Source: Bacillota bacterium (GTDB taxonomy: Bacteria; Bacillota_I; Bacilli_A; RF39; UBA660). Taken from it: DNA of 64,000 bases. The notes beneath the pieces are model-generated. The model made no database searches. It saw nothing but the letters and a program-made list of their open reading frames with translations, and was not told the DNA's origin. Below are positions 1 through 64,000 of this stretch, piece by piece. The stretch lies in contig SVAL01000004.1 in assembly GCA_015059405.1 (NCBI GenBank), forward strand, positions 25,817 to 89,816, given 5' to 3'. Both the position numbers and the translations under genes were made by a program. Numbering within the stretch: the stretch's first letter is position 1; each line of letters begins with the position of its first letter.

Positions 1-325
1 TCAATAATAAACTAATCTTATTATAAAAATTCTCTAAAGAAATATATTCTTCCATAACATTTTTATCATTAGTAATTACTTTTAATTCTATTAATCCCTT
101 ACCATTAAGAATACCTATCATATTCATAAGATCATTTATTTTAAGACCTAGTTCATTACTAATTCTATTTAAATCAAATAAAACAAGTTCCCCTTCATTA
201 TATAAATACATCATAAGCATAAATTCATCCATAGATATATCTAACTTATCTTTTAACTTATATAAATATAAAGGTATAACTACATTCTTACTTTTAACAA
301 TATCAACTAACATCTTATTTTTCAT
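1..325 (-). CDS. DnaD-like replication initiation/helicase-loader protein, N-terminal part (gene runs off the left edge)
   Basis: Absent from the supplied ORF track because it is truncated by the window edge. ATG at 323-325 (minus) follows AGGTGG. My translation MKNKMLVDIVKSKNVVIPLYLYKLKDKLDISMDEFMLMMYLYNEGELVLFDLNRISNELGLKINDLMNMIGILNGKGLIELKV... stays open to position 2. The pattern resembles the winged-helix N-domain of DnaD/DnaB-type loaders. Family call is from memory only. Confidence 0.4.
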   Translation of the reverse strand, partial: MKNKMLVDIVKSKNVVIPLYLYKLKDKLDISMDEFMLMMYLYNEGELVLFDLNRISNELGLKINDLMNMIGILNGKGLIELKVITNDKNVMEEYISLENFYNKISLLL

Positions 326-333
326 AAAACCAC

Positions 334-1422
334 CTACTTATATGTAGATACTAAATAATCCACTATGTCTTCATAATTATTTAATACTTTACCACATAAT
401 ATATTATTTATCAAATCTTCATATATTTCCTTTATCTTTTTAGAAGGTTCCATGTTTAATAAACCCATTATTTGATTAGAAGTAATATTAACTTCATCTT
501 TTGTCTTAATTGGAATACTATCATATTTATTCGCAATTAACTTACGATCTATCCCTTTTAAACTACCAGCAATTATATTTACATATAACCCATACTTAAA
601 CAATACTTTATTATCAAGATTATCTAACTTTCTAACTTCTCTAATTTTTTCTATTAAATCTTTCTCATTCTTACTAAAAGGATAATTACCATTAACCTCA
701 ATACTTGACCATATTCCAATTAAATCAGTACTATATACACAATGTCTAAAATCAAGTTCTAACTCTTTATCAAGACCAAGTTCAACAATTATATCAATAC
801 CTCTTTTTACATTAGTATGACAAAATATTTTATCAAGTTCATCCTTCTTTCTTTGATAAGAAAGCCTTGACAACTCACTCTTAGTCTGAATTATCGCAAG
901 TCTTGTTTCTTCACTCAAATCAAAATTAAGAGTTGTATAAAATCTAATCGCTCTTAAAATTCTAAGTGGATCTTCCATAAATCTACTTATAGCTTCCCCT
1001 ACTGTATTAATAACCCTTTTATTTATATCATCTTTACCATCTAATAAATCTATTACATTACCATTTTTATCCATACATAAAGTATTCATAAGAAAATCTC
1101 TTCGCATTAAATCTTCCTTTAAATCCTTTATATATTCTACTTCCATAGGCTTACGATTATTATAATAACTAATCTCTTTTCTAAAAGTCATAATATCAAA
1201 TCTATGTTTTTTAATATCAACTCTAACTGCCCCATAATCCATTCTAGGTAAAGTAATATTATCAAATATCATCTTTATATCCTTAGGAGTAGCATCTGTA
1301 CAAATATCAACATCATTCGTAACATTACCAAGTAAATAATCTCTAACAAATCCACCAACTATATATGCCTTAAAACCATGTTCTTCTATTTTTTCTAATA
1401 CTTTTAACGCAACATCTAACAT
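334..1422 (-). CDS. cca: CCA-adding tRNA nucleotidyltransferase (poly(A) polymerase/CCA family)
   Basis: 362 aa. N-terminal GGFVRDYLLG...DVDI nucleotidyltransferase motif and RDF/RAIRF head-neck motifs typical of class II CCA enzymes. ATG preceded by GGAGG. Confidence 0.85.
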   Translation of the reverse strand: MLDVALKVLEKIEEHGFKAYIVGGFVRDYLLGNVTNDVDICTDATPKDIKMIFDNITLPRMDYGAVRVDIKKHRFDIMTFRKEISYYNNRKPMEVEYIKDLKEDLMRRDFLMNTLCMDKNGNVIDLLDGKDDINKRVINTVGEAISRFMEDPLRILRAIRFYTTLNFDLSEETRLAIIQTKSELSRLSYQRKKDELDKIFCHTNVKRGIDIIVELGLDKELELDFRHCVYSTDLIGIWSSIEVNGNYPFSKNEKDLIEKIREVRKLDNLDNKVLFKYGLYVNIIAGSLKGIDRKLIANKYDSIPIKTKDEVNITSNQIMGLLNMEPSKKIKEIYEDLINNILCGKVLNNYEDIVDYLVSTYK

Positions 1423-1461
1423 ACTCTACCTCCTAATAAAATTATATCATAATAAGCCCCA

Positions 1462-1488
1462 CAAAAAAACAGGGGTTAGGCCCTGTTT
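1462..1488 (-). terminator. Rho-independent terminator downstream of hup
   Basis: Stem AAACAGGG / CCCTGTTT (1467-1474 / 1481-1488) with a 6-nt loop, followed on the minus strand by a T-run (A-run 1462-1469 on plus). Confidence 0.8.
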
Positions 1489-1500
1489 ACAGTACAAATC

Positions 1501-1773
1501 TTAGTTTACTGCGTCTTTTAATGCTGAACCAGCTTTAAAAGTAACTGCATTTCTAGCAGCGATTTTAACTGTTTCACCAGTTTGAGGATTACGTCCTTCT
1601 CTAGCTGCTCTTTTAGAAACTGCAAAAGTTCCGAAACCAACTAGTGGTACTTTATCTCCATCTTTTAATGCTCCAGTGATTGCTGCAAATGTTGCATCAA
1701 TAGCACGAGTTGCATCTGCTTTAGTTAATCCTGTAGCTTCTGCTACTGCTTCTACTAATTCTACTTTTTTCAT
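1501..1773 (-). CDS. hup: DNA-binding protein HU
   Basis: MKKVELVEAVAEATGLTKADATRAIDATFAAITGALKDGDKVPLVGFGTFAVSKRAAREGRNPQTGE..IKIAA is a textbook HU/IHF sequence. I trimmed the track ORF to the ATG at 1771-1773, which has GGAGGT upstream. Locally higher GC fits a highly expressed gene. Confidence 0.95.
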   Translation of the reverse strand: MKKVELVEAVAEATGLTKADATRAIDATFAAITGALKDGDKVPLVGFGTFAVSKRAAREGRNPQTGETVKIAARNAVTFKAGSALKDAVN

Positions 1774-1925
1774 AATAATTATTACCTCCGTTATTTTGTT
1801 TAAGCACATTATGCTTACATATATAAATTAACATATTTTATAGGCCTTTGCAATTATTTTTATATCGATTTTATTAAAAAAACCTTATTTTATATGTCTT
1901 TTGACAAAATAACTTGATATTTATA

Positions 1926-3302
1926 TTATAAAATTGTCTTTATATCAAAAACACTTGTTTCTTTTGCATTTCTACTAGGCATATCCATCTTAATAGTTTC
2001 ATATCCATAATCTATTTGATAATCAGGAAGTAACTTAGTTTTAAAAGGCATCATTCTAGGTATTAACACAATAGCTTCGAAGTTATTAAATATCTTTAAT
2101 TCTTCTACAGTAATTAAAGGTTCAATATTTCCATCTACTACTTCATTACCACATAATTTACTAATTTCCTCTAAAGTCATTAAATCATTTGCAAGAAGAT
2201 ATACTAAATTACCAAAACACATCTTAATAATTTCAGCATTTTCTTCTCCATATGTACTAACTAAATCTATATAACTCTTTATAAATACAGTTAATCTAAT
2301 TCTTATACTTCTAGTATAATTAATAATCTTACTAAAATTCTTAATTGGTAATAAATGTTCAAACTCATCTAATAAAACATTATTAATGATTTGTCTATCT
2401 CCATATAAATCAATACTATTAATTATTTGACTAACAAGAAGTGGTATAAAACTATTACTAAAAGTATTCTTACCACTAACAATAAATAATGCTGTTTTCT
2501 CTTTACCAATACTAGTAATATCAAAATCACTATGACTCATCATTTCACAAAGATTTTCTCTAGTAATATATCTCTTAATCTTTTGATTAAATACAGATAT
2601 AATACTACCTCTAGTTTCATTAGGCGCTAGTAAAGTACCAGATAAATTAAAATAAATACTAGAATTTTTATCAATACTATTCATTAATAAATCAAAATAA
2701 CTAATACCATTTTTCTTATCTACCCCATTAGCAGAAATATTATAAATACTATTTAAATTAATTTCTTCTTCTTTACCATTTTCAAATAAATATAGGGTAA
2801 GACCAGTAAAATAATCTATAGTAGAGTTAACCCAAAAAGGATCTCCTCCTTTGTCTAGTTTATCAGTAAAAATATAATATCCAATATCTTCAATCATTTC
2901 TAAAGCACGATCTTTATCCCCTTCTTTATACAACTTATATGGAAAAGAAAGTGGATTCCAAGAATTACCTAAAGTAGGATTTTCAAAATCAACAACAAAT
3001 ACTTTATAACCATCTTTAATAAGTTTATCAGCAGTCATATTATATAACTCACCTTTAACATCATTAACAATAAGATTATTTCCAGCCATCATAGAAAGCC
3101 TAATCATAGGTAAAGTAATACTTTGTGTTTTACCACATCCAGTAGATCCAATTACTAAAGAATGACATTCTCTATCATCAATGTATAAGTAATTATCATC
3201 ATACATAATAGGTAAACCACTCTTCACAACACCAGTTTCTAAATTAACTCCTTTCGCATATTTTTTCATTTCTTCAACAGTAGACCATCTCGCATATTTC
3301 AT
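1926..3302 (-). CDS. TraG/VirD4-family (type IV coupling-protein-like) P-loop ATPase with no N-terminal membrane anchor
   Basis: Walker A VIGSTGCGKTQS. Walker B-like VLLDEFEHLLPIKNF. Downstream TRSIRIRLTVFIKSYIDLVSTYG resembles the conserved R-S...QS..QL..YG block of TraG/TraD/VirD4. No hydrophobic N-terminal helices. Start trimmed to MKYARW (ATG 3300-3302, GGGAGG upstream). Confidence 0.7.
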   Translation of the reverse strand: MKYARWSTVEEMKKYAKGVNLETGVVKSGLPIMYDDNYLYIDDRECHSLVIGSTGCGKTQSITLPMIRLSMMAGNNLIVNDVKGELYNMTADKLIKDGYKVFVVDFENPTLGNSWNPLSFPYKLYKEGDKDRALEMIEDIGYYIFTDKLDKGGDPFWVNSTIDYFTGLTLYLFENGKEEEINLNSIYNISANGVDKKNGISYFDLLMNSIDKNSSIYFNLSGTLLAPNETRGSIISVFNQKIKRYITRENLCEMMSHSDFDITSIGKEKTALFIVSGKNTFSNSFIPLLVSQIINSIDLYGDRQIINNVLLDEFEHLLPIKNFSKIINYTRSIRIRLTVFIKSYIDLVSTYGEENAEIIKMCFGNLVYLLANDLMTLEEISKLCGNEVVDGNIEPLITVEELKIFNNFEAIVLIPRMMPFKTKLLPDYQIDYGYETIKMDMPSRNAKETSVFDIKTIL

Positions 3303-3390
3303 TATAATTCCTCCCTTACAACTACTAATATACACTACATTTAAACTAAAACTTAAACAATAATGGTATTTTTATAAAAAATATGTTATA

Positions 3391-3876
3391 ATGAAGCCGG
3401 TGATACATATGTATTCAAAAAAACTCATATGCGATATCTTAGAATATATAGATAATAATATTAATAAAGATATATCTATAGATGAATTATCTAACATCTT
3501 CTTCTTTGATAAATACTATATAATGAAACTTTTTAAAAAAGAACTAAATATAACCATCATTAACTATATCAATAGTATGCGTATATATAATTGCCTTTTA
3601 GATTTTAAATATGATAATCAAATAATAAGAATAGCTTTAAATAATGGCTTTAACTCCTTAGAGTATTTTTCAGAAACATTCAAAAATATCATAAAAGTAT
3701 CCCCAAGAGTTTATAAAAATTTTATAAAAAGAAATGACAAATTATCCCTTGAAAAAATAATAAATATTAGAATAAGTTTATCTAATCTTCAATATTTAAA
3801 AGATAGAATAACTGCATATAAAAACAATAAAAAACCAGAAAAAGCACAAATTAAAACACTTACTATTTTCAAATAA
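3391..3876 (+). CDS. AraC-family HTH transcriptional regulator (small)
   Basis: Two helix-turn-helix units: ISIDELSNIFFFDKYYIMKLFKKELNITIINYINSMRI and IIRIALNNGFNSLEYFSETFKNIIKVSPRVYKN. The real start may be the ATG at 3409 (GGTGA upstream), because TATAAT at 3386-3391 overlaps the first ATG. Confidence 0.75.
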   Translation: MKPVIHMYSKKLICDILEYIDNNINKDISIDELSNIFFFDKYYIMKLFKKELNITIINYINSMRIYNCLLDFKYDNQIIRIALNNGFNSLEYFSETFKNIIKVSPRVYKNFIKRNDKLSLEKIINIRISLSNLQYLKDRITAYKNNKKPEKAQIKTLTIFK

Positions 3877-3879
3877 AAA

Positions 3880-3900
3880 AACCTAGATATTATCTAGGTT
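3880..3900. terminator. Bidirectional hairpin between the convergent AraC-like gene and the 159-aa ORF
   Basis: AACCTAGA-TATTA-TCTAGGTT, flanked by an A-run on the left and a T-run on the right. Confidence 0.65.
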
Positions 3901-4379
3901 TATTTTTTATTACTTTTTTCTATAACTTTAGGAATAGATGCCCCAATCATTCTATCTACAAACTCTAAATATCCAGAATAATCATTTTCCCCAGATAATC
4001 TAAAATTAGCAACAGATACAATTGTATCTTTAAAGAACCTAACTCCACTTTTACATTCATAATCATAGCCAGATTCTTTATCTTCAACCGGACTAAACTT
4101 AGCTGATGCAACTATTAAATTTCCAAATGTTACAAAATCAGACAAACTATCATCATCACTTTTTATATATTCAATTAAATTAGAAAAACCAAGTCCACTT
4201 GAATAAGCTAAATCATCTTTATTAGGTAAAGAACTTCTACTAACTATCTCAGGATACATTTTATAATCATCTGGTAAATTCATCATATAAGAATGATCAT
4301 CTATTTTTTCAAGTTCTATCCCAACCTCTTCTGCAGCTTCAAAATCTTCTTCATAACTATCATATACTAATACTTTCAT
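3900..4379 (-). CDS. Hypothetical acidic cytoplasmic protein
   Basis: 159-aa ORF. ATG preceded by GAGGT. No signal peptide and no motif I recognise. Confidence 0.5.
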   Translation of the reverse strand: MKVLVYDSYEEDFEAAEEVGIELEKIDDHSYMMNLPDDYKMYPEIVSRSSLPNKDDLAYSSGLGFSNLIEYIKSDDDSLSDFVTFGNLIVASAKFSPVEDKESGYDYECKSGVRFFKDTIVSVANFRLSGENDYSGYLEFVDRMIGASIPKVIEKSNKK

Positions 4380-4419
4380 ATTGCTACCTCACTCTATAAT
4401 AAAAATATCATATTTTTAC

Positions 4420-5895
4420 TTATAAAACAATGGCAATCATATTATTACTTCCTTTATTTACAACTTTAGTAAGAGTATTTTGTAGTTTAAATCTAATATT
4501 ATCTGGCATCATATTAATCTTAGATTGAATACCTTCTTTAACAATATTGTCTAAACTTCTCCCAAATATTTCACTATGCCAAATACTCTCTGGTTCGCGA
4601 TCATAGTCTTTCATTATATAATCAATTAATTCCTTACTTTGTGCCTCACTCCCAATTATTGGTTCAAAACTACTTTGAACATCTACCCTAATCATATGAA
4701 TAGATGGTGCGATAGCCTTTAATTTAACACCAAATCTAGAGCCTTGTTTAACAACTTCTGGTTTTTCTAACTTCATATCAGAAAGACTCGGAGTAGCAAC
4801 ACCATATCCTGTTTGTTTTACCATTCTAAGTGCATATTTAATTTGATCATATTCACATTTTGCTTCATTAAAATCTTGAAATAACGATAATAACTCCGCT
4901 TTATTACTAACATCAATCTTAATAATATCCGTAAGAGCTTTACTATATAAATCACAAGGTGCTTCTAATGATACAATAACCTCACCAGTAGAAGGATCAA
5001 CATTAGATAAATATGCTTTTTCTATATTTTCATTTTCTAAAAATCCCTTTGTGATATTATCAATATCTCTTAATTTATCAACTTCGACTACACTATTTTT
5101 AATACTTTCAATATAACTATTCTTAATAGTATTTTTATTATTTAAAATTGCAATCCATTCCGGCATATTAACTTTAACTTCTAAAATAGGAAATTCATAT
5201 AACGCTTCTCTTAAAATATCATATATCTCATTCTCACTAATATTTTCTACACTAACAGGTACAACTGGAACATTATGTTCTTTTCTTAACGATTCCGCTA
5301 AACGAATTGTTTCTGGAAGTGTTGGATGAGTAGAATTTAATACTACAATAAATGGTTTACCTATTTCTTTTAATTCTGAAATAACTCTATTTTCAGCTTC
5401 TAAATAATCACTTCTTGTAAACTCACCAATACTACCATCAGTAGTAACCACAATACCAATAGTTGAATGTTCCTTAATAACTTTTTCTGTTCCCATTTCT
5501 GCTGCTTCAATAAATGGAACTTCTCCATCAACCCAAGGACACTTTACCATTCTAGGACCATTTTCATCCTCAGCGCCTTTGCAATTATCAATTAAATAAC
5601 CAACACAATCAATAAGTCTAATATTACAAGAAAAATCATCTATCTCTACCTTAGCTGCATTATTAGGAACAAATTTAGGTTCAATAGTCATAATAGTTTT
5701 ACCAGACGCACTTTGTGGAAGTTCATCCAAAGCTCTTTTCTTTTCATATTCATCCTTAATATAAGGAACAACTAAATGTTCAATAAATTTTTTTATAAAA
5801 GTACTTTTACCAGTTCTAACACCACCAACAATACCTAAATATATATCTCCACCAGTTCTTAATGCTATATTTTTAATTAATTCTTTTTTATCCAT
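4420..5895 (-). CDS. spoIVA: Stage IV sporulation protein A (spore coat morphogenetic ATPase)
   Basis: 491 aa. N-terminus RTGGDIYLGIVGGVRTGKSTFIKKF (Walker A) and overall length match SpoIVA. Confidence 0.95.
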   Translation of the reverse strand: MDKKELIKNIALRTGGDIYLGIVGGVRTGKSTFIKKFIEHLVVPYIKDEYEKKRALDELPQSASGKTIMTIEPKFVPNNAAKVEIDDFSCNIRLIDCVGYLIDNCKGAEDENGPRMVKCPWVDGEVPFIEAAEMGTEKVIKEHSTIGIVVTTDGSIGEFTRSDYLEAENRVISELKEIGKPFIVVLNSTHPTLPETIRLAESLRKEHNVPVVPVSVENISENEIYDILREALYEFPILEVKVNMPEWIAILNNKNTIKNSYIESIKNSVVEVDKLRDIDNITKGFLENENIEKAYLSNVDPSTGEVIVSLEAPCDLYSKALTDIIKIDVSNKAELLSLFQDFNEAKCEYDQIKYALRMVKQTGYGVATPSLSDMKLEKPEVVKQGSRFGVKLKAIAPSIHMIRVDVQSSFEPIIGSEAQSKELIDYIMKDYDREPESIWHSEIFGRSLDNIVKEGIQSKINMMPDNIRFKLQNTLTKVVNKGSNNMIAIVL

Positions 5896-5976
5896 ATTTC
5901 ACTCTCTTTTCTATCTTTCATTTAAGACTATGAAATATATAATAAAAAAATGATAAAAATAAATAAAAAAAGAGCC

Positions 5977-7080
5977 TTAGCTCTTTTTAGACTTTTTATT
6001 ATTCTTAATACTAATCTTTTTACTTCTATCACTCATATCTATATGTTCATAATTAAGACCAAGTGTATATAAATAAACATCCTTTTCATCAATAACATAA
6101 AATAAACTTTCTTTTTTATCATCATCTTCATATAAATTAATTTTCAACTCATCTTTAATCATACAAAGTCTAGCAAGTTCACCACAAGTAAGAACGTCTA
6201 TTACTTCTTTATTCTTAAAGTCTGGCTTTTTATCAACACTCTTAATATATTTACCATATCTTCTCTTTAAGATAGCTAACTTTCTATAATAATCATCAAT
6301 GTTTATTAAATTAAACAATGAAATATAAGATAAAATAGTAAGCGGTATTAATGATAAAGTAACAAGACCAGAAACAACAAATAAATAACCATTAAACTTT
6401 TCATCTACTTCATAATGATCTATTACACTTCTATTTACACTCTTATCATTAGTAGTAGTTACACTAACTACTTTTTTAGTTAATGGAATACTTAAAGATA
6501 AAATTTGTTCATCATTAACTTTATTCTTATATCCTTCTACACTTAAACTACTATCTACTCTAACATCAACACGTAACTTTACATCATATCCTGTTAATTC
6601 ATTAAATTCTTTAGCTCTAGAATATAAATTACTAATATCAATAATAACACTATCTTTTACTTTAACTTCTAAAACATCTGTTGAATATTCTGACATACGT
6701 GGTAATACTTCTTCTTTATATTGCCAAACTACTTCTCCATCATAATTAGAAACTAATTCTAAATTAACACTATATCCAGCTTCACCTGAGAAAAATTTAC
6801 TTCCTGATAATTCATAATCAAAATAAATTTGTAAAGTATCCATAAGAGATGTTACATATCTATTTTTTTCATTTGCTTCTTCTGATGTATAAAACTGATT
6901 ATCTTTTAAAGTTACCTCATAATCTATATTATTATTTACTTTATAAGTAATAACCTTTTCAGTTGCAGTAGACTTAGCTGTAAAACAATCAACTAACACC
7001 CATAACATTAAAACCAAACAACATGTTGATAAAAACGCAAGTATTATTCTAACAAACTTTCTAATCTTAATCTCTAACAT
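5977..7080 (-). CDS. Single-pass membrane protein, DUF5305-like partner of SipW operons
   Basis: N-terminal TM helix, a large beta-rich ectodomain, a second TM helix around residue 230 and a K-rich tail. It lies immediately downstream of the SipW-type peptidase. The DUF5305 assignment is from memory of this gene context. Confidence 0.5.
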   Translation of the reverse strand: MLEIKIRKFVRIILAFLSTCCLVLMLWVLVDCFTAKSTATEKVITYKVNNNIDYEVTLKDNQFYTSEEANEKNRYVTSLMDTLQIYFDYELSGSKFFSGEAGYSVNLELVSNYDGEVVWQYKEEVLPRMSEYSTDVLEVKVKDSVIIDISNLYSRAKEFNELTGYDVKLRVDVRVDSSLSVEGYKNKVNDEQILSLSIPLTKKVVSVTTTNDKSVNRSVIDHYEVDEKFNGYLFVVSGLVTLSLIPLTILSYISLFNLINIDDYYRKLAILKRRYGKYIKSVDKKPDFKNKEVIDVLTCGELARLCMIKDELKINLYEDDDKKESLFYVIDEKDVYLYTLGLNYEHIDMSDRSKKISIKNNKKSKKS

Positions 7081-7090
7081 ATTCTTCCTC

Positions 7091-8239
7091 CTACTTAACT
7101 AATGAATTTAACCAAACAGATGGCCATCCAACATACTTAACACTAAAACAAATTATTCCTTCAACCATATAATCATGAACCTTCCATTCATCATTAGTTA
7201 AATTATTATCCCCTTTTGTATAAAAGATATAAGAACCATTAACTTCCTCAATCTCAATAACACGATGTGTTATATACCTACCATCATATTTATAATAAAT
7301 AACATCATCTTTCTTTATCCTAGATAAATCATCTTTATCTATCTTTTCAACAACAACCGCATCTCCCTTAGAAAAAGATCCTTTCATACTATTAGATAAA
7401 ATAGCTATTGGTTGATACTTAAATATTCCTACTACAAATAATACAAATATAACAGTAATACCAAACAAGCAATAAGTACCTAAAGTATTTCCCTGTTTAA
7501 TCTTTCTCTTTCTTATTCTTTTTTCCTCTAAATCAACCAAATAATCAATTGAAAATACAAGTATAATTAAAAGAATAAGTAAAAACAAATTATTAACTAA
7601 CCAATTTAAATTAGGTATAATTGGTGAAAACAAAACAATTCCACTTAAAATACCACGATATATATAATTAGGAAGAGATCCTATTCTATATATTAAATAA
7701 CTAGATGTAATATTAGTAATAATAATAGGTACTAAATCTTTAAATAAATATTCAAATCCACTAATACTAGAATTAATTCTAAATAAAGAATTAAACTCTA
7801 TATCTAATAAAACAAATAAACCAGTAATTAATATTAAATTAGTCTTTTTCTTAGTAGTAAATATCATTCTATATCTAATGTATTCTTTTAATAAAACAAC
7901 ACTAAAATAAGCAATAAAATTACTAATAATACCACTAATACTTAAAGAATAACCACTCTTTAAAAAACCAAATACTAATCCAGATAGATAATAAATAATA
8001 CAATAAGAAATAATAATAATAATAACATTCTGATTCTTAGTATATTTATTTCTATTTCTAATATTAAATCCTTTAGTTATATAATAAGTAACTAAAGATA
8101 TAAATAATAATAATAAAGGACTTAAATATAAAAATAATTTAGACGTCGTAAAACTTATAAAAAAACTAATAATAAAATATATAAATAACAATATATAAAT
8201 TGGTATTAATCTTTTATTAGTATCACTCATACCTATCAT
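7091..8239 (-). CDS. SipW-type (archaeal/ER-type) signal peptidase I fused to a roughly 270-aa polytopic N-terminal membrane domain
   Basis: The C-terminal roughly 110 aa (AILSNSMKGSFSKGDAVVVEK...YITHRVIEI...TKGDNN) carry the S26 Ser and His boxes of SipW-like peptidases. About 8 hydrophobic helices precede them. The alternative ATG at 8230 is equally possible. Confidence 0.75.
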   Translation of the reverse strand: MIGMSDTNKRLIPIYILLFIYFIISFFISFTTSKLFLYLSPLLLLFISLVTYYITKGFNIRNRNKYTKNQNVIIIIISYCIIYYLSGLVFGFLKSGYSLSISGIISNFIAYFSVVLLKEYIRYRMIFTTKKKTNLILITGLFVLLDIEFNSLFRINSSISGFEYLFKDLVPIIITNITSSYLIYRIGSLPNYIYRGILSGIVLFSPIIPNLNWLVNNLFLLILLIILVFSIDYLVDLEEKRIRKRKIKQGNTLGTYCLFGITVIFVLFVVGIFKYQPIAILSNSMKGSFSKGDAVVVEKIDKDDLSRIKKDDVIYYKYDGRYITHRVIEIEEVNGSYIFYTKGDNNLTNDEWKVHDYMVEGIICFSVKYVGWPSVWLNSLVK

Positions 8240-8281
8240 CCCTTATTATCATAATTATATCATATTTAGAAATTAAGACAA

Positions 8282-8306
8282 TAAAAAAAGGACTTTTAAA
8301 AGTCCC
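8282..8306 (-). terminator. Hairpin plus T-run between the TasA-like gene and the sipW-like gene (possible internal attenuator)
   Basis: GGACTT-TTAA-AAGTCC, followed on the minus strand by TTTTTTT. Confidence 0.6.
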
Positions 8307-8311
8307 TTTTA

Positions 8312-8827
8312 TTATGAATTTTGTACGTAATTAAGAACTGTTGTTAAAGTAGCATTCATAGTAGTAGTAGAAACAACTTCACTAGAATATTGAACAGTTA
8401 CATTAAAACTAATACTTTCCCCTGCTTTTAATACACTATTTGAAGCAATACCATCATATGTAAAATTAACATATTGATTGTCATCAGTACCATATTCTGG
8501 TGTAACCTTTGAAGAAATAGAATCTAACCTAGCATCAATATTACCTGTATTTTCAACAGTTACAGTATAAGTAACACTATCTCCAGGTTGATATAAATCA
8601 GCAGCAAAAGTAGCAACAGTTAAATCAGCATTCGCAGAATTACTAGTACCAGTACCTTGTGTAGCTGTAGGAGTAATTCCTGTTATTTCAACACCCCAAT
8701 TACCTTTAACAGTACCTGTCCCACTAACTTCTAATTTTTGAGATAAAACCGCAAATGCACTTGACATACAAACAACCGCAATAAGCATAACAATGATTAA
8801 TATATCTTTCTTTTTTCTATTATCCAT
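8312..8827 (-). CDS. Small secreted protein with a SipW-cognate-type signal peptide (TasA/camelysin-like candidate fibre subunit)
   Basis: 171 aa. Basic N-terminus, a hydrophobic helix and AFAVLSQKLEVSGTGTV. T/S/N-rich beta-type sequence. Encoded directly upstream of the SipW-like peptidase, as in tasA-sipW-type operons. Confidence 0.55.
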   Translation of the reverse strand: MDNRKKKDILIIVMLIAVVCMSSAFAVLSQKLEVSGTGTVKGNWGVEITGITPTATQGTGTSNSANADLTVATFAADLYQPGDSVTYTVTVENTGNIDARLDSISSKVTPEYGTDDNQYVNFTYDGIASNSVLKAGESISFNVTVQYSSEVVSTTTMNATLTTVLNYVQNS

Positions 8828-8851
8828 TTTTTGTAGCCTCCTATACTAATA

Positions 8852-8880
8852 ATTTTAATATAGAAGAAATCTTTTGTCAA
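8852..8880 (-). promoter_or_regulatory. Sigma-A-type promoter for the TasA-like gene
   Basis: Minus strand reads TTGACA (8875-8880), a 17-nt spacer, then TAAAAT (8852-8857). It lies about 25 nt upstream of the AGGAGG RBS. Confidence 0.55.
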
Positions 8881-8887
8881 ACTACAA

Positions 8888-9127
8888 CTATATCATTTTA
8901 TCTAAATCTTTTGGAATTTTATCATTAATAATAGTTTCAATAATCTTATTAGTTTTTTCTTCACTAACTTCACGTCCAGCAACCAAACTAATTTCCTTAA
9001 TTAAATCACGTAAAACTTTCTCATCTTTCATATTAGAGTTTTGCACCTTAGAAGCTATTGATAAAATAGTATCTTTATTGACATTAGTCTTTTTCTCTAC
9101 CTTATTAAAAAAAGAATCTCCAAACAT
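8888..9127 (-). CDS. spoVIF: Stage VI sporulation protein F-like (SpoVIF/YjcC family)
   Basis: 79 aa. FFNKVEKKTNVNKDTILSIASKVQNSNMKDEKVLRDLIKEIS parallels B. subtilis YjcC (FFDNLEKKTGVN...LAGSLQNANFKDE..VR.LI) as I recall it. AGGAGG RBS. Confidence 0.7.
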   Translation of the reverse strand: MFGDSFFNKVEKKTNVNKDTILSIASKVQNSNMKDEKVLRDLIKEISLVAGREVSEEKTNKIIETIINDKIPKDLDKMI

Positions 9128-9173
9128 AAAAAACCTCCTACATAATTATATGTAAGAGGTTTTATTTTGTTAA

Positions 9174-10475
9174 TTATTCACCTTTATTCTTAAATTGTAA
9201 AATAATTGGAGTTCCTTCAAAATCAAAATTTTCACGAATTTTATTTTCAAGATATCTTTCATAAGAGAAATGAACTAAACCTTTATTATTTACATGAAAA
9301 GTAAATTTAGGAGGTTTTGTTCCTGATTGATTACAAAAGTATATTTTTAAACGCTTACCTTTATATGAAGGTGGAATATTTAATTGATATGCATCATTAA
9401 TAACATCATTTAAAACACTAGTTTTAACTTCCCTATTAATATTTTCTCCAACCTTAATAATCTCAGGCATAATTGTATGAACACGTTTCTTAGTAAGTGC
9501 ACTACAAAATACAACTGGAACATAACTTAAAAATTGAAATTCAGCACGTACTTCTTTTAAATACTCTTTAATATTAGCATCAACAACAGTATCCCATTTA
9601 TTAACAACAATAATTAAACCTTTTCCCTTTTCAAGTACATAACCAGCTATATGTTTATCATGTTCAATAATACCTTCTTCTGCATTAATAACAAGTAAAC
9701 ACACATCACTTCTATCAATTGCTTTCATACTACGAAGTAAACTATACTTTTCTATTGCTTCATATACCTTACCTTTTTTACGCATACCAGCTGTATCAAT
9801 AACTATGTATTCTTCACCATTATATTTAAGTTCTGTATCAACAGCGTCCCTTGTAGTACCAGCAACATCACTAACAATAACACGATCTTCGTTTAATAAA
9901 GCATTTATTAAACTACTCTTACCAACATTAGGTCTACCTACTACTGAAAACTTAAGTCTTTTATCTTCTTTTTCTCCCTTAATAGAAAAATCTTTTACTA
10001 ATTCTTCCATAAGTTCATAAAAACCAGTACCTTGTTCTCCACTAACAGGAATATAAGTATCAAAACCTAATTCATAAAAATCATATAAATGTTTTTGATA
10101 TGCTTTAGAATCAACTTTATTAATAACTACTATTACTCTTTTATTCGTACGTCTTAATATATCACGAACAGCTAAATCATTACTAGTAAGACCTTCTTTA
10201 CCATCAACAACAAATAAAACAACATCACTTTCATTAATAGCTATTTCTGCTTGCATCTTAATCTTATCATTAAATTGTTGTTTTTCTGCATCAATACCAC
10301 CAGTATCTATAACATTAAAACGATAATCACCAAACTTACCTTCACTATAAATTCTATCTCTAGTAACCCCAGGTGTATCTTCTATTATAGATATTTTACT
10401 ACCAACGATTTTATTAAAAATTGTACTTTTTCCTACATTAGGTCTTCCAACCAATGCAACTACTGGTAATTTCAT
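9174..10475 (-). CDS. der: Ribosome-biogenesis GTPase Der (EngA), tandem GTPase domains plus KH-like domain
   Basis: Two G1 motifs (GRPNVGKST and GRPNVGKSS), DTPG/DTAG and NKVD/NKWD boxes. 433 aa. Confidence 0.95.
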   Translation of the reverse strand: MKLPVVALVGRPNVGKSTIFNKIVGSKISIIEDTPGVTRDRIYSEGKFGDYRFNVIDTGGIDAEKQQFNDKIKMQAEIAINESDVVLFVVDGKEGLTSNDLAVRDILRRTNKRVIVVINKVDSKAYQKHLYDFYELGFDTYIPVSGEQGTGFYELMEELVKDFSIKGEKEDKRLKFSVVGRPNVGKSSLINALLNEDRVIVSDVAGTTRDAVDTELKYNGEEYIVIDTAGMRKKGKVYEAIEKYSLLRSMKAIDRSDVCLLVINAEEGIIEHDKHIAGYVLEKGKGLIIVVNKWDTVVDANIKEYLKEVRAEFQFLSYVPVVFCSALTKKRVHTIMPEIIKVGENINREVKTSVLNDVINDAYQLNIPPSYKGKRLKIYFCNQSGTKPPKFTFHVNNKGLVHFSYERYLENKIRENFDFEGTPIILQFKNKGE

Positions 10476-10608
10476 AATACCACCTCATTCTTATTATAAC
10501 ATTTACATCTCTAAAAATGTAAAAAGACATAAATAGACTGTAAAATATTTTAATAAAAATGAACAATTTTGTCAAATAAAAAAGTAAGGAACACCCTTAC
10601 TTTAAAAC

Positions 10609-12213
10609 TTATTTTCTATAAAACTCTTTTCCTTTTAACGTATAATATATTAAATTATCATTTTCTTCTATTGTAAAATAATTAAAATATAATTCAACAT
10701 CTCCTCTAGTAGTTAAAATCTCTTTTCCCTTTGGAGTTATCACTTTATAGTCTTCACCATTTTTAACTAAGTAAACATTATTACGTGTATTAAAATAAGT
10801 ATAATTAGGAGAATCAAAAACTATTAAATCGTAATCACTAGTAATTTTTTCGCCTTTAGTATTCATTAAATAATACTTTTTACCATCTTCACTAACCCTC
10901 GCAAGACCATTTGAATCAAATACTGTAAGCGAAGATAAAGCCTTATCGCTAACCTTTTCACCGTTACTATAATAATAATACAAAGTACTATCACTATCTG
11001 TACATTTATCAACCATAGCATAAATTTCATTTTCTCTATCAGCAATCGCCCCAGAAAGAACACCTCTAGCACCAACTAAACAATTTACTTTTTTTACATT
11101 CTTACCATCTTTAAAGAAAGTTGCATTCTTATTTTCAAAAGTAATATATGTACCAGAATTTAAAACCACATTATCAGATAAATAATATTCAACAGTTTTA
11201 TTTCCTTTTTCATCTAAATAATACCTACCACTATATCCTTCAGCACAAATAACACTACCATTGCTAAAAAACATATTAGAACAAGTATTTGTTGTATATA
11301 CAACCTTATCTTTATTCATTAATTTAAACTCTTTAGCTTCTACTCCACCATTACCTTTAACTGTCATAATATATTGATCTAAATTCTTAGAATTACTCTC
11401 ATTTACATAATGTAATGTGCTAGAATTAACTTTATTAACTAATTCTTCATCAATTAAATTCAATATATAACTAACATCATTATAAAACAAAGTAGCATAC
11501 TCTTCTGTATCAGTAATATATAAATCAAAGTCATCATAAGAATCAACTCTATCTAATTTTAAAATAGATTTACCATTAACACCTAAAACTTCAAAATATT
11601 TTTGACTTCTAAGAACTATAATATTATCACTACCAATATAAGTAACAGTACTAGCTCCTATTTCATCTAAATCATAAAGTACTTTTCCATCAGTACCTAA
11701 TAAATAATCATTATATTCAGAATCGTATACTTCAAATAATTTATTAGTTCTTTCAATTCTTTTATATTTACCAAATTCAACAACAACCTCACCTTTATTA
11801 TTAATAATACCAACAGTTCCATCTGGTTTCTCAGCAATTGTCACATTATCTATATATTCATCTATATCCTTATAAATAAAATCAACTAACTTTTCACCTT
11901 CAGAATTAAAAATACCATATAATCCTTCATTATTCTTTATAACAATTGGCATATCCATAATTTTTTGTTCAACTACATCTTGTTTCTTCTCTTTTTTATC
12001 ATTCTTCATTAACTTAATACCTAAAACAACACCAACAACACAAACAACAACTAATACAGGTATTAAAATCTTCCAAATATTAAACTTAGGTTTATTTCCA
12101 GAAACATTACTAAAACTATTCTCTGTTTCTTGTGTTAAATCGTTACTATTATTAGTATTATTATTAATTACCCCTGGAATTATACCATTATTAAAATTAT
12201 TATTTTGATCCAT
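10609..12213 (-). CDS. Membrane-anchored WG/KWG-repeat protein
   Basis: N/Q-rich N-terminus, one TM helix, then many repeats of the type GLYGIFNSEGEKLVDFIYKDI and GTVGIINNKGEVVVEF, typical of WG-containing repeats. Confidence 0.6.
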   Translation of the reverse strand: MDQNNNFNNGIIPGVINNNTNNSNDLTQETENSFSNVSGNKPKFNIWKILIPVLVVVCVVGVVLGIKLMKNDKKEKKQDVVEQKIMDMPIVIKNNEGLYGIFNSEGEKLVDFIYKDIDEYIDNVTIAEKPDGTVGIINNKGEVVVEFGKYKRIERTNKLFEVYDSEYNDYLLGTDGKVLYDLDEIGASTVTYIGSDNIIVLRSQKYFEVLGVNGKSILKLDRVDSYDDFDLYITDTEEYATLFYNDVSYILNLIDEELVNKVNSSTLHYVNESNSKNLDQYIMTVKGNGGVEAKEFKLMNKDKVVYTTNTCSNMFFSNGSVICAEGYSGRYYLDEKGNKTVEYYLSDNVVLNSGTYITFENKNATFFKDGKNVKKVNCLVGARGVLSGAIADRENEIYAMVDKCTDSDSTLYYYYSNGEKVSDKALSSLTVFDSNGLARVSEDGKKYYLMNTKGEKITSDYDLIVFDSPNYTYFNTRNNVYLVKNGEDYKVITPKGKEILTTRGDVELYFNYFTIEENDNLIYYTLKGKEFYRK

Positions 12214-12244
12214 CTTATCACTCCTATCATATATTAATATAATA

Positions 12245-12673
12245 TCATAACTTTAAATCAAATTCATTAACTCTATAATCAATTTCACAAAAATCAAGTA
12301 AATCTAAAACATTATCCACATCTTTTGTGGAAACATAATAATAATTATCTTTTCTATATATAGGTTCATATTGATATATTAAAGATAAATCATTAGTTTT
12401 AAAATAAAAATTATTTCTATTAATAATAACTTTAGTATCAATCTTCTTACCATAAGAAATATAATCATCTAATTTACTAATTTCCACAAAAACACCTATT
12501 TTCTCATCTATAAAAATATCCACTTTAAAATAACCAAACAATTCCAAAGAATAAATTTCATTAATAATCAAAAACATATCTTTTAAAAAGGTACTAATAT
12601 CCCCTTCTTCTTCTAAAGAATAATTCTTATTAGTAAAAAATAAATACTTATCATCTAAAACTTCAAACTTCAT
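12245..12673 (-). CDS. Hypothetical protein (weak resemblance to MecA-type adaptor proteins)
   Basis: Start trimmed to MKFEVL (ATG 12671-12673, AGGTGA upstream). The alternation of short beta-like segments and ...YYYVSTKD... recalls MecA, but this is a weak impression. Confidence 0.35.
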   Translation of the reverse strand: MKFEVLDDKYLFFTNKNYSLEEEGDISTFLKDMFLIINEIYSLELFGYFKVDIFIDEKIGVFVEISKLDDYISYGKKIDTKVIINRNNFYFKTNDLSLIYQYEPIYRKDNYYYVSTKDVDNVLDLLDFCEIDYRVNEFDLKL

Positions 12674-12702
12674 ACATTCACCTAGTGTATAATATGAAAA
12701 CA

Positions 12703-12732
12703 AAATAAAAAAGACATATTTCTATGTCTTTT
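12703..12732 (-). terminator. Terminator downstream of the large pilin-like gene
   Basis: AAAGACATA-TTTC-TATGTCTTT, with a T-run on the minus strand. Confidence 0.7.
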
Positions 12733-12739
12733 AAAATTA

Positions 12740-14200
12740 TTAGTTAGTTTGAACTACATAAGGATCAGATGATGTTCCTGTACCTGTTGCGAGCACATCA
12801 CATTTTAAATTAATTACAGGACGTAATGAGGCTTTTAAAGAACTAATATAATACCAATCGGGATCACCATTAACTCCAACAGCCCAAACATACGCTGTAG
12901 CACCATCATCCCAAAAACCAGCAGGACTTGTTGTCCACCCTATGTTAACTCCATTATATAAATAATAATTGTTATTATTTTGTTTATAATACCCTCCAGC
13001 AAGAGCTACTTCATCATACGATATAAGACCAACTTTTAAATTTAAAATTCCTTTATCATTACCATCATTTACACATTTAAAATTAGGAATATATGATTGA
13101 TATTTTTCAAATGTGGCATTACCACCAGTAAAAGAATTGTGATATTTAACTTTTATTTGTTCACAAAAACATTCTGTTGATATATAAGAATCATATCCTT
13201 TTCCTTTTATATTTGTTTTATACCAATTATCTACAGTTGTCTTTGCAGCATCGCTATTTGAATAATACATTTTATCATAGGTATTAAATTTATTATTAAA
13301 AAAATAAGTTAAATCGTTAATTCTCCCATTTAATATTATTCTTACTGTTCCATCTTCATTTATTCTGATTATCCTCCAAGTTTGATTTGCAAATTTAACA
13401 AAATTATTTTTGACATCTCCTCTAAAATAATATGTTACTTCTCCACTATTAGTATCTGTTGATACATATAATCCACTTGCATCAGAAGTATTATTACTTG
13501 ATGTTGTTAGTGTTGGTTTTGCTGTTATTACTGTATTATGTTTTAATATTAGATTTGAAAGTCTCTTTTCTCTATCACTTTCTACTTGTTCATAATTTGT
13601 TCCTTTTTGTGAAAGTGTACATGTTGTTTTACCATTTCCTACTTCTCCTTCACTTAAAGCATCTAATACTATTAAACTTGTATTTTCATCTACTTTAAAT
13701 CCACTCCAATTATCTAGAGAAGTTATATTAACTACATTTCCTGATGATGGTTTTACAATATCTAATCCTGTTTGAATTTGTTTTCCTTGTTCATTTAACT
13801 TTGCTTGACTAGTTGGATATAGTCCATATCCTGCACTATCTTTAAAAGTATACCCATAAGTATATGATGATGTATCATCATTATATTGTACAAGTACATA
13901 TGCCCAGTATGCATTACTCGCTTGATGCCATGCGCCAAATGGATTTGTTCCTCCTCTTTCTAAAGCAATACATTCAATTGGAACTGCATATATGGTATTT
14001 GATTTTGTAAATGTATATGTTAAATCATTTACTTCATTTACCATTGCTGTTATATAATTACCTATTGTACTAACTACTGTTTTCTTTCTAGATTCAGTTA
14101 TATACTTAGTTACACTTGGTATTGCGATTGCCATTAATAATCCTAATATCACAATTACCGCAAGTAACTCTATTAATGTAAAACCTTTTTTATTCTTCAT
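12740..14200 (-). CDS. Large prepilin-type N-terminal cleavage/methylation domain protein (pilin/pseudopilin-like) with a distinct C-terminal globular domain
   Basis: MKNKKG|FTLIELLAVIVILGLLMAIAIPSV is a canonical class III (PilD-type) signal with Glu at +5. The C-terminal ...WTTSPAG...VWAVGVNG...LRPVINLK...SSDPYVV resembles the DUF6273-like W..SP/..RP.I.L domain. Start trimmed to the ATG at 14198-14200 (AGGAG upstream). Confidence 0.85.
   Translation of the reverse strand: MKNKKGFTLIELLAVIVILGLLMAIAIPSVTKYITESRKKTVVSTIGNYITAMVNEVNDLTYTFTKSNTIYAVPIECIALERGGTNPFGAWHQASNAYWAYVLVQYNDDTSSYTYGYTFKDSAGYGLYPTSQAKLNEQGKQIQTGLDIVKPSSGNVVNITSLDNWSGFKVDENTSLIVLDALSEGEVGNGKTTCTLSQKGTNYEQVESDREKRLSNLILKHNTVITAKPTLTTSSNNTSDASGLYVSTDTNSGEVTYYFRGDVKNNFVKFANQTWRIIRINEDGTVRIILNGRINDLTYFFNNKFNTYDKMYYSNSDAAKTTVDNWYKTNIKGKGYDSYISTECFCEQIKVKYHNSFTGGNATFEKYQSYIPNFKCVNDGNDKGILNLKVGLISYDEVALAGGYYKQNNNNYYLYNGVNIGWTTSPAGFWDDGATAYVWAVGVNGDPDWYYISSLKASLRPVINLKCDVLATGTGTSSDPYVVQTN
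13583..14200 (-). repeat. Copy 1 of a dispersed paralogous module (pilin N-terminal roughly 206 codons)
   Basis: By eye, residues 1-146 differ from the product of 58660-59538 at only 4 positions (MKNKK vs MKDKK, TKSN vs TEAN, NDDT vs NDQT). About 60 further residues are still alignable. The DNA shows many synonymous differences. Confidence 0.85.
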
Positions 14201-14228
14201 TTGACACACTCCTCTATTTTCTACTAAA

Positions 14229-14256
14229 ATCATACCCCCCCCCGGTCTTTTGTCAA
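14229..14256 (-). promoter_or_regulatory. Sigma-A-type promoter of the large pilin-like gene, with a G9 tract inside the spacer
   Basis: Minus strand reads TTGACA (14251-14256), then AAAGACC+GGGGGGGGG (16 nt), then TATGAT (14229-14234). The RBS and ATG follow 20-30 nt downstream. Confidence 0.6.
14235..14243. repeat. C9/G9 homopolymer
   Basis: Nine consecutive C on the plus strand. It is the only long G/C homopolymer I saw in this very AT-rich window. Confidence 0.95.
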
Positions 14257-14300
14257 GGTTTTACATTTTTTATTTATTTGTTTACAAAATAAAAAAGAGA

Positions 14301-14894
14301 TTAAATAACCTCTATAGATAAATTATCTATTTTAGTTAAAATCTCTTCTCTTCCTAGCTTACTAACACTTGAGAATAATATTATGTCATCTCCAACAACT
14401 AATTTCATAGTATCCATAAGTTGTTTATATGTTTTATCCTTTTTAGATGGACTAACTTTATCTACTTTAGTCGCAACTATTGTTACAGGAATATTATAAT
14501 ATTTTAAGAAATTATACATTAATAAATCATCTTCTGTAGGTTTATGACGAAAATCTACAAGTAAGAATACTCTTTTTAATTCATGACGATTCTTTATATA
14601 TTCTTCAATCATCATACCAAATTTCTTTTGTTGTTCCTTATTTACAGCAGCATATCCATACCCTGGAACATCTACTAAATAAAATGTGTCATTTACAAGA
14701 TAAAAGTTTAAGGTTTGAGTTTTACCAGGTCTTGCAGAAGTTCTAGCTAAGTTCTTTCTACTAACTAAAGTATTAACAAAACTACTTTTACCTACATTAC
14801 TTCTACCTACCATTAAAAATTCAGGTAAATCTTCATCAGGATATTGACTACGTCTTACCGCAACAACATCTAAATTAACACTATTAATCTTCAT
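14301..14894 (-). CDS. engB: Ribosome biogenesis GTP-binding protein YsxC/EngB (YihA)
   Basis: GRSNVGKSSFVNTL, DVPGYGYA and TKVDK boxes. 197 aa. Confidence 0.9.
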   Translation of the reverse strand: MKINSVNLDVVAVRRSQYPDEDLPEFLMVGRSNVGKSSFVNTLVSRKNLARTSARPGKTQTLNFYLVNDTFYLVDVPGYGYAAVNKEQQKKFGMMIEEYIKNRHELKRVFLLVDFRHKPTEDDLLMYNFLKYYNIPVTIVATKVDKVSPSKKDKTYKQLMDTMKLVVGDDIILFSSVSKLGREEILTKIDNLSIEVI

Positions 14895-14896
14895 AA

Positions 14897-15847
14897 TTAC
14901 ACCTCATTACTCATATTAATATAATCTAAACATATTTCGTCTAATTCTTTTAAAAGTTTATCAGCAGTTTCTTTATCTTTAACTCTAGCACCTGCTGCAA
15001 ACTTATGTCCACCACCATTATACTTTTCAGCAATGGTATTAACTATCGGACCACGACTTCTTATATTAAATTTATAAATACCATTTTTTAAGTCCTCAGA
15101 AATCATAACCCATACTAAAACTTCTGAAATATTATTAAGATTATTAACCAAATTACCAGCACTACCAGAATCTACTCCTAGTTCATTAATAATTTGATTC
15201 GTAATCATTATATGCGCTAAACCATTTTTAGTAACTTCCATATTTTGTTCTATATAACCTTGTAAACGAATTTCCTTTAAAGGTCTTAAGAAAATATTCT
15301 CATATAACTTAGGAACATCCAACCTATATTTAGCAAGTAAATCAGATACCATTAAAAAAGTCTTTGAAGTAGTAGAGAATAAAAATCTATTTGTATCAGA
15401 TACAATTCCCATAAATAATACTTCTGCAATTTCTTCATCCATTAATAACTCAGTTTTATTAATAAAATCTAAAATAATTTCTGATGCACTAGATGCCTTA
15501 TCATCAATATATTCAATATCACAATAAGTCTCAATATAAGGATGATGATCAATCTTAATCATCTTAGAAAAGTTACTAAAATCTGGTAAATCTACACGTT
15601 TTTTATCAGGAGTATCAACTACTATTAACAACCCATCTAATTCACTAGGCATACGATCTAACTTAGGAAAATAATTAAACTTCGAACTACTATTTCCAAC
15701 TGCATAAACTTGCTTATTGGGAAAAGTTGCCTTAATAGAATCACGTAATGCTACTTGACTAGCCCAAGCATCAGGATCTACCCCAATATGTCTAGCAATT
15801 ACTATTTTGTCATATTTTTTTATTTCTTCAAAAATATCACTATACAT
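14897..15847 (-). CDS. nrnA: DHH/DHHA1 phosphoesterase, NrnA-like oligoribonuclease/pAp phosphatase
   Basis: ARHIGVDPDAWAS, IDHHPY (DHH) and GGGHKFAAGA (DHHA1) motifs. 316 aa. Confidence 0.8.
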   Translation of the reverse strand: MYSDIFEEIKKYDKIVIARHIGVDPDAWASQVALRDSIKATFPNKQVYAVGNSSSKFNYFPKLDRMPSELDGLLIVVDTPDKKRVDLPDFSNFSKMIKIDHHPYIETYCDIEYIDDKASSASEIILDFINKTELLMDEEIAEVLFMGIVSDTNRFLFSTTSKTFLMVSDLLAKYRLDVPKLYENIFLRPLKEIRLQGYIEQNMEVTKNGLAHIMITNQIINELGVDSGSAGNLVNNLNNISEVLVWVMISEDLKNGIYKFNIRSRGPIVNTIAEKYNGGGHKFAAGARVKDKETADKLLKELDEICLDYINMSNEV

Positions 15848-15859
15848 TTTTATTCCTAT

Positions 15860-17038
15860 CTATTTAATTAAAGCAAGAGTATCCATAGCAATCATTAATT
15901 CTTCATTAGTAGGTACTAAGTAAACCATACTAGTAGAATCACTACTACTTAAACATCTAACTTCTCCTCTAACATTATTAGCTTCTACATCTAATTTAAT
16001 TCCTAAACATGCTAACTCTTCAATAATTTCAAGTCTAGTTGCTGCACTATTTTCTCCAATACCAGCAGTAAACGCAATAACATCACATCCACCTAATTCA
16101 ACATAGTATTGAGAAATATATTTAACTACAGAGTTAACAAACATCTTTTGAGCAAGAGCTGCTTGTTCATTTCCTTCTTTAACCGCATTTTCAATATCTC
16201 TTGAATCACTACTTAACTCGCTTATTCCTAAGAAACCAGATTTTTTATTTAAACAGTCCATGATTTCTCCAACACTCTTACCTTCTTTTTCCATAACATA
16301 AGGAACAAGTGATACATCAATATCTCCACTACGAGTTCCCATAACAACACCAGCAAGTGGAGTAAATCCCATAGAAGTATCTACACATTTACCATCTTTA
16401 ATAGCAGAAATACTACTACCATTACCTAAGTGACAGCAAATAATTTTTAAATCATCTCTACCTAATTCTTCAGCTAACTTCTTAGCAATATATCTATGAG
16501 ATGTCCCATGAGCACCATATTTTCTTACATGATGTTTTTCATACCATTCATATGGTACTGCATATAAATAACGATCTTTCGCAATTGTTTGATGGAAAGC
16601 AGTATCAAACACAACAGTCATTGGTGTATTTGGTAATACTTCTCTAAATGCTTTAATACATACAGCATGTGCTGGATTATGTAAAGGCGCATAATCACTA
16701 AATCTAATAATATCTTCTACTACTTGATCACTAACTACAACACTATCAGTATACTTATCTCCACCATGCACTATACGATGACCAATACCATCTAATTCTT
16801 CTAAGCTATTAATAATTTTTAATTCAATAAGTTTATCTAATAAAATTTTAACTGCATCACTATGATTATTTAATTCAGCATCTTGTTTAATTTTAAATTC
16901 AGAATTCTTAATAGTATAACAAGATCCTTCAATACCAATTCTTTCAAATAATCCTGATACTAATACATTTTCAGTATCCATATCAAATAAACTAAATTTT
17001 AACGAGCTACTCCCCGCATTAATTGACATAATTTTCAT
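15860..17038 (-). CDS. ackA: Acetate kinase
   Basis: INAGSSSLKF N-terminus, HRIVHGG, FDTAFH, AHGTSH and FTAGIGEN motifs. Confidence 0.95.
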   Translation of the reverse strand: MKIMSINAGSSSLKFSLFDMDTENVLVSGLFERIGIEGSCYTIKNSEFKIKQDAELNNHSDAVKILLDKLIELKIINSLEELDGIGHRIVHGGDKYTDSVVVSDQVVEDIIRFSDYAPLHNPAHAVCIKAFREVLPNTPMTVVFDTAFHQTIAKDRYLYAVPYEWYEKHHVRKYGAHGTSHRYIAKKLAEELGRDDLKIICCHLGNGSSISAIKDGKCVDTSMGFTPLAGVVMGTRSGDIDVSLVPYVMEKEGKSVGEIMDCLNKKSGFLGISELSSDSRDIENAVKEGNEQAALAQKMFVNSVVKYISQYYVELGGCDVIAFTAGIGENSAATRLEIIEELACLGIKLDVEANNVRGEVRCLSSSDSTSMVYLVPTNEELMIAMDTLALIK

Positions 17039-17123
17039 AATATCCCTCTTTCTAACACAAATATTATACTATATATTAATATAAAAATAAAACAAAATCA
17101 AAGAAAAAGGTCAATTATAAAAC

Positions 17124-17151
17124 AAAAAAATTAGTAGACACAGTCTACTAA
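17124..17151 (-). terminator. Terminator downstream of the SASP gene
   Basis: TTAGTAGAC-ACA-GTCTACTAA, with a T-run on the minus strand. Confidence 0.75.
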
Positions 17152-17171
17152 TTTATATTTATACAACTAAA

Positions 17172-17381
17172 TTACTTAGTATTATAACCTGAACCTAATT
17201 GACTCATACCATTTTGTACTAATCTTTTAGTAATTTCTCCACCAACTCTACCGTTAGCACGGCTAGTAGCATCTGGACCTAAATTTACACCAAATTCATT
17301 AGCTATTTCATATTTCATTTTATCGATAGCTTGTTTAGCTCCTGGAACGTACATTTTCATTGAAGATTTATTGTTGTTCAT
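17172..17381 (-). CDS. Small acid-soluble spore protein, alpha/beta type
   Basis: [12 protein letters not shown]...[15 protein letters not shown] is the conserved alpha/beta SASP core. Start trimmed to MNNNK (ATG 17379-17381), because the GTG of the track ORF lies inside the GGAGGTG RBS. Confidence 0.9.
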
Positions 17382-17454
17382 GTTTTTCACCTCCACACTA
17401 ATAGAATGTGAAAAAACTTATAAAACATACATTATTTTTTTTGGTAATTATTTC

Positions 17455-18642
17455 CTATAAAATATCTTCAAAACTATTATCTTTTTCATCTTTAATTATA
17501 ATAGTATTAATATTATTAACAGCATCAATTATCATGTTCTTATAATCAAATCTATTTTCATATTCATAACACAAATTTAATTTTGGATTAATAACTGGAT
17601 GCTTAGGAACAAATACAGTACAACAATCTTCAAAAGGAAGAATACTTGTTTCATAAGTATCTATTCTTTTAGCTATATCAATTATTTCTAACTTATCTAA
17701 ACATGCAACAGGACGAATTACAGGCATATTAGTAACTTCATTAATAACTGACATACTAGTTAAAGTTTGACTAGCTACTTGTCCTATACTTTCACCATTA
17801 GCAATAACCATACATTTATTTCTTTTTGCCACTTCTTCAGTTATACGATACATCATTCTACGCATAATAGTAATACAATAATCATCTTCTGCTTCACGAT
17901 ATATTGCTTCTTGTATTTCTGTAAATGGAACAACATGTAATTTAATCTCTGATGTATATTTAGCAAGTTTTTTAGCTAAAGTAATAACTTTATTTCTTGC
18001 TTCAATACTAGTATGTGGAATAGCTTCAAAATAAATACAATCTAATTTTACCCCACGTTTTAAAGTTAAATAACCAGCAACTGGAGAATCTATTCCTCCA
18101 CTAAGCATTAATATTCCATTACCTAAAGTACCATTAGGATATCCTCCTAACCCTTTATATTCATTAGTATAAATGTATGTAAAGAACTCTCTTATTTCTA
18201 CATTTAATAATATTTCAGGATTATGTACATCTACTTTAACACCTTCAATATTTTTTAAAATTAATCCTCCTAATTGACGAGAAAAATCTAAACTAGGAAC
18301 CGGAAAAGACTTATCACTTCTTTTAGTTTCAACTTTAAAAGTAGAAAACTTTATATTCTTCATAATATCTAAAACATTAGATTTAATCCCTTCTAAATCA
18401 GTATCAACTTTATAAGCAACTACATATTCATGAATTCCAAATATATTATTAATACGACTTAATACTTCATCAAGTTCACTATCAGAAAACTCTATATACA
18501 TACGTGATATATCTTTATGAATACGAACATTTAAACCTTTTAATTTGTTTTTTATATTAGAATACAAAGTATTAACAAAAAACTTTCTATTTCCCTTTTT
18601 AGTAGTTAATTCTCCATATTTAATCATTACAACTCTATTCAT
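17455..18642 (-). CDS. thiI: tRNA 4-thiouridine synthase ThiI (no rhodanese domain)
   Basis: IKYGELTTKKGNR N-terminus, THUMP-like region, and the PP-loop LSGGIDSPVA. Confidence 0.9.
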   Translation of the reverse strand: MNRVVMIKYGELTTKKGNRKFFVNTLYSNIKNKLKGLNVRIHKDISRMYIEFSDSELDEVLSRINNIFGIHEYVVAYKVDTDLEGIKSNVLDIMKNIKFSTFKVETKRSDKSFPVPSLDFSRQLGGLILKNIEGVKVDVHNPEILLNVEIREFFTYIYTNEYKGLGGYPNGTLGNGILMLSGGIDSPVAGYLTLKRGVKLDCIYFEAIPHTSIEARNKVITLAKKLAKYTSEIKLHVVPFTEIQEAIYREAEDDYCITIMRRMMYRITEEVAKRNKCMVIANGESIGQVASQTLTSMSVINEVTNMPVIRPVACLDKLEIIDIAKRIDTYETSILPFEDCCTVFVPKHPVINPKLNLCYEYENRFDYKNMIIDAVNNINTIIIKDEKDNSFEDIL

Positions 18643-18692
18643 ATTATTCCCACTTCCTAAAATTTATTCGTATATATAATAGCACACAAATC

Positions 18693-18718
18693 AAAAAAAA
18701 AGAAGAACATTCTTCTTT
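18693..18718 (-). terminator. Terminator downstream of the SGNH hydrolase gene
   Basis: AAGAAGA-ACAT-TCTTCTT, preceded on plus by an A-run (T-run on minus). Confidence 0.65.
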
Positions 18719-18721
18719 TTA

Positions 18722-19963
18722 CTATAATGTATTTATCCATGCAGATATATATTTAGATATTATATTATAACCATCAGTTTCCAAATGAACTTCTTTAGGA
18801 TTATTTTTATAAAAATACTCTCCACTATCTACTTTTAATAAATCCGAATAACTTATTATCTTACCATTATCATATACTACACCATCATATAAATCTAAAT
18901 AAGGAATTTCCCATTTTTCACAAACTTCTTTAATTAATTTATTTTGTTCATCTCTATTAGTAACCTTATCTCCCCAATCAGAATTAGGAGTCTCATACGT
19001 AATAATAAAACCTATTTTGCTATCTGGATTGTATTTTTTAGTATAATAAAATAACTTTTCAAGACCACCTACAAATGTTTTATCATCAAACTCATCTTTC
19101 TCAAAACCTTCACTTATTTCCCCTAATTTTATATCTTTATGCATATCATTAATACCACCTTGTAAAATGATATAATCATAATCTTCTTCTTTGTGATCTT
19201 TTATTTGATCAGTTACAGAATTCTTACCTTCAGTAATAGTAGCACCATTAACTCCACTATTAACCCAATCCATGTAATTACTAATACCAACTCTACCTGC
19301 AAATCCAGAATAACTATCAAACTTAGATTTAGCCGCAGTAATACTATCACCTGCAAATAAAATCTTTTTTCCTTCTAACTTATGATTATTAGAAACATAC
19401 ACCTTCTTAGTATATGTAGTAGTCAAAGTATTATTACCAACTGCCTTACATTCAATTAAAGATTTTTCTTCATCATAATTACAAGAAAAGTCTTTAATAC
19501 CAGTATTAGAGGATACTTCAAATAATTCTTCTAACTCTTTTTTATTTTCCATCATAATAACTTCATTATATAAAGAATTAACTACTGGTTCATAAGAATC
19601 AACTACATATGTATCACCACTACAATGTACTGAAACACTCTTGCTAGATTTTATCCTAACACAAATACGCATACCTTCATCATTATCAGGATAATCAATA
19701 GATACATTTAAAATTCTTTTAGATAAATCTTTTTCATACGATAAATAATCATTACAAGACTTTTGATTAGTAAAACAATAATCAATAGACTTAATATTTT
19801 TACCATAATTTAATATAAGTATATTCTCACTAACTTTAGAATGATAATGATCATCTCCTTCTTCAGTAGTATAATAAAAACTAAAGAAATATCCCCCAGA
19901 ACATAAACTCATAACAAATAAAGTTAAAATAAATATAATTATATATATAACACATCTTTTCAT
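18722..19963 (-). CDS. Membrane-anchored SGNH/GDSL-family hydrolase
   Basis: N-terminal TM helix. The C-terminal half has block I FAGDSIT, block III GGINDM and a C-terminal D..H-type region (HLETDGYN). Confidence 0.7.
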   Translation of the reverse strand: MKRCVIYIIIFILTLFVMSLCSGGYFFSFYYTTEEGDDHYHSKVSENILILNYGKNIKSIDYCFTNQKSCNDYLSYEKDLSKRILNVSIDYPDNDEGMRICVRIKSSKSVSVHCSGDTYVVDSYEPVVNSLYNEVIMMENKKELEELFEVSSNTGIKDFSCNYDEEKSLIECKAVGNNTLTTTYTKKVYVSNNHKLEGKKILFAGDSITAAKSKFDSYSGFAGRVGISNYMDWVNSGVNGATITEGKNSVTDQIKDHKEEDYDYIILQGGINDMHKDIKLGEISEGFEKDEFDDKTFVGGLEKLFYYTKKYNPDSKIGFIITYETPNSDWGDKVTNRDEQNKLIKEVCEKWEIPYLDLYDGVVYDNGKIISYSDLLKVDSGEYFYKNNPKEVHLETDGYNIISKYISAWINTL

Positions 19964-20089
19964 AATTTCACTCCAAGTACTATTTATTCTAAATTAAAAA
20001 ATCAAAAATTTCAACATAAAAAAAGTATATAGATATATTAATATTTCATATCTCTATACTTTTATTATTATACATTTTTTTATTCTTTC

Positions 20090-20737
20090 CTAACTAACAC
20101 TAACTATAGATAAAACATTATCTTCATGAACAAGTCTTATAGTAGCCTTAGTTTGATATCCTAAATCTTCTTTATACTTCCAAGTAACATTAACTACATA
20201 ACTCTTAGTATCAAAAATCTTTAAACCAGTATCTTTATCATTATAGTTATATCCATCTACTTTAGATGTACAACTAACAAATTCAACTACTTCTGGTAAT
20301 TTTTGCTTTCTATCACCATATACATTACTTTCTATATATTTATATAAAGTATCAGATGCTTTTAATTTAAAATTATCCTTATTCTTAGAATAAATAAACT
20401 CTAGTCCACCAACATCTTGATTAGTAACCTTAGTACTTAAAGTATAAAAATCAGTAACAAACATCTTACTAATAACTTCAGCATATTTAGCTTCATCTAT
20501 ATTTTCTTTTTCTAAAATTTCTTTAAGTTCATAATATAAATCTTTATAAAGTTCTGTACTATCATCATATAAAGTATAATTATATCCCTTAATACTATCT
20601 ACTTTACTAGCACTAGGAACAGGTTGCCCTGGTTTATAATTATCTTTTACTATAAAAGTCTTATAAAGATAGAAACACCCAAATCCTACCCCAGCAACTG
20701 TTAAAACCATTAATATTACTATTAAAACTTTTTTCAT
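20090..20737 (-). CDS. Hypothetical membrane-anchored extracytoplasmic protein
   Basis: 215 aa with one N-terminal TM helix. Stop and start are adjacent to the upstream LTA-synthase-family gene, which suggests co-transcription. Confidence 0.5.
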   Translation of the reverse strand: MKKVLIVILMVLTVAGVGFGCFYLYKTFIVKDNYKPGQPVPSASKVDSIKGYNYTLYDDSTELYKDLYYELKEILEKENIDEAKYAEVISKMFVTDFYTLSTKVTNQDVGGLEFIYSKNKDNFKLKASDTLYKYIESNVYGDRKQKLPEVVEFVSCTSKVDGYNYNDKDTGLKIFDTKSYVVNVTWKYKEDLGYQTKATIRLVHEDNVLSIVSVS

Positions 20738-20738
20738 C

Positions 20739-22877
20739 CTAACCAGCTCCTTCTACAATTTCAGATTCATTTATTTCTTCTTTTTCAACTTTTTCTACTC
20801 CAGATAATAAATTATAAACAATTATATTATTAGATACATTTAATAACTCTTCAGCATATAGATTATTCTTTTCAATATATCCATCTGGTAAAATAGATTC
20901 CCCTATCATATAAGTTTCAACTTTTTGAGCATTATAATAAACTTTATTTGTAACCCAGTTACCAGTAGGGAAAACAACAATATTATCATTTTCTTTTAAA
21001 CTAAACATATCATGTCCAAGAGCGTATTTATTATATACACCTAACATATTACCTAAAGTAGGCATTACATCATACATACCCATAACTGTTTTAATTTCTT
21101 TATCCATAGAAACACCATTTATCTTTTTATCTTTTGTCCAAATAATAAATGGAGTACTTCTATTTAATTCATATTCATAGCTTTCAAATACTTTGTAATT
21201 AGGATCATCTTCATCTAATAAATCATCAGTTTTATAATCATAATTATAGAAACGTTGATAATCACCTTTAGGAAGTCTAGCATCATGATCTCCATATAAT
21301 ACAACAACAGTATCATCTAAAATACCTTCTTCTTCTAACTGTGCCATAAGTTGTCCTAAAGCTTCATCCGCATAATGAACTGATTTTAAATATCTTCCTA
21401 GTTTTGTACCTTCCATATATGGATATTCATTTACTACATCATTTCCATATTTATCTTTTTCATTAACTTTCATAGTAACATCAAAGTCTACTGTAGTATA
21501 TTCCTCTATATCAAAAGGAGTATGATTAGTAAGCATAATCATAGTTACATATGTTTTATCATGTTTACTTCTAATTTCTTTTAATTTATTAACTGATTGT
21601 CTAAAGAAAGACTTATCAGAAATACCTAACCCTATCCATTCATCAATATCATATTCACTCTTACCAATAATATCATGATATCCTAAAGACTTATGCATAA
21701 CATTACGATTCCAATAAGAAGCAACATTACCATGCATAGATACATTATAATATCCTTTTTCTTTTAATAAAGAACCAAGACTAATATATTCTCTATTAAA
21801 ATAACTAACAAATGCTGTACCACTATTAGATGGCATTAAACTAGTTGCTAAAGTAAACTCACTATCACTACTAGTACCAACACTAACTTGTGTATAGAAA
21901 TTACTAAAATATAATCCACCATTAGCTATCTTAGTTAAATTAGGCGCAACTAACTCACCATTAACTTCAAGTCCAATAACAAAATCTTGAATACTTTCTA
22001 AGTGAATTGATAAAACATTTTTCCCTTCTAAAATATCAGTATATTTATTAACATCAGGTGTATCACTCTTATCTTTAAAATATTCAGTAAAACGTTTAAA
22101 AGCTTCATCATATCCAAACAAAGCTGATATCTTTGGTTCAATACTCTTAATAACATCATTTATTTGATATACATAAATACCATACTTAGTAACTATATAC
22201 TCTCTATTCCATTGCTTTGCTATTCTACTAATATCAGTAGATGTTAAAGTAGATGCAAATAATGCACCAATAACTCCCGCACAAATTAATGAACTTAAAG
22301 CTTTTTTAGGAGATTTATGTTTATTCTCATTCTCAACAAAATATTTCTTTTTCGCAAGTCTAAAATAAACAAATAATAAACAAATTGGTAAAATTATATA
22401 AGATATATCTTTAAACTTAATAATATCCCATATCGCATCACTTACTGCATCTCCATACTTAGCAATAGATAAAAGTGATACCGATGCATAAGATGAATAA
22501 AAAGTATAATAAACCGAATTAACTACACATACTAAAGTACATAAAAGTGTAATAAAATACCAGTATACTACTCTTATTTTATGTCTCATTAAATATCCTA
22601 ATGCACCTAAAGCTATAACTACTGCTAAATCAGCCATAAAAGGTTGAAACGCAAATAATGTTTCAGTAGTACCAATAGAAAAATATCTAATCATGACACC
22701 ATTAATCAAATTAAATAAGACAAATAAACAGAAAAAAACATTAGTTGTAACATATAACTTAATTTGTTTAAAAAAATCTAAAACAACTCCCATTGGATTT
22801 TTCTTTACTTCTTTTATTAAATCAACAAGTTTATTCTTAAAATTAGATTTCTTACTCTTTATCTTTTTCATAAGCAC
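20739..22877 (-). CDS. ltaS: LTA synthase family protein (sulfatase-fold, polytopic N-terminus)
   Basis: About 5 N-terminal TM helices plus an extracellular sulfatase-like domain, with IHLESIQ, MLTNHTPF and LYGDHD motifs. Confidence 0.85.
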   Translation of the reverse strand: MLMKKIKSKKSNFKNKLVDLIKEVKKNPMGVVLDFFKQIKLYVTTNVFFCLFVLFNLINGVMIRYFSIGTTETLFAFQPFMADLAVVIALGALGYLMRHKIRVVYWYFITLLCTLVCVVNSVYYTFYSSYASVSLLSIAKYGDAVSDAIWDIIKFKDISYIILPICLLFVYFRLAKKKYFVENENKHKSPKKALSSLICAGVIGALFASTLTSTDISRIAKQWNREYIVTKYGIYVYQINDVIKSIEPKISALFGYDEAFKRFTEYFKDKSDTPDVNKYTDILEGKNVLSIHLESIQDFVIGLEVNGELVAPNLTKIANGGLYFSNFYTQVSVGTSSDSEFTLATSLMPSNSGTAFVSYFNREYISLGSLLKEKGYYNVSMHGNVASYWNRNVMHKSLGYHDIIGKSEYDIDEWIGLGISDKSFFRQSVNKLKEIRSKHDKTYVTMIMLTNHTPFDIEEYTTVDFDVTMKVNEKDKYGNDVVNEYPYMEGTKLGRYLKSVHYADEALGQLMAQLEEEGILDDTVVVLYGDHDARLPKGDYQRFYNYDYKTDDLLDEDDPNYKVFESYEYELNRSTPFIIWTKDKKINGVSMDKEIKTVMGMYDVMPTLGNMLGVYNKYALGHDMFSLKENDNIVVFPTGNWVTNKVYYNAQKVETYMIGESILPDGYIEKNNLYAEELLNVSNNIIVYNLLSGVEKVEKEEINESEIVEGAG

Positions 22878-22943
22878 CTCGTTAATACATTCTTTTCAAT
22901 TCATAGTTAATTATAACATAATAATTAAAAAAGGAATAGATAC

Positions 22944-23762
22944 CTATTCCTTTTTCTCTTCATATTTAGAAACATTTAATGCCATACCCATTACAAATAA
23001 ATACGATAAAAAATAAATCCACCACATAAGTACAATTAATCCTGATATACTTCCATATAAAGTAGTATATCCACCAAAAGTATTTATATATAACGAATAT
23101 AATTTAGTAAATATCATCCATGTAAAGCTAGTAAACAATGCACCATAATTAACATTTTTACTAGATAATTTATAATCTGGAGCCATCGTATAAAGTAACT
23201 TTATAGAGAAAAATATAAAAAACCAAGATAATGGTAAATTAATAATTTGATAAATACTAGTTATATATCCATTAATAGTAGTACTATCTATTATAGAAGT
23301 AATCCATTTAATAATAAAATCCCCAAATATAGGTACTATTATAATAAATGTTAATAAAAGAATTAATACAACCAACATAAATATAGATTTAACTTTATCA
23401 TAAAGAAAACCTTTATTCTTAATTTTATATATTTGATTAGATGCAATAATCATTGAATAAGTACCTTGACTAGCTAAAAATAATGTCGATATTAAGAAAA
23501 TAATAGTATTAATATGTGCACCATCACTACCCGCCAAATACTTAACAAAATCTACTAATGCATCAGGAAACTGATTCTCAATCAACGCATTAATAACATT
23601 AGTAGGAATATGTAAATTAGCTGCTATCGATAAAATTAAAGCTATTAATGGTATTAATGTTAAGACAAAGAAAAAAGCGAGTTGACCCGGAAGAATCTTC
23701 ATTTCCGGTAACGCTATATTTTTCTTTATCCTATCAACTAACGTTAAAACTCGCCTTGCCAT
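22944..23762 (-). CDS. YihY/BrkB (virulence factor BrkB) family membrane protein
   Basis: ILPGQLAFFFVLTLIPLIALI N-terminal signature and about 6 TM helices. 272 aa. Confidence 0.8.
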   Translation of the reverse strand: MARRVLTLVDRIKKNIALPEMKILPGQLAFFFVLTLIPLIALILSIAANLHIPTNVINALIENQFPDALVDFVKYLAGSDGAHINTIIFLISTLFLASQGTYSMIIASNQIYKIKNKGFLYDKVKSIFMLVVLILLLTFIIIVPIFGDFIIKWITSIIDSTTINGYITSIYQIINLPLSWFFIFFSIKLLYTMAPDYKLSSKNVNYGALFTSFTWMIFTKLYSLYINTFGGYTTLYGSISGLIVLMWWIYFLSYLFVMGMALNVSKYEEKKE

Positions 23763-23764
23763 TA

Positions 23765-25810
23765 TTACTTATAATCCTCTTTATCTGTACGCATTTCTAG
23801 TGTAGCTTCATTTATCGCATCATCTATTGTCTTCATACCATCAGTAATCATACTATATCCTATTGCAGCACCAAATCCATAAGGAAGATCCTTAAATTCC
23901 TTAGTTAACTTCTTAGTATATATTTCCACTTGTTTTTCACTATAACCAACTAAATAGATTAAGAACTCATTACCATCTGTTCTAATAATTTCACTATTTT
24001 CAAGTTGTGTATTAACCAAAGTACTAGCAGCTTGAACTATTAATCCATCCCCTGCTTCATGACCATAATTATCATTAACATATTTAACATTATTTAAATC
24101 AATCATAACAATAGCTTGTGGATATTTTTCACTCTTATTCCAAGCCTCCATATTTAAATTTAAATAACTACGATTCTTTAATGAAGTAAGATTATCTGTA
24201 TATTTTCTTCTTTCCTCTTTTCTTACTTTTTTAACAACACTCTTTCTCTTAAATAAAATATATATCGCAATAAAGAATAAAACAGGAACTAATATTAATA
24301 CTAATATAACAACATATAATTCTTCAAAACTATTAGTTCTTAAAATATTATCACTATTTAAATCAATTAAAGCTGCATTTCTATATCTATAATAAGAATT
24401 AGTACTAATAGTATAATTAAACATATCATAGAAATTTTCTTCTTCTGCTACTATCATAAAAGAATAATTCTTAGGAATACAATCAGAATATAAAACTTCA
24501 TAATCTTTAAACTTAGAGTTCTTATAATATGTATATACTTCTCTATCAATAACTAAAATATTATTATCACTCTTTGAAAGCATTTCATTATAATCATTAA
24601 ACTCTTTTATATTAGATTTACTATTATCTTTAAAATAATTAAGAAGTGCTGTATTAGCTAACATACTAATGTCTTTTCCCTTTAATGCTTGAAAACTTCC
24701 AACTACATGAGAATCCTTAGTTCTTGCTAAAACAACATATTCTTCTATAAAAGTAGAATTAACTTCTTTATAATCCTTACCAGCAACATCATAATAATTA
24801 AAATAAATATCTATTTCTTTCTTATCAATTGCTTTTTTCAAATCTTCCACAGAATCATATTTTTTATATTCAAAATCAACCCCTGAAAGACGATTAATTC
24901 TATTAACATATTCTGCAGCTATACCATAAAAATTATCATCAACAACAATTTCATATGGACTATTTTCTACATAACCATAAACATAAGTCTCAGCTTGTAA
25001 TTCTTTTTTTACACTATCAGTAATACCTTTACTATTAACATAAAAATCAAATAATTCTGAATTATATACAGATACAAAACTATTATTTTTCCATGAATTA
25101 AAATATTTAACAAAAATATCATTTAACTTAGAATTAGTATCACTTAAAGTAAATACAACACTTTTACTCATTTCTGATAAAGTGTAATTAATATAATAAT
25201 TAGTATCAGAACTTAAAATCTTATTTAAGTACATAATATGAGGAACAACAATAGTATTTACAGAACCATTATTTAAAGCATTAAATAAATCTTCTGAACT
25301 AGCATAACTCTTATAAGTTAAATTAGTACCACTACTCATATAATAACTAACATCTTCTAAATCAGCCGCTAAAACTCCAACAACTAATTTATTCAAATCA
25401 GAAATATGATCATAATTTCTACTTTCTAAACTAACTAAAATATATACATCTTCATTAATAAGTAAATCTTTCTCAGTTAATTTTTCATTACTAGATAATA
25501 CTCTAAAACGATAACTCTTAGTATTAGGAGTACCCTCTTTAACATAAGTTACTTTATTAAATTCTACCCCAGTTGCATTTTCAAAACCCGAAATAAAACT
25601 ATCAAATACCCCTTCACCTTCTCCATATATAGGATAATCACTAATAACTTCAATATCTACAAGAGAAGTAACATTTTCTTCTATCCAGTTTTTATCAGTT
25701 ACAGTTAAAGAATTTATATCTTCACTATAATAATATAAGTAAACACCAATAAAAACTGCAATAGCTACAAATATAGGTATAAATATAATTAACTTCTTAT
25801 TTATCTTCAT
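23765..25810 (-). CDS. Membrane sensor with two periplasmic solute-binding-like domains and a degenerate GGDEF domain
   Basis: The C-terminal domain reads DNLTSLKNRSYL...MIDLNNVKYVNDNYGHEAGDGLI...IRTDGNEFLIY. The GG(D/E)EF position reads DGNEF and there is no RxxD I-site. Confidence 0.75.
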   Translation of the reverse strand: MKINKKLIIFIPIFVAIAVFIGVYLYYYSEDINSLTVTDKNWIEENVTSLVDIEVISDYPIYGEGEGVFDSFISGFENATGVEFNKVTYVKEGTPNTKSYRFRVLSSNEKLTEKDLLINEDVYILVSLESRNYDHISDLNKLVVGVLAADLEDVSYYMSSGTNLTYKSYASSEDLFNALNNGSVNTIVVPHIMYLNKILSSDTNYYINYTLSEMSKSVVFTLSDTNSKLNDIFVKYFNSWKNNSFVSVYNSELFDFYVNSKGITDSVKKELQAETYVYGYVENSPYEIVVDDNFYGIAAEYVNRINRLSGVDFEYKKYDSVEDLKKAIDKKEIDIYFNYYDVAGKDYKEVNSTFIEEYVVLARTKDSHVVGSFQALKGKDISMLANTALLNYFKDNSKSNIKEFNDYNEMLSKSDNNILVIDREVYTYYKNSKFKDYEVLYSDCIPKNYSFMIVAEEENFYDMFNYTISTNSYYRYRNAALIDLNSDNILRTNSFEELYVVILVLILVPVLFFIAIYILFKRKSVVKKVRKEERRKYTDNLTSLKNRSYLNLNMEAWNKSEKYPQAIVMIDLNNVKYVNDNYGHEAGDGLIVQAASTLVNTQLENSEIIRTDGNEFLIYLVGYSEKQVEIYTKKLTKEFKDLPYGFGAAIGYSMITDGMKTIDDAINEATLEMRTDKEDYK

Positions 25811-26288
25811 TTAAAGTTGCCTCCCTATCCTTTGTCCAAGAAATATCATTATCATTATAATGTTTATATCCCATTATTGGAAAATCATCTAAACTAGAAT
25901 CATTTTTCTTAAAGTATACTTGAATAGAATAATAAGATAATTGATCATTATCAAAATTCTTTAAAATACTACTATCTAATGATTTTGCCTTTTTAACAGT
26001 AACATCATCTTTAACAACAATAGTTAAATTAATAATTCTTCCTTCCAAATCATAAGTACAAGAAGAAACTTCTTCCAATGCTTCTATAGAAGTTTCAATA
26101 TTATTAATCATCTTATCATCAATAACATGATTCTTAACATCTTCAACCCTATCCCCATAAATAGCTTCATTATTATTATCCCAATAAACTTTCTTCATAT
26201 AAGATAAAACAAACATACATCCAATAAAAACTATAATAATAAAGATAGTAAATACATTATCTTTTAAAATCTTTAAAGTTGATTTCAT
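25797..26288 (-). CDS. Hypothetical membrane-anchored protein
   Basis: 163 aa with one N-terminal TM helix. It overlaps the downstream GGDEF gene by 14 nt, which suggests translational coupling. Confidence 0.5.
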   Translation of the reverse strand: MKSTLKILKDNVFTIFIIIVFIGCMFVLSYMKKVYWDNNNEAIYGDRVEDVKNHVIDDKMINNIETSIEALEEVSSCTYDLEGRIINLTIVVKDDVTVKKAKSLDSSILKNFDNDQLSYYSIQVYFKKNDSSLDDFPIMGYKHYNDNDISWTKDREATLNEDK

Positions 26289-26340
26289 TTAATCACTCCT
26301 TAGTATAATTAATTATACACCAGTATTTATAATTTATAAA

Positions 26341-27759
26341 TTACTTATTTAATTCTTCTAATAATAATTTATTAACAAGTTCTGGATTTGCAGAACCTTT
26401 AGTTTCTTTCATAATTTGTCCCATTAAGAACTTAATAGCTCGTTCATTCCCTGATTTATAATCATTAACACTATTTTCATTATTAGAAAGAATAGTACTA
26501 ATAATATTCTTAAGTTCATTAGGATCACTAATTATTTTAATTCCTTTACTTGAGATAATCTCATCAACTGAAGAATCACTTTCCATTAAATCATCTAATA
26601 TATCTTTAAATACTTTACTATTAATATCCCCTTTAGATAATTTAGTAACAACTGTAATAAATTTTTCATCATTTAACTTAGTATTATCTATTAAAGCACC
26701 AGTCTTATTTAAGTATCCAGCTATATCTCCAAGAAGCAAATTACTTGCGACAACTAAGTCAATATCTTTATCTAAGAATCTATTTAAATAATTAGATAAA
26801 CTTCTATTTTGAATAATCTTATTAGCATTTAATTCACTAATACCAGCTAAAACATACTTTTCACGACGTTCTGATGCAAGCATTGGAATACTTTTTCTAA
26901 CATCTTCTATAAAATTATCATCAATAACTACAAATGGAATATCTGGTTCTGGGAAATAACGATAGTCATTTCCTGCTTCTTTAACACGCATCATAATTGT
27001 CTTATCTTCTTTTTCATCATAACGATAAGTCGCAAACACAACACTTCCACCATTTTCAATTAATTCTTCTTGACGAATAGCTTCTCTTTCAATTGCACGA
27101 CCTACATTACTAATAGAACCAATATTCTTAATTTCAGCACGAGTTCCCCATTCATCAGTTTTACTTATTGATATATTTACATCACATCTCATACTACCTT
27201 CTTCAATTTTACAATCAGAAACATCAGCATATAAGAATAACTCACGTAATTTTTCAACATAAGCCATTGCTTCTTCAGAAGAAGTAATATCAGCTTCTGT
27301 AACAATTTCAACTAAAGGAACACCAGCTCTATTAAAGTCTAAGAATGAATGATGTTTATAGTGAATACTCTTACAAGTATCTTCTTCAATATGAATATCA
27401 TGAATACGAATCTTTTTCTTTTGTCCATTCACTTCAATTTCAACCCATCCATTTACCCCAATAGGAGTTTCAAGTTGAGTAATTTGATAATTTTTTGGAT
27501 TATCTGGATAAAAATAATTCTTACGATCAAAATGCATCTCTTTATTAATTTCACAATTTAAAATTAACGCTGCTTTTAATGCTAAACGAATAACTTCCAT
27601 ATTTAAAGTTGGAAGAACACCAGGATATCCTAAATCAACTACATTAACATTACTATTAGCTGTTTTACCATAACCATTTATACTATTAGAAAATATCTTA
27701 GTATTAGAATTTAATTCACAGTGAATTTCAATACCAATTGTCTTTTTATAATCGCTCAT
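26341..27759 (-). CDS. gatB: Asp/Glu-tRNA amidotransferase subunit B
   Basis: IGIEIHCEL, DLGYPGVLP, FDRKNYFYPD and GSMRCDVNIS motifs, plus a C-terminal GatB/YqeY domain. Confidence 0.95.
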   Translation of the reverse strand: MSDYKKTIGIEIHCELNSNTKIFSNSINGYGKTANSNVNVVDLGYPGVLPTLNMEVIRLALKAALILNCEINKEMHFDRKNYFYPDNPKNYQITQLETPIGVNGWVEIEVNGQKKKIRIHDIHIEEDTCKSIHYKHHSFLDFNRAGVPLVEIVTEADITSSEEAMAYVEKLRELFLYADVSDCKIEEGSMRCDVNISISKTDEWGTRAEIKNIGSISNVGRAIEREAIRQEELIENGGSVVFATYRYDEKEDKTIMMRVKEAGNDYRYFPEPDIPFVVIDDNFIEDVRKSIPMLASERREKYVLAGISELNANKIIQNRSLSNYLNRFLDKDIDLVVASNLLLGDIAGYLNKTGALIDNTKLNDEKFITVVTKLSKGDINSKVFKDILDDLMESDSSVDEIISSKGIKIISDPNELKNIISTILSNNENSVNDYKSGNERAIKFLMGQIMKETKGSANPELVNKLLLEELNK

Positions 27760-29210
27760 TACTTCACCTCTCTCGGATCAAGTTCTAATCCTAATTTTTC
27801 TTCTATAAAACTAGCAAGTTTATACATTGTAACTTCATCAAAACTATTACCTATAATTTGTAAACCTATTGGTAAATGTCCTTCACCAAATCCCATTGGA
27901 ACATTCATTCCAGGAAGACCTGCCATATTAGCTGGGAATACTAAAACATCATCTAAGAATGTTTTTAACGGATCATCTAATCCTTCTCCTAAGTTATATG
28001 CTGTAGTTGTAGCATTAGGTCCTATAATTAAATCATATTTTTCAAAAGCTTCTTTAAAACTTTCTCTAATACCATTTCTAATTTGTAAAGCTTTAGTATA
28101 ATAAACATCAGCGTTAGATCCACTAAGTAAGTAAGACCCTACCATTATACGACGTTTAACTTCTTCACCAAAACCTTCTCCACGAGTTTTACAATATAAC
28201 TCATCAATACTAGATGGATCATTTACTGAATAACCATATCTAACACCATCAAATCTAGCTAAATTACTACTTGCTTCCCCCATACCAATAATTTGATATA
28301 AAGTAACAGCATTTTCAATATAATCAATATCGATATAATCAACTAAAGCACCATTTTCTTTTAATAAAGAAACTACATTATCTAACTTTTCTTTTACTTC
28401 AGATGAAACTATATCACTAACAAAATAATTAGGAATAGCTATCTTCATTCCTGAAATACTTTCACCAATCTTACTAGTAAAATCTACTACTTCTTCATAA
28501 CTACTAGTTAAATCTTTATCATCTCTTCCACAAATAGCATTTAAAAGAAGTGCATTTTCATAAACATTTCTAGTCATTGGCCCAATTTGATCTAAACTTG
28601 AACCAAAAGCAACAAGACCATAACGACTTACTCTACCATAAGTTGGTTTCATTCCAACAATTCCACAGTAACTAGATGGTTGTCTAATACTTCCACCAGT
28701 ATCACTACCAAGTGCTAAAGGAACCATTCTACTACTTACAGCAACTGCACTTCCTCCACTTGATCCACCACTAATTTTAGTTGTATCCCAAGGATTCTTA
28801 GGCGCTCCAAAATAACTAGTTTGACTAGTAGAACCCATCGCAAATTCATCCATATTAGTCTTACCAATAATAATCATATTCTTATCATTTATCATTTCAA
28901 CAACAGTTGCATCATATATAGGAATAAAATTATCTAAAATATGAGAAGCACAAGTAGTTCTTAAATCTTTAGTAACAATATTATCTTTAACAGCTATTGG
29001 AATACCAAAAAGAATATTATCTACGCACTTTTCTTCTAAACTTTTAGCTTTTTCTATTGCCCTTTCTTTATCTAAAGTAATAAAAGCATTTAAATTACTA
29101 TTTGCTTCTATTCTTTCAAAAGCCTCATTAACTAAATCAATCGGTTTAATCTCTTTTTTCTTTAATAATTCATTTATTTCTTTAATACTTAAATCTAAAT
29201 ATTTACTCAT
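27759..29210 (-). CDS. gatA: Asp/Glu-tRNA amidotransferase subunit A
   Basis: Amidase signature GGSSGGSAVAV...GSDTGGSIRQP. Confidence 0.95.
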   Translation of the reverse strand: MSKYLDLSIKEINELLKKKEIKPIDLVNEAFERIEANSNLNAFITLDKERAIEKAKSLEEKCVDNILFGIPIAVKDNIVTKDLRTTCASHILDNFIPIYDATVVEMINDKNMIIIGKTNMDEFAMGSTSQTSYFGAPKNPWDTTKISGGSSGGSAVAVSSRMVPLALGSDTGGSIRQPSSYCGIVGMKPTYGRVSRYGLVAFGSSLDQIGPMTRNVYENALLLNAICGRDDKDLTSSYEEVVDFTSKIGESISGMKIAIPNYFVSDIVSSEVKEKLDNVVSLLKENGALVDYIDIDYIENAVTLYQIIGMGEASSNLARFDGVRYGYSVNDPSSIDELYCKTRGEGFGEEVKRRIMVGSYLLSGSNADVYYTKALQIRNGIRESFKEAFEKYDLIIGPNATTTAYNLGEGLDDPLKTFLDDVLVFPANMAGLPGMNVPMGFGEGHLPIGLQIIGNSFDEVTMYKLASFIEEKLGLELDPREVK

Positions 29211-29499
29211 TAATCATCACCGGAACTTCCACAAAATTACCATTACTTACAGGTACATTTTTCATTATTTCTTCAGGTTCTAACATCTCTCCAGCAACAT
29301 CTTCTCTTAACTTTGTAGTATGCATAACCGGAGCTATTAATTTATTATCACTTTTTAATTCAACATTTTTAATTTTATCTACTTCATTAAATAAAGTCTT
29401 TAACTGCACTTGATATTTCTCTATTTCTTCTTCATTAAGTTCAATTCTAGCAAGTCTTGCTACGTGTAAAACTTCTTCTCTAGTTAATTTATCACTCAT
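29203..29499 (-). CDS. gatC: Asp/Glu-tRNA amidotransferase subunit C
   Basis: 98 aa. VLHVARLARIELNEEE motif. Overlaps gatA by 8 nt. Confidence 0.9.
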   Translation of the reverse strand: MSDKLTREEVLHVARLARIELNEEEIEKYQVQLKTLFNEVDKIKNVELKSDNKLIAPVMHTTKLREDVAGEMLEPEEIMKNVPVSNGNFVEVPVMINE

Positions 29500-29584
29500 A
29501 AAACTCCTCCTGTAAACAAATTAATTCCTACTAATTATAACAAATTTTATATACTTTTCATAGATATTTCTATATCTTTTATCC

Positions 29585-29610
29585 ACAAAAAAAGTGGAAA
29601 ACTTCCACTT
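29585..29610 (-). terminator. Terminator upstream of gatC (3' of the 337-aa ORF)
   Basis: AAAGTGGAA-AACT-TCCACTTT, with a T-run on the minus strand. Confidence 0.65.
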
Positions 29611-30624
29611 TTAAAGACCATTTCTACTTAAATTCATATCTTCTTTATATATCATCATACCAACAATATGTTTATTACCTACTTCATCCATCTTATATTT
29701 AAGTTCAAAACTACCACTAACAACAGTACCATATAATACAGAATAAGTACCTGCAACTTCTTCATAAGTACCAGTCATAGTATAAATTTGATCCTTTGAA
29801 GTATATTTAATCTCCGAAGATTTAAAAGAAACAACTACACCAGTATCTAAATAATCATCAAACAATACTTTATTTCCATCTACTAATTTAGGATAAGATA
29901 CCATATTATTAAATACACTCTCTAAATCTTCTAATCCATAAATTTGTTTATATGCTTTCTTAAAACTATCATATGTAACATATGGATGCATAGAATCCTC
30001 ATATAATCTTTCATCAAATCTAGGAACTACAGATAATCTATATTCATATACATTATATAAATCAAAACTATCAGGTACAGTTTCATTATTTAATACTTTC
30101 GCAATAAATCCCTTTTTAGACATTATCTTTCCATAAAATTTATCTAATTCAACATTAGCTTTTTCTTCAGAAAAACTAATAGTTTTATCTTCTTCAGGAT
30201 TTATTTCTTCTTCATCCCCATAAAGAAACTTATCTAAATCAACTAACTTAGTACCTATATACCATCCACCTACAAAAACAATAACCGTAAATACAAAGAA
30301 AAATACAAGTCTTAATAACGAAATAGACATTCTTAATTTTTTATTTTCCTTAACAAGTACTTCATTTTCTTCCTTTTCTCTTTCTATTTCTGCTTGTAAC
30401 TCTATATTTTCACATTTTTCTTTTACTAATTCTTCTTGTAAATCTCCAATTTCTTCTACTTGTTTATCAATTATTTCTAACCCTTTTTCAACATTTTCAT
30501 TACTAACAACAAGTTCTTCTACAATTTCATCAACTTTGTTTTCAATTGTTTCATCAGCTTCAGAAACTTCAACAACATCTTCTTTTTTAGATACCTTTTT
30601 CTTTTCTTTTTCAACTTTTTTCAT
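29611..30624 (-). CDS. Hypothetical coiled-coil, single-pass membrane protein
   Basis: E/K-rich N-terminal roughly 100 aa, one TM helix (LLRLVFFFVFTVIVFVGGWYIG), and an extracytoplasmic C-terminal domain. Confidence 0.5.
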   Translation of the reverse strand: MKKVEKEKKKVSKKEDVVEVSEADETIENKVDEIVEELVVSNENVEKGLEIIDKQVEEIGDLQEELVKEKCENIELQAEIEREKEENEVLVKENKKLRMSISLLRLVFFFVFTVIVFVGGWYIGTKLVDLDKFLYGDEEEINPEEDKTISFSEEKANVELDKFYGKIMSKKGFIAKVLNNETVPDSFDLYNVYEYRLSVVPRFDERLYEDSMHPYVTYDSFKKAYKQIYGLEDLESVFNNMVSYPKLVDGNKVLFDDYLDTGVVVSFKSSEIKYTSKDQIYTMTGTYEEVAGTYSVLYGTVVSGSFELKYKMDEVGNKHIVGMMIYKEDMNLSRNGL

Positions 30625-30737
30625 AAAAGCACCTTCCTACTATAAATAATTATAAAACACATATTTACTTTTAACAACAAAAAAGAGAGATAAAAATCTC
30701 TCCTTTACTTAATCAAACATCCAGTCTGATATTAATA

Positions 30738-31220
30738 TTATAGACTAAAATTTAAAGATTTAGTCATAAGTTTTACATTTTTAGCATCTACTGCTGCTTT
30801 AACATCGTTTTTTGTAACTTTTTCACAACTACCAACATCAACAGCAATACCTAAAATCGTTTCAATACTACAAGGATATTTTTTATATAATCCTCTTAGT
30901 TCAATATTTTCTTTTTCATGTCTTACAAATTCAGTAACCGAACTATATCCTTTTTTAGCTAATAACTTATCACTAACCAAGGATGGTTCATCTAATATCA
31001 TATCCAACATCTCTAATCTTACACAATCTAATTGACCTTGGATTTTATGTTTTTCCTCTATTAGTTCCATAATCTTAGCATTAACAGCACTTACTTTAGA
31101 TCTGTCTAATATTCTCTTCCAAGAATTTCTTCGCTTAATAGCACTCTCTTTAATACTAATTTGTATTTCACTTACTTCTAAAAATGTTTTTAAATAGCTT
31201 CTAGCTTTTTCCGTGTCCAT
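30738..31220 (-). CDS. Hypothetical cytoplasmic protein
   Basis: Start trimmed to MDTEKARS (ATG 31218-31220, GGAGAG upstream). Helical, with no recognised motif. A hairpin plus T-run (GAGAGA/TCTCTC, about 30681-30708) follows. Confidence 0.45.
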   Translation of the reverse strand: MDTEKARSYLKTFLEVSEIQISIKESAIKRRNSWKRILDRSKVSAVNAKIMELIEEKHKIQGQLDCVRLEMLDMILDEPSLVSDKLLAKKGYSSVTEFVRHEKENIELRGLYKKYPCSIETILGIAVDVGSCEKVTKNDVKAAVDAKNVKLMTKSLNFSL

Positions 31221-31337
31221 TTCGACTCTCCTTCCAAAGGACGAAATAACTATACAACAAAAGACTAAAAAAAGCAATTTATCACTAAATAACGAAGAAA
31301 AAAAGTCCTATTAAGACTCTTTTTCGAAGATATAAAA

Positions 31338-32045
31338 CTATTCTAAAAACTTAATCTCCTCTATATTATAATTTTTTTCAAATACAGTTATTTTTTCTTT
31401 ATTATCACAAGTAACTAAAAGAATATTCTCTAAAGATTTATATCCTAAACTATTAAGTCTAGTTATTAACCATTTTTCATCTTTGTTAATCATTTTTAAA
31501 TGTTTTTTCATAATCTTACTATCAATAACTAAATTAGTTACCAAAGAACTTTTATCAACTTTTATCTTCATATCATTAGGTGATAAAATATCATACTTAC
31601 TTTTAGATAAAAAACTAACCTTTCCATTAGCTTCCATTATTGCATATTCTATTTTACTAATATCATAATATCCACTAATTCTAGCTTCTTGTAATAATTC
31701 ATTTATATCAAACTTTGCTTTCTTTAAAGAAGCCTCTAATATTTTACCATTTTCAATAATTACAATAGGAACACCTATAATAAATCTACGTAAAATAATA
31801 CTTTTCATAGTAATAAGTGATAAAAATACTGATACTAAAGAATAAACTGTCATAACAACAATTCCTCCTAAAAAATCCGTATCTAAATTAGTAGATATCT
31901 CTGCTGCTACACTACCTATTGTAATCCCTACTACATAATCATATAAATTAAGTTGACTTATTTGTTTTCTCCCCATCATCTTAGTAAAAAAAAACAAAGC
32001 AACAATTGACAAAAGAGATCTCCAAACAACATCAAAAAAGTTCAT
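31338..32045 (-). CDS. DUF421 (YetF-like) membrane protein
   Basis: The N-terminus FFFTKMMGRKQISQLNLYDYVVGITIGSVAAE is the conserved DUF421 signature. Confidence 0.75.
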   Translation of the reverse strand: MNFFDVVWRSLLSIVALFFFTKMMGRKQISQLNLYDYVVGITIGSVAAEISTNLDTDFLGGIVVMTVYSLVSVFLSLITMKSIILRRFIIGVPIVIIENGKILEASLKKAKFDINELLQEARISGYYDISKIEYAIMEANGKVSFLSKSKYDILSPNDMKIKVDKSSLVTNLVIDSKIMKKHLKMINKDEKWLITRLNSLGYKSLENILLVTCDNKEKITVFEKNYNIEEIKFLE

Positions 32046-32077
32046 AATATCACCATTAATATTATGAACTCTTATTA

Positions 32078-33685
32078 TTAACTTAAACCTACTATTTCAT
32101 TTTCTTCATCTAAATATATCTTTTCATAATTAGGAACTTTAGGAAGTCCTGGCATCTTTATAGTTGTACCCATTAAAACAGTAATAAATCCAGCTCCATT
32201 ATAAAGTTCTATATCTCTAACAAACATTTCATGTCCACTAGGATATCCTAACTTTTTAGGATCATCACTAATTGAATATTGCGTTTTAGAAATACATACT
32301 GGTAAATAAGATAATTCTAATCTCTTTATCTCATTTAAACGTAATTTTGCTAAATCACTATAAACAACATTACCCGCATGATATATCTCTTTACATATTG
32401 TTTCAATCTTTTCTTCTACACTTATAAAATCATCATATAAAAGTTTAAACTCATTTTCTTTTTCACACATATCACATACTTCTTTAGCAAGAACAACAGC
32501 ACCTATTCCACCTTTACTATAACTATCACATATAACAAATGGAACATTATAACAATTACAACTTTGTCTTACTATATCAATCTCTTCTAAACTATCAGTA
32601 TCATACTTATTTAAACATACTATTAAATTAGAATTAAACTTAAGCATATTTTCAATATGAACATTTAAATTAGGTAGACCACGTCTTACTGCATCAACAG
32701 ATTCTTCCATTATTTCTTCTTTAGATACTCCACCATTGTATTTTAAAGCTTTAATTGTCGCAACAAGCACAACACAATCAGGTTTTAATTTAGCTTGACG
32801 ACACTTTATATCAAAAAACTTTTCAGCACCCAAGTCAGATCCAAATCCAGCTTCTGTAACTACATAATCAGCAAGTTTTATCCCTAATTTTGTTGCAATA
32901 ACACTATTACATCCATGCGCAATATTAGCAAAAGGTCCACCATGAACTAGCACTGGATTGTTTTCTAAAGTTTGTACTATATTAGGATTTAAACTATCTT
33001 TAAGTAAAACTGTCAAACTTCCTTCTAATTTTAAATCTCTTACATAAACAGGTTCATTATTCATATTATAAGCAACCATTATATTTGCTAATTTATCTTT
33101 TAAATCCATTAAATCTTTTGATAAACAAAATACACTCATAACTTCACTTGCAGCTGTAATATTAAACTTATCACGAAGTGCTCTATCATTTACATCAAGA
33201 CATCTTTTAAATAAAATCATCTTTTCATTAATACCTAGACTATTACCTTGATAAATATGATTATCAATAGCTGCTGCTATTAAATTATTCGCACTAGTTA
33301 TCGCATGTAAATCCCCTGTAAAATGTAAATTAATCTCATCCATTGGAACTATTTGTGAATATCCACCACCACAAGCTCCACCTTTCATTCCAAATACAGG
33401 TCCTAAAGAAGGTTCACGTAAAACTCCAATCGCATCTTTCTTTAATGAACAAAGTCCATCTAAAAGACCAATACTAACAGTAGTTTTCCCTTCCCCATAA
33501 GGAGTTGGATTAATTGCTGTTACTAATATTAATTTACCATTCTTACTATTTAAAATTTCATTATATTTAACCTTAGCTTTATAATCCCCATAAACTTCAA
33601 ATAAATCATCACTAAGCCCAACACCATGACATATATCTTTTATATTCTTTTTTACACAACTTCTAGCTATTTCTATATCACTCAT
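32078..33685 (-). CDS. fhs: Formate--tetrahydrofolate ligase
   Basis: SDIEIA N-terminus, PTPYGEGKTTVSIGL P-loop, and GGPFANIAHGCNS. Confidence 0.95.
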   Translation of the reverse strand: MSDIEIARSCVKKNIKDICHGVGLSDDLFEVYGDYKAKVKYNEILNSKNGKLILVTAINPTPYGEGKTTVSIGLLDGLCSLKKDAIGVLREPSLGPVFGMKGGACGGGYSQIVPMDEINLHFTGDLHAITSANNLIAAAIDNHIYQGNSLGINEKMILFKRCLDVNDRALRDKFNITAASEVMSVFCLSKDLMDLKDKLANIMVAYNMNNEPVYVRDLKLEGSLTVLLKDSLNPNIVQTLENNPVLVHGGPFANIAHGCNSVIATKLGIKLADYVVTEAGFGSDLGAEKFFDIKCRQAKLKPDCVVLVATIKALKYNGGVSKEEIMEESVDAVRRGLPNLNVHIENMLKFNSNLIVCLNKYDTDSLEEIDIVRQSCNCYNVPFVICDSYSKGGIGAVVLAKEVCDMCEKENEFKLLYDDFISVEEKIETICKEIYHAGNVVYSDLAKLRLNEIKRLELSYLPVCISKTQYSISDDPKKLGYPSGHEMFVRDIELYNGAGFITVLMGTTIKMPGLPKVPNYEKIYLDEENEIVGLS

Positions 33686-33788
33686 ATTATCACCAAATTA
33701 ATTATATCAAAAACAAGTCCATATTTTACACAATAAACATAACTTTACGCAAAAACAATAATAAAATTAACAATAAATTTACATATAA

Positions 33789-33797
33789 TGATATAAT
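33789..33797 (+). promoter_or_regulatory. Candidate extended -10 element (TGaTATAAT) for the plus-strand four-gene cassette
   Basis: TG at 33789-33790 and TATAAT at 33792-33797, about 25 nt upstream of the ATG at 33822 with GAGGTG between. The -35 is poor (TTAACA at 19-nt spacing). Confidence 0.35.
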
Positions 33798-33821
33798 ATA
33801 AATAATAGATGAGGTGTTGTT

Positions 33822-35552
33822 ATGGCTGATAGTACAGTATATATGAGTGCCGCTAACTTATATGGTATTGAAGACAACCTTGGACAGTTAGCAAAAAACA
33901 TTGGTAACGTATCTATAAATGTAGACCAAGTAGATACAAAAGTTAATAAAGTTACTGATAGTGTAAAAACAATTGAAGATGAAATAAAAAACTTCATGGT
34001 TGAAATTCGCGGAACTACTATTGTTTCAAATGCTAAACAATCTATCATGATGTCTCAAGAAGAACTTAATAAACAATATGGACACTATGATAATGTTAGA
34101 AGAAAAATAAATGGTATCTTCCAAGCAACAGATATTAATGCTGTTAGAAAATCAACTATCGAAAACATAAGTGAACAAGTAATAATTGATACTCCAAATT
34201 ATTGGCTTGCTCCTGCCCTAGTAAGTTTATGTGCTTGGTTAACTGATAATCAAGATCTTGCAACTAGAGCGTTAAAAGAAGCCATGAATAGAGATGATGA
34301 AAAAACAAGTTTATTATTCTGTTTAATACATTTACGTGCTAATCGTTATGATACAGCATTAAAATGGTTAACAAGATATTTAGAAATGCAAGATCCAGCT
34401 AAAATGGAAAGTAAAATAATAACTGTTTTAGATGCCATCACAAACGGAAGTTTTGGAGTAGACGCCAAAGAAATATGTCTTCAAAAAATAGAATCATGGA
34501 TTAAAGAATTATCTTCTCAACCAGGATATAAAGAAATCCAAATAGATAGATGGACTACTTATATAAATAGTCTTATTAATCCAAAAACAAATGATGAATT
34601 TGACTTTATTGCTAAATACACATCAGAACTAGATCGTGTAAATAAAATACTTGCTGTATCTAATTCTAGAAGAAATATACTTATTGAACTAAAAAATATT
34701 ATTAAAGAAGAACAAAACTTAAATGTATCTACTACCAATCAAATAGATAAATTAATTAATATGTTAGTATTTAATTATGAAAATGATGAATTAGAACTAA
34801 AAAAAGATATAGCTAAAAATAAACTTATTATTGAAGAAAATGGTAATGTTACTAAAGCTACAGAAAGATTTAAAGAAACTGAACTAGCTTTCCAAAAATC
34901 AATTGATTTCTATTCACAACTAACTAATATAACTTTAGAATATAAAAGTACTAAACCTACTATTAATACTAGAAAAATGGCTCTAGCATTATCTAAAGAT
35001 TGGATAAGTGAATCATATAATAATATTAGTAAAAATTTCGCAAACAATGATCTTAATATTGATATAAAAATAGATACATGGAATGGTACTACTAATAATG
35101 GTCAAAACGAAAAAGAATTATTAGAAGATTTAAATAATCATATTGATAAAGAAACTCATAATGACATATATGGAAAACCATTAGTAGATATTAAAATTAT
35201 TGGTGCAACAATCCTAGGAGTAATCATAATGGCAATTCTTATGGTTACTGTAAAACAACCATTACTCGCACTAGTAGTATTTATTGGTATTCTTATATTA
35301 GATGCTTATGTTTTTTATATAAATTATAGTGAAAGACAAGATAAAATTAAAAAAAGAGAAAGAAAAAAAGAAAATGCTAAATATATATTATTAAATACAA
35401 TTGCTGAAATAGTAGACTTTAACTTTATCTGTAAAGATAATGAAGAAACACATAATCAAATTAATACATTCTTAAATTCTTTAGACTATCGTAATTATAT
35501 TAAAGGGCAAGATCAAAAAAGAAATATAGAAGTAGGAGGTAACAATGGATAA
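33822..35552 (+). CDS. Unknown 576-aa helical protein with a C-terminal two-helix membrane hairpin (cassette gene 1)
   Basis: No family recognised. N-terminal heptad-like region. Helical-repeat-like block NYWLAPALVSLCAWLTDNQDLATRALKEAMNRDDEKTSLLFCLIHLRANRYDTALKWLTRYLEMQDP. Two adjacent hydrophobic helices at about aa 457-502 (IIGATILGVIIMAILMVTV / LLALVVFIGILILDAYVFYINY), followed by a K/R-rich stretch. Confidence 0.8.
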   Translation: MADSTVYMSAANLYGIEDNLGQLAKNIGNVSINVDQVDTKVNKVTDSVKTIEDEIKNFMVEIRGTTIVSNAKQSIMMSQEELNKQYGHYDNVRRKINGIFQATDINAVRKSTIENISEQVIIDTPNYWLAPALVSLCAWLTDNQDLATRALKEAMNRDDEKTSLLFCLIHLRANRYDTALKWLTRYLEMQDPAKMESKIITVLDAITNGSFGVDAKEICLQKIESWIKELSSQPGYKEIQIDRWTTYINSLINPKTNDEFDFIAKYTSELDRVNKILAVSNSRRNILIELKNIIKEEQNLNVSTTNQIDKLINMLVFNYENDELELKKDIAKNKLIIEENGNVTKATERFKETELAFQKSIDFYSQLTNITLEYKSTKPTINTRKMALALSKDWISESYNNISKNFANNDLNIDIKIDTWNGTTNNGQNEKELLEDLNNHIDKETHNDIYGKPLVDIKIIGATILGVIIMAILMVTVKQPLLALVVFIGILILDAYVFYINYSERQDKIKKRERKKENAKYILLNTIAEIVDFNFICKDNEETHNQINTFLNSLDYRNYIKGQDQKRNIEVGGNNG

Positions 35553-35739
35553 TAATCAAGATTTGAATTTCTTAAATCAAAATAACAACCAAGAACTATT
35601 TAAACAAATTGATCAAGAAATGAAAGAAAAAGAAAAAATAGAAAATCCAAATACAACAAATGATGAATTTATTAAAAGCCTACCAGATTGGGATCTACCT
35701 CCCCTATATGAAAAAGTAAGGAGAGTGAATAGACAATGA
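35545..35739 (+). CDS. Unknown 64-aa N/Q/E-rich protein (cassette gene 2)
   Basis: AGGAGG RBS. The ATG overlaps the gene-1 stop (ATGGATAA). C-terminal proline motif LPDWDLPPLYEKVRR. Confidence 0.6.
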   Translation: MDNNQDLNFLNQNNNQELFKQIDQEMKEKEKIENPNTTNDEFIKSLPDWDLPPLYEKVRRVNRQ

Positions 35740-36167
35740 CATATTATGAATGGATTGATTATTTCTACTCTTTACAAAAAGCACCTATTACAGAAGATGC
35801 AATCAATAAGATTAATAATAGTACTATAGATTATAAAGGAAATATTAAAGTTAGATTTCTAAATCAAATAGTTAAATTAATTAATATAAGATTAAATAAT
35901 GCTTTAGATAATTTCTTGTTAAAAACAAAAACATTAATTCAAGATAAAAATGTATTAAGTATTGAAATTAATGATTTAAAAAAAGAAATAATATTTGCAA
36001 GACAACTAGCTTCTACAAAACATTTTGATGAAGATGTAACAAAACAATTATTAAAAAGTATAGATGGTTTTGGAGAAGAAATGAATAATTCTATCAAAGC
36101 AAGATATGCAAATTGTAATAATAATGAAATAGTTATGTTAATAAATAATATTGACTTAAATGCTTAG
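35736..36167 (+). CDS. Unknown 143-aa helical protein (cassette gene 3)
   Basis: ATGA start/stop overlap with gene 2. AAGGAGAG RBS. No motif recognised. Confidence 0.65.
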   Translation: MTYYEWIDYFYSLQKAPITEDAINKINNSTIDYKGNIKVRFLNQIVKLINIRLNNALDNFLLKTKTLIQDKNVLSIEINDLKKEIIFARQLASTKHFDEDVTKQLLKSIDGFGEEMNNSIKARYANCNNNEIVMLINNIDLNA

Positions 36168-36176
36168 GAGGAAAAT

Positions 36177-37754
36177 ATGAATTATAATGAAACAAAACAA
36201 TTATTAACTCAATATTTACTAGCAAGAATTCCTTTTATTGGAATTAATACCATTGAAAAAGGAAGAGCACTAGAATTATTAAGTGAAATATCTAAAGAAA
36301 CTAATATGAATATGAAAGTTCATTCAATGTCCAAAGGATTTACTAATCTAACTACTGGAGAAGTATATAGTAATGAAAAATTAATGATGGGCGCACTTGA
36401 TTTTATCGTAGAAGAATTAAAAACAAGTGAAAATCAAATATATATATTAAGTGATGTATCAGAACTTGATACAGAAACATTCACAGCTAGATATTTAGTA
36501 GATATAACTAACCTAGCTGAACAAAAATCATCAAGTGTAATAGTAATTACTGCTGCCCCTATTTGGGTACAATTACAACGTCAAGGAATGTCTATAGATC
36601 TAGAACTTCCTAATGAAGAAGAACTATTTAATATTATTGTTGAAAATATAAGACCATATCAAAATCAAATTCAAATTGGATGGGATATAAATGACGTTAA
36701 AGAAGCAGCTAATATATTACTTGGAATTAGTAAAATAGAAGTTAAAAACGTAATTGCATCACTTATTGCTAAAGGAAGTTTAACTAAAGAAGACTTAGTT
36801 GATTTAAAATTTGCTAAAGATAGTCTATTCTCTAATATAAATGGATTAGAAAAAATATCAGTAGATGAAGATATAGCTTATGGTGGACTAGAAGGATTAA
36901 AGAAATGGCTTGATGAAAAAGAAAAACTTCTTACTCCAGAAAAAAGAGAAGAAATGAAAAAAAGAGGTATTAGACCTCCAAGAGGAATTCTTTTAATGGG
37001 AGTTCCTGGATGTGGAAAAAGTTTATCAGCAAAAGCTATAGCTGCTCGTTGGAAAAGACCATTATATAGATTAGACTTTGCTACAATTCAAGGTCGTTAT
37101 GTTGGACAAAGTGAACAACAATTAAAAGAAGCTTTTGAAACAGCAGAACATGTATCTCCTTGTATATTATGGATAGATGAAATTGAAAAAGGATTATCTG
37201 GTGGTAGTGGTGATTCTAGTGGTGTTACAACTCGTCTTATCGGACAATTCCTATTCTGGTTACAAGAATGTCAAAAAGATGTATTTATAATCGCAACAGC
37301 TAATAACGTTAAAGAATTACCTGCAGAATTATTACGTAAAGGTAGATTTGATGAAATGTTCTTCGTTGATTTACCAAACCAAGGTGAAAGAAAAGAAATT
37401 ATTACTCTATATATCGAAAGATATTTAGGTGTTGAAGCAACAGATGAATTTGTACAAAAACTAGTTAAGTTAACTGAAAACTATAGTGGTTCTGATATTG
37501 AATCTATTCTAAGAGATTTAGCTTATAGAACTATTGCAGGTGTTGTTGAATTATCAGAAGAAACAGTATACGCTGCATTTAAAGATAGTGTATCTATGTA
37601 CCAAACTAATAAAGAAAAAATTGAAGATATTAGATCTTGGGCTAAAGATAGAACAATACATGCCTCTAAAAAAGATGAAGTTGAAACAACTACAGAAACT
37701 AAACCTCAAACACTTTCATCAAATAATAGTGTTGAAGATTTAGATTTAATTTAA
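36177..37754 (+). CDS. AAA+ ATPase of the classic AAA clade with a degenerate N-terminal AAA-like domain (Ycf46-like architecture; cassette gene 4)
   Basis: Walker A GVPGCGKS (aa 275-282), Walker B ILWIDEIE, VGQSEQQLKEAF, sensor-1 region IIATANN, and the Arg-finger region LLRKGRFDEMFFVDLP. The N-terminal roughly 260 aa keep IYILSDVSELD and VIVITAAP remnants but have no P-loop. This layout is what I remember for cyanobacterial/plastid Ycf46. Confidence 0.85.
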   Translation: MNYNETKQLLTQYLLARIPFIGINTIEKGRALELLSEISKETNMNMKVHSMSKGFTNLTTGEVYSNEKLMMGALDFIVEELKTSENQIYILSDVSELDTETFTARYLVDITNLAEQKSSSVIVITAAPIWVQLQRQGMSIDLELPNEEELFNIIVENIRPYQNQIQIGWDINDVKEAANILLGISKIEVKNVIASLIAKGSLTKEDLVDLKFAKDSLFSNINGLEKISVDEDIAYGGLEGLKKWLDEKEKLLTPEKREEMKKRGIRPPRGILLMGVPGCGKSLSAKAIAARWKRPLYRLDFATIQGRYVGQSEQQLKEAFETAEHVSPCILWIDEIEKGLSGGSGDSSGVTTRLIGQFLFWLQECQKDVFIIATANNVKELPAELLRKGRFDEMFFVDLPNQGERKEIITLYIERYLGVEATDEFVQKLVKLTENYSGSDIESILRDLAYRTIAGVVELSEETVYAAFKDSVSMYQTNKEKIEDIRSWAKDRTIHASKKDEVETTTETKPQTLSSNNSVEDLDLI

Positions 37755-37772
37755 ATAAAATAAAATAAAAAA

Positions 37773-37798
37773 ATATCTAGTTAAACTAGATATTTTTT
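37773..37798. terminator. Bidirectional terminator after the cassette
   Basis: ATATCTAGT-TAA-ACTAGATAT, flanked by an A-run on the left and a T-run on the right. It lies between the convergent AAA+ gene and the thioredoxin-like gene. Confidence 0.8.
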
Positions 37799-37811
37799 AT
37801 TGCCTTTATAT

Positions 37812-38357
37812 TTATTCTTGTCTTGCTTTTACTACTATTACTATACCAATAACTAAAATAACACCTGCAATAATTGCAACAACTACACCATTTGGTTCAT
37901 TATTTTCAAACTTAAAATTAGCAATTACATCTCTTGCAGTAGTAACCCTACTATCTTCATCTTTTTCATATTCTTTTATTATACTATTTAAAATGTCATC
38001 ATTATCTCCTTCAGAATAACCATTTAAAGTATAGTCCCCAATAATAATATAAGGAACACCACTAGTAGTTTCATTATAAGCTTTCGCAACAGCTTCCATT
38101 AAAGCAGTATTTTCTTCACTCTTCCATACTTCAAATTTAACTAAATCAAAATAATCCCCATATTCTTCTTCTAAAGATTCAAAATATTGAAATGAAGCTG
38201 CACAATATCCACAACCATCTCCATAAAATTCATAAATTTTAATAGGTTCTTTCTTTACTTCTTCTTTTTCATTTTCTTTTTCTTCAGCAAATACAAAACT
38301 AGGAACTATAGTTATAATAAATAATAATATAAATAAACTACTTAAAAACTTCTTCAT
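37812..38357 (-). CDS. Secreted or membrane-tethered thioredoxin-fold protein (CGYC)
   Basis: Signal peptide, IYEFYGDGCGYCAASF CxxC box, GVPYIIIG (cis-Pro loop), and a C-terminal TM anchor. Confidence 0.7.
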   Translation of the reverse strand: MKKFLSSLFILLFIITIVPSFVFAEEKENEKEEVKKEPIKIYEFYGDGCGYCAASFQYFESLEEEYGDYFDLVKFEVWKSEENTALMEAVAKAYNETTSGVPYIIIGDYTLNGYSEGDNDDILNSIIKEYEKDEDSRVTTARDVIANFKFENNEPNGVVVAIIAGVILVIGIVIVVKARQE

Positions 38358-38415
38358 CTTCTACCTCCATACAACTAATATCATAACACAAAAAAAATAA
38401 ATAAAGCAATATACC

Positions 38416-38928
38416 CTATCTTGCTTTATTTATTACATTATCCATAACATTATCAAATACTATATAAATAGAATTAGATATATTAGTAATAAACTTACTA
38501 TTTATATTAAAACCATTTTTTATTTTATAATCATATATTGTCTTACTAGCTTTAGTACCTCTATTTATATTTTCATATTCTAGTAATATTTGATCTAAAA
38601 TCTCTTTTTTACTAGTCTCTCCAAATCCAATAAAAGATTTATCACCAACTACAATATATGGCACACCTGAAACATTATCCCCTAATGCTTTACCAACTTC
38701 CATCATTAATTTAGAATTATCTTGGTTATACCATACTTCTAATTTTACTAAATCAAAATAGTTACCATACTCTTCTTCTATATAGTCAAACCATACAAAA
38801 GAATTAGTACAATGTGGACATCCATTTCCATAAAACTCATATATTAAAACAGGAGAAGCTGCATCAACAATCATATTAGGTACAAATATTAATACTAAAA
38901 TAATTAAATAAAAATATAATTTCTTCAT
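38416..38928 (-). CDS. Secreted thioredoxin-fold protein (CPHC), tandem paralogue
   Basis: Signal peptide, IYEFYGNGCPHCTNSF, GVPYIVVG. No C-terminal TM helix. Confidence 0.7.
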   Translation of the reverse strand: MKKLYFYLIILVLIFVPNMIVDAASPVLIYEFYGNGCPHCTNSFVWFDYIEEEYGNYFDLVKLEVWYNQDNSKLMMEVGKALGDNVSGVPYIVVGDKSFIGFGETSKKEILDQILLEYENINRGTKASKTIYDYKIKNGFNINSKFITNISNSIYIVFDNVMDNVINKAR

Positions 38929-38977
38929 ATCTTTCTACCTCTATATGATTATAACATATAAATCAATATAATTTTAA

Positions 38978-39520
38978 CTATTTAACTTTTTTATTATCTA
39001 AACTATTTATATATAAATTAAACTCTTTAAAACTAAGACCAGGAGTAACTTCAAAAAACTCAGTAACAGGTCTAGCTACTCCACCAGCCATCTCTATATA
39101 ATACTTATTAATCGAATTAATCGCATCTTCTTCATCTTTATAATTATAAATACCTACTCTTTCCCAATTAGGATGTTCAATCTGATAAGTCTTACCATCT
39201 TTTTCATATAAAACAAAACAATGCATATGTTCATCACTATCTAAATCATCAAAATCTTTTCCTTCATATATACGAGTACAAAACATCTTATTAGGAATAT
39301 TAAGTTTATCTAACAATACATGCATTAAATATACTTGTTCTATACAAGTACCTAAACCATGAGACAAAGTCTCTTCAAGTGAAGAGGTACGATATACCCT
39401 TCTAAATTCTTTCATCGTATTTATATGTTCTTTATCTTCATTATCTAACCATCCATACTTAATATTAGATTTCATAAACTCTAATATATCTTCTGGAGTC
39501 TTAATATTATCAATTGTCAT
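38978..39520 (-). CDS. Transglutaminase-like (papain-fold) domain protein
   Basis: The GLGTCIEQVYLMHVLL (Cys), HMHCFVLY (His) and later E/D pattern fits transglutaminase-like cysteine peptidase cores. By-eye call. Confidence 0.5.
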   Translation of the reverse strand: MTIDNIKTPEDILEFMKSNIKYGWLDNEDKEHINTMKEFRRVYRTSSLEETLSHGLGTCIEQVYLMHVLLDKLNIPNKMFCTRIYEGKDFDDLDSDEHMHCFVLYEKDGKTYQIEHPNWERVGIYNYKDEEDAINSINKYYIEMAGGVARPVTEFFEVTPGLSFKEFNLYINSLDNKKVK

Positions 39521-39528
39521 ATTATCAC

Positions 39529-40029
39529 CTACTTATATTCTTTTAAATATATATTTCTAATTCCCCTTTTAAATTCCTTTTGATTAATTAATTTAAAATC
39601 ATCTTTAATTAAATTATTAATAGAATAAATATTATCAGGATGAATTGTTCCAGCTGCATATTTATATCCTAAATTAATACAATAAGAATCTAATTCTTTT
39701 AACATTTGATATTGTAACTTATTTCCAACAAATTTAGGATTTACCATCATTGGACCATAATCAACAACATCTCTATAATCTAAAGAAAGTTCAAATTTAT
39801 TTATACTTGCTTCATCTGATGGAATCATCATCATTGAACAAACACACTCATTATTTAAATAATATATCCATATCTTAGAACCATTATTTAACATAAAAGA
39901 TAAATCTTCTTTAGAAAAATCTCCTAACCACTCAGGATGTTCCATATTTGCTTTAACACTTTCTCTAAAAGAAATATACTCATCAATATTGATATTATCA
40001 CTAACAACAACTAAATCTTTAATATTCAT
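39529..40029 (-). CDS. GNAT-family N-acetyltransferase (probable)
   Basis: MVNPKFVGNKLQYQMLKELDSYCINLGYKYAAGTIHPDNIYSINNLIKDDFKL resembles GNAT motif A/B. 166 aa. Confidence 0.55.
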   Translation of the reverse strand: MNIKDLVVVSDNINIDEYISFRESVKANMEHPEWLGDFSKEDLSFMLNNGSKIWIYYLNNECVCSMMMIPSDEASINKFELSLDYRDVVDYGPMMVNPKFVGNKLQYQMLKELDSYCINLGYKYAAGTIHPDNIYSINNLIKDDFKLINQKEFKRGIRNIYLKEYK

Positions 40030-40074
40030 ACTATCACCTCATATTTAGTATAACAAAAAAACAACTAAAAGTTG

Positions 40075-41466
40075 TTATTTTTGTGGTATTAATAATTCTT
40101 GTCCTATAAATAGATTAGTACTTCCTAAATTATTTAAATTAATAAGATCGATTACATTAAGACCAAAACTAGATGCTATACCATATAAAGTATCTCCTCT
40201 TTTAACTGTATAAACAAAATTAGATGAAGTTACTTCTTTTAATGGTATTTGAAGTCTTTGTCCAATAGATAAAGTATTGCTAGTAAGATTATTTAAAGTT
40301 TTTATATCATCAACACTAACTCCATATTTATTTGCAATACCATATAATGTATCTCCACTAACTACAGTATATACTTCATAATTAGTTTCAGTAATTGTAT
40401 TAGAAGTAGGTATTAATAACTCTTGTCCAATAGATAAAGTATTACTAGTAAGATTATTTAAAGATTTAATTTCATCAATACTAACTCCATAACTAGATGC
40501 TATACCATATAGTGTATCTCCTCTTTTTACAGTATATGTAGTAGACTCTTTATTAGGTATTAAAAGAACTTGACCTGGGATAACAACTGTACTAGATAAA
40601 TTATTCAAATTAATAAGATCAACAACACTAACTCCATATTTTAAAGCTATATTATATAAATTATCTCCAGATACAACTACATAAGAATTATTAGAATCAG
40701 TATCATTATTTGAATTAGAATTATCATTATCAACATCTATATTTGGAATTAATAGTACTTGTCCAATAGAAAGATTATTACCAACAATATTATTTAAACG
40801 ACGTAGTTCATCGACACTAACATTAAATAGCCTTGCAATACTATATAATGTATCTCCTCTTTTTACAATATAAGTATTTTCATCAATTACTTCACCATTA
40901 GGAGCAACATACTGAACACCAATATAATTAGCTACTGCCCTAACTACAGCTTCAGCATAATCCTCTAAATTATTTTGTAATTTAACTACATCATTCGGAT
41001 TATCAATAAAACCATACTCTATTAATAAAGATGTTGTATTAGGTGTTTCTCTCATAATATAGTAATAATCCTTAGAAGTATCTTCAGGAAGTACTCTTTG
41101 ATATACCTTACGCATTATTTGTCCTTCTTCACCAATCGCTTCTAATATTGCTTTAGGAAGTACTTCACTACTACGTAATGGATAAACTATTTCAGCACCT
41201 TCTCCTCCACCTGCATTTATATGATTAGATAAAATAATAACATTAGGATCAGTCCCAAAACTATTTCGCATCGTATTAAGTCTCTCACTTCTAGTTAAAG
41301 TTCTATCAGTATCACGAGTAATAGTAACAGGTACTCCCAACTCTTTAAACCTATTATACATATATAAAGCCGCTTTTAAATTAAAATCAGATTCTCTTAA
41401 ATTACCACTAACAGCACCCGGATCACTACCACCATGTCCCGCATCTACAACTATTCTATAATCCAT
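40075..41466 (-). CDS. N-acetylmuramoyl-L-alanine amidase (Amidase_3) with five C-terminal LysM repeats
   Basis: Intact VVDAGHGGSDPG, a Glu about 15 aa later, SNHINAG and LIEYGF motifs. Five Y.V..GDTLY.IA....V....L..LN.L....L..GQ.L.IP repeats. Confidence 0.9.
   Translation of the reverse strand: MDYRIVVDAGHGGSDPGAVSGNLRESDFNLKAALYMYNRFKELGVPVTITRDTDRTLTRSERLNTMRNSFGTDPNVIILSNHINAGGGEGAEIVYPLRSSEVLPKAILEAIGEEGQIMRKVYQRVLPEDTSKDYYYIMRETPNTTSLLIEYGFIDNPNDVVKLQNNLEDYAEAVVRAVANYIGVQYVAPNGEVIDENTYIVKRGDTLYSIARLFNVSVDELRRLNNIVGNNLSIGQVLLIPNIDVDNDNSNSNNDTDSNNSYVVVSGDNLYNIALKYGVSVVDLINLNNLSSTVVIPGQVLLIPNKESTTYTVKRGDTLYGIASSYGVSIDEIKSLNNLTSNTLSIGQELLIPTSNTITETNYEVYTVVSGDTLYGIANKYGVSVDDIKTLNNLTSNTLSIGQRLQIPLKEVTSSNFVYTVKRGDTLYGIASSFGLNVIDLINLNNLGSTNLFIGQELLIPQK
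40078..40875 (-). repeat. Five tandem LysM-coding repeats
   Basis: Repeat units of about 150-160 nt, visible in both the DNA and the protein. Confidence 0.85.
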
Positions 41467-41515
41467 AAAAATTCCTCCTGAAATATAATATGAATTAGAT
41501 ATAATTTTGTGAAAA

Positions 41516-41540
41516 ATAAAAAAGGTGTAAAAACACCTTT
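41516..41540 (-). terminator. Terminator downstream of the 316-aa ORF
   Basis: AAAGGTGT-AAAA-ACACCTTT, with a T-rich run on the minus strand. Confidence 0.7.
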
Positions 41541-41543
41541 AAA

Positions 41544-42494
41544 TTAATAAACATTTTTATTTGATTTAACATCATCTATCGCACTTCCAAAAGTAACTGG
41601 ATGTTTTAATACACTAAATTGTCTTCCAATAAATGGTTCATGTTTTAATCCACCACTTTTTAAAGCATCTAAATAATCCATATAAGTATAACTAGGTTCA
41701 TAATCACTCTTACCTATAGTAGGTTTATCTAATTCTTCATAGAAAAGACCATTTCTTCCAGAATATACAAAACCATCAAAATAATCTTTTATATTTTGAG
41801 GATTAAATTCCATATAACCTTTAGTAAGTAATCCTTCTGCTGTTCTTTTTCTTGCTTCATCCATCATCATAAAAGAACCAATATTAGCACCCTCATTTAA
41901 AGGTATCCCTATTCTTTCAGTAAAACATTCATCATAAGTAAAGAATTGTCTATAAGTACAATCTACCAAATACATCTTAACTTCCCCACTTGGTAAATCA
42001 AAACTAACTACATTAAAACAATGAAATAAACCTCTACTTAAATCATTATCACAAGAAAAGTCCGTATGTTTAACACCTAAACTATCACAAACTTCAGAAA
42101 CCATTATAGAACTAGTTACACACATTTTATCTAAAGTAGCACTTTTAATATTATTTTTATCATTTAATTGTTCTCTTGTTTTATAAACAATATAAGAAAC
42201 TGCCATTTCACAATCTTCTTCTGTTTCTATCACATCCGGAAATACTACTGGATTACTTTGATCAAAAATAGGTTCTGAATCTAATGGTAAGAACTTATCT
42301 TCTAACAATCTTTCTAACTTAAATATTTCTAGTAATCTCTTATCAGAAAAAGTTGCTTCTGGAATAACTCCTTTAAAGTACTTATAAAGATTATTCATAG
42401 TTTCTTTAATAATTTCCATACCACCAGGAACATTCTTATATTTAAGAATTATCGCCCCAGCATTATCTAACATTTCTTTTTCTTCTATACTCAT
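41544..42494 (-). CDS. Hypothetical cytoplasmic protein with a possible Cys-His-Asp (papain/transglutaminase-like) triad
   Basis: LDKMCVTSSIMVSEVCDSLGV ... GLFHCFNVVSF ... YLVDCTYRQFF has the spacing and order seen in transglutaminase-like cores. No signal peptide. Confidence 0.45.
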   Translation of the reverse strand: MSIEEKEMLDNAGAIILKYKNVPGGMEIIKETMNNLYKYFKGVIPEATFSDKRLLEIFKLERLLEDKFLPLDSEPIFDQSNPVVFPDVIETEEDCEMAVSYIVYKTREQLNDKNNIKSATLDKMCVTSSIMVSEVCDSLGVKHTDFSCDNDLSRGLFHCFNVVSFDLPSGEVKMYLVDCTYRQFFTYDECFTERIGIPLNEGANIGSFMMMDEARKRTAEGLLTKGYMEFNPQNIKDYFDGFVYSGRNGLFYEELDKPTIGKSDYEPSYTYMDYLDALKSGGLKHEPFIGRQFSVLKHPVTFGSAIDDVKSNKNVY

Positions 42495-42544
42495 ATTGTA
42501 TCACCACTATTCTATATAAATTATAACATAAAAAGAAGAATATA

Positions 42545-43051
42545 TTAAACTTTATATCCTGCTTTATGTAAACTTTTTTGTATACCTTCTACTTTTCCAT
42601 CTCTTTCGTAACATTTATCTATAAAATAAGTAATAATATCTTTCTTTTCTTCACCAAAGAAAATAAAATAATCACAATTTAAATCCCACCAAAAATTAGT
42701 CATTCCTTCTTTATCAGAATATTTCATATATTCCCATAATGAATAATTTCTATCTATATCACTTTTAGCCATTTTTTCTAAATAAGCACTATCTTTATCA
42801 ATAAGTAATTTAGAATTAAAATAATAAAACATTCTTCTACCTAAACTATCATATTGATTAACAGGATAAAATACATAATCTGATTTATTCATTTCTATAT
42901 ACATTCTAGATACTACAACTGTATTTCCTTCATATTCAAATTGACCCATATAACTTAAATCAATTACTCTTCTTATACCATCTTTATTAGTATCTAATTT
43001 ATCTAATTCAGATATATTATTAATAGTAAAATTACCTCTTTGTAGTTTCAT
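42545..43051 (-). CDS. Hypothetical protein (168 aa)
   Basis: ORF with a plausible RBS. Aromatic-rich, with no motif recognised. Sits between two other unknown ORFs in one transcription unit. Confidence 0.45.
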   Translation of the reverse strand: MKLQRGNFTINNISELDKLDTNKDGIRRVIDLSYMGQFEYEGNTVVVSRMYIEMNKSDYVFYPVNQYDSLGRRMFYYFNSKLLIDKDSAYLEKMAKSDIDRNYSLWEYMKYSDKEGMTNFWWDLNCDYFIFFGEEKKDIITYFIDKCYERDGKVEGIQKSLHKAGYKV

Positions 43052-43066
43052 AATAATCTCCTAAAT

Positions 43067-43891
43067 TTATTTAATTACTTTACCATCCACATTACATATA
43101 TAAGCATCTGGTAACTTCGATTTAATATAATCTAATTTTTCTAAATCTTCTTCATAAATTCTTCCAACTATTACTCCTTCAATTAAGCTTTTAGGAAGTC
43201 CAAAAAAGATTGCACTTTCTCTATCAGTCGTTACAGGAGTAATTGGTTCATTAAACAATTCATTTAAAAATCCTGGCATACAGAAATATTTTAAAACAGA
43301 TTCATCAAAGTCTTTATTAAAAACATCATAATAAGCCATCTCTTTAGCATAATCACTTTCCATATTTAAAATAAATCCTATTTGTATCTTATTAGATGCT
43401 AAACTAGGCATAAATCTAATTTCTTTAGTTTGATCAGCATACCAAGTCCATACATCTTCCATATTATTATATTTAATTAAATTTTCTTCTACTTCACCAA
43501 AAGGAACTACATCATAATATCTAACAGCACCTGGTCCTCTTCCTTTTTCATACTTTATAACCGCACCACTATAAAACTTAATATAATCTCTTAAATAACA
43601 ATCTTCTTTAATATTCCACATACCAATACTATTAAAGATTTTATTCTTACTTCTACCATTAAAATCATTCGCAATAAATCCATTATCAACTATCCAATCA
43701 AAAGCATCAGGATTTCCTCCTAATCCATGTAGAAAAGTACCCTTCTTCAAAAAGACATCATCACCAATATTATAATGATTTTTTTCAACATCCACATCTT
43801 TATAAAATAATTCTATTTGTTTTAAAACTAATTCCTTAGCTTTACCATCAAAATTATTATTAACATATTCTATATATCTATCTTTATCCAT
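43067..43891 (-). CDS. Hypothetical protein (274 aa)
   Basis: ORF with an AAGGA RBS. No signal peptide and no motif recognised. Confidence 0.45.
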   Translation of the reverse strand: MDKDRYIEYVNNNFDGKAKELVLKQIELFYKDVDVEKNHYNIGDDVFLKKGTFLHGLGGNPDAFDWIVDNGFIANDFNGRSKNKIFNSIGMWNIKEDCYLRDYIKFYSGAVIKYEKGRGPGAVRYYDVVPFGEVEENLIKYNNMEDVWTWYADQTKEIRFMPSLASNKIQIGFILNMESDYAKEMAYYDVFNKDFDESVLKYFCMPGFLNELFNEPITPVTTDRESAIFFGLPKSLIEGVIVGRIYEEDLEKLDYIKSKLPDAYICNVDGKVIK

Positions 43892-43923
43892 AATAATCCT
43901 TCTTTCTATATATAATATACCAT

Positions 43924-43951
43924 AAAAAAAACATCCACAAAAACTGTGGAT
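43924..43951 (-). terminator. Terminator downstream of the ABC permease gene
   Basis: ATCCACA-AAAAC-TGTGGAT, followed on the minus strand by T8. Confidence 0.75.
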
Positions 43952-43956
43952 ATTTA

Positions 43957-45558
43957 TTATGTCTTAATATCCCTTTTAACATAAACAATATTACTAACTA
44001 AATATAATATAATAATGACAACTAACGATACAAACACTCCTGTATAAATATTATATAATCCAACACCTAACGATAAATTATAAAAATTAGAATTATTAAT
44101 TATAAAACCACAATCAAAATACCAAAAAGGCATATATATAATTTCTTTAAACCAATCATATAACCCAATAAACCAAATTAAAAACGATCCTATAGATAAT
44201 CCACTCATAACACCAACAGTTAATGAAGTATTTAAACTAATTGTTGATAAAAATAATAAAATACTTAAAAAACATATAACTGGAATACTAGCAATAAATA
44301 TATCTTTTAATAAATATAAATAATAATTAACCTCTATTACTTTTTCCCCAGTAAATACTAATTTAGGAGTAAACAAATCACTAAAACCAAATTTAAAACC
44401 TGAAACTATACTTAAAATTATAAGTGCTAATATCCATAATATATACATATCTAATATCAAATATATAAATTTACTTAAAAGTATCTTCCACCTTTTAACA
44501 GGAGCAGTAATAATGTTTTTTATAGTTCCGTTAGAATGTTCTTTACTTACAATTCCACTATTAGAAATTGCAATTATTAAAGTAATAATTACAGAAAAAT
44601 GAAATATTCTATTAACACTTAACTTAGTACTCATATAAGTATAACGATCAGCTCCATTAAAATATTCAGAATTGTAAATAATATCATGTTTAATTTCATG
44701 TTCAATACTATATAAAATAATTTTTCTAAATTCAACCGATTTTGTATATAAATATTTTTCTACCGCAACATAATCTTCATAAGAATCATACCCAACGATA
44801 CCTATCTCTTTGTATTCTTCTTCACTAGCAATAGGCTCTTCTATATGCTGCCAAAGATTTCTATACTGCATATAACCAAGACCAAAATAACTAAAATTAC
44901 TATCCACTTTTCTATCAATTAGTAACTCTATAATCTCATCTTTTTCTATTTTATTATTTTCAACTTGATATTCTAAATATAAATAATAATTATTTTGTTC
45001 ATACAAATCCATATACTTATCTATAATCGTATTATTATTACTATATAATTCGTCCAACTCTTTCGAAGTATAATTATTATGTAAATCTAATATTTTATCA
45101 TCAATATTGTGATAATCACTTCTTAAATTACCATCTAGAATTTCATTTATTATCTCCTCATTGTTCTTATCTTTAATAAAATCAATATAAAAATTTTCTA
45201 AAAAAACAGACCCCAAATCATAACGTACTGATTCTACTCGCCAATCCCAACGAGATTCAACTCCCATTTCTTTAATTTTTTTTAAATATTCATTTTCTTT
45301 TTCGGAATCACCTTTACAACTCAACTTTAAAAGTTCGTCATCGTGACTATTACAACTTTCAATACTAAATTGTACACCATTTATGATCTCATCAATATCA
45401 GAATAATCAGGTGAAAAAGTTGGATTAGCATCCATAAATTTCATCACCAAAAGAGAACAAACTAAAAATATAAAACTAATAATTAAAAATCTCTTAATAC
45501 TATAATTTTTTATAAATTCACTTTTAACTAAATTAATTATTTTCAACATCTTCACCAC
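43957..45558 (-). CDS. ABC-2-type permease-like membrane protein with a large insert of about 280 aa after TM1
   Basis: One N-terminal TM helix, a long soluble helical region, then about 5 TM helices in the C-terminal 220 aa. It overlaps the upstream ATPase gene by 26 nt. Confidence 0.6.
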   Translation of the reverse strand: MVKMLKIINLVKSEFIKNYSIKRFLIISFIFLVCSLLVMKFMDANPTFSPDYSDIDEIINGVQFSIESCNSHDDELLKLSCKGDSEKENEYLKKIKEMGVESRWDWRVESVRYDLGSVFLENFYIDFIKDKNNEEIINEILDGNLRSDYHNIDDKILDLHNNYTSKELDELYSNNNTIIDKYMDLYEQNNYYLYLEYQVENNKIEKDEIIELLIDRKVDSNFSYFGLGYMQYRNLWQHIEEPIASEEEYKEIGIVGYDSYEDYVAVEKYLYTKSVEFRKIILYSIEHEIKHDIIYNSEYFNGADRYTYMSTKLSVNRIFHFSVIITLIIAISNSGIVSKEHSNGTIKNIITAPVKRWKILLSKFIYLILDMYILWILALIILSIVSGFKFGFSDLFTPKLVFTGEKVIEVNYYLYLLKDIFIASIPVICFLSILLFLSTISLNTSLTVGVMSGLSIGSFLIWFIGLYDWFKEIIYMPFWYFDCGFIINNSNFYNLSLGVGLYNIYTGVFVSLVVIIILYLVSNIVYVKRDIKT

Positions 45559-46504
45559 CAGTCTTTTTTAAATATTCTTCTTCTAAACTAATATTTTTAT
45601 ATTTAACTTCTTCAATCCCAAAATCACTAATTATTTTGCCTTCATTAATAATCAATACCCTATCACAAATATTTTCTACTTCCGATAAAATATGACTACT
45701 AATTAAAATACTCATATTTTCTTTTTCACTAATTGTCTTTAACATTTTACGAAGTTCTTTAATCCCTTTAGGATCCAAACCATTAGTTGGTTCATCTAAT
45801 ATCAAAAGTTTTGGTCTTTTTATTAAAGCACATGCTATCCCTAATCTTTGTTTCATACCTAAAGAATATTTTTTTACTTTATCAGTTATTCTATCTTCTA
45901 ATCCAACAAATTTTATTATTTCTTCAATATAATCTTTATCCTTAATATTATTAATTAAAGAAATAACTTCTATATTCTTTCTACCACTAATATTTAAATA
46001 CATATCTGGATTTTCAATAATAGAACCAGTTTTAGATAAAGCTTCTTCTAAATTTTTCTTAATATCATAATCACATATTTTAATACTACCAGTATCACAC
46101 TTATACAAAGATAATATTGTCTTTATAAGTGTAGTCTTTCCTGCTCCATTAGGACCTATAATACCAACAATATCTCCTTCATAAATATTAAAATTAATAT
46201 TATCAAGAACTTTTCTTTTACCAAAAGATTTAGATAAATTATTTACTTCTAAAACTTTGTTATGATGATTGACATCAATCTCTTTTTTCTTAAACTTTCT
46301 TTCTCCATTTAAAATCTCCTGAACTGTAACATGAAATATTTTAGAAAGTTCGGTTAAGTAAGATATATCTGGAGCATTTACTCCTCTTTCCCATTTTGAA
46401 ACTGAAGTATCCATTATTCCAAGTTTATCTGCGAGTTGCCTTTGCGTCATTTTATTTTCTTTTCGAAGTTTACTAATAAATAATCCCATTTTCTCTTGAT
46501 TCAT
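45533..46504 (-). CDS. XRE-type HTH domain fused to an ABC transporter ATP-binding domain
   Basis: The N-terminus FISKLRKENKMTQRQLADKLGIMDTSVSKWERGVNAPDISYLTELSKIF is a Cro/C1-type HTH. It is followed by Walker A GPNGAGKTT, the signature YSLGMKQRL and Walker B LLILDEP. Start trimmed to MNQEK (ATG 46502-46504, GAGGTGG upstream). Confidence 0.85.
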   Translation of the reverse strand: MNQEKMGLFISKLRKENKMTQRQLADKLGIMDTSVSKWERGVNAPDISYLTELSKIFHVTVQEILNGERKFKKKEIDVNHHNKVLEVNNLSKSFGKRKVLDNINFNIYEGDIVGIIGPNGAGKTTLIKTILSLYKCDTGSIKICDYDIKKNLEEALSKTGSIIENPDMYLNISGRKNIEVISLINNIKDKDYIEEIIKFVGLEDRITDKVKKYSLGMKQRLGIACALIKRPKLLILDEPTNGLDPKGIKELRKMLKTISEKENMSILISSHILSEVENICDRVLIINEGKIISDFGIEEVKYKNISLEEEYLKKTGGEDVENN

Positions 46505-46606
46505 AATATCCACCTCAAATTCATATTAACAAACATCATAAAAAAAGTATATGGCTTATTCCGCCAGTAAAAAAGATAGACTTTTACATCTATCTTCTTT
46601 CATCAA

Positions 46607-48076
46607 TTAAATATCTTCTGAATAATCATATTCATAATCGTATTCATAATCAGGTTCATTACTTACAATAAGTAAATCATATAATGCTGTACCTTCAAGT
46701 GCTTTAATTAAATTGTTTTCCATTGCTTCGAAATCAGTTTCTGTTAAATCTTCATAATTAACAGCACCATTTGTATCAATACCATTTACTTTACCACCAA
46801 TTTCAACATTAACTTCTACATCAGCACCCAATTCAACAGTTTCACCTTCAGTAGTAACACTTACAAATACACTAACTTTACTACTTGCTTTCTTTTCACT
46901 TTCTTCAGTACTATCAGTAGATAATTTAATTGTAAATGACTCATCTGCTTCTTGATATTTTAAATTTAAATCAATCTTTTGATTCTTATCATTTTCTTTA
47001 TATACCAAGTCAAATGTTAATAATTCTTCTTTATCAACTACTAAACTACCAACTGTTTTATCTCCATTAGTTTTAGCAACAAATTTAAATTCTTCTCCTT
47101 CTAAAACTAATTCAGCCTTATCTTTAACTTTAATATAAGAAATTACATCATTATTTTCTTCTAAACCAAATCCAACTACATCTGAAAAGAATCCTTTAGT
47201 ATATAAATAGAAATCTACTTCTTCTTCAATGGCAAAATCATCTTTAGAAACTTTCATACCATCAAACATAGCTTCTACTTCTTCAGTAGTACTTCCAATT
47301 AATTTACTAACTAATTTAATAAATTCACTATCATTTTTCATATCCTTTAATATAGAACTAGTCATATGATACATAGTATCATTATTAATAGGATAAATAA
47401 CTTTTGTTACTTTTACATCTTTTCCATCTATTTTAACAACAGCTTTTTCTTCTTTAAATTTACTTTTATCAAAAGAATCATTAATATATTTAGCTACTTT
47501 TTCTACTAATCTATCAGCTTCTTCATGAGTAAGAGGTAATTCCATACCTTCTTCCGTCATTAACTCACTAAAAATATCTTCTTCCATCACTTGATATAAA
47601 ACTTTATCATATACTTGTTTAGAACTAATATACATAGTCTTATCAAGAACATACATAATTCCACTAATAACTTCTTTTTCTTCTTCGTTAATAGCTCCGC
47701 CTAATTCTAACTTCTTATTTTTTGCATCTAAACCAAAATTAAACTTATAACTATGTTTAGTATAATCATTAAGTTCTTCTAAATTAGTAGATAATTTTAA
47801 ACTACCATCCATTACTAATGTATCTTTTGATAAATCAAAAGTTTCTGATTCATAGATTTCTTCTATAAAATCACTTAAAGTTTCGTACCCTTCATCAACT
47901 ACTCCCCTATAAAGATTAATTGGACTACTAACATACATCTTATATCCAAACAGTCCACAAACACCGATAACTAAAATCATTCCAATAACTATACCAATAA
48001 TAGTTAACTTTTTCTTTAATTGTTTTTTAGAATCGACTTCTACAATTAAATCTTCATTTTTAACTTCCTTTTCCAT
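46607..48076 (-). CDS. Hypothetical single-pass membrane protein with a large ectodomain
   Basis: One TM helix (LTIIGIVIGMILVIGVCGLFGY), an E/K/D-rich ectodomain, and an acidic Tyr-rich tail EPDYEYDYEYDYSEDI. Start trimmed to MEKEV (ATG 48074-48076). Confidence 0.5.
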   Translation of the reverse strand: MEKEVKNEDLIVEVDSKKQLKKKLTIIGIVIGMILVIGVCGLFGYKMYVSSPINLYRGVVDEGYETLSDFIEEIYESETFDLSKDTLVMDGSLKLSTNLEELNDYTKHSYKFNFGLDAKNKKLELGGAINEEEKEVISGIMYVLDKTMYISSKQVYDKVLYQVMEEDIFSELMTEEGMELPLTHEEADRLVEKVAKYINDSFDKSKFKEEKAVVKIDGKDVKVTKVIYPINNDTMYHMTSSILKDMKNDSEFIKLVSKLIGSTTEEVEAMFDGMKVSKDDFAIEEEVDFYLYTKGFFSDVVGFGLEENNDVISYIKVKDKAELVLEGEEFKFVAKTNGDKTVGSLVVDKEELLTFDLVYKENDKNQKIDLNLKYQEADESFTIKLSTDSTEESEKKASSKVSVFVSVTTEGETVELGADVEVNVEIGGKVNGIDTNGAVNYEDLTETDFEAMENNLIKALEGTALYDLLIVSNEPDYEYDYEYDYSEDI

Positions 48077-48161
48077 AACTTCCACCTTCCTATATTTATA
48101 CCTAAATTATAACATAAATATATATAAAAAAAACAATATCATATGATATTGTTTTAATATT

Positions 48162-48983
48162 TTATTCTTCATTAAATAATTTATAAAATTCACTTACTTC
48201 TAAAAACTCAATATTATTATCAAGCATATAATTCATAATACTAATTCTCTTATCTAGTTTATCTCTTTTTAATCTAGTAATTAAACAATCCTTATATTTA
48301 GGATATTTACAACATAATTGATATAGTTTTAATAATTCATTAAGTATTGTAATAATAGTATCAATACTCATTTTAGCACTATAATTACTATCTTCAACTT
48401 TACGATAAATAAAGAAAGAATTATTAAAATGATTATAACTATTTGCCTTACACATTGCTTCTAAAGTAAATACTATATCTTCAAATCTTTGTCTCTCTGG
48501 AAATTTTAAATCTTTAATTAAAGATCTTTTATAACACTTTGTAGGTGCTCCTAAAAAACTAGATAACTCTATTTTTTTATAAACATCTCCATAAACATCT
48601 AGCTTATTAGATATTTCTCCATCTTTATTCATAGTATAATTTAAAAATATTAAATCTTCATCATTTATAAAATCATTTAATTCTTCTAATATATTACTAT
48701 TACTTAAATAATCATCACTATCTAAGAATATAATATATTCCCCTTTTGCTTTTTTAATACCTAAGTTTCTAGCACCACCTGCTTGTAATCTATCAGTGGT
48801 ATAAAACTTAACATCAAACTTTTTTATTTCTTCTAAACTATTATCTGTACTACCATCATCTATAACAATAACTTCTAAGTTTTTATAACTTTGATTAAAT
48901 ACACTGCTTAAACATTCATTTATATATTGACCTTTGTTATAGTTTGGAATAATTATAGAAAATCTAATTTTGTTTTTATTCAT
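48162..48983 (-). CDS. Glycosyltransferase family 2
   Basis: FSIIIPNYNKGQYINECLSSVFNQSYKNLEVIVIDDGSTDNS and a later LDSDD motif. Confidence 0.85.
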   Translation of the reverse strand: MNKNKIRFSIIIPNYNKGQYINECLSSVFNQSYKNLEVIVIDDGSTDNSLEEIKKFDVKFYTTDRLQAGGARNLGIKKAKGEYIIFLDSDDYLSNSNILEELNDFINDEDLIFLNYTMNKDGEISNKLDVYGDVYKKIELSSFLGAPTKCYKRSLIKDLKFPERQRFEDIVFTLEAMCKANSYNHFNNSFFIYRKVEDSNYSAKMSIDTIITILNELLKLYQLCCKYPKYKDCLITRLKRDKLDKRISIMNYMLDNNIEFLEVSEFYKLFNEE

Positions 48984-48996
48984 AATAAATCCCCTA

Positions 48997-50010
48997 TTAT
49001 ACTAATACAGTTTCTAATAACTCCTCCCATTTTCTTAAAATGGTATCATTATCATATTTAAAACCTATTATTGAATCTTTATACTTCTTCTTATCATTTA
49101 TTATTTCACTAATTCGATCTTTATAAGAAAGCGTATCATCTCTACTTAAAATAATACCATTTTCTTTATCACGAATTTGTTCAAAGACAACTTCAAAATC
49201 TGTAGATATACAAGGAACTCCCACACACATAGCCTCAGTTAAAGCTAATCCCCATGTTTCATTACTACTTAATAAAACACTATAATCACACTGCTTAACA
49301 ATCTTATGAGGATTATCTAAAAAACCAAGCCAAACAAAGTTCTCCTTAAATTCAGAGAAACTTTCCATAATTTCTAAAGCTTCAACTTTGTTAAAATTAT
49401 CTCCAACTATAAACCATTTAAAGTCTATATTAGCATCCCTTAAATACTTAGCTAATTCTAACATTCTATTAAAACCTTTATCTCTACAAACCCTAGATAC
49501 TGTAACTAAATTTAATTCTTTAGAAAGTTCTAGTTCACATTCTTCACTTGATTTATCTATTAATGATTCACTATCAATAACATTATAAATATATTTTATT
49601 TTGTCCTTTATATCTTTAAAAGTATTTTTAAGTAACTCACATATCGTATTACTAACTGTAATTACACAGTCTAAGTTCTTACGAAATTTTGTATTTAAAA
49701 TACTATCTGGCAAATTCAATACTTGATGTACCCATAAAATTGTCTTCTTTCTTTTAACATTTTTTGCTGCATCACATAAATGCAACTTCATAGAACATGA
49801 TATGAAATAATCCACTTCTATGTTCTTTTCTTTTTCCACATTAACTACTTTAGCATATTTAGAAAATTCATCTAACATTCCTTGATCGGAATTCTCATTA
49901 ACATACCCGATGTAGATATCAAACCCTTTTAATTTTTTTATCAAACTTAAAAGAGCCATCTCTGTTCCTCCAATGTAAATCAATGGAAAAAAGAACATTA
50001 TTTTTTTCAT
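48997..50010 (-). CDS. Glycosyltransferase family 4 (GT-B, group 1)
   Basis: C-terminal E..G.ALTEAMCVGVPCISTD...I....NG motif typical of GT1/GT4 enzymes. Confidence 0.75.
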   Translation of the reverse strand: MKKIMFFFPLIYIGGTEMALLSLIKKLKGFDIYIGYVNENSDQGMLDEFSKYAKVVNVEKEKNIEVDYFISCSMKLHLCDAAKNVKRKKTILWVHQVLNLPDSILNTKFRKNLDCVITVSNTICELLKNTFKDIKDKIKYIYNVIDSESLIDKSSEECELELSKELNLVTVSRVCRDKGFNRMLELAKYLRDANIDFKWFIVGDNFNKVEALEIMESFSEFKENFVWLGFLDNPHKIVKQCDYSVLLSSNETWGLALTEAMCVGVPCISTDFEVVFEQIRDKENGIILSRDDTLSYKDRISEIINDKKKYKDSIIGFKYDNDTILRKWEELLETVLV

Positions 50011-50211
50011 AATTCACTCCCTATTTCGCAGTGCCTCTTGATAGTAGCACACCCAAAATCTCAAAGTCAATCGACTATCATTCATATAAACTGAATTATG
50101 TCTCAAAAATCCATTATTTCGAATTTAACACTCAATTTTACCTCAAAAATCATCATTTAATTATTAAAAATGCATTACAAGAACAAAAAAAGAATGGTAA
50201 AAACCACTCTT

Positions 50212-50937
50212 TTATAACCAAATATCATCTACTAAAGGTTTAAATCTATATAATTGTGTTGGTCTATATCCTTTATTATCAACCTTATCATTACATTTTT
50301 CTACATACTTAATAATTCTTTTTCTAAAATTAGATTTATCTACTTGTTTATCCTTTACTAATTCATAAACTATTCTAACATCTTCTAAAGTAAACTCTTT
50401 TGGCATGAACTTAAACATAATATCCGAACTATCAAGCATCGTTCTTAGTCTCTTATAACTAACTAGTATTTCAAGTAAAGTCTTTTCAATACTAACATCA
50501 TCTACATAAATATTATGAACATAATCAACATTTCTATCACTAAATCTTTCAACAGTTTTATATTCATACATATTATTACCAAACTTAATTAAAGAATTAT
50601 TACTTATACTAAAATCAATTAATTTATATTCACTAGATAAATTATTAATATTTTCTATATTAGTAACACTCAAAAAAACAATATCAATACTATCATTAAA
50701 ATATTTCTTATCTCCTAACGCAAATACCTGTTCTAAATGAAAGATATCAGAATTAATAATACTAGATATATAATTCTTAATAAAACCTTTTAAACCAGAT
50801 CCATCATCGTAATTTATACTAGGTAAAGTATTATTATTCTTAACTAATAATTTTAATTTCTTATTATCATTTTTTCTAATATTATTACTAGACTCAGTAT
50901 CTAATACAAATAAACAACTAACTAAATTAATCTTCAT
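50212..50937 (-). CDS. NrtR-like regulator: degenerate Nudix-like N-domain plus C-terminal winged helix
   Basis: C-terminal FTLEDVRIVYELVKDKQVDKSNFRKRIIKYVEK...GYRPTQLYRF matches the NrtR winged-helix signature (F.L..L...YE......DK.NFR.K.........RPA.LYRF) as I recall it. No intact Nudix box is seen. Confidence 0.6.
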   Translation of the reverse strand: MKINLVSCLFVLDTESSNNIRKNDNKKLKLLVKNNNTLPSINYDDGSGLKGFIKNYISSIINSDIFHLEQVFALGDKKYFNDSIDIVFLSVTNIENINNLSSEYKLIDFSISNNSLIKFGNNMYEYKTVERFSDRNVDYVHNIYVDDVSIEKTLLEILVSYKRLRTMLDSSDIMFKFMPKEFTLEDVRIVYELVKDKQVDKSNFRKRIIKYVEKCNDKVDNKGYRPTQLYRFKPLVDDIWL

Positions 50938-51010
50938 AAACTACCTCACTAAATAGTATATCAATATATTGCATATAGTATACCACACTATAAGTAAAAT
51001 AAAAAGATAA

Positions 51011-51991
51011 CTACTTAGTTATCTTCATATATATTTCATTAAATTTATCTATATTTTCATAATACAATAAAAACTCTTTTATCATTGACTTAGTACCATC
51101 TATATAATTATTTTCTTTTTTATTATTCTTAGAAAACATATAATTTAACCATTGTAACTTACCATTTAAACAAGAAAATAAACAACTTCTAAAATCATCT
51201 TTTATCTTACCATAACTATTTAAATAACTTCTTAAATACTCTTCATAAAAACTATAATTTATTTTTTTATTTATTCTAGAAAAAGTAAATGCACTTTCAC
51301 ATAAACAACATGTTGGATTAGAAAGTCCAGTCGCATCAAAATCTATTAAAAACATTTTATCTTTATCCCATAAAATATTTAATAATTTATAATCATTATG
51401 ACTAATACATAAATTACTCTTTATATCTTTTAAATTAGAATTACACATATTAACTATTTCTTTTAATTTATCTAAATTATCACTAATTAAATTATAAAGA
51501 TCAATATCTTTCTTCTTAACTATCTTTAACTGTTTATCAAAATCTATATTAATATGTTTATAAAAACAAGTTAAACTACTAGAAATATTTAATTTATGAA
51601 TCTTACTTTGAGTAGTTGCTAAAGTAGAAATATGTTTTAAAGTTATTTCCTTTTCTTCTATCGGTCTACTAATAGAATAATCATATACTACATAATAATG
51701 TTTCTTAAAAAATATAAAACTATTATCATTAACCATTATCGGTAAAATTGTCTTTATACCATTATCATTTAATACTTTACTTATTCTTATTTGTTCTTTT
51801 CTTTTTCTTAAATAATAATAATTCTTAATCGCATCCAAAGAAAACTCTTTAACTACATAAAAACCTTTATCAGTATTAACTTTATATACTTTGTTTTGAC
51901 TTCCATTTAAAATAGATACATCTAATATTTCATATTCTCCATATCTTTTTAAAACATTTTTTAATTTATTTAAAACACTTTTATTAACCAT
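51011..51991 (-). CDS. Phosphotransferase enzyme family protein (APH/choline-kinase/CotS-like)
   Basis: Brenner motif ISHNDYKLLNILW and the IDFD metal-binding motif. N-terminal nucleotide-binding lysine region YKVNTDKGFYVVKEF. Confidence 0.75.
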   Translation of the reverse strand: MVNKSVLNKLKNVLKRYGEYEILDVSILNGSQNKVYKVNTDKGFYVVKEFSLDAIKNYYYLRKRKEQIRISKVLNDNGIKTILPIMVNDNSFIFFKKHYYVVYDYSISRPIEEKEITLKHISTLATTQSKIHKLNISSSLTCFYKHINIDFDKQLKIVKKKDIDLYNLISDNLDKLKEIVNMCNSNLKDIKSNLCISHNDYKLLNILWDKDKMFLIDFDATGLSNPTCCLCESAFTFSRINKKINYSFYEEYLRSYLNSYGKIKDDFRSCLFSCLNGKLQWLNYMFSKNNKKENNYIDGTKSMIKEFLLYYENIDKFNEIYMKITK

Positions 51992-53121
51992 TACTCCACC
52001 TCATAATCCTTACACTTAAGTGGTTTATATTTAATAAAAGCACTTATAAATACAAAGAATACAGCTATATATATCATTACTTTTAAATCTTCAACAAAGA
52101 AATAACAAATTATTAAAATAATACTTCTAAATACACTTAATACCAATTCATAAACTAAATTATAATTGGAATACTCAAACTTTTTACTTAATGAATACAT
52201 CTCTTTTGAAATAGATAATTCATACATCTTAGTAGCTATACCTTCTAAGAAAGCTATTAAAACTAAAACATAAGTAGTAAAACTTACCTTTAATAAATAA
52301 ACAATAACCATAAATATAATACTTAAAGATAAATAATTAGTCTTCTTATCATTAATCTTTTTACCATAAAAATATGCAAAAACTATAGTAGATAAATTAG
52401 TTAATAAATTCATGATTCCTATTGTTTGATAATTATCTTTTACATATATAAATAAATATAAAGAAAATAAAAATTTAATAACATTTATACTTTCATAAGC
52501 ACCAAATATATATAAATTATTAATTGGAATTTTCTTAATCGTTTTAATTAAACTAATCTTTGTATCATTCTTTTCATGTTCAAATTTAAGTTTATATAAA
52601 GGAAATAAACTAAATAAAAATAATAACATCGATATTAAAGTTAAAACCTCTATACTTATAAAATCCAAAAATAAAGCCCCTACATAAGAAGAAATAATTA
52701 ATGCTACTTGATTAACTATACTAATTAAAGAATATGAATTAGATATATCTTTCTTATGTATTACTTTTAAATTATAGAATCTTCTTGATAACCAATATTC
52801 AAGTCGATATATCGCATAAAAAAACGATAATATAATTATATAAAAACTACTATAAGATATCTGTGTTAATAAATACTGCACAAGTACAAAAGAAAATATT
52901 CCTGTTAAAGCTAAAAGACGATTACTATACTTTTTAGCTATATAAATACTAGGATAAACTAAAAGTACAATAAATAAATTTACTATTAAATAATATAGAA
53001 TTACTTCTTTTAAAGAATATCCAAATTTATATAAAATAATAGGAATAAATACTTCTATTAAATTTCTAGAAAACGTAGATAAAAATACATATAAATTAAA
53101 TTTCTTTTGATTACTATCCAT
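51991..53121 (-). CDS. Polytopic membrane protein, MFS-like
   Basis: About 10-12 predicted TM helices. Its stop overlaps the start of the downstream kinase-like gene. Confidence 0.5.
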   Translation of the reverse strand: MDSNQKKFNLYVFLSTFSRNLIEVFIPIILYKFGYSLKEVILYYLIVNLFIVLLVYPSIYIAKKYSNRLLALTGIFSFVLVQYLLTQISYSSFYIIILSFFYAIYRLEYWLSRRFYNLKVIHKKDISNSYSLISIVNQVALIISSYVGALFLDFISIEVLTLISMLLFLFSLFPLYKLKFEHEKNDTKISLIKTIKKIPINNLYIFGAYESINVIKFLFSLYLFIYVKDNYQTIGIMNLLTNLSTIVFAYFYGKKINDKKTNYLSLSIIFMVIVYLLKVSFTTYVLVLIAFLEGIATKMYELSISKEMYSLSKKFEYSNYNLVYELVLSVFRSIILIICYFFVEDLKVMIYIAVFFVFISAFIKYKPLKCKDYEVE

Positions 53122-53184
53122 CTTACCACTATCCTATCATCTTAATTATAGCATAACAAAAATAAAAAACCCACAATACGTGGA

Positions 53185-54276
53185 TTAATTACTCTTCTTT
53201 ATGTCAATTACTACATATTCTGAATTATGTGATGTCCTAATAGGATAACCCCATCCTGCTACACCACTAGATACAATCACATCCATATTATCAAATCTTC
53301 CATAACCATAAGATAAATCAGCAGTATGAAATAATTTTATAAACATTTCTATTGGAAATATTTGTCCTCCATGAGTATGTCCAGATACAATTAAATCTAT
53401 TCCAAAATCTATATTTTCTAAGTATTCAACCGGTTGATGATCTACCATAATAAGATAATTATCTTTTGATACATCTAAATATGTATCAATATCTTTTCTT
53501 CCCATACTATAATCATTACGCCCAGCAATAACTATATTACTATTAATAGGCATATAATTATCATTTAAAATATAAATATTATTAGTAGTAATTGCTTCAT
53601 TTAATTCATCATAACTATACTTTCTATTCATATTATATTGTTGTTCATCATGATTTCCATATACAAAATAAATACCATATTTATTCTTTATACTACCAAA
53701 AACTTTAAATATATATTCCATCTCTTCTTTAGTAGTACCCTCATCAACTATATCTCCACCAAGAATTACAACATCTGCACTAACTTCATCTAGTCTCTTT
53801 TTTAATTTATCTAAATTAGACTTCTTAAAAATATCTCCATAATGTGAATCAGTAAGTAATAAAACCCTTATATCTTCTCCTATTTCCTTATCAGTATAAA
53901 TAGTATATTTTGTTTCTACTATATTTATCATATTAATAAATCCATATCCTAAAACAATAATAGATATCATCAAAGGTAAAAGACAAAGTTTATATATATT
54001 TATAATTTTTTTATTCTTAATAAACTTTTTAAATATTAAATATATTAAATCTATAATTAAAGATATACATATAAAATGCATAAAGAAGACACCAATAATA
54101 CTAAATAAATTAATACTTAATAAAGTAAAAATAATAACTAATAAAATAAGAATTCTTTTTTTCTTTAAAATATCTTTATTAAAAACAGAAATAATTCTAT
54201 TAATTAATCTATAATAATAAAAACCAATCCCAAATAATAATAAAAATAACAAAAATAATATTAATATATATAACAT
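53185..54276 (-). CDS. Membrane-anchored metallophosphoesterase (calcineurin-like)
   Basis: LLLTDSHYG, LGGDIVDE, GNHD and SGHTHGGQ motifs, after about 3 N-terminal TM helices. Confidence 0.85.
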   Translation of the reverse strand: MLYILILFLLFLLLFGIGFYYYRLINRIISVFNKDILKKKRILILLVIIFTLLSINLFSIIGVFFMHFICISLIIDLIYLIFKKFIKNKKIINIYKLCLLPLMISIIVLGYGFINMINIVETKYTIYTDKEIGEDIRVLLLTDSHYGDIFKKSNLDKLKKRLDEVSADVVILGGDIVDEGTTKEEMEYIFKVFGSIKNKYGIYFVYGNHDEQQYNMNRKYSYDELNEAITTNNIYILNDNYMPINSNIVIAGRNDYSMGRKDIDTYLDVSKDNYLIMVDHQPVEYLENIDFGIDLIVSGHTHGGQIFPIEMFIKLFHTADLSYGYGRFDNMDVIVSSGVAGWGYPIRTSHNSEYVVIDIKKSN

Positions 54277-54316
54277 AAAATCACCTATAATTATATTATA
54301 TCACTAAAAAATAGTA

Positions 54317-54946
54317 TCATTCGATACTATTATTTTTTTTCTTAAAATAAGAAACAGTAAATATAACTATTACAATAAATACAATACTTATAATTAATCT
54401 AATATATAAAGAATTAATATCTTTAGAAATAACAGAATCATTTACTTTCGCAAGTTCAGTAGTACTAAATTGAATATTAATACCATCTTCTAAAGAATCC
54501 CATTTATATACATTATTATCCACACTTTTACTATTACTACGTATAACTTTTTTATCAGTCTTAAAATAAACTTCGGTATTATAATTACTACAATAATAAT
54601 CTCCTTCAGTTTTTATAAGAATGTAATCATCTTCTTTAATAATATATACATCTTCAAAACAAGTATTAATAAGAGGAGATTTTATTAATTCACTTCCCAT
54701 ATCATAAGAATAAATCTTTTCATTCTTATCATTAGTTTTATACATATAAGAATTATTTTCATCTATTTCTAAATACTTACTACCACTTTCATATTTAATT
54801 AAATTTCTTTCATCTTCTTTACTTATATTAGAAATAATTAATTCTTCACTAAATTTATCATCTTCATAAGTAAGAGTATATTTACTAGTACAACCACTAA
54901 TTAAAAATAACATTATAAATATAAAAATTAATTTAAATCTTTTCAT
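54317..54946 (-). CDS. Lipoprotein with a C-terminal TM helix, unknown function
   Basis: Lipobox LFLISGC at residues 13-19. C-terminal hydrophobic helix. Confidence 0.55.
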   Translation of the reverse strand: MKRFKLIFIFIMLFLISGCTSKYTLTYEDDKFSEELIISNISKEDERNLIKYESGSKYLEIDENNSYMYKTNDKNEKIYSYDMGSELIKSPLINTCFEDVYIIKEDDYILIKTEGDYYCSNYNTEVYFKTDKKVIRSNSKSVDNNVYKWDSLEDGINIQFSTTELAKVNDSVISKDINSLYIRLIISIVFIVIVIFTVSYFKKKNNSIE

Positions 54947-54964
54947 ATTAACCTCCTACTTATA

Positions 54965-55978
54965 TTAATAATAACCAATTATATAACCAAATGGATCAGA
55001 ACGTTCTGATGGAAAAGTATAAAATTTATAAATAGAACCATATACATTATATATAACTGTTTTATCTTTTATATAATTATTTCTATTTTTAATATCCGAA
55101 GGACTTGTAAGAACTTTACCATTTACTTCTATTTTACAAATATCCCCAGTATTACTATTCATATCACATTTTCTTTTATTACAAAACCAACAATCATGTT
55201 CAACTATATTAGATGGCATAGTTCTATTACCATTAACCAAAACATCTTTAACAGCAGCTAGTATTTCTGGAGTATAACTACCTGTATCCATATGTTTTGC
55301 TGCATTAGCAAACCAACCACTAGTTCTAACATAATTATATAGACCAGTTGCTCCAGTTCCATACTTTTCTTTAGAAGCACGTTCAAATAAATTAGCCATT
55401 AATGATGCCTCAGCTGCCGCACCATTTACACTTCCTTGTTCTGCCATACATACACGTGCTAATGCTACTAATTGCAAATCTGTTAAATTATATTTTGTAG
55501 AAGAAAACTTTTCACCACTAACACTATTATTATTACCATTTGCATTTTCTAATCTTGATTGTTCACGAAGTTCTTCAAAAGCCTTTCTCTCAGCTTCATA
55601 ATCTTTCTTTTCTTTTTCTATTCTTTGCTTTTCTAACTGTCTTTCAGCTGCTTCTAATGCTCTAAAACTAGCAATAGTACTACTATTAGCATTAGTCCAA
55701 CAAGAACCAACACTATAAGATTGTTGATTCAAAAGATTTAAAAGTAAATTAACAAATGTAGGTACAAAAAACACAGAAACAGCCGCAATAGTTCTTCCAA
55801 TAATCTTCTTTATATCCAAACTATAATTAGTATCACTAGAAGTAACCATTTTAAAAACATCTATACCCATTAATATAATTAAAATAATAGGTACAATTAT
55901 ACTAATAATATTAATTATTTCTTTTATTAAAAATATAATACTTAAAAAACTAGCTTTTTCACAAATATCTAAATACAT
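54965..55978 (-). CDS. Membrane protein with a coiled coil and a SleB/CwlJ-like (Hydrolase_2-like) C-terminal domain
   Basis: Three N-terminal TM helices and a coiled coil (EAAERQLEKQRIEKEKKDYEAERKAFEELREQ). LVALARVCMAEQGSVNGAAAEASLMANLFER resembles the L.AR.I.AEA.GE...G..AV..V..NR core of spore-cortex-lytic-type hydrolases. Weak by-eye call. Confidence 0.4.
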   Translation of the reverse strand: MYLDICEKASFLSIIFLIKEIINIISIIVPIILIILMGIDVFKMVTSSDTNYSLDIKKIIGRTIAAVSVFFVPTFVNLLLNLLNQQSYSVGSCWTNANSSTIASFRALEAAERQLEKQRIEKEKKDYEAERKAFEELREQSRLENANGNNNSVSGEKFSSTKYNLTDLQLVALARVCMAEQGSVNGAAAEASLMANLFERASKEKYGTGATGLYNYVRTSGWFANAAKHMDTGSYTPEILAAVKDVLVNGNRTMPSNIVEHDCWFCNKRKCDMNSNTGDICKIEVNGKVLTSPSDIKNRNNYIKDKTVIYNVYGSIYKFYTFPSERSDPFGYIIGYY

Positions 55979-56022
55979 ATACTACACCTACTTATAAATA
56001 GATAAATGTAAAATAAATATTA

Positions 56023-57288
56023 CTACTTATCTATACATAAATCCAAATTACTAATAATTTCTTCTTTATTCATATGTTGACCAATAAATACAAGTTTTAC
56101 CATTCTGTCCCCATATTTTTCATCCCAGTCTTTTTCTAACTTTGGTTCAATTTTACGTAATTTATCAGACTCTTCTTTAGGAAGCATACAAAACCATTCT
56201 CCTGCTTCCATCAAAGTCTTTTGCATTCCTGCTTGTTCAAATAAATAACTCATATTATCCTCATCTGAAAAATATAAAACACCTTTACAACGAATAATAG
56301 ACTTATCAAACTTATTATTTATAAAATCAATAAATTTTTCACGATTAAATCCTTCTCTAATATAGTATACAAAAGTTGTAATACCATATTCACTCTCACC
56401 ATGACTATGACATCCACAGTGGCATTCACCATCTTTGTGATCATGTCCACAACAACATTCATGACCTTCTTCATGATGATGACAACATTCTTCTTCACCA
56501 TCATGTTCATCACAACATTTATGTTCATGATGATGTTCATGATCATGCACTTCATCATGATTTTCTATTCCTTCAACCCATCCAGCTGATGAAATTGCTT
56601 TTTCAAAATCAAATAATTTTACATCTAAAATTTGATCTAGATCAACTTTAGCATAATTAGTATCAATTACTTTAGCATGAGGTTGTAATTGCTTAATAAC
56701 AGTTTTAACTTTATTTAATTCTAACTCACTAACTTCATCAACCTTATTTAAAACAACTATGTCACAAAACTCTAATTGTTGAATAATTAAATTACCTATA
56801 TCATCACTAGCTAATTCTTTTTCTACTAAATTATCACCACAACCAAATTCAGAAACAAGTCTTAAACTATCTGTAACAGTAATTACAGAATCAAGTCTAA
56901 CTATTTCAGGAAGACCTTCTTCAGCCATCATATCATTCATAGTAATAATTGATTGCGCTATTGGTATAGGTTCACATATTCCACTAGCTTCAATAAGTAA
57001 ATAATCAAATTTACCCATATCATATATCTCGGCAATTTGTTCAATTAAATCTGCCTTTAAATTACAACAAATACACCCATTAGATAATGCTACTAAATTA
57101 CTATCTTTTTCAGTAACTACTCCACCTTTTTGAATTAGATCTGCATCTATATTTACTTCTCCAATATCATTAACAATAACTGCTATTTTATATCCTTTTT
57201 GATTATTTAAAATGTGATTAATTAAAGTAGTCTTTCCACTACCTAAATAACCAGTTAATAATGTAATTGGTAAAACTTTTAAATTCAT
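56023..57288 (-). CDS. COG0523/CobW-family GTPase (zinc metallochaperone-like) with an unusually Cys/His-rich linker
   Basis: GYLGSGKTTL P-loop and GCICC metal-binding motif. The linker HDEVHDHEHHHEHKCCDEHDGEEECCHHHEEGHECCCGHDHKDGECHCGCHSHGE is followed by the CobW C-terminal domain. Start trimmed to MNLKV (ATG 57286-57288). Confidence 0.85.
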   Translation of the reverse strand: MNLKVLPITLLTGYLGSGKTTLINHILNNQKGYKIAVIVNDIGEVNIDADLIQKGGVVTEKDSNLVALSNGCICCNLKADLIEQIAEIYDMGKFDYLLIEASGICEPIPIAQSIITMNDMMAEEGLPEIVRLDSVITVTDSLRLVSEFGCGDNLVEKELASDDIGNLIIQQLEFCDIVVLNKVDEVSELELNKVKTVIKQLQPHAKVIDTNYAKVDLDQILDVKLFDFEKAISSAGWVEGIENHDEVHDHEHHHEHKCCDEHDGEEECCHHHEEGHECCCGHDHKDGECHCGCHSHGESEYGITTFVYYIREGFNREKFIDFINNKFDKSIIRCKGVLYFSDEDNMSYLFEQAGMQKTLMEAGEWFCMLPKEESDKLRKIEPKLEKDWDEKYGDRMVKLVFIGQHMNKEEIISNLDLCIDK

Positions 57289-57351
57289 ATTATCACCCAT
57301 AAAAATTATATCATACTATTTACAAAAATAATAAATCATGATTAAATAAAA

Positions 57352-57450
57352 TTATCTTTTATTAAGAACGAGGGAGAGACTAAGCTCAGTGAACTCGTAC
57401 CAACCTGCATTATGTAAGGTGGTAAAGCTAGAACGATGAAGGAAAGAACT
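57352..57450 (+). promoter_or_regulatory. SAM-I (S-box) riboswitch aptamer in the metK leader
   Basis: P1 UCUUUU/GAAAGA. P2 with a kink-turn-like GAG-GGA-GAG[ACUAAG]CUC-AGUGAA-CUC. P3 UACCAACC...GGUGGUA, matching the conserved GCAACC/GGUGC core. It lies upstream of metK, the classical S-box target. Confidence 0.75.
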
Positions 57451-57460
57451 AGATAACTTT

Positions 57461-57490
57461 CAAAGCTCTTTTCTAAAAGAGCTTTTTTTA
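57461..57490 (+). terminator. Riboswitch expression-platform terminator
   Basis: AAAGCTCTTT-TCTAA-AAAGAGCTTT followed by TTTTTT, 25 nt before the metK RBS (GGAGG). Confidence 0.8.
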
Positions 57491-57514
57491 ATAAAAGAAA
57501 AAGAAGGAGGATAT

Positions 57515-58606
57515 ATGAAATATTTTTTTACCAGTGAATCAGTAACTGAAGGTCACCCAGATAAAATGTGTGATAAAATAGCTGATAAAATTCTTGATAG
57601 TGCACTGAAGCAAGATAAAAATTCTAAAATGGCAGTAGAAGCAACTATTAAAGATGATTTAATTTTAATTTACGGAGAAGCAAAAACTAATGCAAAATTA
57701 AACTATGAAAAAATCGCAAAAGAAGTTGTAAAAGAAATTGGTTATGAAGAACAGTTCCAAGTAATAACAAAAATAAGTACACAATCAAGTGAAATTAATA
57801 ATGCCGTACAAAAAGATAAAATATGTGCAGGAGATCAAGGTATAATGTTTGGATATGCTACAAATGAAACAGATACATTTATGCCAATGCCAATATATTA
57901 TGCTCATGAACTAGCTAAGCAACTAACAAAAGTAAGAAGAGAAGATAAAAACTCTCCTCTAAAACCAGATGGAAAAACACAAGTAACTGTTGAATATGAA
58001 GATAATAAACCTATAAGGATAGATACTATTATCGTATCTAGTCAACATACAAAAGAAATAACACAAGAAGAATTAGAAAAATATATAAAAGAAAACGTTA
58101 TAGATAAAATAATTAAAAAAGAATTAATTGATAAAAACACAAAAATACTTATCAACACAAGTGGTTCATTCACAATAGGTGGTCCATTTGGAGACAGTGG
58201 TACAACAGGTAGAAAAATAGTTGTTGATACTTATGGAGGATTCTCTAAAGTTGGTGGTGGATGTTTCTCAAGTAAAGATCCATCTAAAGTAGATAGGAGT
58301 GCTGCATACTATGCAAGATTTGTTGCAAAAAATATTGTTGCCCATAACTTCTGTGATAGATGTGAAATACAACTATCTTATGCAATTGGAAAAGAATATC
58401 CAATATCTATTCATATAGATACATTTGCAACAGAAAAGAAACCACTAAAAGAAATACATAAATATGTAGAAGAAAACTTTAACTTCTCAGTAGATAACAT
58501 AATAAAAGAATTAGATCTACAAAAACCAATATATTATAACCTAGCAGCATATGGACACTTTGGTAGAAAAGATCTAAATCTAACATGGGAACAAATAAAA
58601 GATTAA
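57515..58606 (+). CDS. metK: S-adenosylmethionine synthetase
   Basis: FTSESVTEGHPDKMCDKIAD, GDQGIMFGYA, GGPFGDSGTTGRKI and GGGCFSSKDPSKVDRSAAY motifs. At 363 aa it is at the short end for MetK. Confidence 0.95.
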   Translation: MKYFFTSESVTEGHPDKMCDKIADKILDSALKQDKNSKMAVEATIKDDLILIYGEAKTNAKLNYEKIAKEVVKEIGYEEQFQVITKISTQSSEINNAVQKDKICAGDQGIMFGYATNETDTFMPMPIYYAHELAKQLTKVRREDKNSPLKPDGKTQVTVEYEDNKPIRIDTIIVSSQHTKEITQEELEKYIKENVIDKIIKKELIDKNTKILINTSGSFTIGGPFGDSGTTGRKIVVDTYGGFSKVGGGCFSSKDPSKVDRSAAYYARFVAKNIVAHNFCDRCEIQLSYAIGKEYPISIHIDTFATEKKPLKEIHKYVEENFNFSVDNIIKELDLQKPIYYNLAAYGHFGRKDLNLTWEQIKD

Positions 58607-58622
58607 AAAAACTAAATAAAAC

Positions 58623-58661
58623 AAAAAAAGATATCCACATAAATTGTGAATATCTTTTTTT
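58623..58661. terminator. Bidirectional terminator between metK and the second pilin-like gene
   Basis: AGATATCCACA-TAAAT-TGTGAATATCT has one mismatch, which becomes a G-U pair on the minus transcript. It is flanked by A- and T-runs. Confidence 0.7.
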
Positions 58662-59538
58662 AGCACCAAACTACCGAACCTAACCAGTAAGAAATAGTCT
58701 CATTAATAACATCTGTAACCAAAACAAAAGATGAACATTCTTCATCACCATAATATTGAACATAATTATCTGAAGAAGTATAAATATTATTATTTAACAC
58801 TGAATAACCAGCAGTATTGTATCTACTATCAACCCATTCGCCCCATGTCATTCCTTCTACAAATTCATAGGCATTTCCATTTACCTTAAAAGTTAAGGTA
58901 TTAGGTTTATTCTCTTCTTGCACTTGTTCATAATTGTTCCCCTTTTGTTGAAGTGTACATGTTGTTTTACCATCTCCTGTATTTCCTTCACTTTCTGCTA
59001 CAAGTACTACTAGTTTAGTTGTGTCATTTACTACAAATCCATTCCAATTTTTTAATTCTGTTATAGTTGTTACTTTTCCATTTTTAGGTCTAGATAAACT
59101 AAGCCCTGTTTGTATTTGTTTTCCTTGTTCATTTAACTTTGCTTGACTAGTTGGATATAATCCATATCCTGCACTATCTTTAAACGTATATCCATATGTA
59201 TATGATGATGTTTGGTCATTATATTGTACTAGTACGTATGCCCAGTATGCATTACTTGCTTGATGCCATGCACCAAATGGATTTGTACCGCCTCTTTCAA
59301 GTGCAATACACTCTATTGGTACTGCATATATAGTATTTGCTTCAGTAAATGTATAAGTTAAATCATTTACTTCATTTACCATTGCTGTTATATAGTTTCC
59401 TATTGTACTAACCACTGTTTTCTTTCTTGATTCTGTTATATACTTTGTTACACTAGGAATAGCTATAGCCATAAGTAAACCTAATATTACTATTACCGCT
59501 AAAAGTTCTATTAATGTAAATCCTTTCTTATCTTTCAT
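58660..59538 (-). CDS. Prepilin-type N-terminal cleavage/methylation domain protein, paralogue 2 (different C-terminal domain)
   Basis: MKDKKG|FTLIELLAVIVILGLLMAIAIPSV. By eye, the first 146 aa differ from the 12740-14200 product at only 4 positions. The C-terminal roughly 85 aa (TFKVNGNAYEFVEGMTWGEWV...) are unrelated to it. Confidence 0.85.
   Translation of the reverse strand: MKDKKGFTLIELLAVIVILGLLMAIAIPSVTKYITESRKKTVVSTIGNYITAMVNEVNDLTYTFTEANTIYAVPIECIALERGGTNPFGAWHQASNAYWAYVLVQYNDQTSSYTYGYTFKDSAGYGLYPTSQAKLNEQGKQIQTGLSLSRPKNGKVTTITELKNWNGFVVNDTTKLVVLVAESEGNTGDGKTTCTLQQKGNNYEQVQEENKPNTLTFKVNGNAYEFVEGMTWGEWVDSRYNTAGYSVLNNNIYTSSDNYVQYYGDEECSSFVLVTDVINETISYWLGSVVWC
58921..59538 (-). repeat. 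Copy 2 of the dispersed pilin N-terminal module
   Basis: See copy 1 (13583-14200). Confidence 0.85.
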
Positions 59539-59601
59539 ACCCTACCTCTTTTCATTACATTATTACTATTTTCCCTATTATTTATACTATTATCTATTAT
59601 T

Positions 59602-59630
59602 ATTTTAGCAACCAAATGATTGCATGTCAA
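59602..59630 (-). promoter_or_regulatory. Sigma-A-type promoter of pilin paralogue 2
   Basis: Minus strand reads TTGACA (59625-59630), a 17-nt spacer, then TAAAAT (59602-59607). There is no homopolymer in the spacer. Confidence 0.55.
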
Positions 59631-59673
59631 TCAATTCAATTAATTGCTAGGTACAATCATTTTAGGTGATAAT

Positions 59674-59892
59674 ATGTATTTAAAAAGACTTAAAAATCTT
59701 CGTGAAGATCATGATAAAACCCAACAAGAAATTGCAGATTATTTAGGTATTAAAAGACAACAATATGGTCTTTATGAAACAGGAATCAGAACTATTCCTA
59801 TTGATTTATTAATAGAACTAGCAGATTATTATGAAACATCTTTAGATTATATTTGTGAAAGAATAAATACAACTGATATTTATAATAGATAA
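59674..59892 (+). CDS. XRE-family (Cro/C1-type) HTH regulator
   Basis: LKRLKNLREDHDKTQQEIADYLGIKRQQYGLYETGIRTIPIDLLIELADYY. Start trimmed to the ATG at 59674, because the track ORF begins at a TTG. Confidence 0.8.
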   Translation: MYLKRLKNLREDHDKTQQEIADYLGIKRQQYGLYETGIRTIPIDLLIELADYYETSLDYICERINTTDIYNR

Positions 59893-59918
59893 TTAAAAAA
59901 GACTTATAAAAAGTCTTT

Positions 59919-61148
59919 TTATCTTGGTATTTTTAAATTTTGTCCAATACTTAAATTATTACTTGTTAGATTATTTAATCTTTTTATCTCATCAACTGTT
60001 GTATTATATTTTCTTGCTATTGCGTATAAACTATCCCCACTTACTACTATATAATTTATATAATTATTATTATTTGTTGTACTTGGTATCTTTAATACTT
60101 GTCCTATAGAAAGATTATTATTTATCAAATTATTTAGTCTTTTTATTTCATCTACTGTTGTATTATACTTTCTTGCTATACTATATAAACTATCTCCACT
60201 TACTACTACATAATTTATATTAGTATTAATATTTTCATTATTAGTTATACCTGATATTTTTAATACTTGACCTATACTTAAAGTATTATTTATTAAATTA
60301 TTTATTTTTTTTATTTCATCAACTGTTGTATTATATTTTCTTGCTATCGCATATAAACTATCTCCACTTCTTACTGTATATAAAAAATAATTATCTCCAC
60401 TACCACTACTACTTCCTTCTTCACTTTCTGAAGAACTTGGTATTTTAAGTAACTGACCTATTGTTAAATTATTACTTGTTAAGTTATTTATTTGTTTTAA
60501 AATATCCACACTAGTATTAAACTTTCTCGCAATACTATATAAAGTATCACCACTTACCACTGTATAATATCCACTATCAACATATTCTCCTCCAGTATAA
60601 ATAATAATTGCTTTAACTACTGCTTCTGCCATCTCTTGCCATCTATTTTTTATATCATTACTATCATTTATATCATTAACATTACCATATCTAATAATTA
60701 TTGTTTCATTATCTTCACTATCTCTTATAATTGGATAATAATCTAAAGAAGGATCATCATCATCTCTTAACTGATAAAAATCATTTATATTAAATCCATC
60801 ATCACTTAAAAAGTTAACAATGTTTTCAGCTAAATAATCTTCATCTCTTAAAGCATAAATAACATCTACTCCATTAGTTCTATCATTTTTTAATCTATTA
60901 GAAATAACTATAACATCACTACTAGTCCCAAACTCATCTTGAATAAGTTTTATTCTTTCTTCATCACTTAAATTATAATCCCCAGTTCTTGTTAAATATG
61001 CTTTTATTCCCTTTTCATTTAATCTATTATAAATATAATTAGATATTAATAAACTATAATCTTTTTCAACTATACCATTACCACTAACACCACTATTATT
61101 CCCACCACCATAAGCATCTATAACTATATATTTAATAATAATCACCAA
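59919..61148 (-). CDS. Amidase_3-like domain with substituted catalytic residues plus four LysM repeats (probable pseudo-amidase)
   Basis: It aligns by eye to the 40075-41466 product, but DAGHGG becomes DAYGGG, SNHINAG becomes SNRLKND and IEYGF becomes IRYGN. Only the first Glu (VEKD) is kept. The start codon is uncertain (TTG 61148 or GTG 61145) and no clear SD is present. Confidence 0.7.
   Translation of the reverse strand: MVIIIKYIVIDAYGGGNNSGVSGNGIVEKDYSLLISNYIYNRLNEKGIKAYLTRTGDYNLSDEERIKLIQDEFGTSSDVIVISNRLKNDRTNGVDVIYALRDEDYLAENIVNFLSDDGFNINDFYQLRDDDDPSLDYYPIIRDSEDNETIIIRYGNVNDINDSNDIKNRWQEMAEAVVKAIIIYTGGEYVDSGYYTVVSGDTLYSIARKFNTSVDILKQINNLTSNNLTIGQLLKIPSSSESEEGSSSGSGDNYFLYTVRSGDSLYAIARKYNTTVDEIKKINNLINNTLSIGQVLKISGITNNENINTNINYVVVSGDSLYSIARKYNTTVDEIKRLNNLINNNLSIGQVLKIPSTTNNNNYINYIVVSGDSLYAIARKYNTTVDEIKRLNNLTSNNLSIGQNLKIPR
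59922..60569 (-). repeat. Four tandem LysM-coding repeats (units 2-4 nearly identical)
   Basis: Repeated ...SGDSLYAIARKYNTTVDEIK(R/K)(L/I)NNL..NNLSIGQ.LKIP, with highly similar DNA. Confidence 0.85.
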
Positions 61149-61247
61149 TAAATTATATGAATAACTTTACAATTAATACAAACTATAAATATATATTTAT
61201 GTAATACTTCTATAAAAAATGTTATAATATTATTGATAGGAGGCAAA

Positions 61248-61883
61248 ATGAAAAATCAATTTTTATCAAAAGTATTCTTATGGCTAGGTATTGGTCTATT
61301 TGTATCTTTTGGATTAGGATATGCAATTACATTAGATGTAGACTTACTATTTACTTTAATAGATAACTTTACTATTATTACAATATTAGAAATTGTCATC
61401 GCAATAGTATTCTCTCTTATGTTAAATAAATTATCTGATACCGTAGCTAAAATATTATATTTAGTATATTCTGCTTTAACTGGAGTTACATTTTCTGTAA
61501 TATTTATGGCATTTGAAATGAGTTCTATACTATGGGTATTACTCGCAACAGCTATAATATTTGGAGTATTTGCACTTATTGGTTCAAAACTAAAAATAGA
61601 TTTATCTGGATTTGGTACATTCCTACTAATCGCATTATTTGGTATGATCATATTATCTTTAATTAATATGTTTGTATTAGATGCTGCTCTAGATATGACA
61701 ATTTGTTTTGTATCAATCTTAATATTCTCAGGATTTATTACATACGATATTAATAGAATACTAAAATTAAGTAAATTTCAAATCGAAGAAAAATATGCAG
61801 TATTTTGGGCATTCCAACTATACTTAGATATTATTAACATCATTCTAGATTTATTAAGTCTAGGTGGAAAAAGAAAAGATTAA
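61248..61883 (+). CDS. BAX inhibitor-1/YccA (Bax1-I) family membrane protein
   Basis: FLSKVFLWLGIGLFVSFGLGY N-terminus, 7 TM helices, and a conserved C-terminal ...LYLDIINIILDLL. ATG at 61248 with AGGAGG upstream. Confidence 0.8.
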   Translation: MKNQFLSKVFLWLGIGLFVSFGLGYAITLDVDLLFTLIDNFTIITILEIVIAIVFSLMLNKLSDTVAKILYLVYSALTGVTFSVIFMAFEMSSILWVLLATAIIFGVFALIGSKLKIDLSGFGTFLLIALFGMIILSLINMFVLDAALDMTICFVSILIFSGFITYDINRILKLSKFQIEEKYAVFWAFQLYLDIINIILDLLSLGGKRKD

Positions 61884-61902
61884 TCCAAATAAAAATAGTA
61901 CA

Positions 61903-62145
61903 TTAAGTACTATTTTTTTTATTTTTTTTATTTATTTTTTTAGGTACTGGATCATATCCAAAAGTTCCCCATGGATTACAACGACTAATTCTTTTTATAC
62001 CTAACCATACTCCATCTATACAACCATGTCTTTCTATTGCTTCAATCATATAATTAGAACAACTTGGTTTGTGTCTACATGAATTATGCCAAGGACCAGG
62101 TATTCTTTGATAAATTCTAATTAAAAAGATTAATACTTTTTTCAT
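61903..62145 (-). CDS. yidD: Membrane protein insertion efficiency factor YidD
   Basis: LIRIYQRI....CRHKPSCSNYMIEAIERHG...G..LGIKRISRCNPW...GYDPVP. Confidence 0.9.
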   Translation of the reverse strand: MKKVLIFLIRIYQRIPGPWHNSCRHKPSCSNYMIEAIERHGCIDGVWLGIKRISRCNPWGTFGYDPVPKKINKKNKKNST

Positions 62146-63041
62146 TATAATTTCTTTTGAAACTTACCATCTATTAAAACTCCATGAGTCTTAACCATAA
62201 AAGCATTTTTATCTAAACTAGGTAAATTTCTTTCTAGTCTTTGTAATTCAAACTTTGATAATACTAGATATGTTATATATGTCTTAGTATCTTTATACTC
62301 TCCATTTGCTTCCCAAGTAGTAGCTCCTCTATCCAAATCTTTTTGAACAAAATCTACTATTTTATCCGGTTTCTTCTTAGTAAATATTATCGCTGTAGAG
62401 CATATATTTTGTTCGTGAGTCTTATCAACCATAAACATAGCAAAAACAGAAAATAATATTGAATATATCATTGTACCTAAACCATACGTAACTCCACAGA
62501 TAATATAAATAACTCCATTAAATAAAAGTCCAAATTTACCAACAGAAAAATTTCTGTTTCTTTGACTTATCGCAATTCCAATAATATCAGTACCACCAGT
62601 AGATGCACCTGCTGATAAAGCCATACCAGTACCTACTCCTGCTAAGATTCCCCCTATTAATACAGAAGTAAGTAAATCACTAACTACTGGAGCATTCAAA
62701 GTTGGAATAAATGTTAAAAACAAAGTTTGTATTGTAACACATAGCAAAGTTCTTGAAAAAAATGTCTTTCCTATATATTTATAAGCAAGAATAAATAAAG
62801 GTACATTAATTAAAAAGTTTAACATCCCAGCAATATCAAAATTAATATTAAGATTTAAAGTATCCACAAGCGCAGTTCTAATTAACTGAGCAAGACCAAG
62901 TATTCCTCCATTATATAATCCCATTGGAATAATAAAAATATTTAAAGAAAAACAAAATATAAATATTCCAAGTATTGCTCTAAATAATTGATAAAAATTC
63001 CATTTAAATATATTATTAAAAGTATCATCAAATTTACTCAT
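62145..63041 (-). CDS. YitT family (DUF161/DUF2179) membrane protein
   Basis: About 5 TM helices with GG-rich loops (GASTGGTDIIG), and a C-terminal DUF2179-like soluble domain (RGATTWEANGEY...). Confidence 0.8.
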   Translation of the reverse strand: MSKFDDTFNNIFKWNFYQLFRAILGIFIFCFSLNIFIIPMGLYNGGILGLAQLIRTALVDTLNLNINFDIAGMLNFLINVPLFILAYKYIGKTFFSRTLLCVTIQTLFLTFIPTLNAPVVSDLLTSVLIGGILAGVGTGMALSAGASTGGTDIIGIAISQRNRNFSVGKFGLLFNGVIYIICGVTYGLGTMIYSILFSVFAMFMVDKTHEQNICSTAIIFTKKKPDKIVDFVQKDLDRGATTWEANGEYKDTKTYITYLVLSKFELQRLERNLPSLDKNAFMVKTHGVLIDGKFQKKL

Positions 63042-63118
63042 AATTCACCTCATTGCATATTTATTGTAACATAAAAAAACACTCTTAATAACAAAATATA
63101 TTAAAAGTGTACTTTATC

Positions 63119-63337
63119 TTATGTATTATCTGAATTAGGTTCTAATATTACTAAATCATCTTCTTCAGAAAGTACTAATAATCTAAGTTTTTCCATTTCA
63201 TCGTATACATTATTTAAATACTCACAAAACTTTTGAGTAACATATACATCTCCATAACTATCAAAATAATCAATATTATTTTTAACCTTCTTCATAGCAT
63301 CATCTATATTAGCTCTATAACGTGTAATCTTATTCAT
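63119..63337 (-). CDS. Hypothetical small protein
   Basis: Start trimmed to MNKITRY (ATG 63335-63337, AGGTGA upstream). 8-nt overlap with the upstream ORF. Confidence 0.45.
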   Translation of the reverse strand: MNKITRYRANIDDAMKKVKNNIDYFDSYGDVYVTQKFCEYLNNVYDEMEKLRLLVLSEEDDLVILEPNSDNT

Positions 63338-63944
63338 CTTTATCACCTTCTGCTACTTCAGATTTCTTTTTCTTAGATTTTTTATCTTTCTTTTCAGACT
63401 TTTTATTATCTTCTTCAGTTATTTCTTCTTCTTTAGAATCTTCTTTTTTCTCTTCAGTCTTTTCATTAACTTTTTCTTCTTCTTTTACTTCTGCTTTACT
63501 TTCTTCTTTAGTTTCAACTACTTCTTTTTCTTCTTGTTTTTCTACTGGTTTATCATCTTTTGGTTTTTCTTCGCTTTCAACTTTTTCTTCTACTACTTCT
63601 TTAGTTTCTTCAACAGGAGTTTCTTCTTCTACTTCTTCTACAATACCATTTTCTTCTTTATATTTTTCCCAGTCTACAAAAATAGTTTCAAATAAAGCTT
63701 CAATCTTTGATACATTTTCTTTTATAACTCTATTAGATTCTTCTAATTGCATCATAAAATCACTAACCCATTGATCAGTATTTTCATCTTTTGCTTTAAC
63801 AGCATCAATCATTTCTTGATATTCATTTATTTTATTTAAACCTTCTTCTATCGTAGCATTTTTAATATCCGCTAAAAGTTGTTCAAATCCCTTTTTTGAT
63901 ACACCTCTTGCTAGTACATAAGCAGGAATATTCTTTCTTTGCAT
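63330..63944 (-). CDS. Hypothetical protein with a helical N-domain and a long E/K-rich low-complexity tail
   Basis: 204 aa. The first roughly 100 aa are ordered-looking. The remainder is (E/K/V/T)-rich. Confidence 0.5.
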   Translation of the reverse strand: MQRKNIPAYVLARGVSKKGFEQLLADIKNATIEEGLNKINEYQEMIDAVKAKDENTDQWVSDFMMQLEESNRVIKENVSKIEALFETIFVDWEKYKEENGIVEEVEEETPVEETKEVVEEKVESEEKPKDDKPVEKQEEKEVVETKEESKAEVKEEEKVNEKTEEKKEDSKEEEITEEDNKKSEKKDKKSKKKKSEVAEGDKDE

Positions 63945-64000
63945 AAACTAACCCCATTTCCTAGTATCTTATTCTCCATCATAAATATATCACTTTATTG

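Follow-up and report, generated by a model that had tools for sequence, protein, structure and literature searches.

A poly-G tract in the promoter spacer of a modular pilin gene as a candidate expression switch in low-GC gut Bacilli

Can the expression of a bacterial pilin gene be set by the number of G residues between the −35 and −10 sites of its promoter? This question arises from a run of nine G residues in the promoter spacer of a gene for a prepilin-type protein of 486 amino acid residues, located on the minus strand of the 64,000-nucleotide stretch of DNA analyzed here (the window). Phase variation driven by repeats has been studied in detail in a few pathogens, namely in Neisseria, Haemophilus, Campylobacter, and Mycoplasma. 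For uncultured Gram-positive gut commensals there is, to our knowledge, hardly any documentation of it, and invertible promoters got most of the attention there. The set of sequences used for comparison was obtained by contig look-ups for the identical protein and its homologs in JGI, ENA, and NCBI assemblies; these contigs carry L numbers below.

Architecture of the promoter and its poly-G tract

On the minus strand, a −35 hexamer TTGACA in full agreement with the consensus (positions 14251 to 14256) is followed by the non-repetitive bases AAAGACC (14244 to 14250), the nine G residues GGGGGGGGG (14235 to 14243, a C9 run on the plus strand), and a −10 hexamer TATGAT that agrees with the consensus in five of six bases (14229 to 14234). 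The spacer comprises 7 + 9 = 16 nt, 9 of which are G. The transcription start site, as deduced from the geometry of sigma-70-type promoters, would be the A at position 14222, 7 nt past the −10 box. A gap of 13 nt separates the −10 box from the ribosome-binding site AGAGGAG (14209 to 14215), which is positioned 8 nt before the ATG of the pilin gene (14200 to 14198), and this ATG is found 28 nt past the −10 box. The arrangement TTGACA-AAAGACC-G9-TATGAT with its 16-nt spacer, and a ribosome-binding site and start codon of a prepilin-type gene shortly downstream, had been claimed by the earlier note on this DNA and was confirmed at positions 14256 to 14229. The same was true for the claim that this is the sole long G or C run in 64 kb and improbable by chance. 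In a scripted search of the window, whose G+C content is about 26%, no second run of G or C reached 6 bases, and the runners-up were three C5 runs; i.i.d. and first-order Markov models alike predict 0.008 C9 runs for the plus strand.

In a consensus promoter scan of the region from 12000 to 15500, the TTGACA/TATGAT pair reached the top rank with 11 of 12 matches, tied with one site on the plus strand, and no other site on the coding strand equaled it. Since shuffles of this AT-rich region contain promoter-like matches at least as often, the promoter scan alone proves little. A search with Rfam indicated no RNA family at the site of the tract. An antisense promoter-like match on the plus strand, TTGACA-N18-TAAAAT (11 of 12, positions 14201 to 14230), overlaps the pilin leader and the −10 box and is directed toward the poly-C run and engB; it is probably due to chance. 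The sequence TGTCAA between the ribosome-binding site and the ATG is kept in all copies of the promoter cassette described below.

The pilin and its transcription unit

The open reading frame (12740 to 14200, minus strand) encodes a modular prepilin-type protein with a match to PF07963 (N_methyl, E = 4.8e-9) and a class III signal, MKNKKG|FTLIE (MKNKKG|FTLIELLAVIVILGLL). The leader carries the signature of G at −1, F at +1, and E at +5, and the residues G6, F7, and E11 are invariant across 56 homologs. An AlphaFold2 model based on these 56 homologs (pLDDT 90.3, pTM 0.85) contains a 50-residue N-terminal α1 helix, residues 9 to 58, which is packed on a β-sheet with strands between residues 69 and 131. 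According to this model, the pilin module composed of signal, α1 helix, and β-sheet would comprise about residues 1 to 205, followed by a β-rich C-terminal module of about 270 residues. There was no Pfam match for the C-terminal module, and a Foldseek search against the PDB gave a weak match to an IgA peptidase of Thomasclavelia ramosa (9qa6, E = 8e-5) as the sole significant one. The 486-residue protein has more than 4000 relatives in the databases. From its sequence and predicted structure, the product fits best among the modular type IV pilins. Because of the pilin fold and the signal, it is predicted to be a subunit of a surface filament, which would be a typical cargo of a contingency locus, comparable to the products of porA and opc. 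No Walker motif of a PilB-type assembly ATPase was found in the 64-kb window, and its pilin-like genes are two only.

The pilin gene has engB (14301 to 14894) on one side and, on the other, two genes without an assigned function, for products of 152 residues and of 534 residues with WG repeats, all on the minus strand. Upstream of the pilin unit are the ackA-nrnA-engB genes, and the intergenic DNA between engB and the pilin gene comprises only about 100 nt. RNA folding yielded a terminator-like hairpin (AGAGGTTATTTAATCTCT, 14296 to 14313, minus strand) that overlaps the stop codon of engB and is followed by a T-run (14284 to 14295), as well as a 10-bp terminator-like hairpin with a T-run (AAAAGACATAGAAATATGTCTTTT, 12709 to 12732, minus strand) immediately 3′ of the pilin stop codon. 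With hairpins and T-runs on both sides, the pilin unit should be insulated from the upstream genes and controlled by its own promoter. It looks monocistronic in its sequence, with a terminator, a promoter, a leader of about 22 nt, the open reading frame, and a second terminator. The stem of the engB hairpin is weak, with 7 AT-rich pairs; read-through past this hairpin is possible and could give tract-independent expression. Equivalent hairpins were predicted by RNA folding ahead of the cassette on contigs L176, L177, and L011.

The start-codon calls for this gene differ: one JGI record gives a protein of 497 residues (P0001, 12740 to 14233, minus strand) and others give 486. The ATG inside TATGAT, with which P0001 begins, was rejected as the true start codon because it is not preceded by a ribosome-binding site and sits in the −10 box; moreover, the 486-residue form begins with the canonical prepilin leader. 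Translational frameshifting was ruled out since the tract is located upstream of both candidate start codons.

Two other features of the window concern the host and its metabolism. A gene for a small acid-soluble spore protein (17172 to 17396, minus strand; PF00269 in the matching JGI annotation) implies a presumably endospore-forming lineage, despite the very low G+C content and the labels of the MAGs as “Bacilli/Firmicutes bacterium.” An SAM riboswitch (RF00162, 58.9 bits, 57356 to 57442, plus strand) is positioned upstream of metK (57515 to 58606).

Spacer lengths in the absence of the tract

In sigma-70/sigma-A promoters, a spacer of 17 nt is optimal, spacers of 16 and 18 nt are weaker, and a spacer of 15 nt is much weaker. 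The second pilin-like gene of the window (58660 to 59538), which encodes a paralog of 292 residues, served as an internal control. Its promoter (59602 to 59630, minus strand) reads TTGACA (59630 to 59625)-N17-TAAAAT (59607 to 59602) without a tract, exactly as the earlier note had it, and the N-terminal 222 residues of its product are 81.5% identical to the 486-residue protein. The tract-free homolog on contig L097 has TTGACA-GAAAACCGAAGGAAGGA-TAAAAT, again with a 17-nt spacer and with an interrupted purine run at the position of the tract, and those on L095 and L096 have TTGATA-N17-TAAAAT and TTGTTA-N17-TAAAAT, respectively. In these diverged tract-free homologs, both hexamers are kept at the same distance from the ribosome-binding site with a spacer of 17 nt. 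The other intergenic coding-strand promoters in the window with 11 of 12 matches (59630, 10575, 9173, and 8880) all have 17 nt as well, and the G9 promoter with its 16 nt is the exception. Because the tract-free homologs keep a 17-nt spacer, they speak for TTGACA/TATGAT being the real promoter and for G10 being the probable optimum, which agrees with the optimal spacing that had been assigned to G10 before.

The cassette at other chromosomal sites

Fifteen loci fetched from JGI, ENA, and NCBI assemblies contain the same tract, which is consequently not an artifact of one assembly. A homologous cassette is located ahead of pilin-like genes in at least 8 unrelated genomic contexts. It starts roughly 12 nt ahead of the −35 box and reaches into the first approximately 200 codons, and its consensus is TTGACA, (A/G)AAGA(A/C)C, Gn, TA(T/A)GAT, and GGAGTGTGTCAA, followed by the pilin codons. 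The −35 site TTGACA is invariant in L097 and in every tract-bearing copy that reaches the −35 box, the ribosome-binding site is kept in all copies of the cassette, and the −10 site reads TAAGAT in loci C and G. Since AAAGACC is replaced by GAAGAAC in L176, this part of the spacer is apparently under less sequence constraint than the G tract.

Locus A, after engB, is that of the window and of L001, L002, and L003, all with G9. Locus B, after the reverse-transcriptase gene of a retroelement, has G9 in L007 and G8 in L005, L006, and L008, and locus C, between the AAA_28 and MYG1 genes, has G9 in L011 and L013 and G8 in L012. G9 is also present at locus D after aspS (L177, NCBI assembly GCA_052843105.1), at locus E after a CYTH gene (L178), and at locus G before dnaG (L179 and L180). 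Locus F, after a NUDIX gene (L176), has G11 and a spacer of 18 nt. At locus H, before adhE, contig L175 starts inside the tract, leaving G8 or more. G9 is the commonest state of the tract over the loci, which could point to a fixed length under selection. G10, the predicted optimum, is absent from the complete tracts of the fetched loci, perhaps because expression from most copies is down-tuned in most cells or because the favored working spacer is one of 16 nt. The beginning of L175 inside the tract (position 1) and of L012 at 9 nt before the tract (positions 1 to 17), two contigs of independent assemblies, is compatible with heterogeneity of the reads or with breakage of the assembly at a repeated cassette.

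Eight database proteins start with MILV(D/E)NRGVCQ-MKNK, which is the translated −10 box plus the leader, and this indicates that the cassette also fronts other C-terminal modules (for example, DUF285 and LRR). The spurious MILV(D/E)NRGVCQ extension is a convenient marker of the promoter cassette at the protein level. Exact scans for the cassette with a variable-gap DNA pattern, which works locally, yielded nothing in collections of metagenome, genome, and viral contigs; this lineage is evidently absent from all three. Among the viral contigs, a protein-based scan gave distant matches only, and the best relative in the genome collection was 50% identical, from a Bacilli MAG of goat rectum, with no close one.

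Variation of the tract length

Over 7461 bp, the alignment of contigs L007 (JGI) and L008 (ENA) is free of mismatches and has a single gap, which is one G of the tract. Similarly, L011 (JGI) and L012 (ENA) have 0 mismatches over 4498 bp and 1 gap, again in the tract. For a random single indel, the chance of falling into the 9-nt tract is about 0.001 over 7461 bp and about 0.002 over 4498 bp. None of the A/T runs of 7 or more (10 to 12 in these stretches) differs in L007/L008 or L011/L012, with about 12 kb compared. Since the sole indels are those in the tract and the A/T runs are unchanged, the tract appears either to change far faster than any other position or to be specifically miscalled.

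Evaluation of the second possibility needs to consider the origin of the contigs. Contig L180, from the same ENA MEGAHIT series as the G8 calls, has G9 at the dnaG locus and is identical to JGI contig L179 over 4380 bp, and the G11 of L176 comes from another MEGAHIT assembly. An assembler artifact as the reason for G8 versus G9 is weakened by both contigs. Both G8-versus-G9 differences separate ENA samples (ERZ27248377 and ERZ27248436) from JGI samples, so that the G8 calls could represent either a shared, sample-specific state of the population or a technical cause. The comparison of tract lengths in related assemblies, which had been set in advance as a test of a candidate length switch, came out in favor of it with G8, G9, and G11. 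At the level of the sequence, the reading of the tract as a phase or rheostat switch in the earlier note gains support from the fact that the tract is the sole difference between otherwise identical assemblies at two loci.

A candidate switch and its alternatives

In our view, the tract probably acts from within a promoter spacer as a contingency switch or rheostat of the simple-sequence type, an arrangement replicated across a modular pilin family. The locus combines features of promoter-spacer contingency loci: a tract of slip-prone length (about 8 or more residues for G or C) between both hexamers, a polymorphism confined to the tract, and a predicted surface cargo. The G9 run would be a hypermutable repeat that sets the spacer length in the sigma-A-type promoter of a monocistronic gene for a modular pilin. 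Slipped-strand mispairing at replication may lead to gain or loss of G residues, and each step of one G would shift the −35/−10 distance by 1 bp and the relative rotation of both sites by about 36 degrees. Because of the 17-nt optimum of sigma-70/sigma-A promoters, G10 with a 17-nt spacer should be fully on, G9 as in the window (16 nt) and G11 (18 nt) should both be reduced to an intermediate level, and G8 (15 nt) should be strongly reduced, low, or off. With the cassette at several sites, the result would be a stochastic, locus-by-locus choice of the adhesin-like pilin modules that are presumably displayed on the surface.

Alternatively, promoter and tract may be real, but the differences in length may stem from sequencing or assembly errors, which would leave a fixed promoter with a 16-nt spacer and no switching. 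Indeed, two related ENA MEGAHIT assemblies are the source of both G8 calls, the same loci having G9 in JGI, and the contigs L175 and L012 end at or near the tract, maybe due to a poor read quality. On the other hand, the same ENA series gives G9 at L180, and the G11 of the MEGAHIT assembly L176 at locus F is impossible as a one-base error of G9. Moreover, no A/T homopolymer differs over the 12 kb of pairwise comparison, and a consensus with k=141 requires a majority of the reads for the respective length. Errors are an unlikely explanation in the light of these observations. Quite unlikely as well is a conservation of the tract for a length-independent reason, either as a site for a regulator or as a rigid, GC-rich spacer that tunes melting, so that its length would be subject to slow neutral drift. 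The dominance of G9 over seven loci and the lack of G10 among the tracts observed fit this explanation, and the tract contributes the −14 G of an extended −10 element. However, the length of the tract changes where substitutions are zero, which implies a mutation rate orders of magnitude above that of its flanks. The spacers of 17 nt in the tract-free homologs are unrelated in sequence, which argues against the need for a specific spacer sequence, and neighboring bases of the spacer vary in L176.

It is very improbable that TTGACA/TATGAT is not a functional promoter, with transcription instead entering from engB by read-through or beginning at another site and with a tract in untranscribed or leader DNA that has no effect. 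Such an explanation could refer to the weak engB hairpin, to the promoter-like matches being no commoner than in shuffles, and to pilin-like genes of a distant group (L051 and its relatives), whose G9 run is in the transcribed leader instead of the spacer. Yet the hexamers, their position relative to the ribosome-binding site, and the 17-nt spacing are kept in diverged homologs at unrelated sites that differ in their upstream genes, gene and cassette travel together, and the intergenic room amounts to only about 100 nt. A switch or rheostat in the promoter spacer is the preferred explanation.

Retroelements, module swapping, and other poly-G tracts

A complete diversity-generating retroelement (DGR) is present beside a pilin-like gene in L007 (3001 to 6336) and also in L005, L006, and L008 to L010. 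Its target in L007, P0016, has a variable region at 4283 to 4384 and a template repeat at 4602 to 4703, with 17 of 17 mismatches at template adenines. An accessory open reading frame of 127 codons and an RVT_1 reverse transcriptase of 341 residues come next, and the poly-G-promoted pilin P0009 is encoded downstream. The pilin gene of the window was rejected as a DGR target: a reverse transcriptase is absent from the window, and the template repeat of the related element finds no match in its nucleotide sequence. The 14 mismatches between L005 and L006 do not represent variation by the DGR, being clustered at a contig end.

Contig L004 from a related strain is 95% identical to positions 62537 to 58922 of the window. 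At the site of the 292-residue paralog of the window, it encodes a pilin of 490 residues with a C-terminal module like that of the G9-promoted gene. Because the homology breaks after about codon 205, this points to swapping of C-terminal modules at a conserved pilin module. At the CYTH locus, the strains differ in their pilin, which comes with the poly-G cassette in L178 and without it in L007. A portable poly-G cassette that fronts many different adhesin-like C-terminal modules at many sites, with independent slippage in each copy, swapping of these modules between strains, and a DGR in one paralog could add up to a three-tier surface variation, a combination that we put forward tentatively.

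Poly-G tracts were also seen outside promoter spacers. In L051 (2765 to 3001) and at the equivalent sites of L064, L069 (=L167), and L082, which represent four MAGs of human-gut Bacilli or “Tenericutes,” a G9 tract is located about 140 nt upstream of a pilin-like gene. A perfect TTGACA-N18-TATAAT is followed there by a conserved leader open reading frame of 19 codons (MVKEMNNKLTQNLTWGGVI*) that contains the tract and by a long terminator-like hairpin. The frames resulting from G9 and G10 stop before the hairpin, and the frame resulting from G8 or G11 reads into it. This order of elements suggests a phase-variable leader-peptide attenuator; we know of no prior description of such a device. In L094, from another Bacilli MAG, a G12 tract (393 to 404) is positioned about 190 nt upstream of a gene for a leucine-rich-repeat surface protein of 780 residues, adjoining a small pilin gene and mutL. 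Judged from these sites, poly-G tracts upstream of genes for surface proteins may be a recurrent theme in low-GC gut lineages.

Significance and comparison with known systems

Literature searches yielded no description of this pilin family or of its switch. The mechanism would be by analogy of the porA/opc/vlp kind and as such already known; new are the uncultured low-GC Bacilli host, the modular pilin cargo, and a promoter cassette spread over many loci. The data provide a concrete locus with a canonical promoter, a candidate rheostat working in steps of one base, a modular pilin cargo, several chromosomal sites, and natural G8, G9, and G11 alleles. This suggests that the repertoires of pilus tips or adhesins in these bacteria may be varied stochastically. 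On the practical side, metagenome assemblies collapse a heterogeneity of the tract into one length, and gene callers are misled, as with the 497- and 486-residue forms. Modular pilins as targets of DGRs in gut Bacilli are possibly worth a separate study.

With respect to the cargo, PilB and PilC of Streptococcus sanguinis are modular type IV pilins (PMC8179133, PMC9934059). As in the protein of the window, a pilin module with class III signal, α1 helix, and β-sheet carries a grafted C-terminal module in a monoderm; the C-terminal modules differ from that of the window, and no phase-variable promoter has been described for PilB and PilC. The fimbrial genes fim2 and fim3 of Bordetella possess a poly-C tract in their promoters, which alters the spacing between the activator site and the −10 site. 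The hifA/hifB fimbrial promoters of Haemophilus influenzae contain TA repeats (van Ham 1993, as cited in PMC5084427). In both systems, the length of a repeat in the promoter region switches a gene for a pilus or fimbrial subunit, as proposed for the locus of the window, although the class of pilus is a different one in both and the repeat of hifA/hifB is a dinucleotide repeat common to divergent promoters.

In Neisseria meningitidis, porA has a poly-G run between the −35 and −10 sites (van der Ende et al. 1995, J Bacteriol 177:2475, as cited in PMC5084427). The similarity to the window comprises the G run in the spacer and the tract lengths of about 9 to 11, and one-base changes in porA grade the expression of a surface protein. 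The gene porA is a single locus for a porin in a Gram-negative pathogen, in contrast to the many loci for modular pilins in uncultured low-GC gut Bacilli. A poly-C tract in the opc promoter of the same species was reportedly described by Sarkari et al. in 1994. A change from C11 to C12 raises the level of Opc (PMC3447861). Here, too, a homopolymer in a promoter sets the graded expression of an adhesin, but the opc promoter, to which the tract belongs, is an unusual one that lacks a canonical −35 site, and the promoter in the window has both canonical hexamers.

The vlp lipoprotein genes of Mycoplasma hyorhinis, studied by Yogev in 1991 and by Citti and Wise in 1995, are said to have poly-A in their promoter spacers. 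They are the closest parallel in the family-wide architecture, being a surface multigene family with conserved 5′ regions in a low-GC lineage of the Bacilli, and each gene has its own spacer homopolymer, resulting in combinatorial on/off expression. The vlp tracts are poly-A of about 17 nt in front of lipoproteins with repetitive C termini, whereas those described here are poly-G of 8 to 11 nt in front of pilins with swapped globular modules. If the proposed switch is true, these Bacilli would display their pilins in a combinatorial and stochastic manner, as a Gram-positive counterpart of the strategies of Neisseria and Mycoplasma.

Follow-up and report, generated by a model that had tools for sequence, protein, structure and literature searches.

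A widespread AAA+ ATPase operon with a predicted membrane-hairpin protein and a possible role in microbial conflict

The window, that is, the whole 64,000-nucleotide stretch of DNA analysed, contains four closely coupled plus-strand genes (g1 to g4) which are flanked by minus-strand genes and end in a strong hairpin. This cassette is the minimal form, devoid of a fifth gene referred to as g0, of a conserved and horizontally mobile operon family of four to five genes that is widespread yet undescribed in the libraries and literature searched. Only the AAA+ ATPase g4 is recognisable by annotation. Tentatively, and with rather less than even confidence, the cassette may be viewed as encoding an AAA+ machine anchored in the membrane and acting on protein clients in microbial conflict.

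Architecture of the locus

An earlier note on this DNA described a head-on cassette, and flanking ORFs of at least 100 aa are indeed almost all on the minus strand, the plus-strand exceptions being a few short ORFs, mostly overlapping longer minus-strand ORFs, as well as those at 3391-3876 and 57515-58606. The reversal of GC skew is confined to 33-38 kb of the window, and no difference in GC content was found between the cassette and its flanks. Reading of the sequence reproduced the four ORFs and their claimed coupling: g1 and g2 overlap by ATGGATAA at 35545-35552, g2 and g3 by ATGA at 35736-35739, and g3 is separated from g4 by 9 nt, with an AGGAGG overlapping the g3 stop codon. The features are as follows.

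33789-33797, plus strand: extended -10-like element TGATATAAT upstream of g1, from sequence reading; candidate promoter
33811-33816, plus strand: ribosome-binding site GAGGTG, after TGATATAAT and upstream of g1
33822-35552, plus strand: g1, ORF of 576 aa
34062-34421, plus strand: most conserved block of g1 (aa 81-200), from column conservation
35196-35321, plus strand: predicted transmembrane hairpin of g1 (aa 459-477 and 481-500), from Kyte-Doolittle values and the model
35334-35381, plus strand: K/R cluster of g1 (aa 505-520), after the second hydrophobic helix
35545-35739, plus strand: g2, ORF of 64 aa with a conserved C-terminal peptide
35668-35736, plus strand: g2 C-terminal peptide FIKSLPDWDLPPLYEKVRRVNR, from the family consensus
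35736-36167, plus strand: g3, ORF of 143 aa, translationally coupled to g2
36177-37754, plus strand: g4, ORF of 525 aa
36177-36851, plus strand: N-terminal domain of g4 (aa 1-225), from hhalign of its N-half against its C-half
36852-37754, plus strand: g4 linker and active classic-clade AAA+ module (PF00004; motifs), with lid and C-terminal tail last
36999-37022, plus strand: g4 Walker A
37095-37115, plus strand: g4 pore loop
37164-37187, plus strand: g4 Walker B
37329-37355, plus strand: g4 arginine-finger region
37773-37798, no strand assigned: AT-rich palindromic hairpin with an A-run and a T-run on its sides

The terminal hairpin, already recognised as strong, folds at -13 kcal/mol (z = -5.5; 0 of 200 shuffles fold as well), lies between the convergent g4 and the minus-strand ORF 37812-38357, and is likely a bidirectional terminator. 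At the other end, the -10-like element is present as reported, but promoter-like matches here number 27, against 34 expected by chance in so AT-rich a stretch, so that TGATATAAT is a plausible candidate promoter for g1 and nothing firmer.

Co-occurrence and distribution

The suggestion that the unit is self-contained holds outside this genome. The same set of genes in a common order was found across several phyla, in over 110 non-redundant loci and in different neighbourhoods; a census gave 123 non-redundant loci. The association appears in both search directions: of 75 loci reached from g1, 67 have a g4-type ATPase 0.6-1 kb further downstream, while a genome search with the g4 N-domain returned cassette loci and nothing else, with g1 in 75, g2 in 73, g3 in all and g0 in 62 of these 77 loci. 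g0 (~160 aa) is present in most relatives and missing from the window's lineage; its model has no significant structural neighbour. The distribution is patchy, comprising Bacillota, Brachyspira, Stenotrophomonas, Cupriavidus, Comamonas, Komagataeibacter, Streptomyces and Bifidobacterium. That the four genes are unrelated neighbours, some of them not real, thrown together in a single genome has only the missing annotation of g1-g3 in its favour; the shared gene order across phyla refutes it, as do the conserved g2 peptide and g3 N-terminus, and this reading, of negligible probability, was rejected. The fifth gene had been missed by the earlier note, as had a g2-g1 fusion in a sister clade and forms extended by toxin and HerA genes.

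The AAA+ ATPase

The classic AAA+ motifs attributed to g4 are all there: GVPGCGKS (Walker A, aa 275-282), ILWIDEIE (Walker B, aa 330-337) and LLRKGRFDE (aa 385-393), together with a pore loop, RYVGQSE (aa 307-313), within a protein that matches PF00004 at E 7e-31. Both Walker motifs are intact, as are the YVG pore loop and the arginine-finger segment, and the closest solved relatives are the VAT and p97 D2 domains (E 1e-61), both substrate-threading; judged by its sequence, g4 looks like a working classic AAA+ unfoldase. The P-loop-less AAA-like domain proposed to precede this core was also traced, since hhalign of the N-half against the C-half places 90 columns in register over the sensor-1 strand, the LQRQGM/LLRKGRFDE and DLPNEEE/DLPNQGER segments and the lid (E 1.7e-4, probability only 49%). 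The alignment points to aa 1-225 as a degenerate AAA-like domain, and the genome search marks it as specific to this operon family.

The membrane-hairpin protein and its small partners

g1 was described as matching nothing known, and so it proved: no match was obtained against Pfam, NCBIfam, PADLOC, PHROG or PDB, and Foldseek with the AF2 model (pLDDT 78, pTM 0.68) gave no significant structural neighbour. Its homologues (n = 249) are unnamed or called merely 'hypothetical protein', and the family amounts to ~860 clusters at 50% identity. The model suggests a large all-alpha cytoplasmic protein of an uncharacterised family with a C-terminal two-helix membrane anchor. Column conservation reaches 0.56-0.69 over aa 81-200 (76 sequences, several phyla), conserved motifs are NYWLAPALV (aa 126-134), RDDEKTSLLF (aa 157-166) and RYLEMQDP (aa 185-192), and homologue alignments identified invariant residues. 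Both hydrophobic segments and the K/R cluster, noted earlier, are modelled as helices. The basic cluster after the second hydrophobic helix suggests that both termini would be cytoplasmic. Because hydrophobicity of the hairpin is retained (mean Kyte-Doolittle 2.4 and 1.6) while its sequence is poorly conserved, and because the basic cluster comes next, the hairpin is predicted to be a membrane anchor rather than a conserved channel.

g2 combines a variable, disordered N-terminal part with the conserved C-terminal peptide FIKSLPDWDLPPLYEKVRRVNR, for which the family consensus, in 73 of 77 loci, is [FL]AxGLPxW[DSN][ILV]xPPxxx[VI][RK]R plus a basic tail. The proline motif pointed out at its C-terminus is kept across phyla, and such conservation indicates that g2 is a real gene. 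In the sister clade g1 itself ends in this peptide, a fusion seen in seven 90%-identity clusters and in locus L118, which provides a putative Rosetta-stone link between the two proteins. In g3, Y3 and R52 are invariant and W6 nearly so; it matched nothing in Pfam or PDB, and none of g0-g3 matched Pfam, NCBIfam or PADLOC.

These features bear on an unlikely alternative, membrane maintenance or remodelling, in which g1 would be a scaffold or repair polymer at the inner membrane face and g4 would recognise the g2 (or g1 C-terminal) peptide to disassemble or extract g1, by analogy with Vps4/ESCRT-III, Msp1 or Pex1/6-Pex15; the link to toxin loci would then reflect self-protection of the producer's membrane. 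ESCRT-III tails recruit Vps4, and the fused clade, whose g1 ends in a flexible linker with a conserved peptide, resembles this arrangement; the modelled long N-terminal coiled coil, helical-repeat body and membrane anchor of g1 also suit such a scaffold. Vertical stability adds to this: in the window's Bacilli lineage the cassette stays adjacent to fhs over deep divergence. A universal core position next to fhs had been named by the earlier note as an argument against its own reading, and this synteny partly counts against that reading, though only within the window's lineage. Both Stenotrophomonas and Brachyspira have a cardiolipin synthase gene adjoining the cassette, and two loci contain PAP2 genes, but lipid genes are adjacent in few loci only and could be there by chance. 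Membership of ESCRT-III/Vps4 itself found no backing, with no MIT domain, no ESCRT-III-like fold and no ESCRT-III, PspA or Snf7 match in Pfam, NCBIfam or Foldseek, and a patchy distribution with plasmid and satellite carriage is unusual for housekeeping functions.

Mobile carriage and genomic neighbourhoods

Komagataeibacter plasmids of 26 kb and 38 kb carry the cassette, with toxin-antitoxin genes, an integrase and an IS element as its neighbours; in the Streptococcus satellite phage Javan368 it occupies the accessory end. Such carriage supports the suggested conflict link, and also favours a possible, though doubtful, anti-phage (abortive-infection type) or plasmid-addiction system, in which g1 would be a membrane-damaging effector held inactive or activated by the g4 unfoldase, with g2/g3 as sensor or adaptor. 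This would follow the logic of IetAS/SgiAT, in which a classic AAA+ ATPase controls a toxic partner, SgiA having been described as an antitoxin ATPase of the SpoVK/Ycf46/Vps4 type (PMC10954446). It would accommodate the patchy cross-phylum distribution, the fast evolution of the small subunits, the paralogue expansion of g1 (three copies in loci L069 and L073-L075), and the closest PADLOC match of g4, IetA (E 2e-31). However, this match covers the generic AAA core only (NCBIfam IteA score 82 versus a cut-off of 510), and g1, g2 and g3 match no PADLOC model; beyond that core, no component matches a known defence system. Nor did defence-island neighbourhoods materialise: the flanks of 28 diverse loci hold mostly housekeeping genes, and a single JetC, AbiH and PDC-S07 each, besides two integrases, were all that turned up otherwise. 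Moreover, a pattern scan of 2.9 million viral contigs found no g1, and the cassette keeps its position throughout two entire lineages, the Bacilli clade of the window and the group of Stenotrophomonas rhizophila.

Extended loci with toxin genes

One Clostridia/Negativicutes clade has the operon with a HerA/FtsK-type ATPase gene on one side and polymorphic toxin-immunity genes on the other. The order is ZnR-TM, HerA, g1, g2, g3, g4, toxin, small ORF(s), g0, and the genes are only very short distances apart. In some gut bacteria, antibacterial toxin genes are embedded in the same operon. The cargo genes immediately follow the AAA+ gene, and their products end in WHH/colicin-DNase or glutamine-deamidase domains; one downstream ORF is Imm74 (49 bits versus a cut-off of 27). 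One of the cargo C-terminal domains recurs behind a different N-terminus in a Bacillus protein (E 1e-39), and a cargo N-terminal family with three [FY][DE]DC motifs was encountered nowhere but in cassette loci (8 of 8). The pairing of nested toxins with immunity genes is a mark of exported antibacterial toxins, not of suicide effectors, and speaks against the anti-phage or addiction alternative. The HerA-type protein has a single recognised ATPase region and no predicted hydrophobic segment. In Bacillus cereus, Blautia hominis and others, ZnR-TM, HerA and a large acidic protein occur together unaccompanied by g1-g4; therefore, the toxins may belong to the HerA module, with g1-g4 a mere neighbour or add-on.

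Proposed role

On the preferred reading, the operon would build a membrane-anchored AAA+ protein-unfolding machine. g4 would act as a hexameric classic-clade unfoldase whose inactive N-terminal AAA-like ring may serve as a docking tier, and g1 as the membrane platform, its large helical or TPR-like cytoplasmic body tethered by the two-helix hairpin to the inner membrane face. g2 would contribute a flexible tail with the conserved docking peptide at its tip, a peptide sometimes built into the g1 C-terminus, and g3 a stoichiometric partner of g2. The assembly would engage specific protein clients at the membrane and unfold, extract or hand them over, most likely in order to prepare or export toxins of protein nature or further clients bound for export. 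A role of the family in inter-microbial conflict is suggested because toxin-immunity genes are embedded in the operon in one clade, and carriage on plasmids and a satellite phage points the same way; co-occurrence in both search directions, the intact g4, the g1 anchor and the g1-g2 fusion support the machine itself. Against this reading, no toxin gene adjoins the cassette in the window or in most loci, the HerA module occurs by itself, and the poorly conserved anchor is weak evidence for any translocation channel. Furthermore, an inner-membrane machine alone cannot export from diderms such as Stenotrophomonas and Negativicutes, and stability beside fhs in the window's lineage fits housekeeping there as well as conflict. 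The interpretation first offered from the sequence is thus supported for the module, the type of g4 and the conflict link, but not for a match to a known defence system or to ESCRT-III.

Comparison with known systems

The extended loci resemble secretion systems with accessory AAA+ ATPases (ESX/T7SS with EccA; PVC/Afp with a Cdc48-like ATPase) in uniting an AAA+ protein, an FtsK/HerA-type ATPase, membrane proteins and polymorphic toxin-immunity pairs in one operon; a published table of toxin trafficking lists the FtsK/HerA ATPase for T7SS and the CDC48-like AAA+ for PVC (PMC3482391). As differences, the extended loci showed no multi-domain membrane EssC/EccC, and Pfam found no WXG100 or LXG domain in the window's four genes, the L076/L077 cassette proteins or the extended-locus cargo and flanking proteins, a scan that covered the extended loci outside their g1-g4. 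The families listed for the flanks included no phage-tail gene that was noted, and the window itself lacks all of these extras.

With Vps4/CdvC and ESCRT-III, Msp1 and Pex1/6-Pex15, the cassette shares a classic AAA+ unfoldase, a membrane-bound partner and a short putative recruiting peptide on a flexible tail. The first AAA tier of Pex1/6 is inactive, as that of g4 appears to be. The cassette differs in lacking a MIT domain (CdvC model score 94 versus a cut-off of 650), and g1 has no ESCRT-III, PspA, Pex15 or other known fold.

IetAS/SgiAT, a defence and toxin-antitoxin module of an AAA+ ATPase and an S8 protease, is likewise a small, mobile, conflict-linked operon with a classic-clade ATPase, and IetA is the best PADLOC match of g4. 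This match spans only aa 252-491, a subtilase partner is missing from the cassette, and g1, g2 and g3 are without counterparts in IetAS.

Finally, the Ycf46-type layout recognised in g4 agrees with that of COG0464 ('SpoVK/Ycf46/Vps4') ATPases of ~500-525 aa, in which an N-terminal non-P-loop domain precedes one classic AAA module. UniProt automatically names the Comamonas orthologue 'Uncharacterized AAA domain-containing protein ycf46', and g4 aligns over its full length with a Bacillus licheniformis plasmid ATPase of equal layout (32% identity, E 1e-70) and with phrog_8638 (E 1e-89). To our knowledge, Ycf46 itself has no established function, so the name says nothing about mechanism. The genomic setting differs: the Bacillus relative adjoins DUF1257 and DUF2997 genes, without g1, whereas the g4 N-domain subfamily is always accompanied by g1, g2 and g3.

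The Cassette and Its Setting in the Window

Four coupled plus-strand genes, referred to as g1 to g4, make up the cassette, and all four ORFs were recovered where the earlier note had placed them.

Genes of the cassette (window positions)
33822-35552, plus strand: g1, 576 aa, protein with a two-helix membrane hairpin
35545-35739, plus strand: g2, 64 aa, small protein
35736-36167, plus strand: g3, 143 aa, small protein
36177-37754, plus strand: g4, 525 aa, AAA+ ATPase with a degenerate N-domain

The couplings described in that note, namely the ATGGATAA overlap between g1 and g2, the ATGA overlap between g2 and g3, and the 9-nt gap with AGGAGG ahead of g4, can all be read from the sequence. Within the window, translational coupling links g2 to g3. 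The hairpin claimed at 37773-37798 was likewise borne out (-13 kcal/mol, z = -5.5). The proposed promoter element TGATATAAT exists as a sequence, but promoter-like matches are not above chance (27 found vs. 34 expected), which makes it a candidate promoter. Outside the cassette, the window's ORFs of 100 aa or more lie almost all on the minus strand, the GC skew is reversed across 33-38 kb only, and the GC content stays steady at about 25-28%; the cassette is therefore head-on, yet compositionally not foreign. Neither a polymorphic-toxin-type gene nor g0, a fifth gene that accompanies the operon in most relatives, was found on searching the whole window.

Two further features of the window were recorded. 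Directly downstream of the cassette, at 37812-39520 on the minus strand, lies a pair of paralogous genes. Their small products carry a CxxC motif (CGYC, CPHC) and a hydrophobic N-terminus and are thioredoxin-like in appearance as judged by eye, and the first of them has a hydrophobic stretch at its end too; a 180-aa protein with Cys/His motifs comes after them. The GC content falls to 0.19-0.22 at about 50000-55000, compared with about 0.25-0.28 elsewhere in the window.

The AAA+ ATPase g4

Among the four proteins, g4 alone is recognizable by family. PF00004 covers its residues 271-398 (E 7e-31, Pfam), and the AAA_lid_3 match, at 23.7 bits, is slightly below the 27.2-bit Pfam cut-off. Classic-clade AAA+ proteins are defined by Walker A, Walker B, the aromatic-hydrophobic-Gly of pore loop 1, an SRH with arginine fingers, and a C-terminal lid. 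The Walker A (GVPGCGKS), pore loop (RYVGQSE), Walker B (ILWIDEIE), and arginine-finger segment (LLRKGRFDE) of g4 are all intact, and its motifs place it in this clade (PF00004). Among solved structures, it comes closest to the D2 rings of VAT and p97 (E 1e-61, PDB), and the named NCBIfam models all score far under their cut-offs (CDC48 132 vs. 803, CdvC 94.5 vs. 650, IteA_antiphage 81.9 vs. 510).

The N-terminal 225 residues gave no match in Pfam or the PDB in sequence and profile searches. When the N-half was compared with the protein's own C-half by hhalign, 90 columns aligned in register (E 1.7e-4, with a probability of only 49%), including the sensor-1 strand, LQRQGM with LLRKGRFDE, DLELPNEEE with DLPNQGER, and the lid helix. 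Because of this in-register alignment, the suggestion that a P-loop-less AAA-like domain precedes the AAA module is a reasonable one. Ycf46 has a two-part layout of about 500 aa in which a P-loop-less N-domain precedes one active AAA module, and this layout recurs in full-length alignments of g4 with a Bacillus plasmid ATPase and with phrog_8638. The Comamonas orthologue carries the automatic UniProt name 'Uncharacterized AAA domain-containing protein ycf46', and cyanobacteria are absent among the 80 best genome matches to the g4 N-domain. As judged from these motifs and alignments, g4 has the Ycf46 layout and is predicted to work like other classic AAA+ unfoldases. To our knowledge, Ycf46-type ATPases have long been without a known function.

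A distant full-length relative of g4 (32% identity) is encoded on the 205-kb, phage-like Bacillus licheniformis plasmid pBL141-2 (locus L155, 5944-7617 and 8082-9027), beside DUF1257 and DUF2997 genes and with no g1-like gene. It may represent the broader Ycf46-like family in another partnership.

The Partner Proteins g1, g2, and g3

No match to g1, g2, or g3 was obtained in Pfam, NCBIfam, PADLOC, or PHROGs, and g1 and g3, searched singly and as profiles, matched nothing among PDB sequences. The AlphaFold2 model of g1, built from 116 sequences, is all-alpha (pLDDT 78, pTM 0.68) and consists of a long coiled coil at the N-terminus, a body of helical repeats, a small beta-hairpin, and two hydrophobic helices, the second of which runs on into a 60-residue helix. 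A Foldseek search of this model against the PDB and viral predicted structures returned no match with E <0.001; the weak matches (all E >0.001, query TM-scores ≤0.2) are TPR-solenoid and coiled-coil noise. Homologues of g1 number 249 at 90% clustering, all of them unnamed or 'hypothetical protein', and form about 860 clusters at 50% identity, nearly all of about 570 aa. The stretch most conserved across phyla is aa 81-200, which contains NYWLAP, RDDEKTSLLF, and RYLxMQDP. Since the membrane hairpin conserves its hydrophobicity and not its sequence, it would suit an anchor better than a specific channel. The K/R cluster behind the second helix suggests that both ends of g1 are cytoplasmic, and hence within reach of g4.

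The g2 protein varies in its N-terminal part, which in Clostridia is often a zinc ribbon; a low-complexity linker (0 to about 250 residues) leads from this part to an invariant peptide at the C-terminus, [FL]AxGLPxW[DSN][ILV]xPPxxx[VI][RK]R, followed by a basic tail. Separate, conserved g2 genes are the rule among the loci, and programmed frameshifting between g1 and g2, which the existence of fused forms might suggest, was set aside on that account. In a sister clade of the window lineage and in a Chitinispirillia MAG, the peptide is instead fused to the C-terminus of g1, giving proteins of 611-620 aa that end in PPxW[DE][IL]xPPY, and no separate g2 gene was called at those loci.

Fusions of g1 and the g2 peptide
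Protein clusters P0079, P0081, P0084, P0086, P0087, P0092, P0093 (loci L005, L019), strand not given: g1-g2 fusions
L118:43-429, strand not given: g1-g2 fusion

These fusions provide a Rosetta-stone link between g1 and g2. At its extreme N-terminus, g3 carries an invariant Tyr and a nearly invariant Trp.

Conservation, Distribution, and Mobility

The question raised by the earlier note of whether the four genes co-occur outside this genome can be answered in the affirmative from both directions. Seventy-five g1 loci were collected, 70 from species-representative genomes and five from metagenome contigs, and 67 of them have a g4-type ATPase 0.6-1 kb downstream of g1; those lacking g4 are mostly contig ends, and one is an IS110 insertion. 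Conversely, the 77 loci found through the g4 N-domain contain g1 in 75 cases, g2 in 73, and g3 in all 77. In a census of 123 non-redundant loci, g1 and g4 are both present in 115. In the MAG of Bacilli bacterium RGIG3080, the genes after g1 encode an unrelated membrane protein of 313 aa and an IS110 transposase (L023), and g2, g3, and g4 stand at the start of another contig (L082); this cassette, with which L003 and L004 were also noted, was apparently split by insertion or by assembly. In Lachnospiraceae, Candidatus Avispirillum, Oscillospiraceae, and Hungatella hathewayi (L069, L073, L074, L075), three g1 paralogues surround one shorter g4-type ATPase of about 501-503 aa; in the Hungatella locus, a HerA-type ATPase and a 247-aa protein with a toxin-type acidic N-terminus lie upstream.

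Clustering revealed g0 (about 160 aa) as a fifth conserved gene, located just upstream of g1 or downstream of g4 and marked by the pattern C.LG..Y.VH....D....I..H and, further on, AR, Y, and EVY. Across the 123-locus census, it is upstream in 26 loci, adjacent downstream in 37, downstream past inserted genes in 14, and absent in 37, the last group including the entire Bacilli/'Tenericutes' MAG lineage of the window. Its homologues (about 800 clusters at 90%) are all unnamed or 'hypothetical'; sequence and profile searches of the PDB yielded nothing, and Foldseek gave no structural neighbour for its model (pLDDT 67). An assignment as a papain-like or NlpC/P60 peptidase was dropped, the invariant Cys and His being only 8-20 residues apart and no fold match being found. 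In one Clostridia MAG (L127:6758-10156), g0 is directly followed by a 1132-aa protein that joins two AAA domains, one AAA_2 (Cdc48-subfamily) and one classic, to an M41 (FtsH-type) peptidase and in which no membrane domain was detected.

Among the hosts are Bacilli MAGs, many Clostridia, Veillonella, Selenomonas, Phascolarctobacterium, Enterococcus, Brachyspira, Stenotrophomonas, Cupriavidus, Comamonas, Komagataeibacter, Streptomyces, Bifidobacterium, and a Chitinispirillia MAG. Komagataeibacter plasmids of 26 kb and 38 kb carry the operon too, with an IS3 element, an integrase, and toxin-antitoxin genes as its neighbours; further copies sit on a Comamonas megaplasmid and at the accessory end of the Streptococcus satellite phage Javan368. 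RefSeq names all partners 'hypothetical protein'. A scan of 2.9 million viral contigs with a g1 pattern found none. Carriage on plasmids and a satellite would fit a role in phage defence or addiction. However, no defence-island-like neighbourhood emerged: among 136 flanking proteins drawn from 28 diverse loci, housekeeping functions prevail, defence and integrase genes are sporadic, and there is no enrichment. Synteny, moreover, is stable within lineages, the cassette adjoining fhs throughout the window lineage, from 99% down to about 46% g1 identity, and being kept beside cardiolipin synthase in the Stenotrophomonas rhizophila group. With defence-island context lacking and synteny this stable, we regard phage defence or addiction as rather unlikely. 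The overall picture is one of ancient horizontal spread of the operon followed by stable residence.

A PLD-type cardiolipin synthase gene is located downstream on the same strand in Stenotrophomonas (L053-L063, about 11.7-13.2 kb) and on the opposite strand in Brachyspira (L034, L035, L064, about 13-14.5 kb). That two unrelated phyla both have it beside the cassette may be coincidental or may hint at a link to membrane lipids. Such lipid-gene neighbours, together with the shape of g1 and the tail peptide, would suit membrane maintenance or repair in the style of Vps4/Msp1, a role we nevertheless consider unlikely; no defining ESCRT feature is present.

Toxin- and HerA-Extended Loci

In 14 loci, extra genes stand between g4 and g0. 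Many of them encode large proteins with an acidic N-terminal region, three invariant [FY][DE]DC motifs, and a common middle region, and their C-termini differ, one being a WHH/colicin-DNase nuclease and another a glutamine deamidase (Gln_amidase). At L044, the ORF immediately downstream of the cargo gene, which it overlaps, is Imm74 (49 bits vs. a cut-off of 27), and one cargo protein shares its C-terminal domain (36.5% identity, E 1e-39) with a Bacillus protein whose N-terminus differs. Because of the shared N-region, the swapped C-termini, the adjacent Imm74, and the C-domain shared with the Bacillus protein, the cargo genes of these extended relatives, the window excepted, can be assigned a polymorphic-toxin architecture. 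The accompaniment of toxins by immunity genes is a further point against phage defence or addiction.

When the N-terminal region of the toxins was searched for genome-wide, eight loci were recovered, and each of the eight is a cassette locus. Except for the toxin remnant of Merdibacter (L162), the toxin-carrying loci have further genes directly upstream of g1, encoding an ATPase of HerA/FtsK type (about 900 aa, Walker motifs intact, no predicted hydrophobic segment) and a zinc-ribbon protein of about 300 aa with three predicted membrane helices (ZnR-TM). The recurrent order ZnR-TM, HerA, g1, g2, g3, g4, toxin, small ORF(s), g0 was found in Lachnospiraceae, Oscillospiraceae, Acutalibacteraceae, and Phascolarctobacterium contigs, and at a Mogibacterium locus HerA and g0-g4 follow this order as well. 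A GH3 glycosidase is encoded upstream of g1 in two toxin-carrying loci. At the start of two extended loci (L043:683-3224, L044:230-2286), on the strand of the operon, stand genes for a GH3 (NagZ-like) glycosidase and for a zinc-ribbon protein whose weak match is C-type-lectin-like; the inclusion of an enzyme active on the cell wall would be in keeping with a function that crosses the envelope.

The idea that the HerA-type ATPase is always tied to the cassette was rejected, g1-g4 accompanying only the closest clade among 78 HerA loci. Bacillus cereus, Blautia hominis, and others have ZnR-TM and HerA together with a large acidic protein and a small ORF at loci without g1-g4. Hence g1-g4(+g0) stands as a module of its own, which in one clade was built into a HerA-linked toxin operon. 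At L175, L176, L177, L184, L185, and L188 (B. cereus, B. mobilis, Blautia hominis, Clostridium rectalis, and others), the HerA module is, where tested, unaccompanied by g1-g4, and its large acidic protein has 960-1477 aa and no Pfam domain; one of these large proteins shares a C-terminal domain with a cassette-linked toxin. This ZnR-TM/HerA/acidic-protein module also appears to be undescribed.

Possible Function and Significance

Taken together, these loci establish a conserved mobile operon family, absent from the libraries and papers searched, around a Ycf46-type unfoldase and a dedicated membrane-anchored partner. In the reading that we favour, though tentatively, a g4 hexamer would use its inactive N-tier to dock with g1 and the g2/g3 pair on the inner side of the membrane, and there it would unfold, extract, or hand over protein clients. 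Because of the nested toxin-immunity pairs, the operon would be placed in inter-microbial conflict, most likely in the preparation or export of protein toxins. A bolder proposal, which we hold to be improbable, makes g0-g4 the core of a new AAA+-driven pathway that deploys proteins at the cytoplasmic membrane or across it. Such a system for secretion or toxin delivery, hitherto undescribed, would have g1 as its membrane receptor and, as targeting signals, the [FY][DE]DC repeats along with the g2 peptide, and the HerA/FtsK motor would have been recruited in some Clostridia.

The g0, g1, g2, and g3 families have no family assignment, no name, and, for the g1 and g0 models, no significant structural neighbour, yet together they surround a protein-unfolding motor in a single, strictly conserved operon that spans at least six phyla. 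Among its carriers are anaerobes of the human and animal gut, as well as Enterococcus, Stenotrophomonas, and Brachyspira. The fixed partners of this g4 subfamily make the question of Ycf46 function experimentally tractable, and the toxin-immunity pairs and HerA/FtsK ATPase nested in the operon of gut Clostridia and Negativicutes may point to an undescribed handling of antibacterial toxins. Should the role be phage defence or membrane repair instead, the operon would still be a new system of that type.

Comparison with Known Systems

Literature searches by accession and for Ycf46, AAA+ defence, and AAA+/HerA toxin secretion found no description of the operon, and the passages retrieved with the terms HerA, FtsK, and AAA+ from a polymorphic-toxin survey (PMC3482391) and from a paper on NTP-dependent conflict systems (PMC7159879) gave no sign of it. 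Against the known defence systems of PADLOC-DB v2.0.0, g1, g2, and g3 had zero matches and g4 matched only as a generic AAA protein. In the case of IetAS/SgiAT, g4 does not reach the IetA family threshold (81.9 vs. 510 bits, NCBIfam IteA_antiphage) and its PADLOC match is confined to the AAA core; that system has an adjacent S8 subtilisin-like protease, whereas no peptidase domain is present in g1, g2, g3, or g0. The Vps4/ESCRT-III logic considered in the earlier note found no footing either, with no MIT, Snf7, or PspA match in Pfam or NCBIfam and a CdvC score of 94.5 vs. 650, and the partner fold of Vps4/CdvC-ESCRT-III (including PspA/Vipp1) is not matched by the g1 model in Foldseek.

The T7SS (ESX/T7SSb) is defined by a membrane EssC/EccC with multiple FtsK domains, WXG100 proteins, and LXG or PE/PPE substrates, hallmarks that are absent from the window cassette in Pfam. 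In contrast to EssC/EccC, the ATPase of the extended loci has one recognized HerA-type region and lacks any predicted hydrophobic segment. A scan of these loci that covered their cargo and flanking proteins found neither LXG nor WXG domains. As judged by these searches, the operon belongs neither to IetAS/SgiAT, Vps4-ESCRT-III, or the T7SS nor to the PADLOC catalogue. With its function read from genomic association alone, the system is rated as one that stands outside every described kind.
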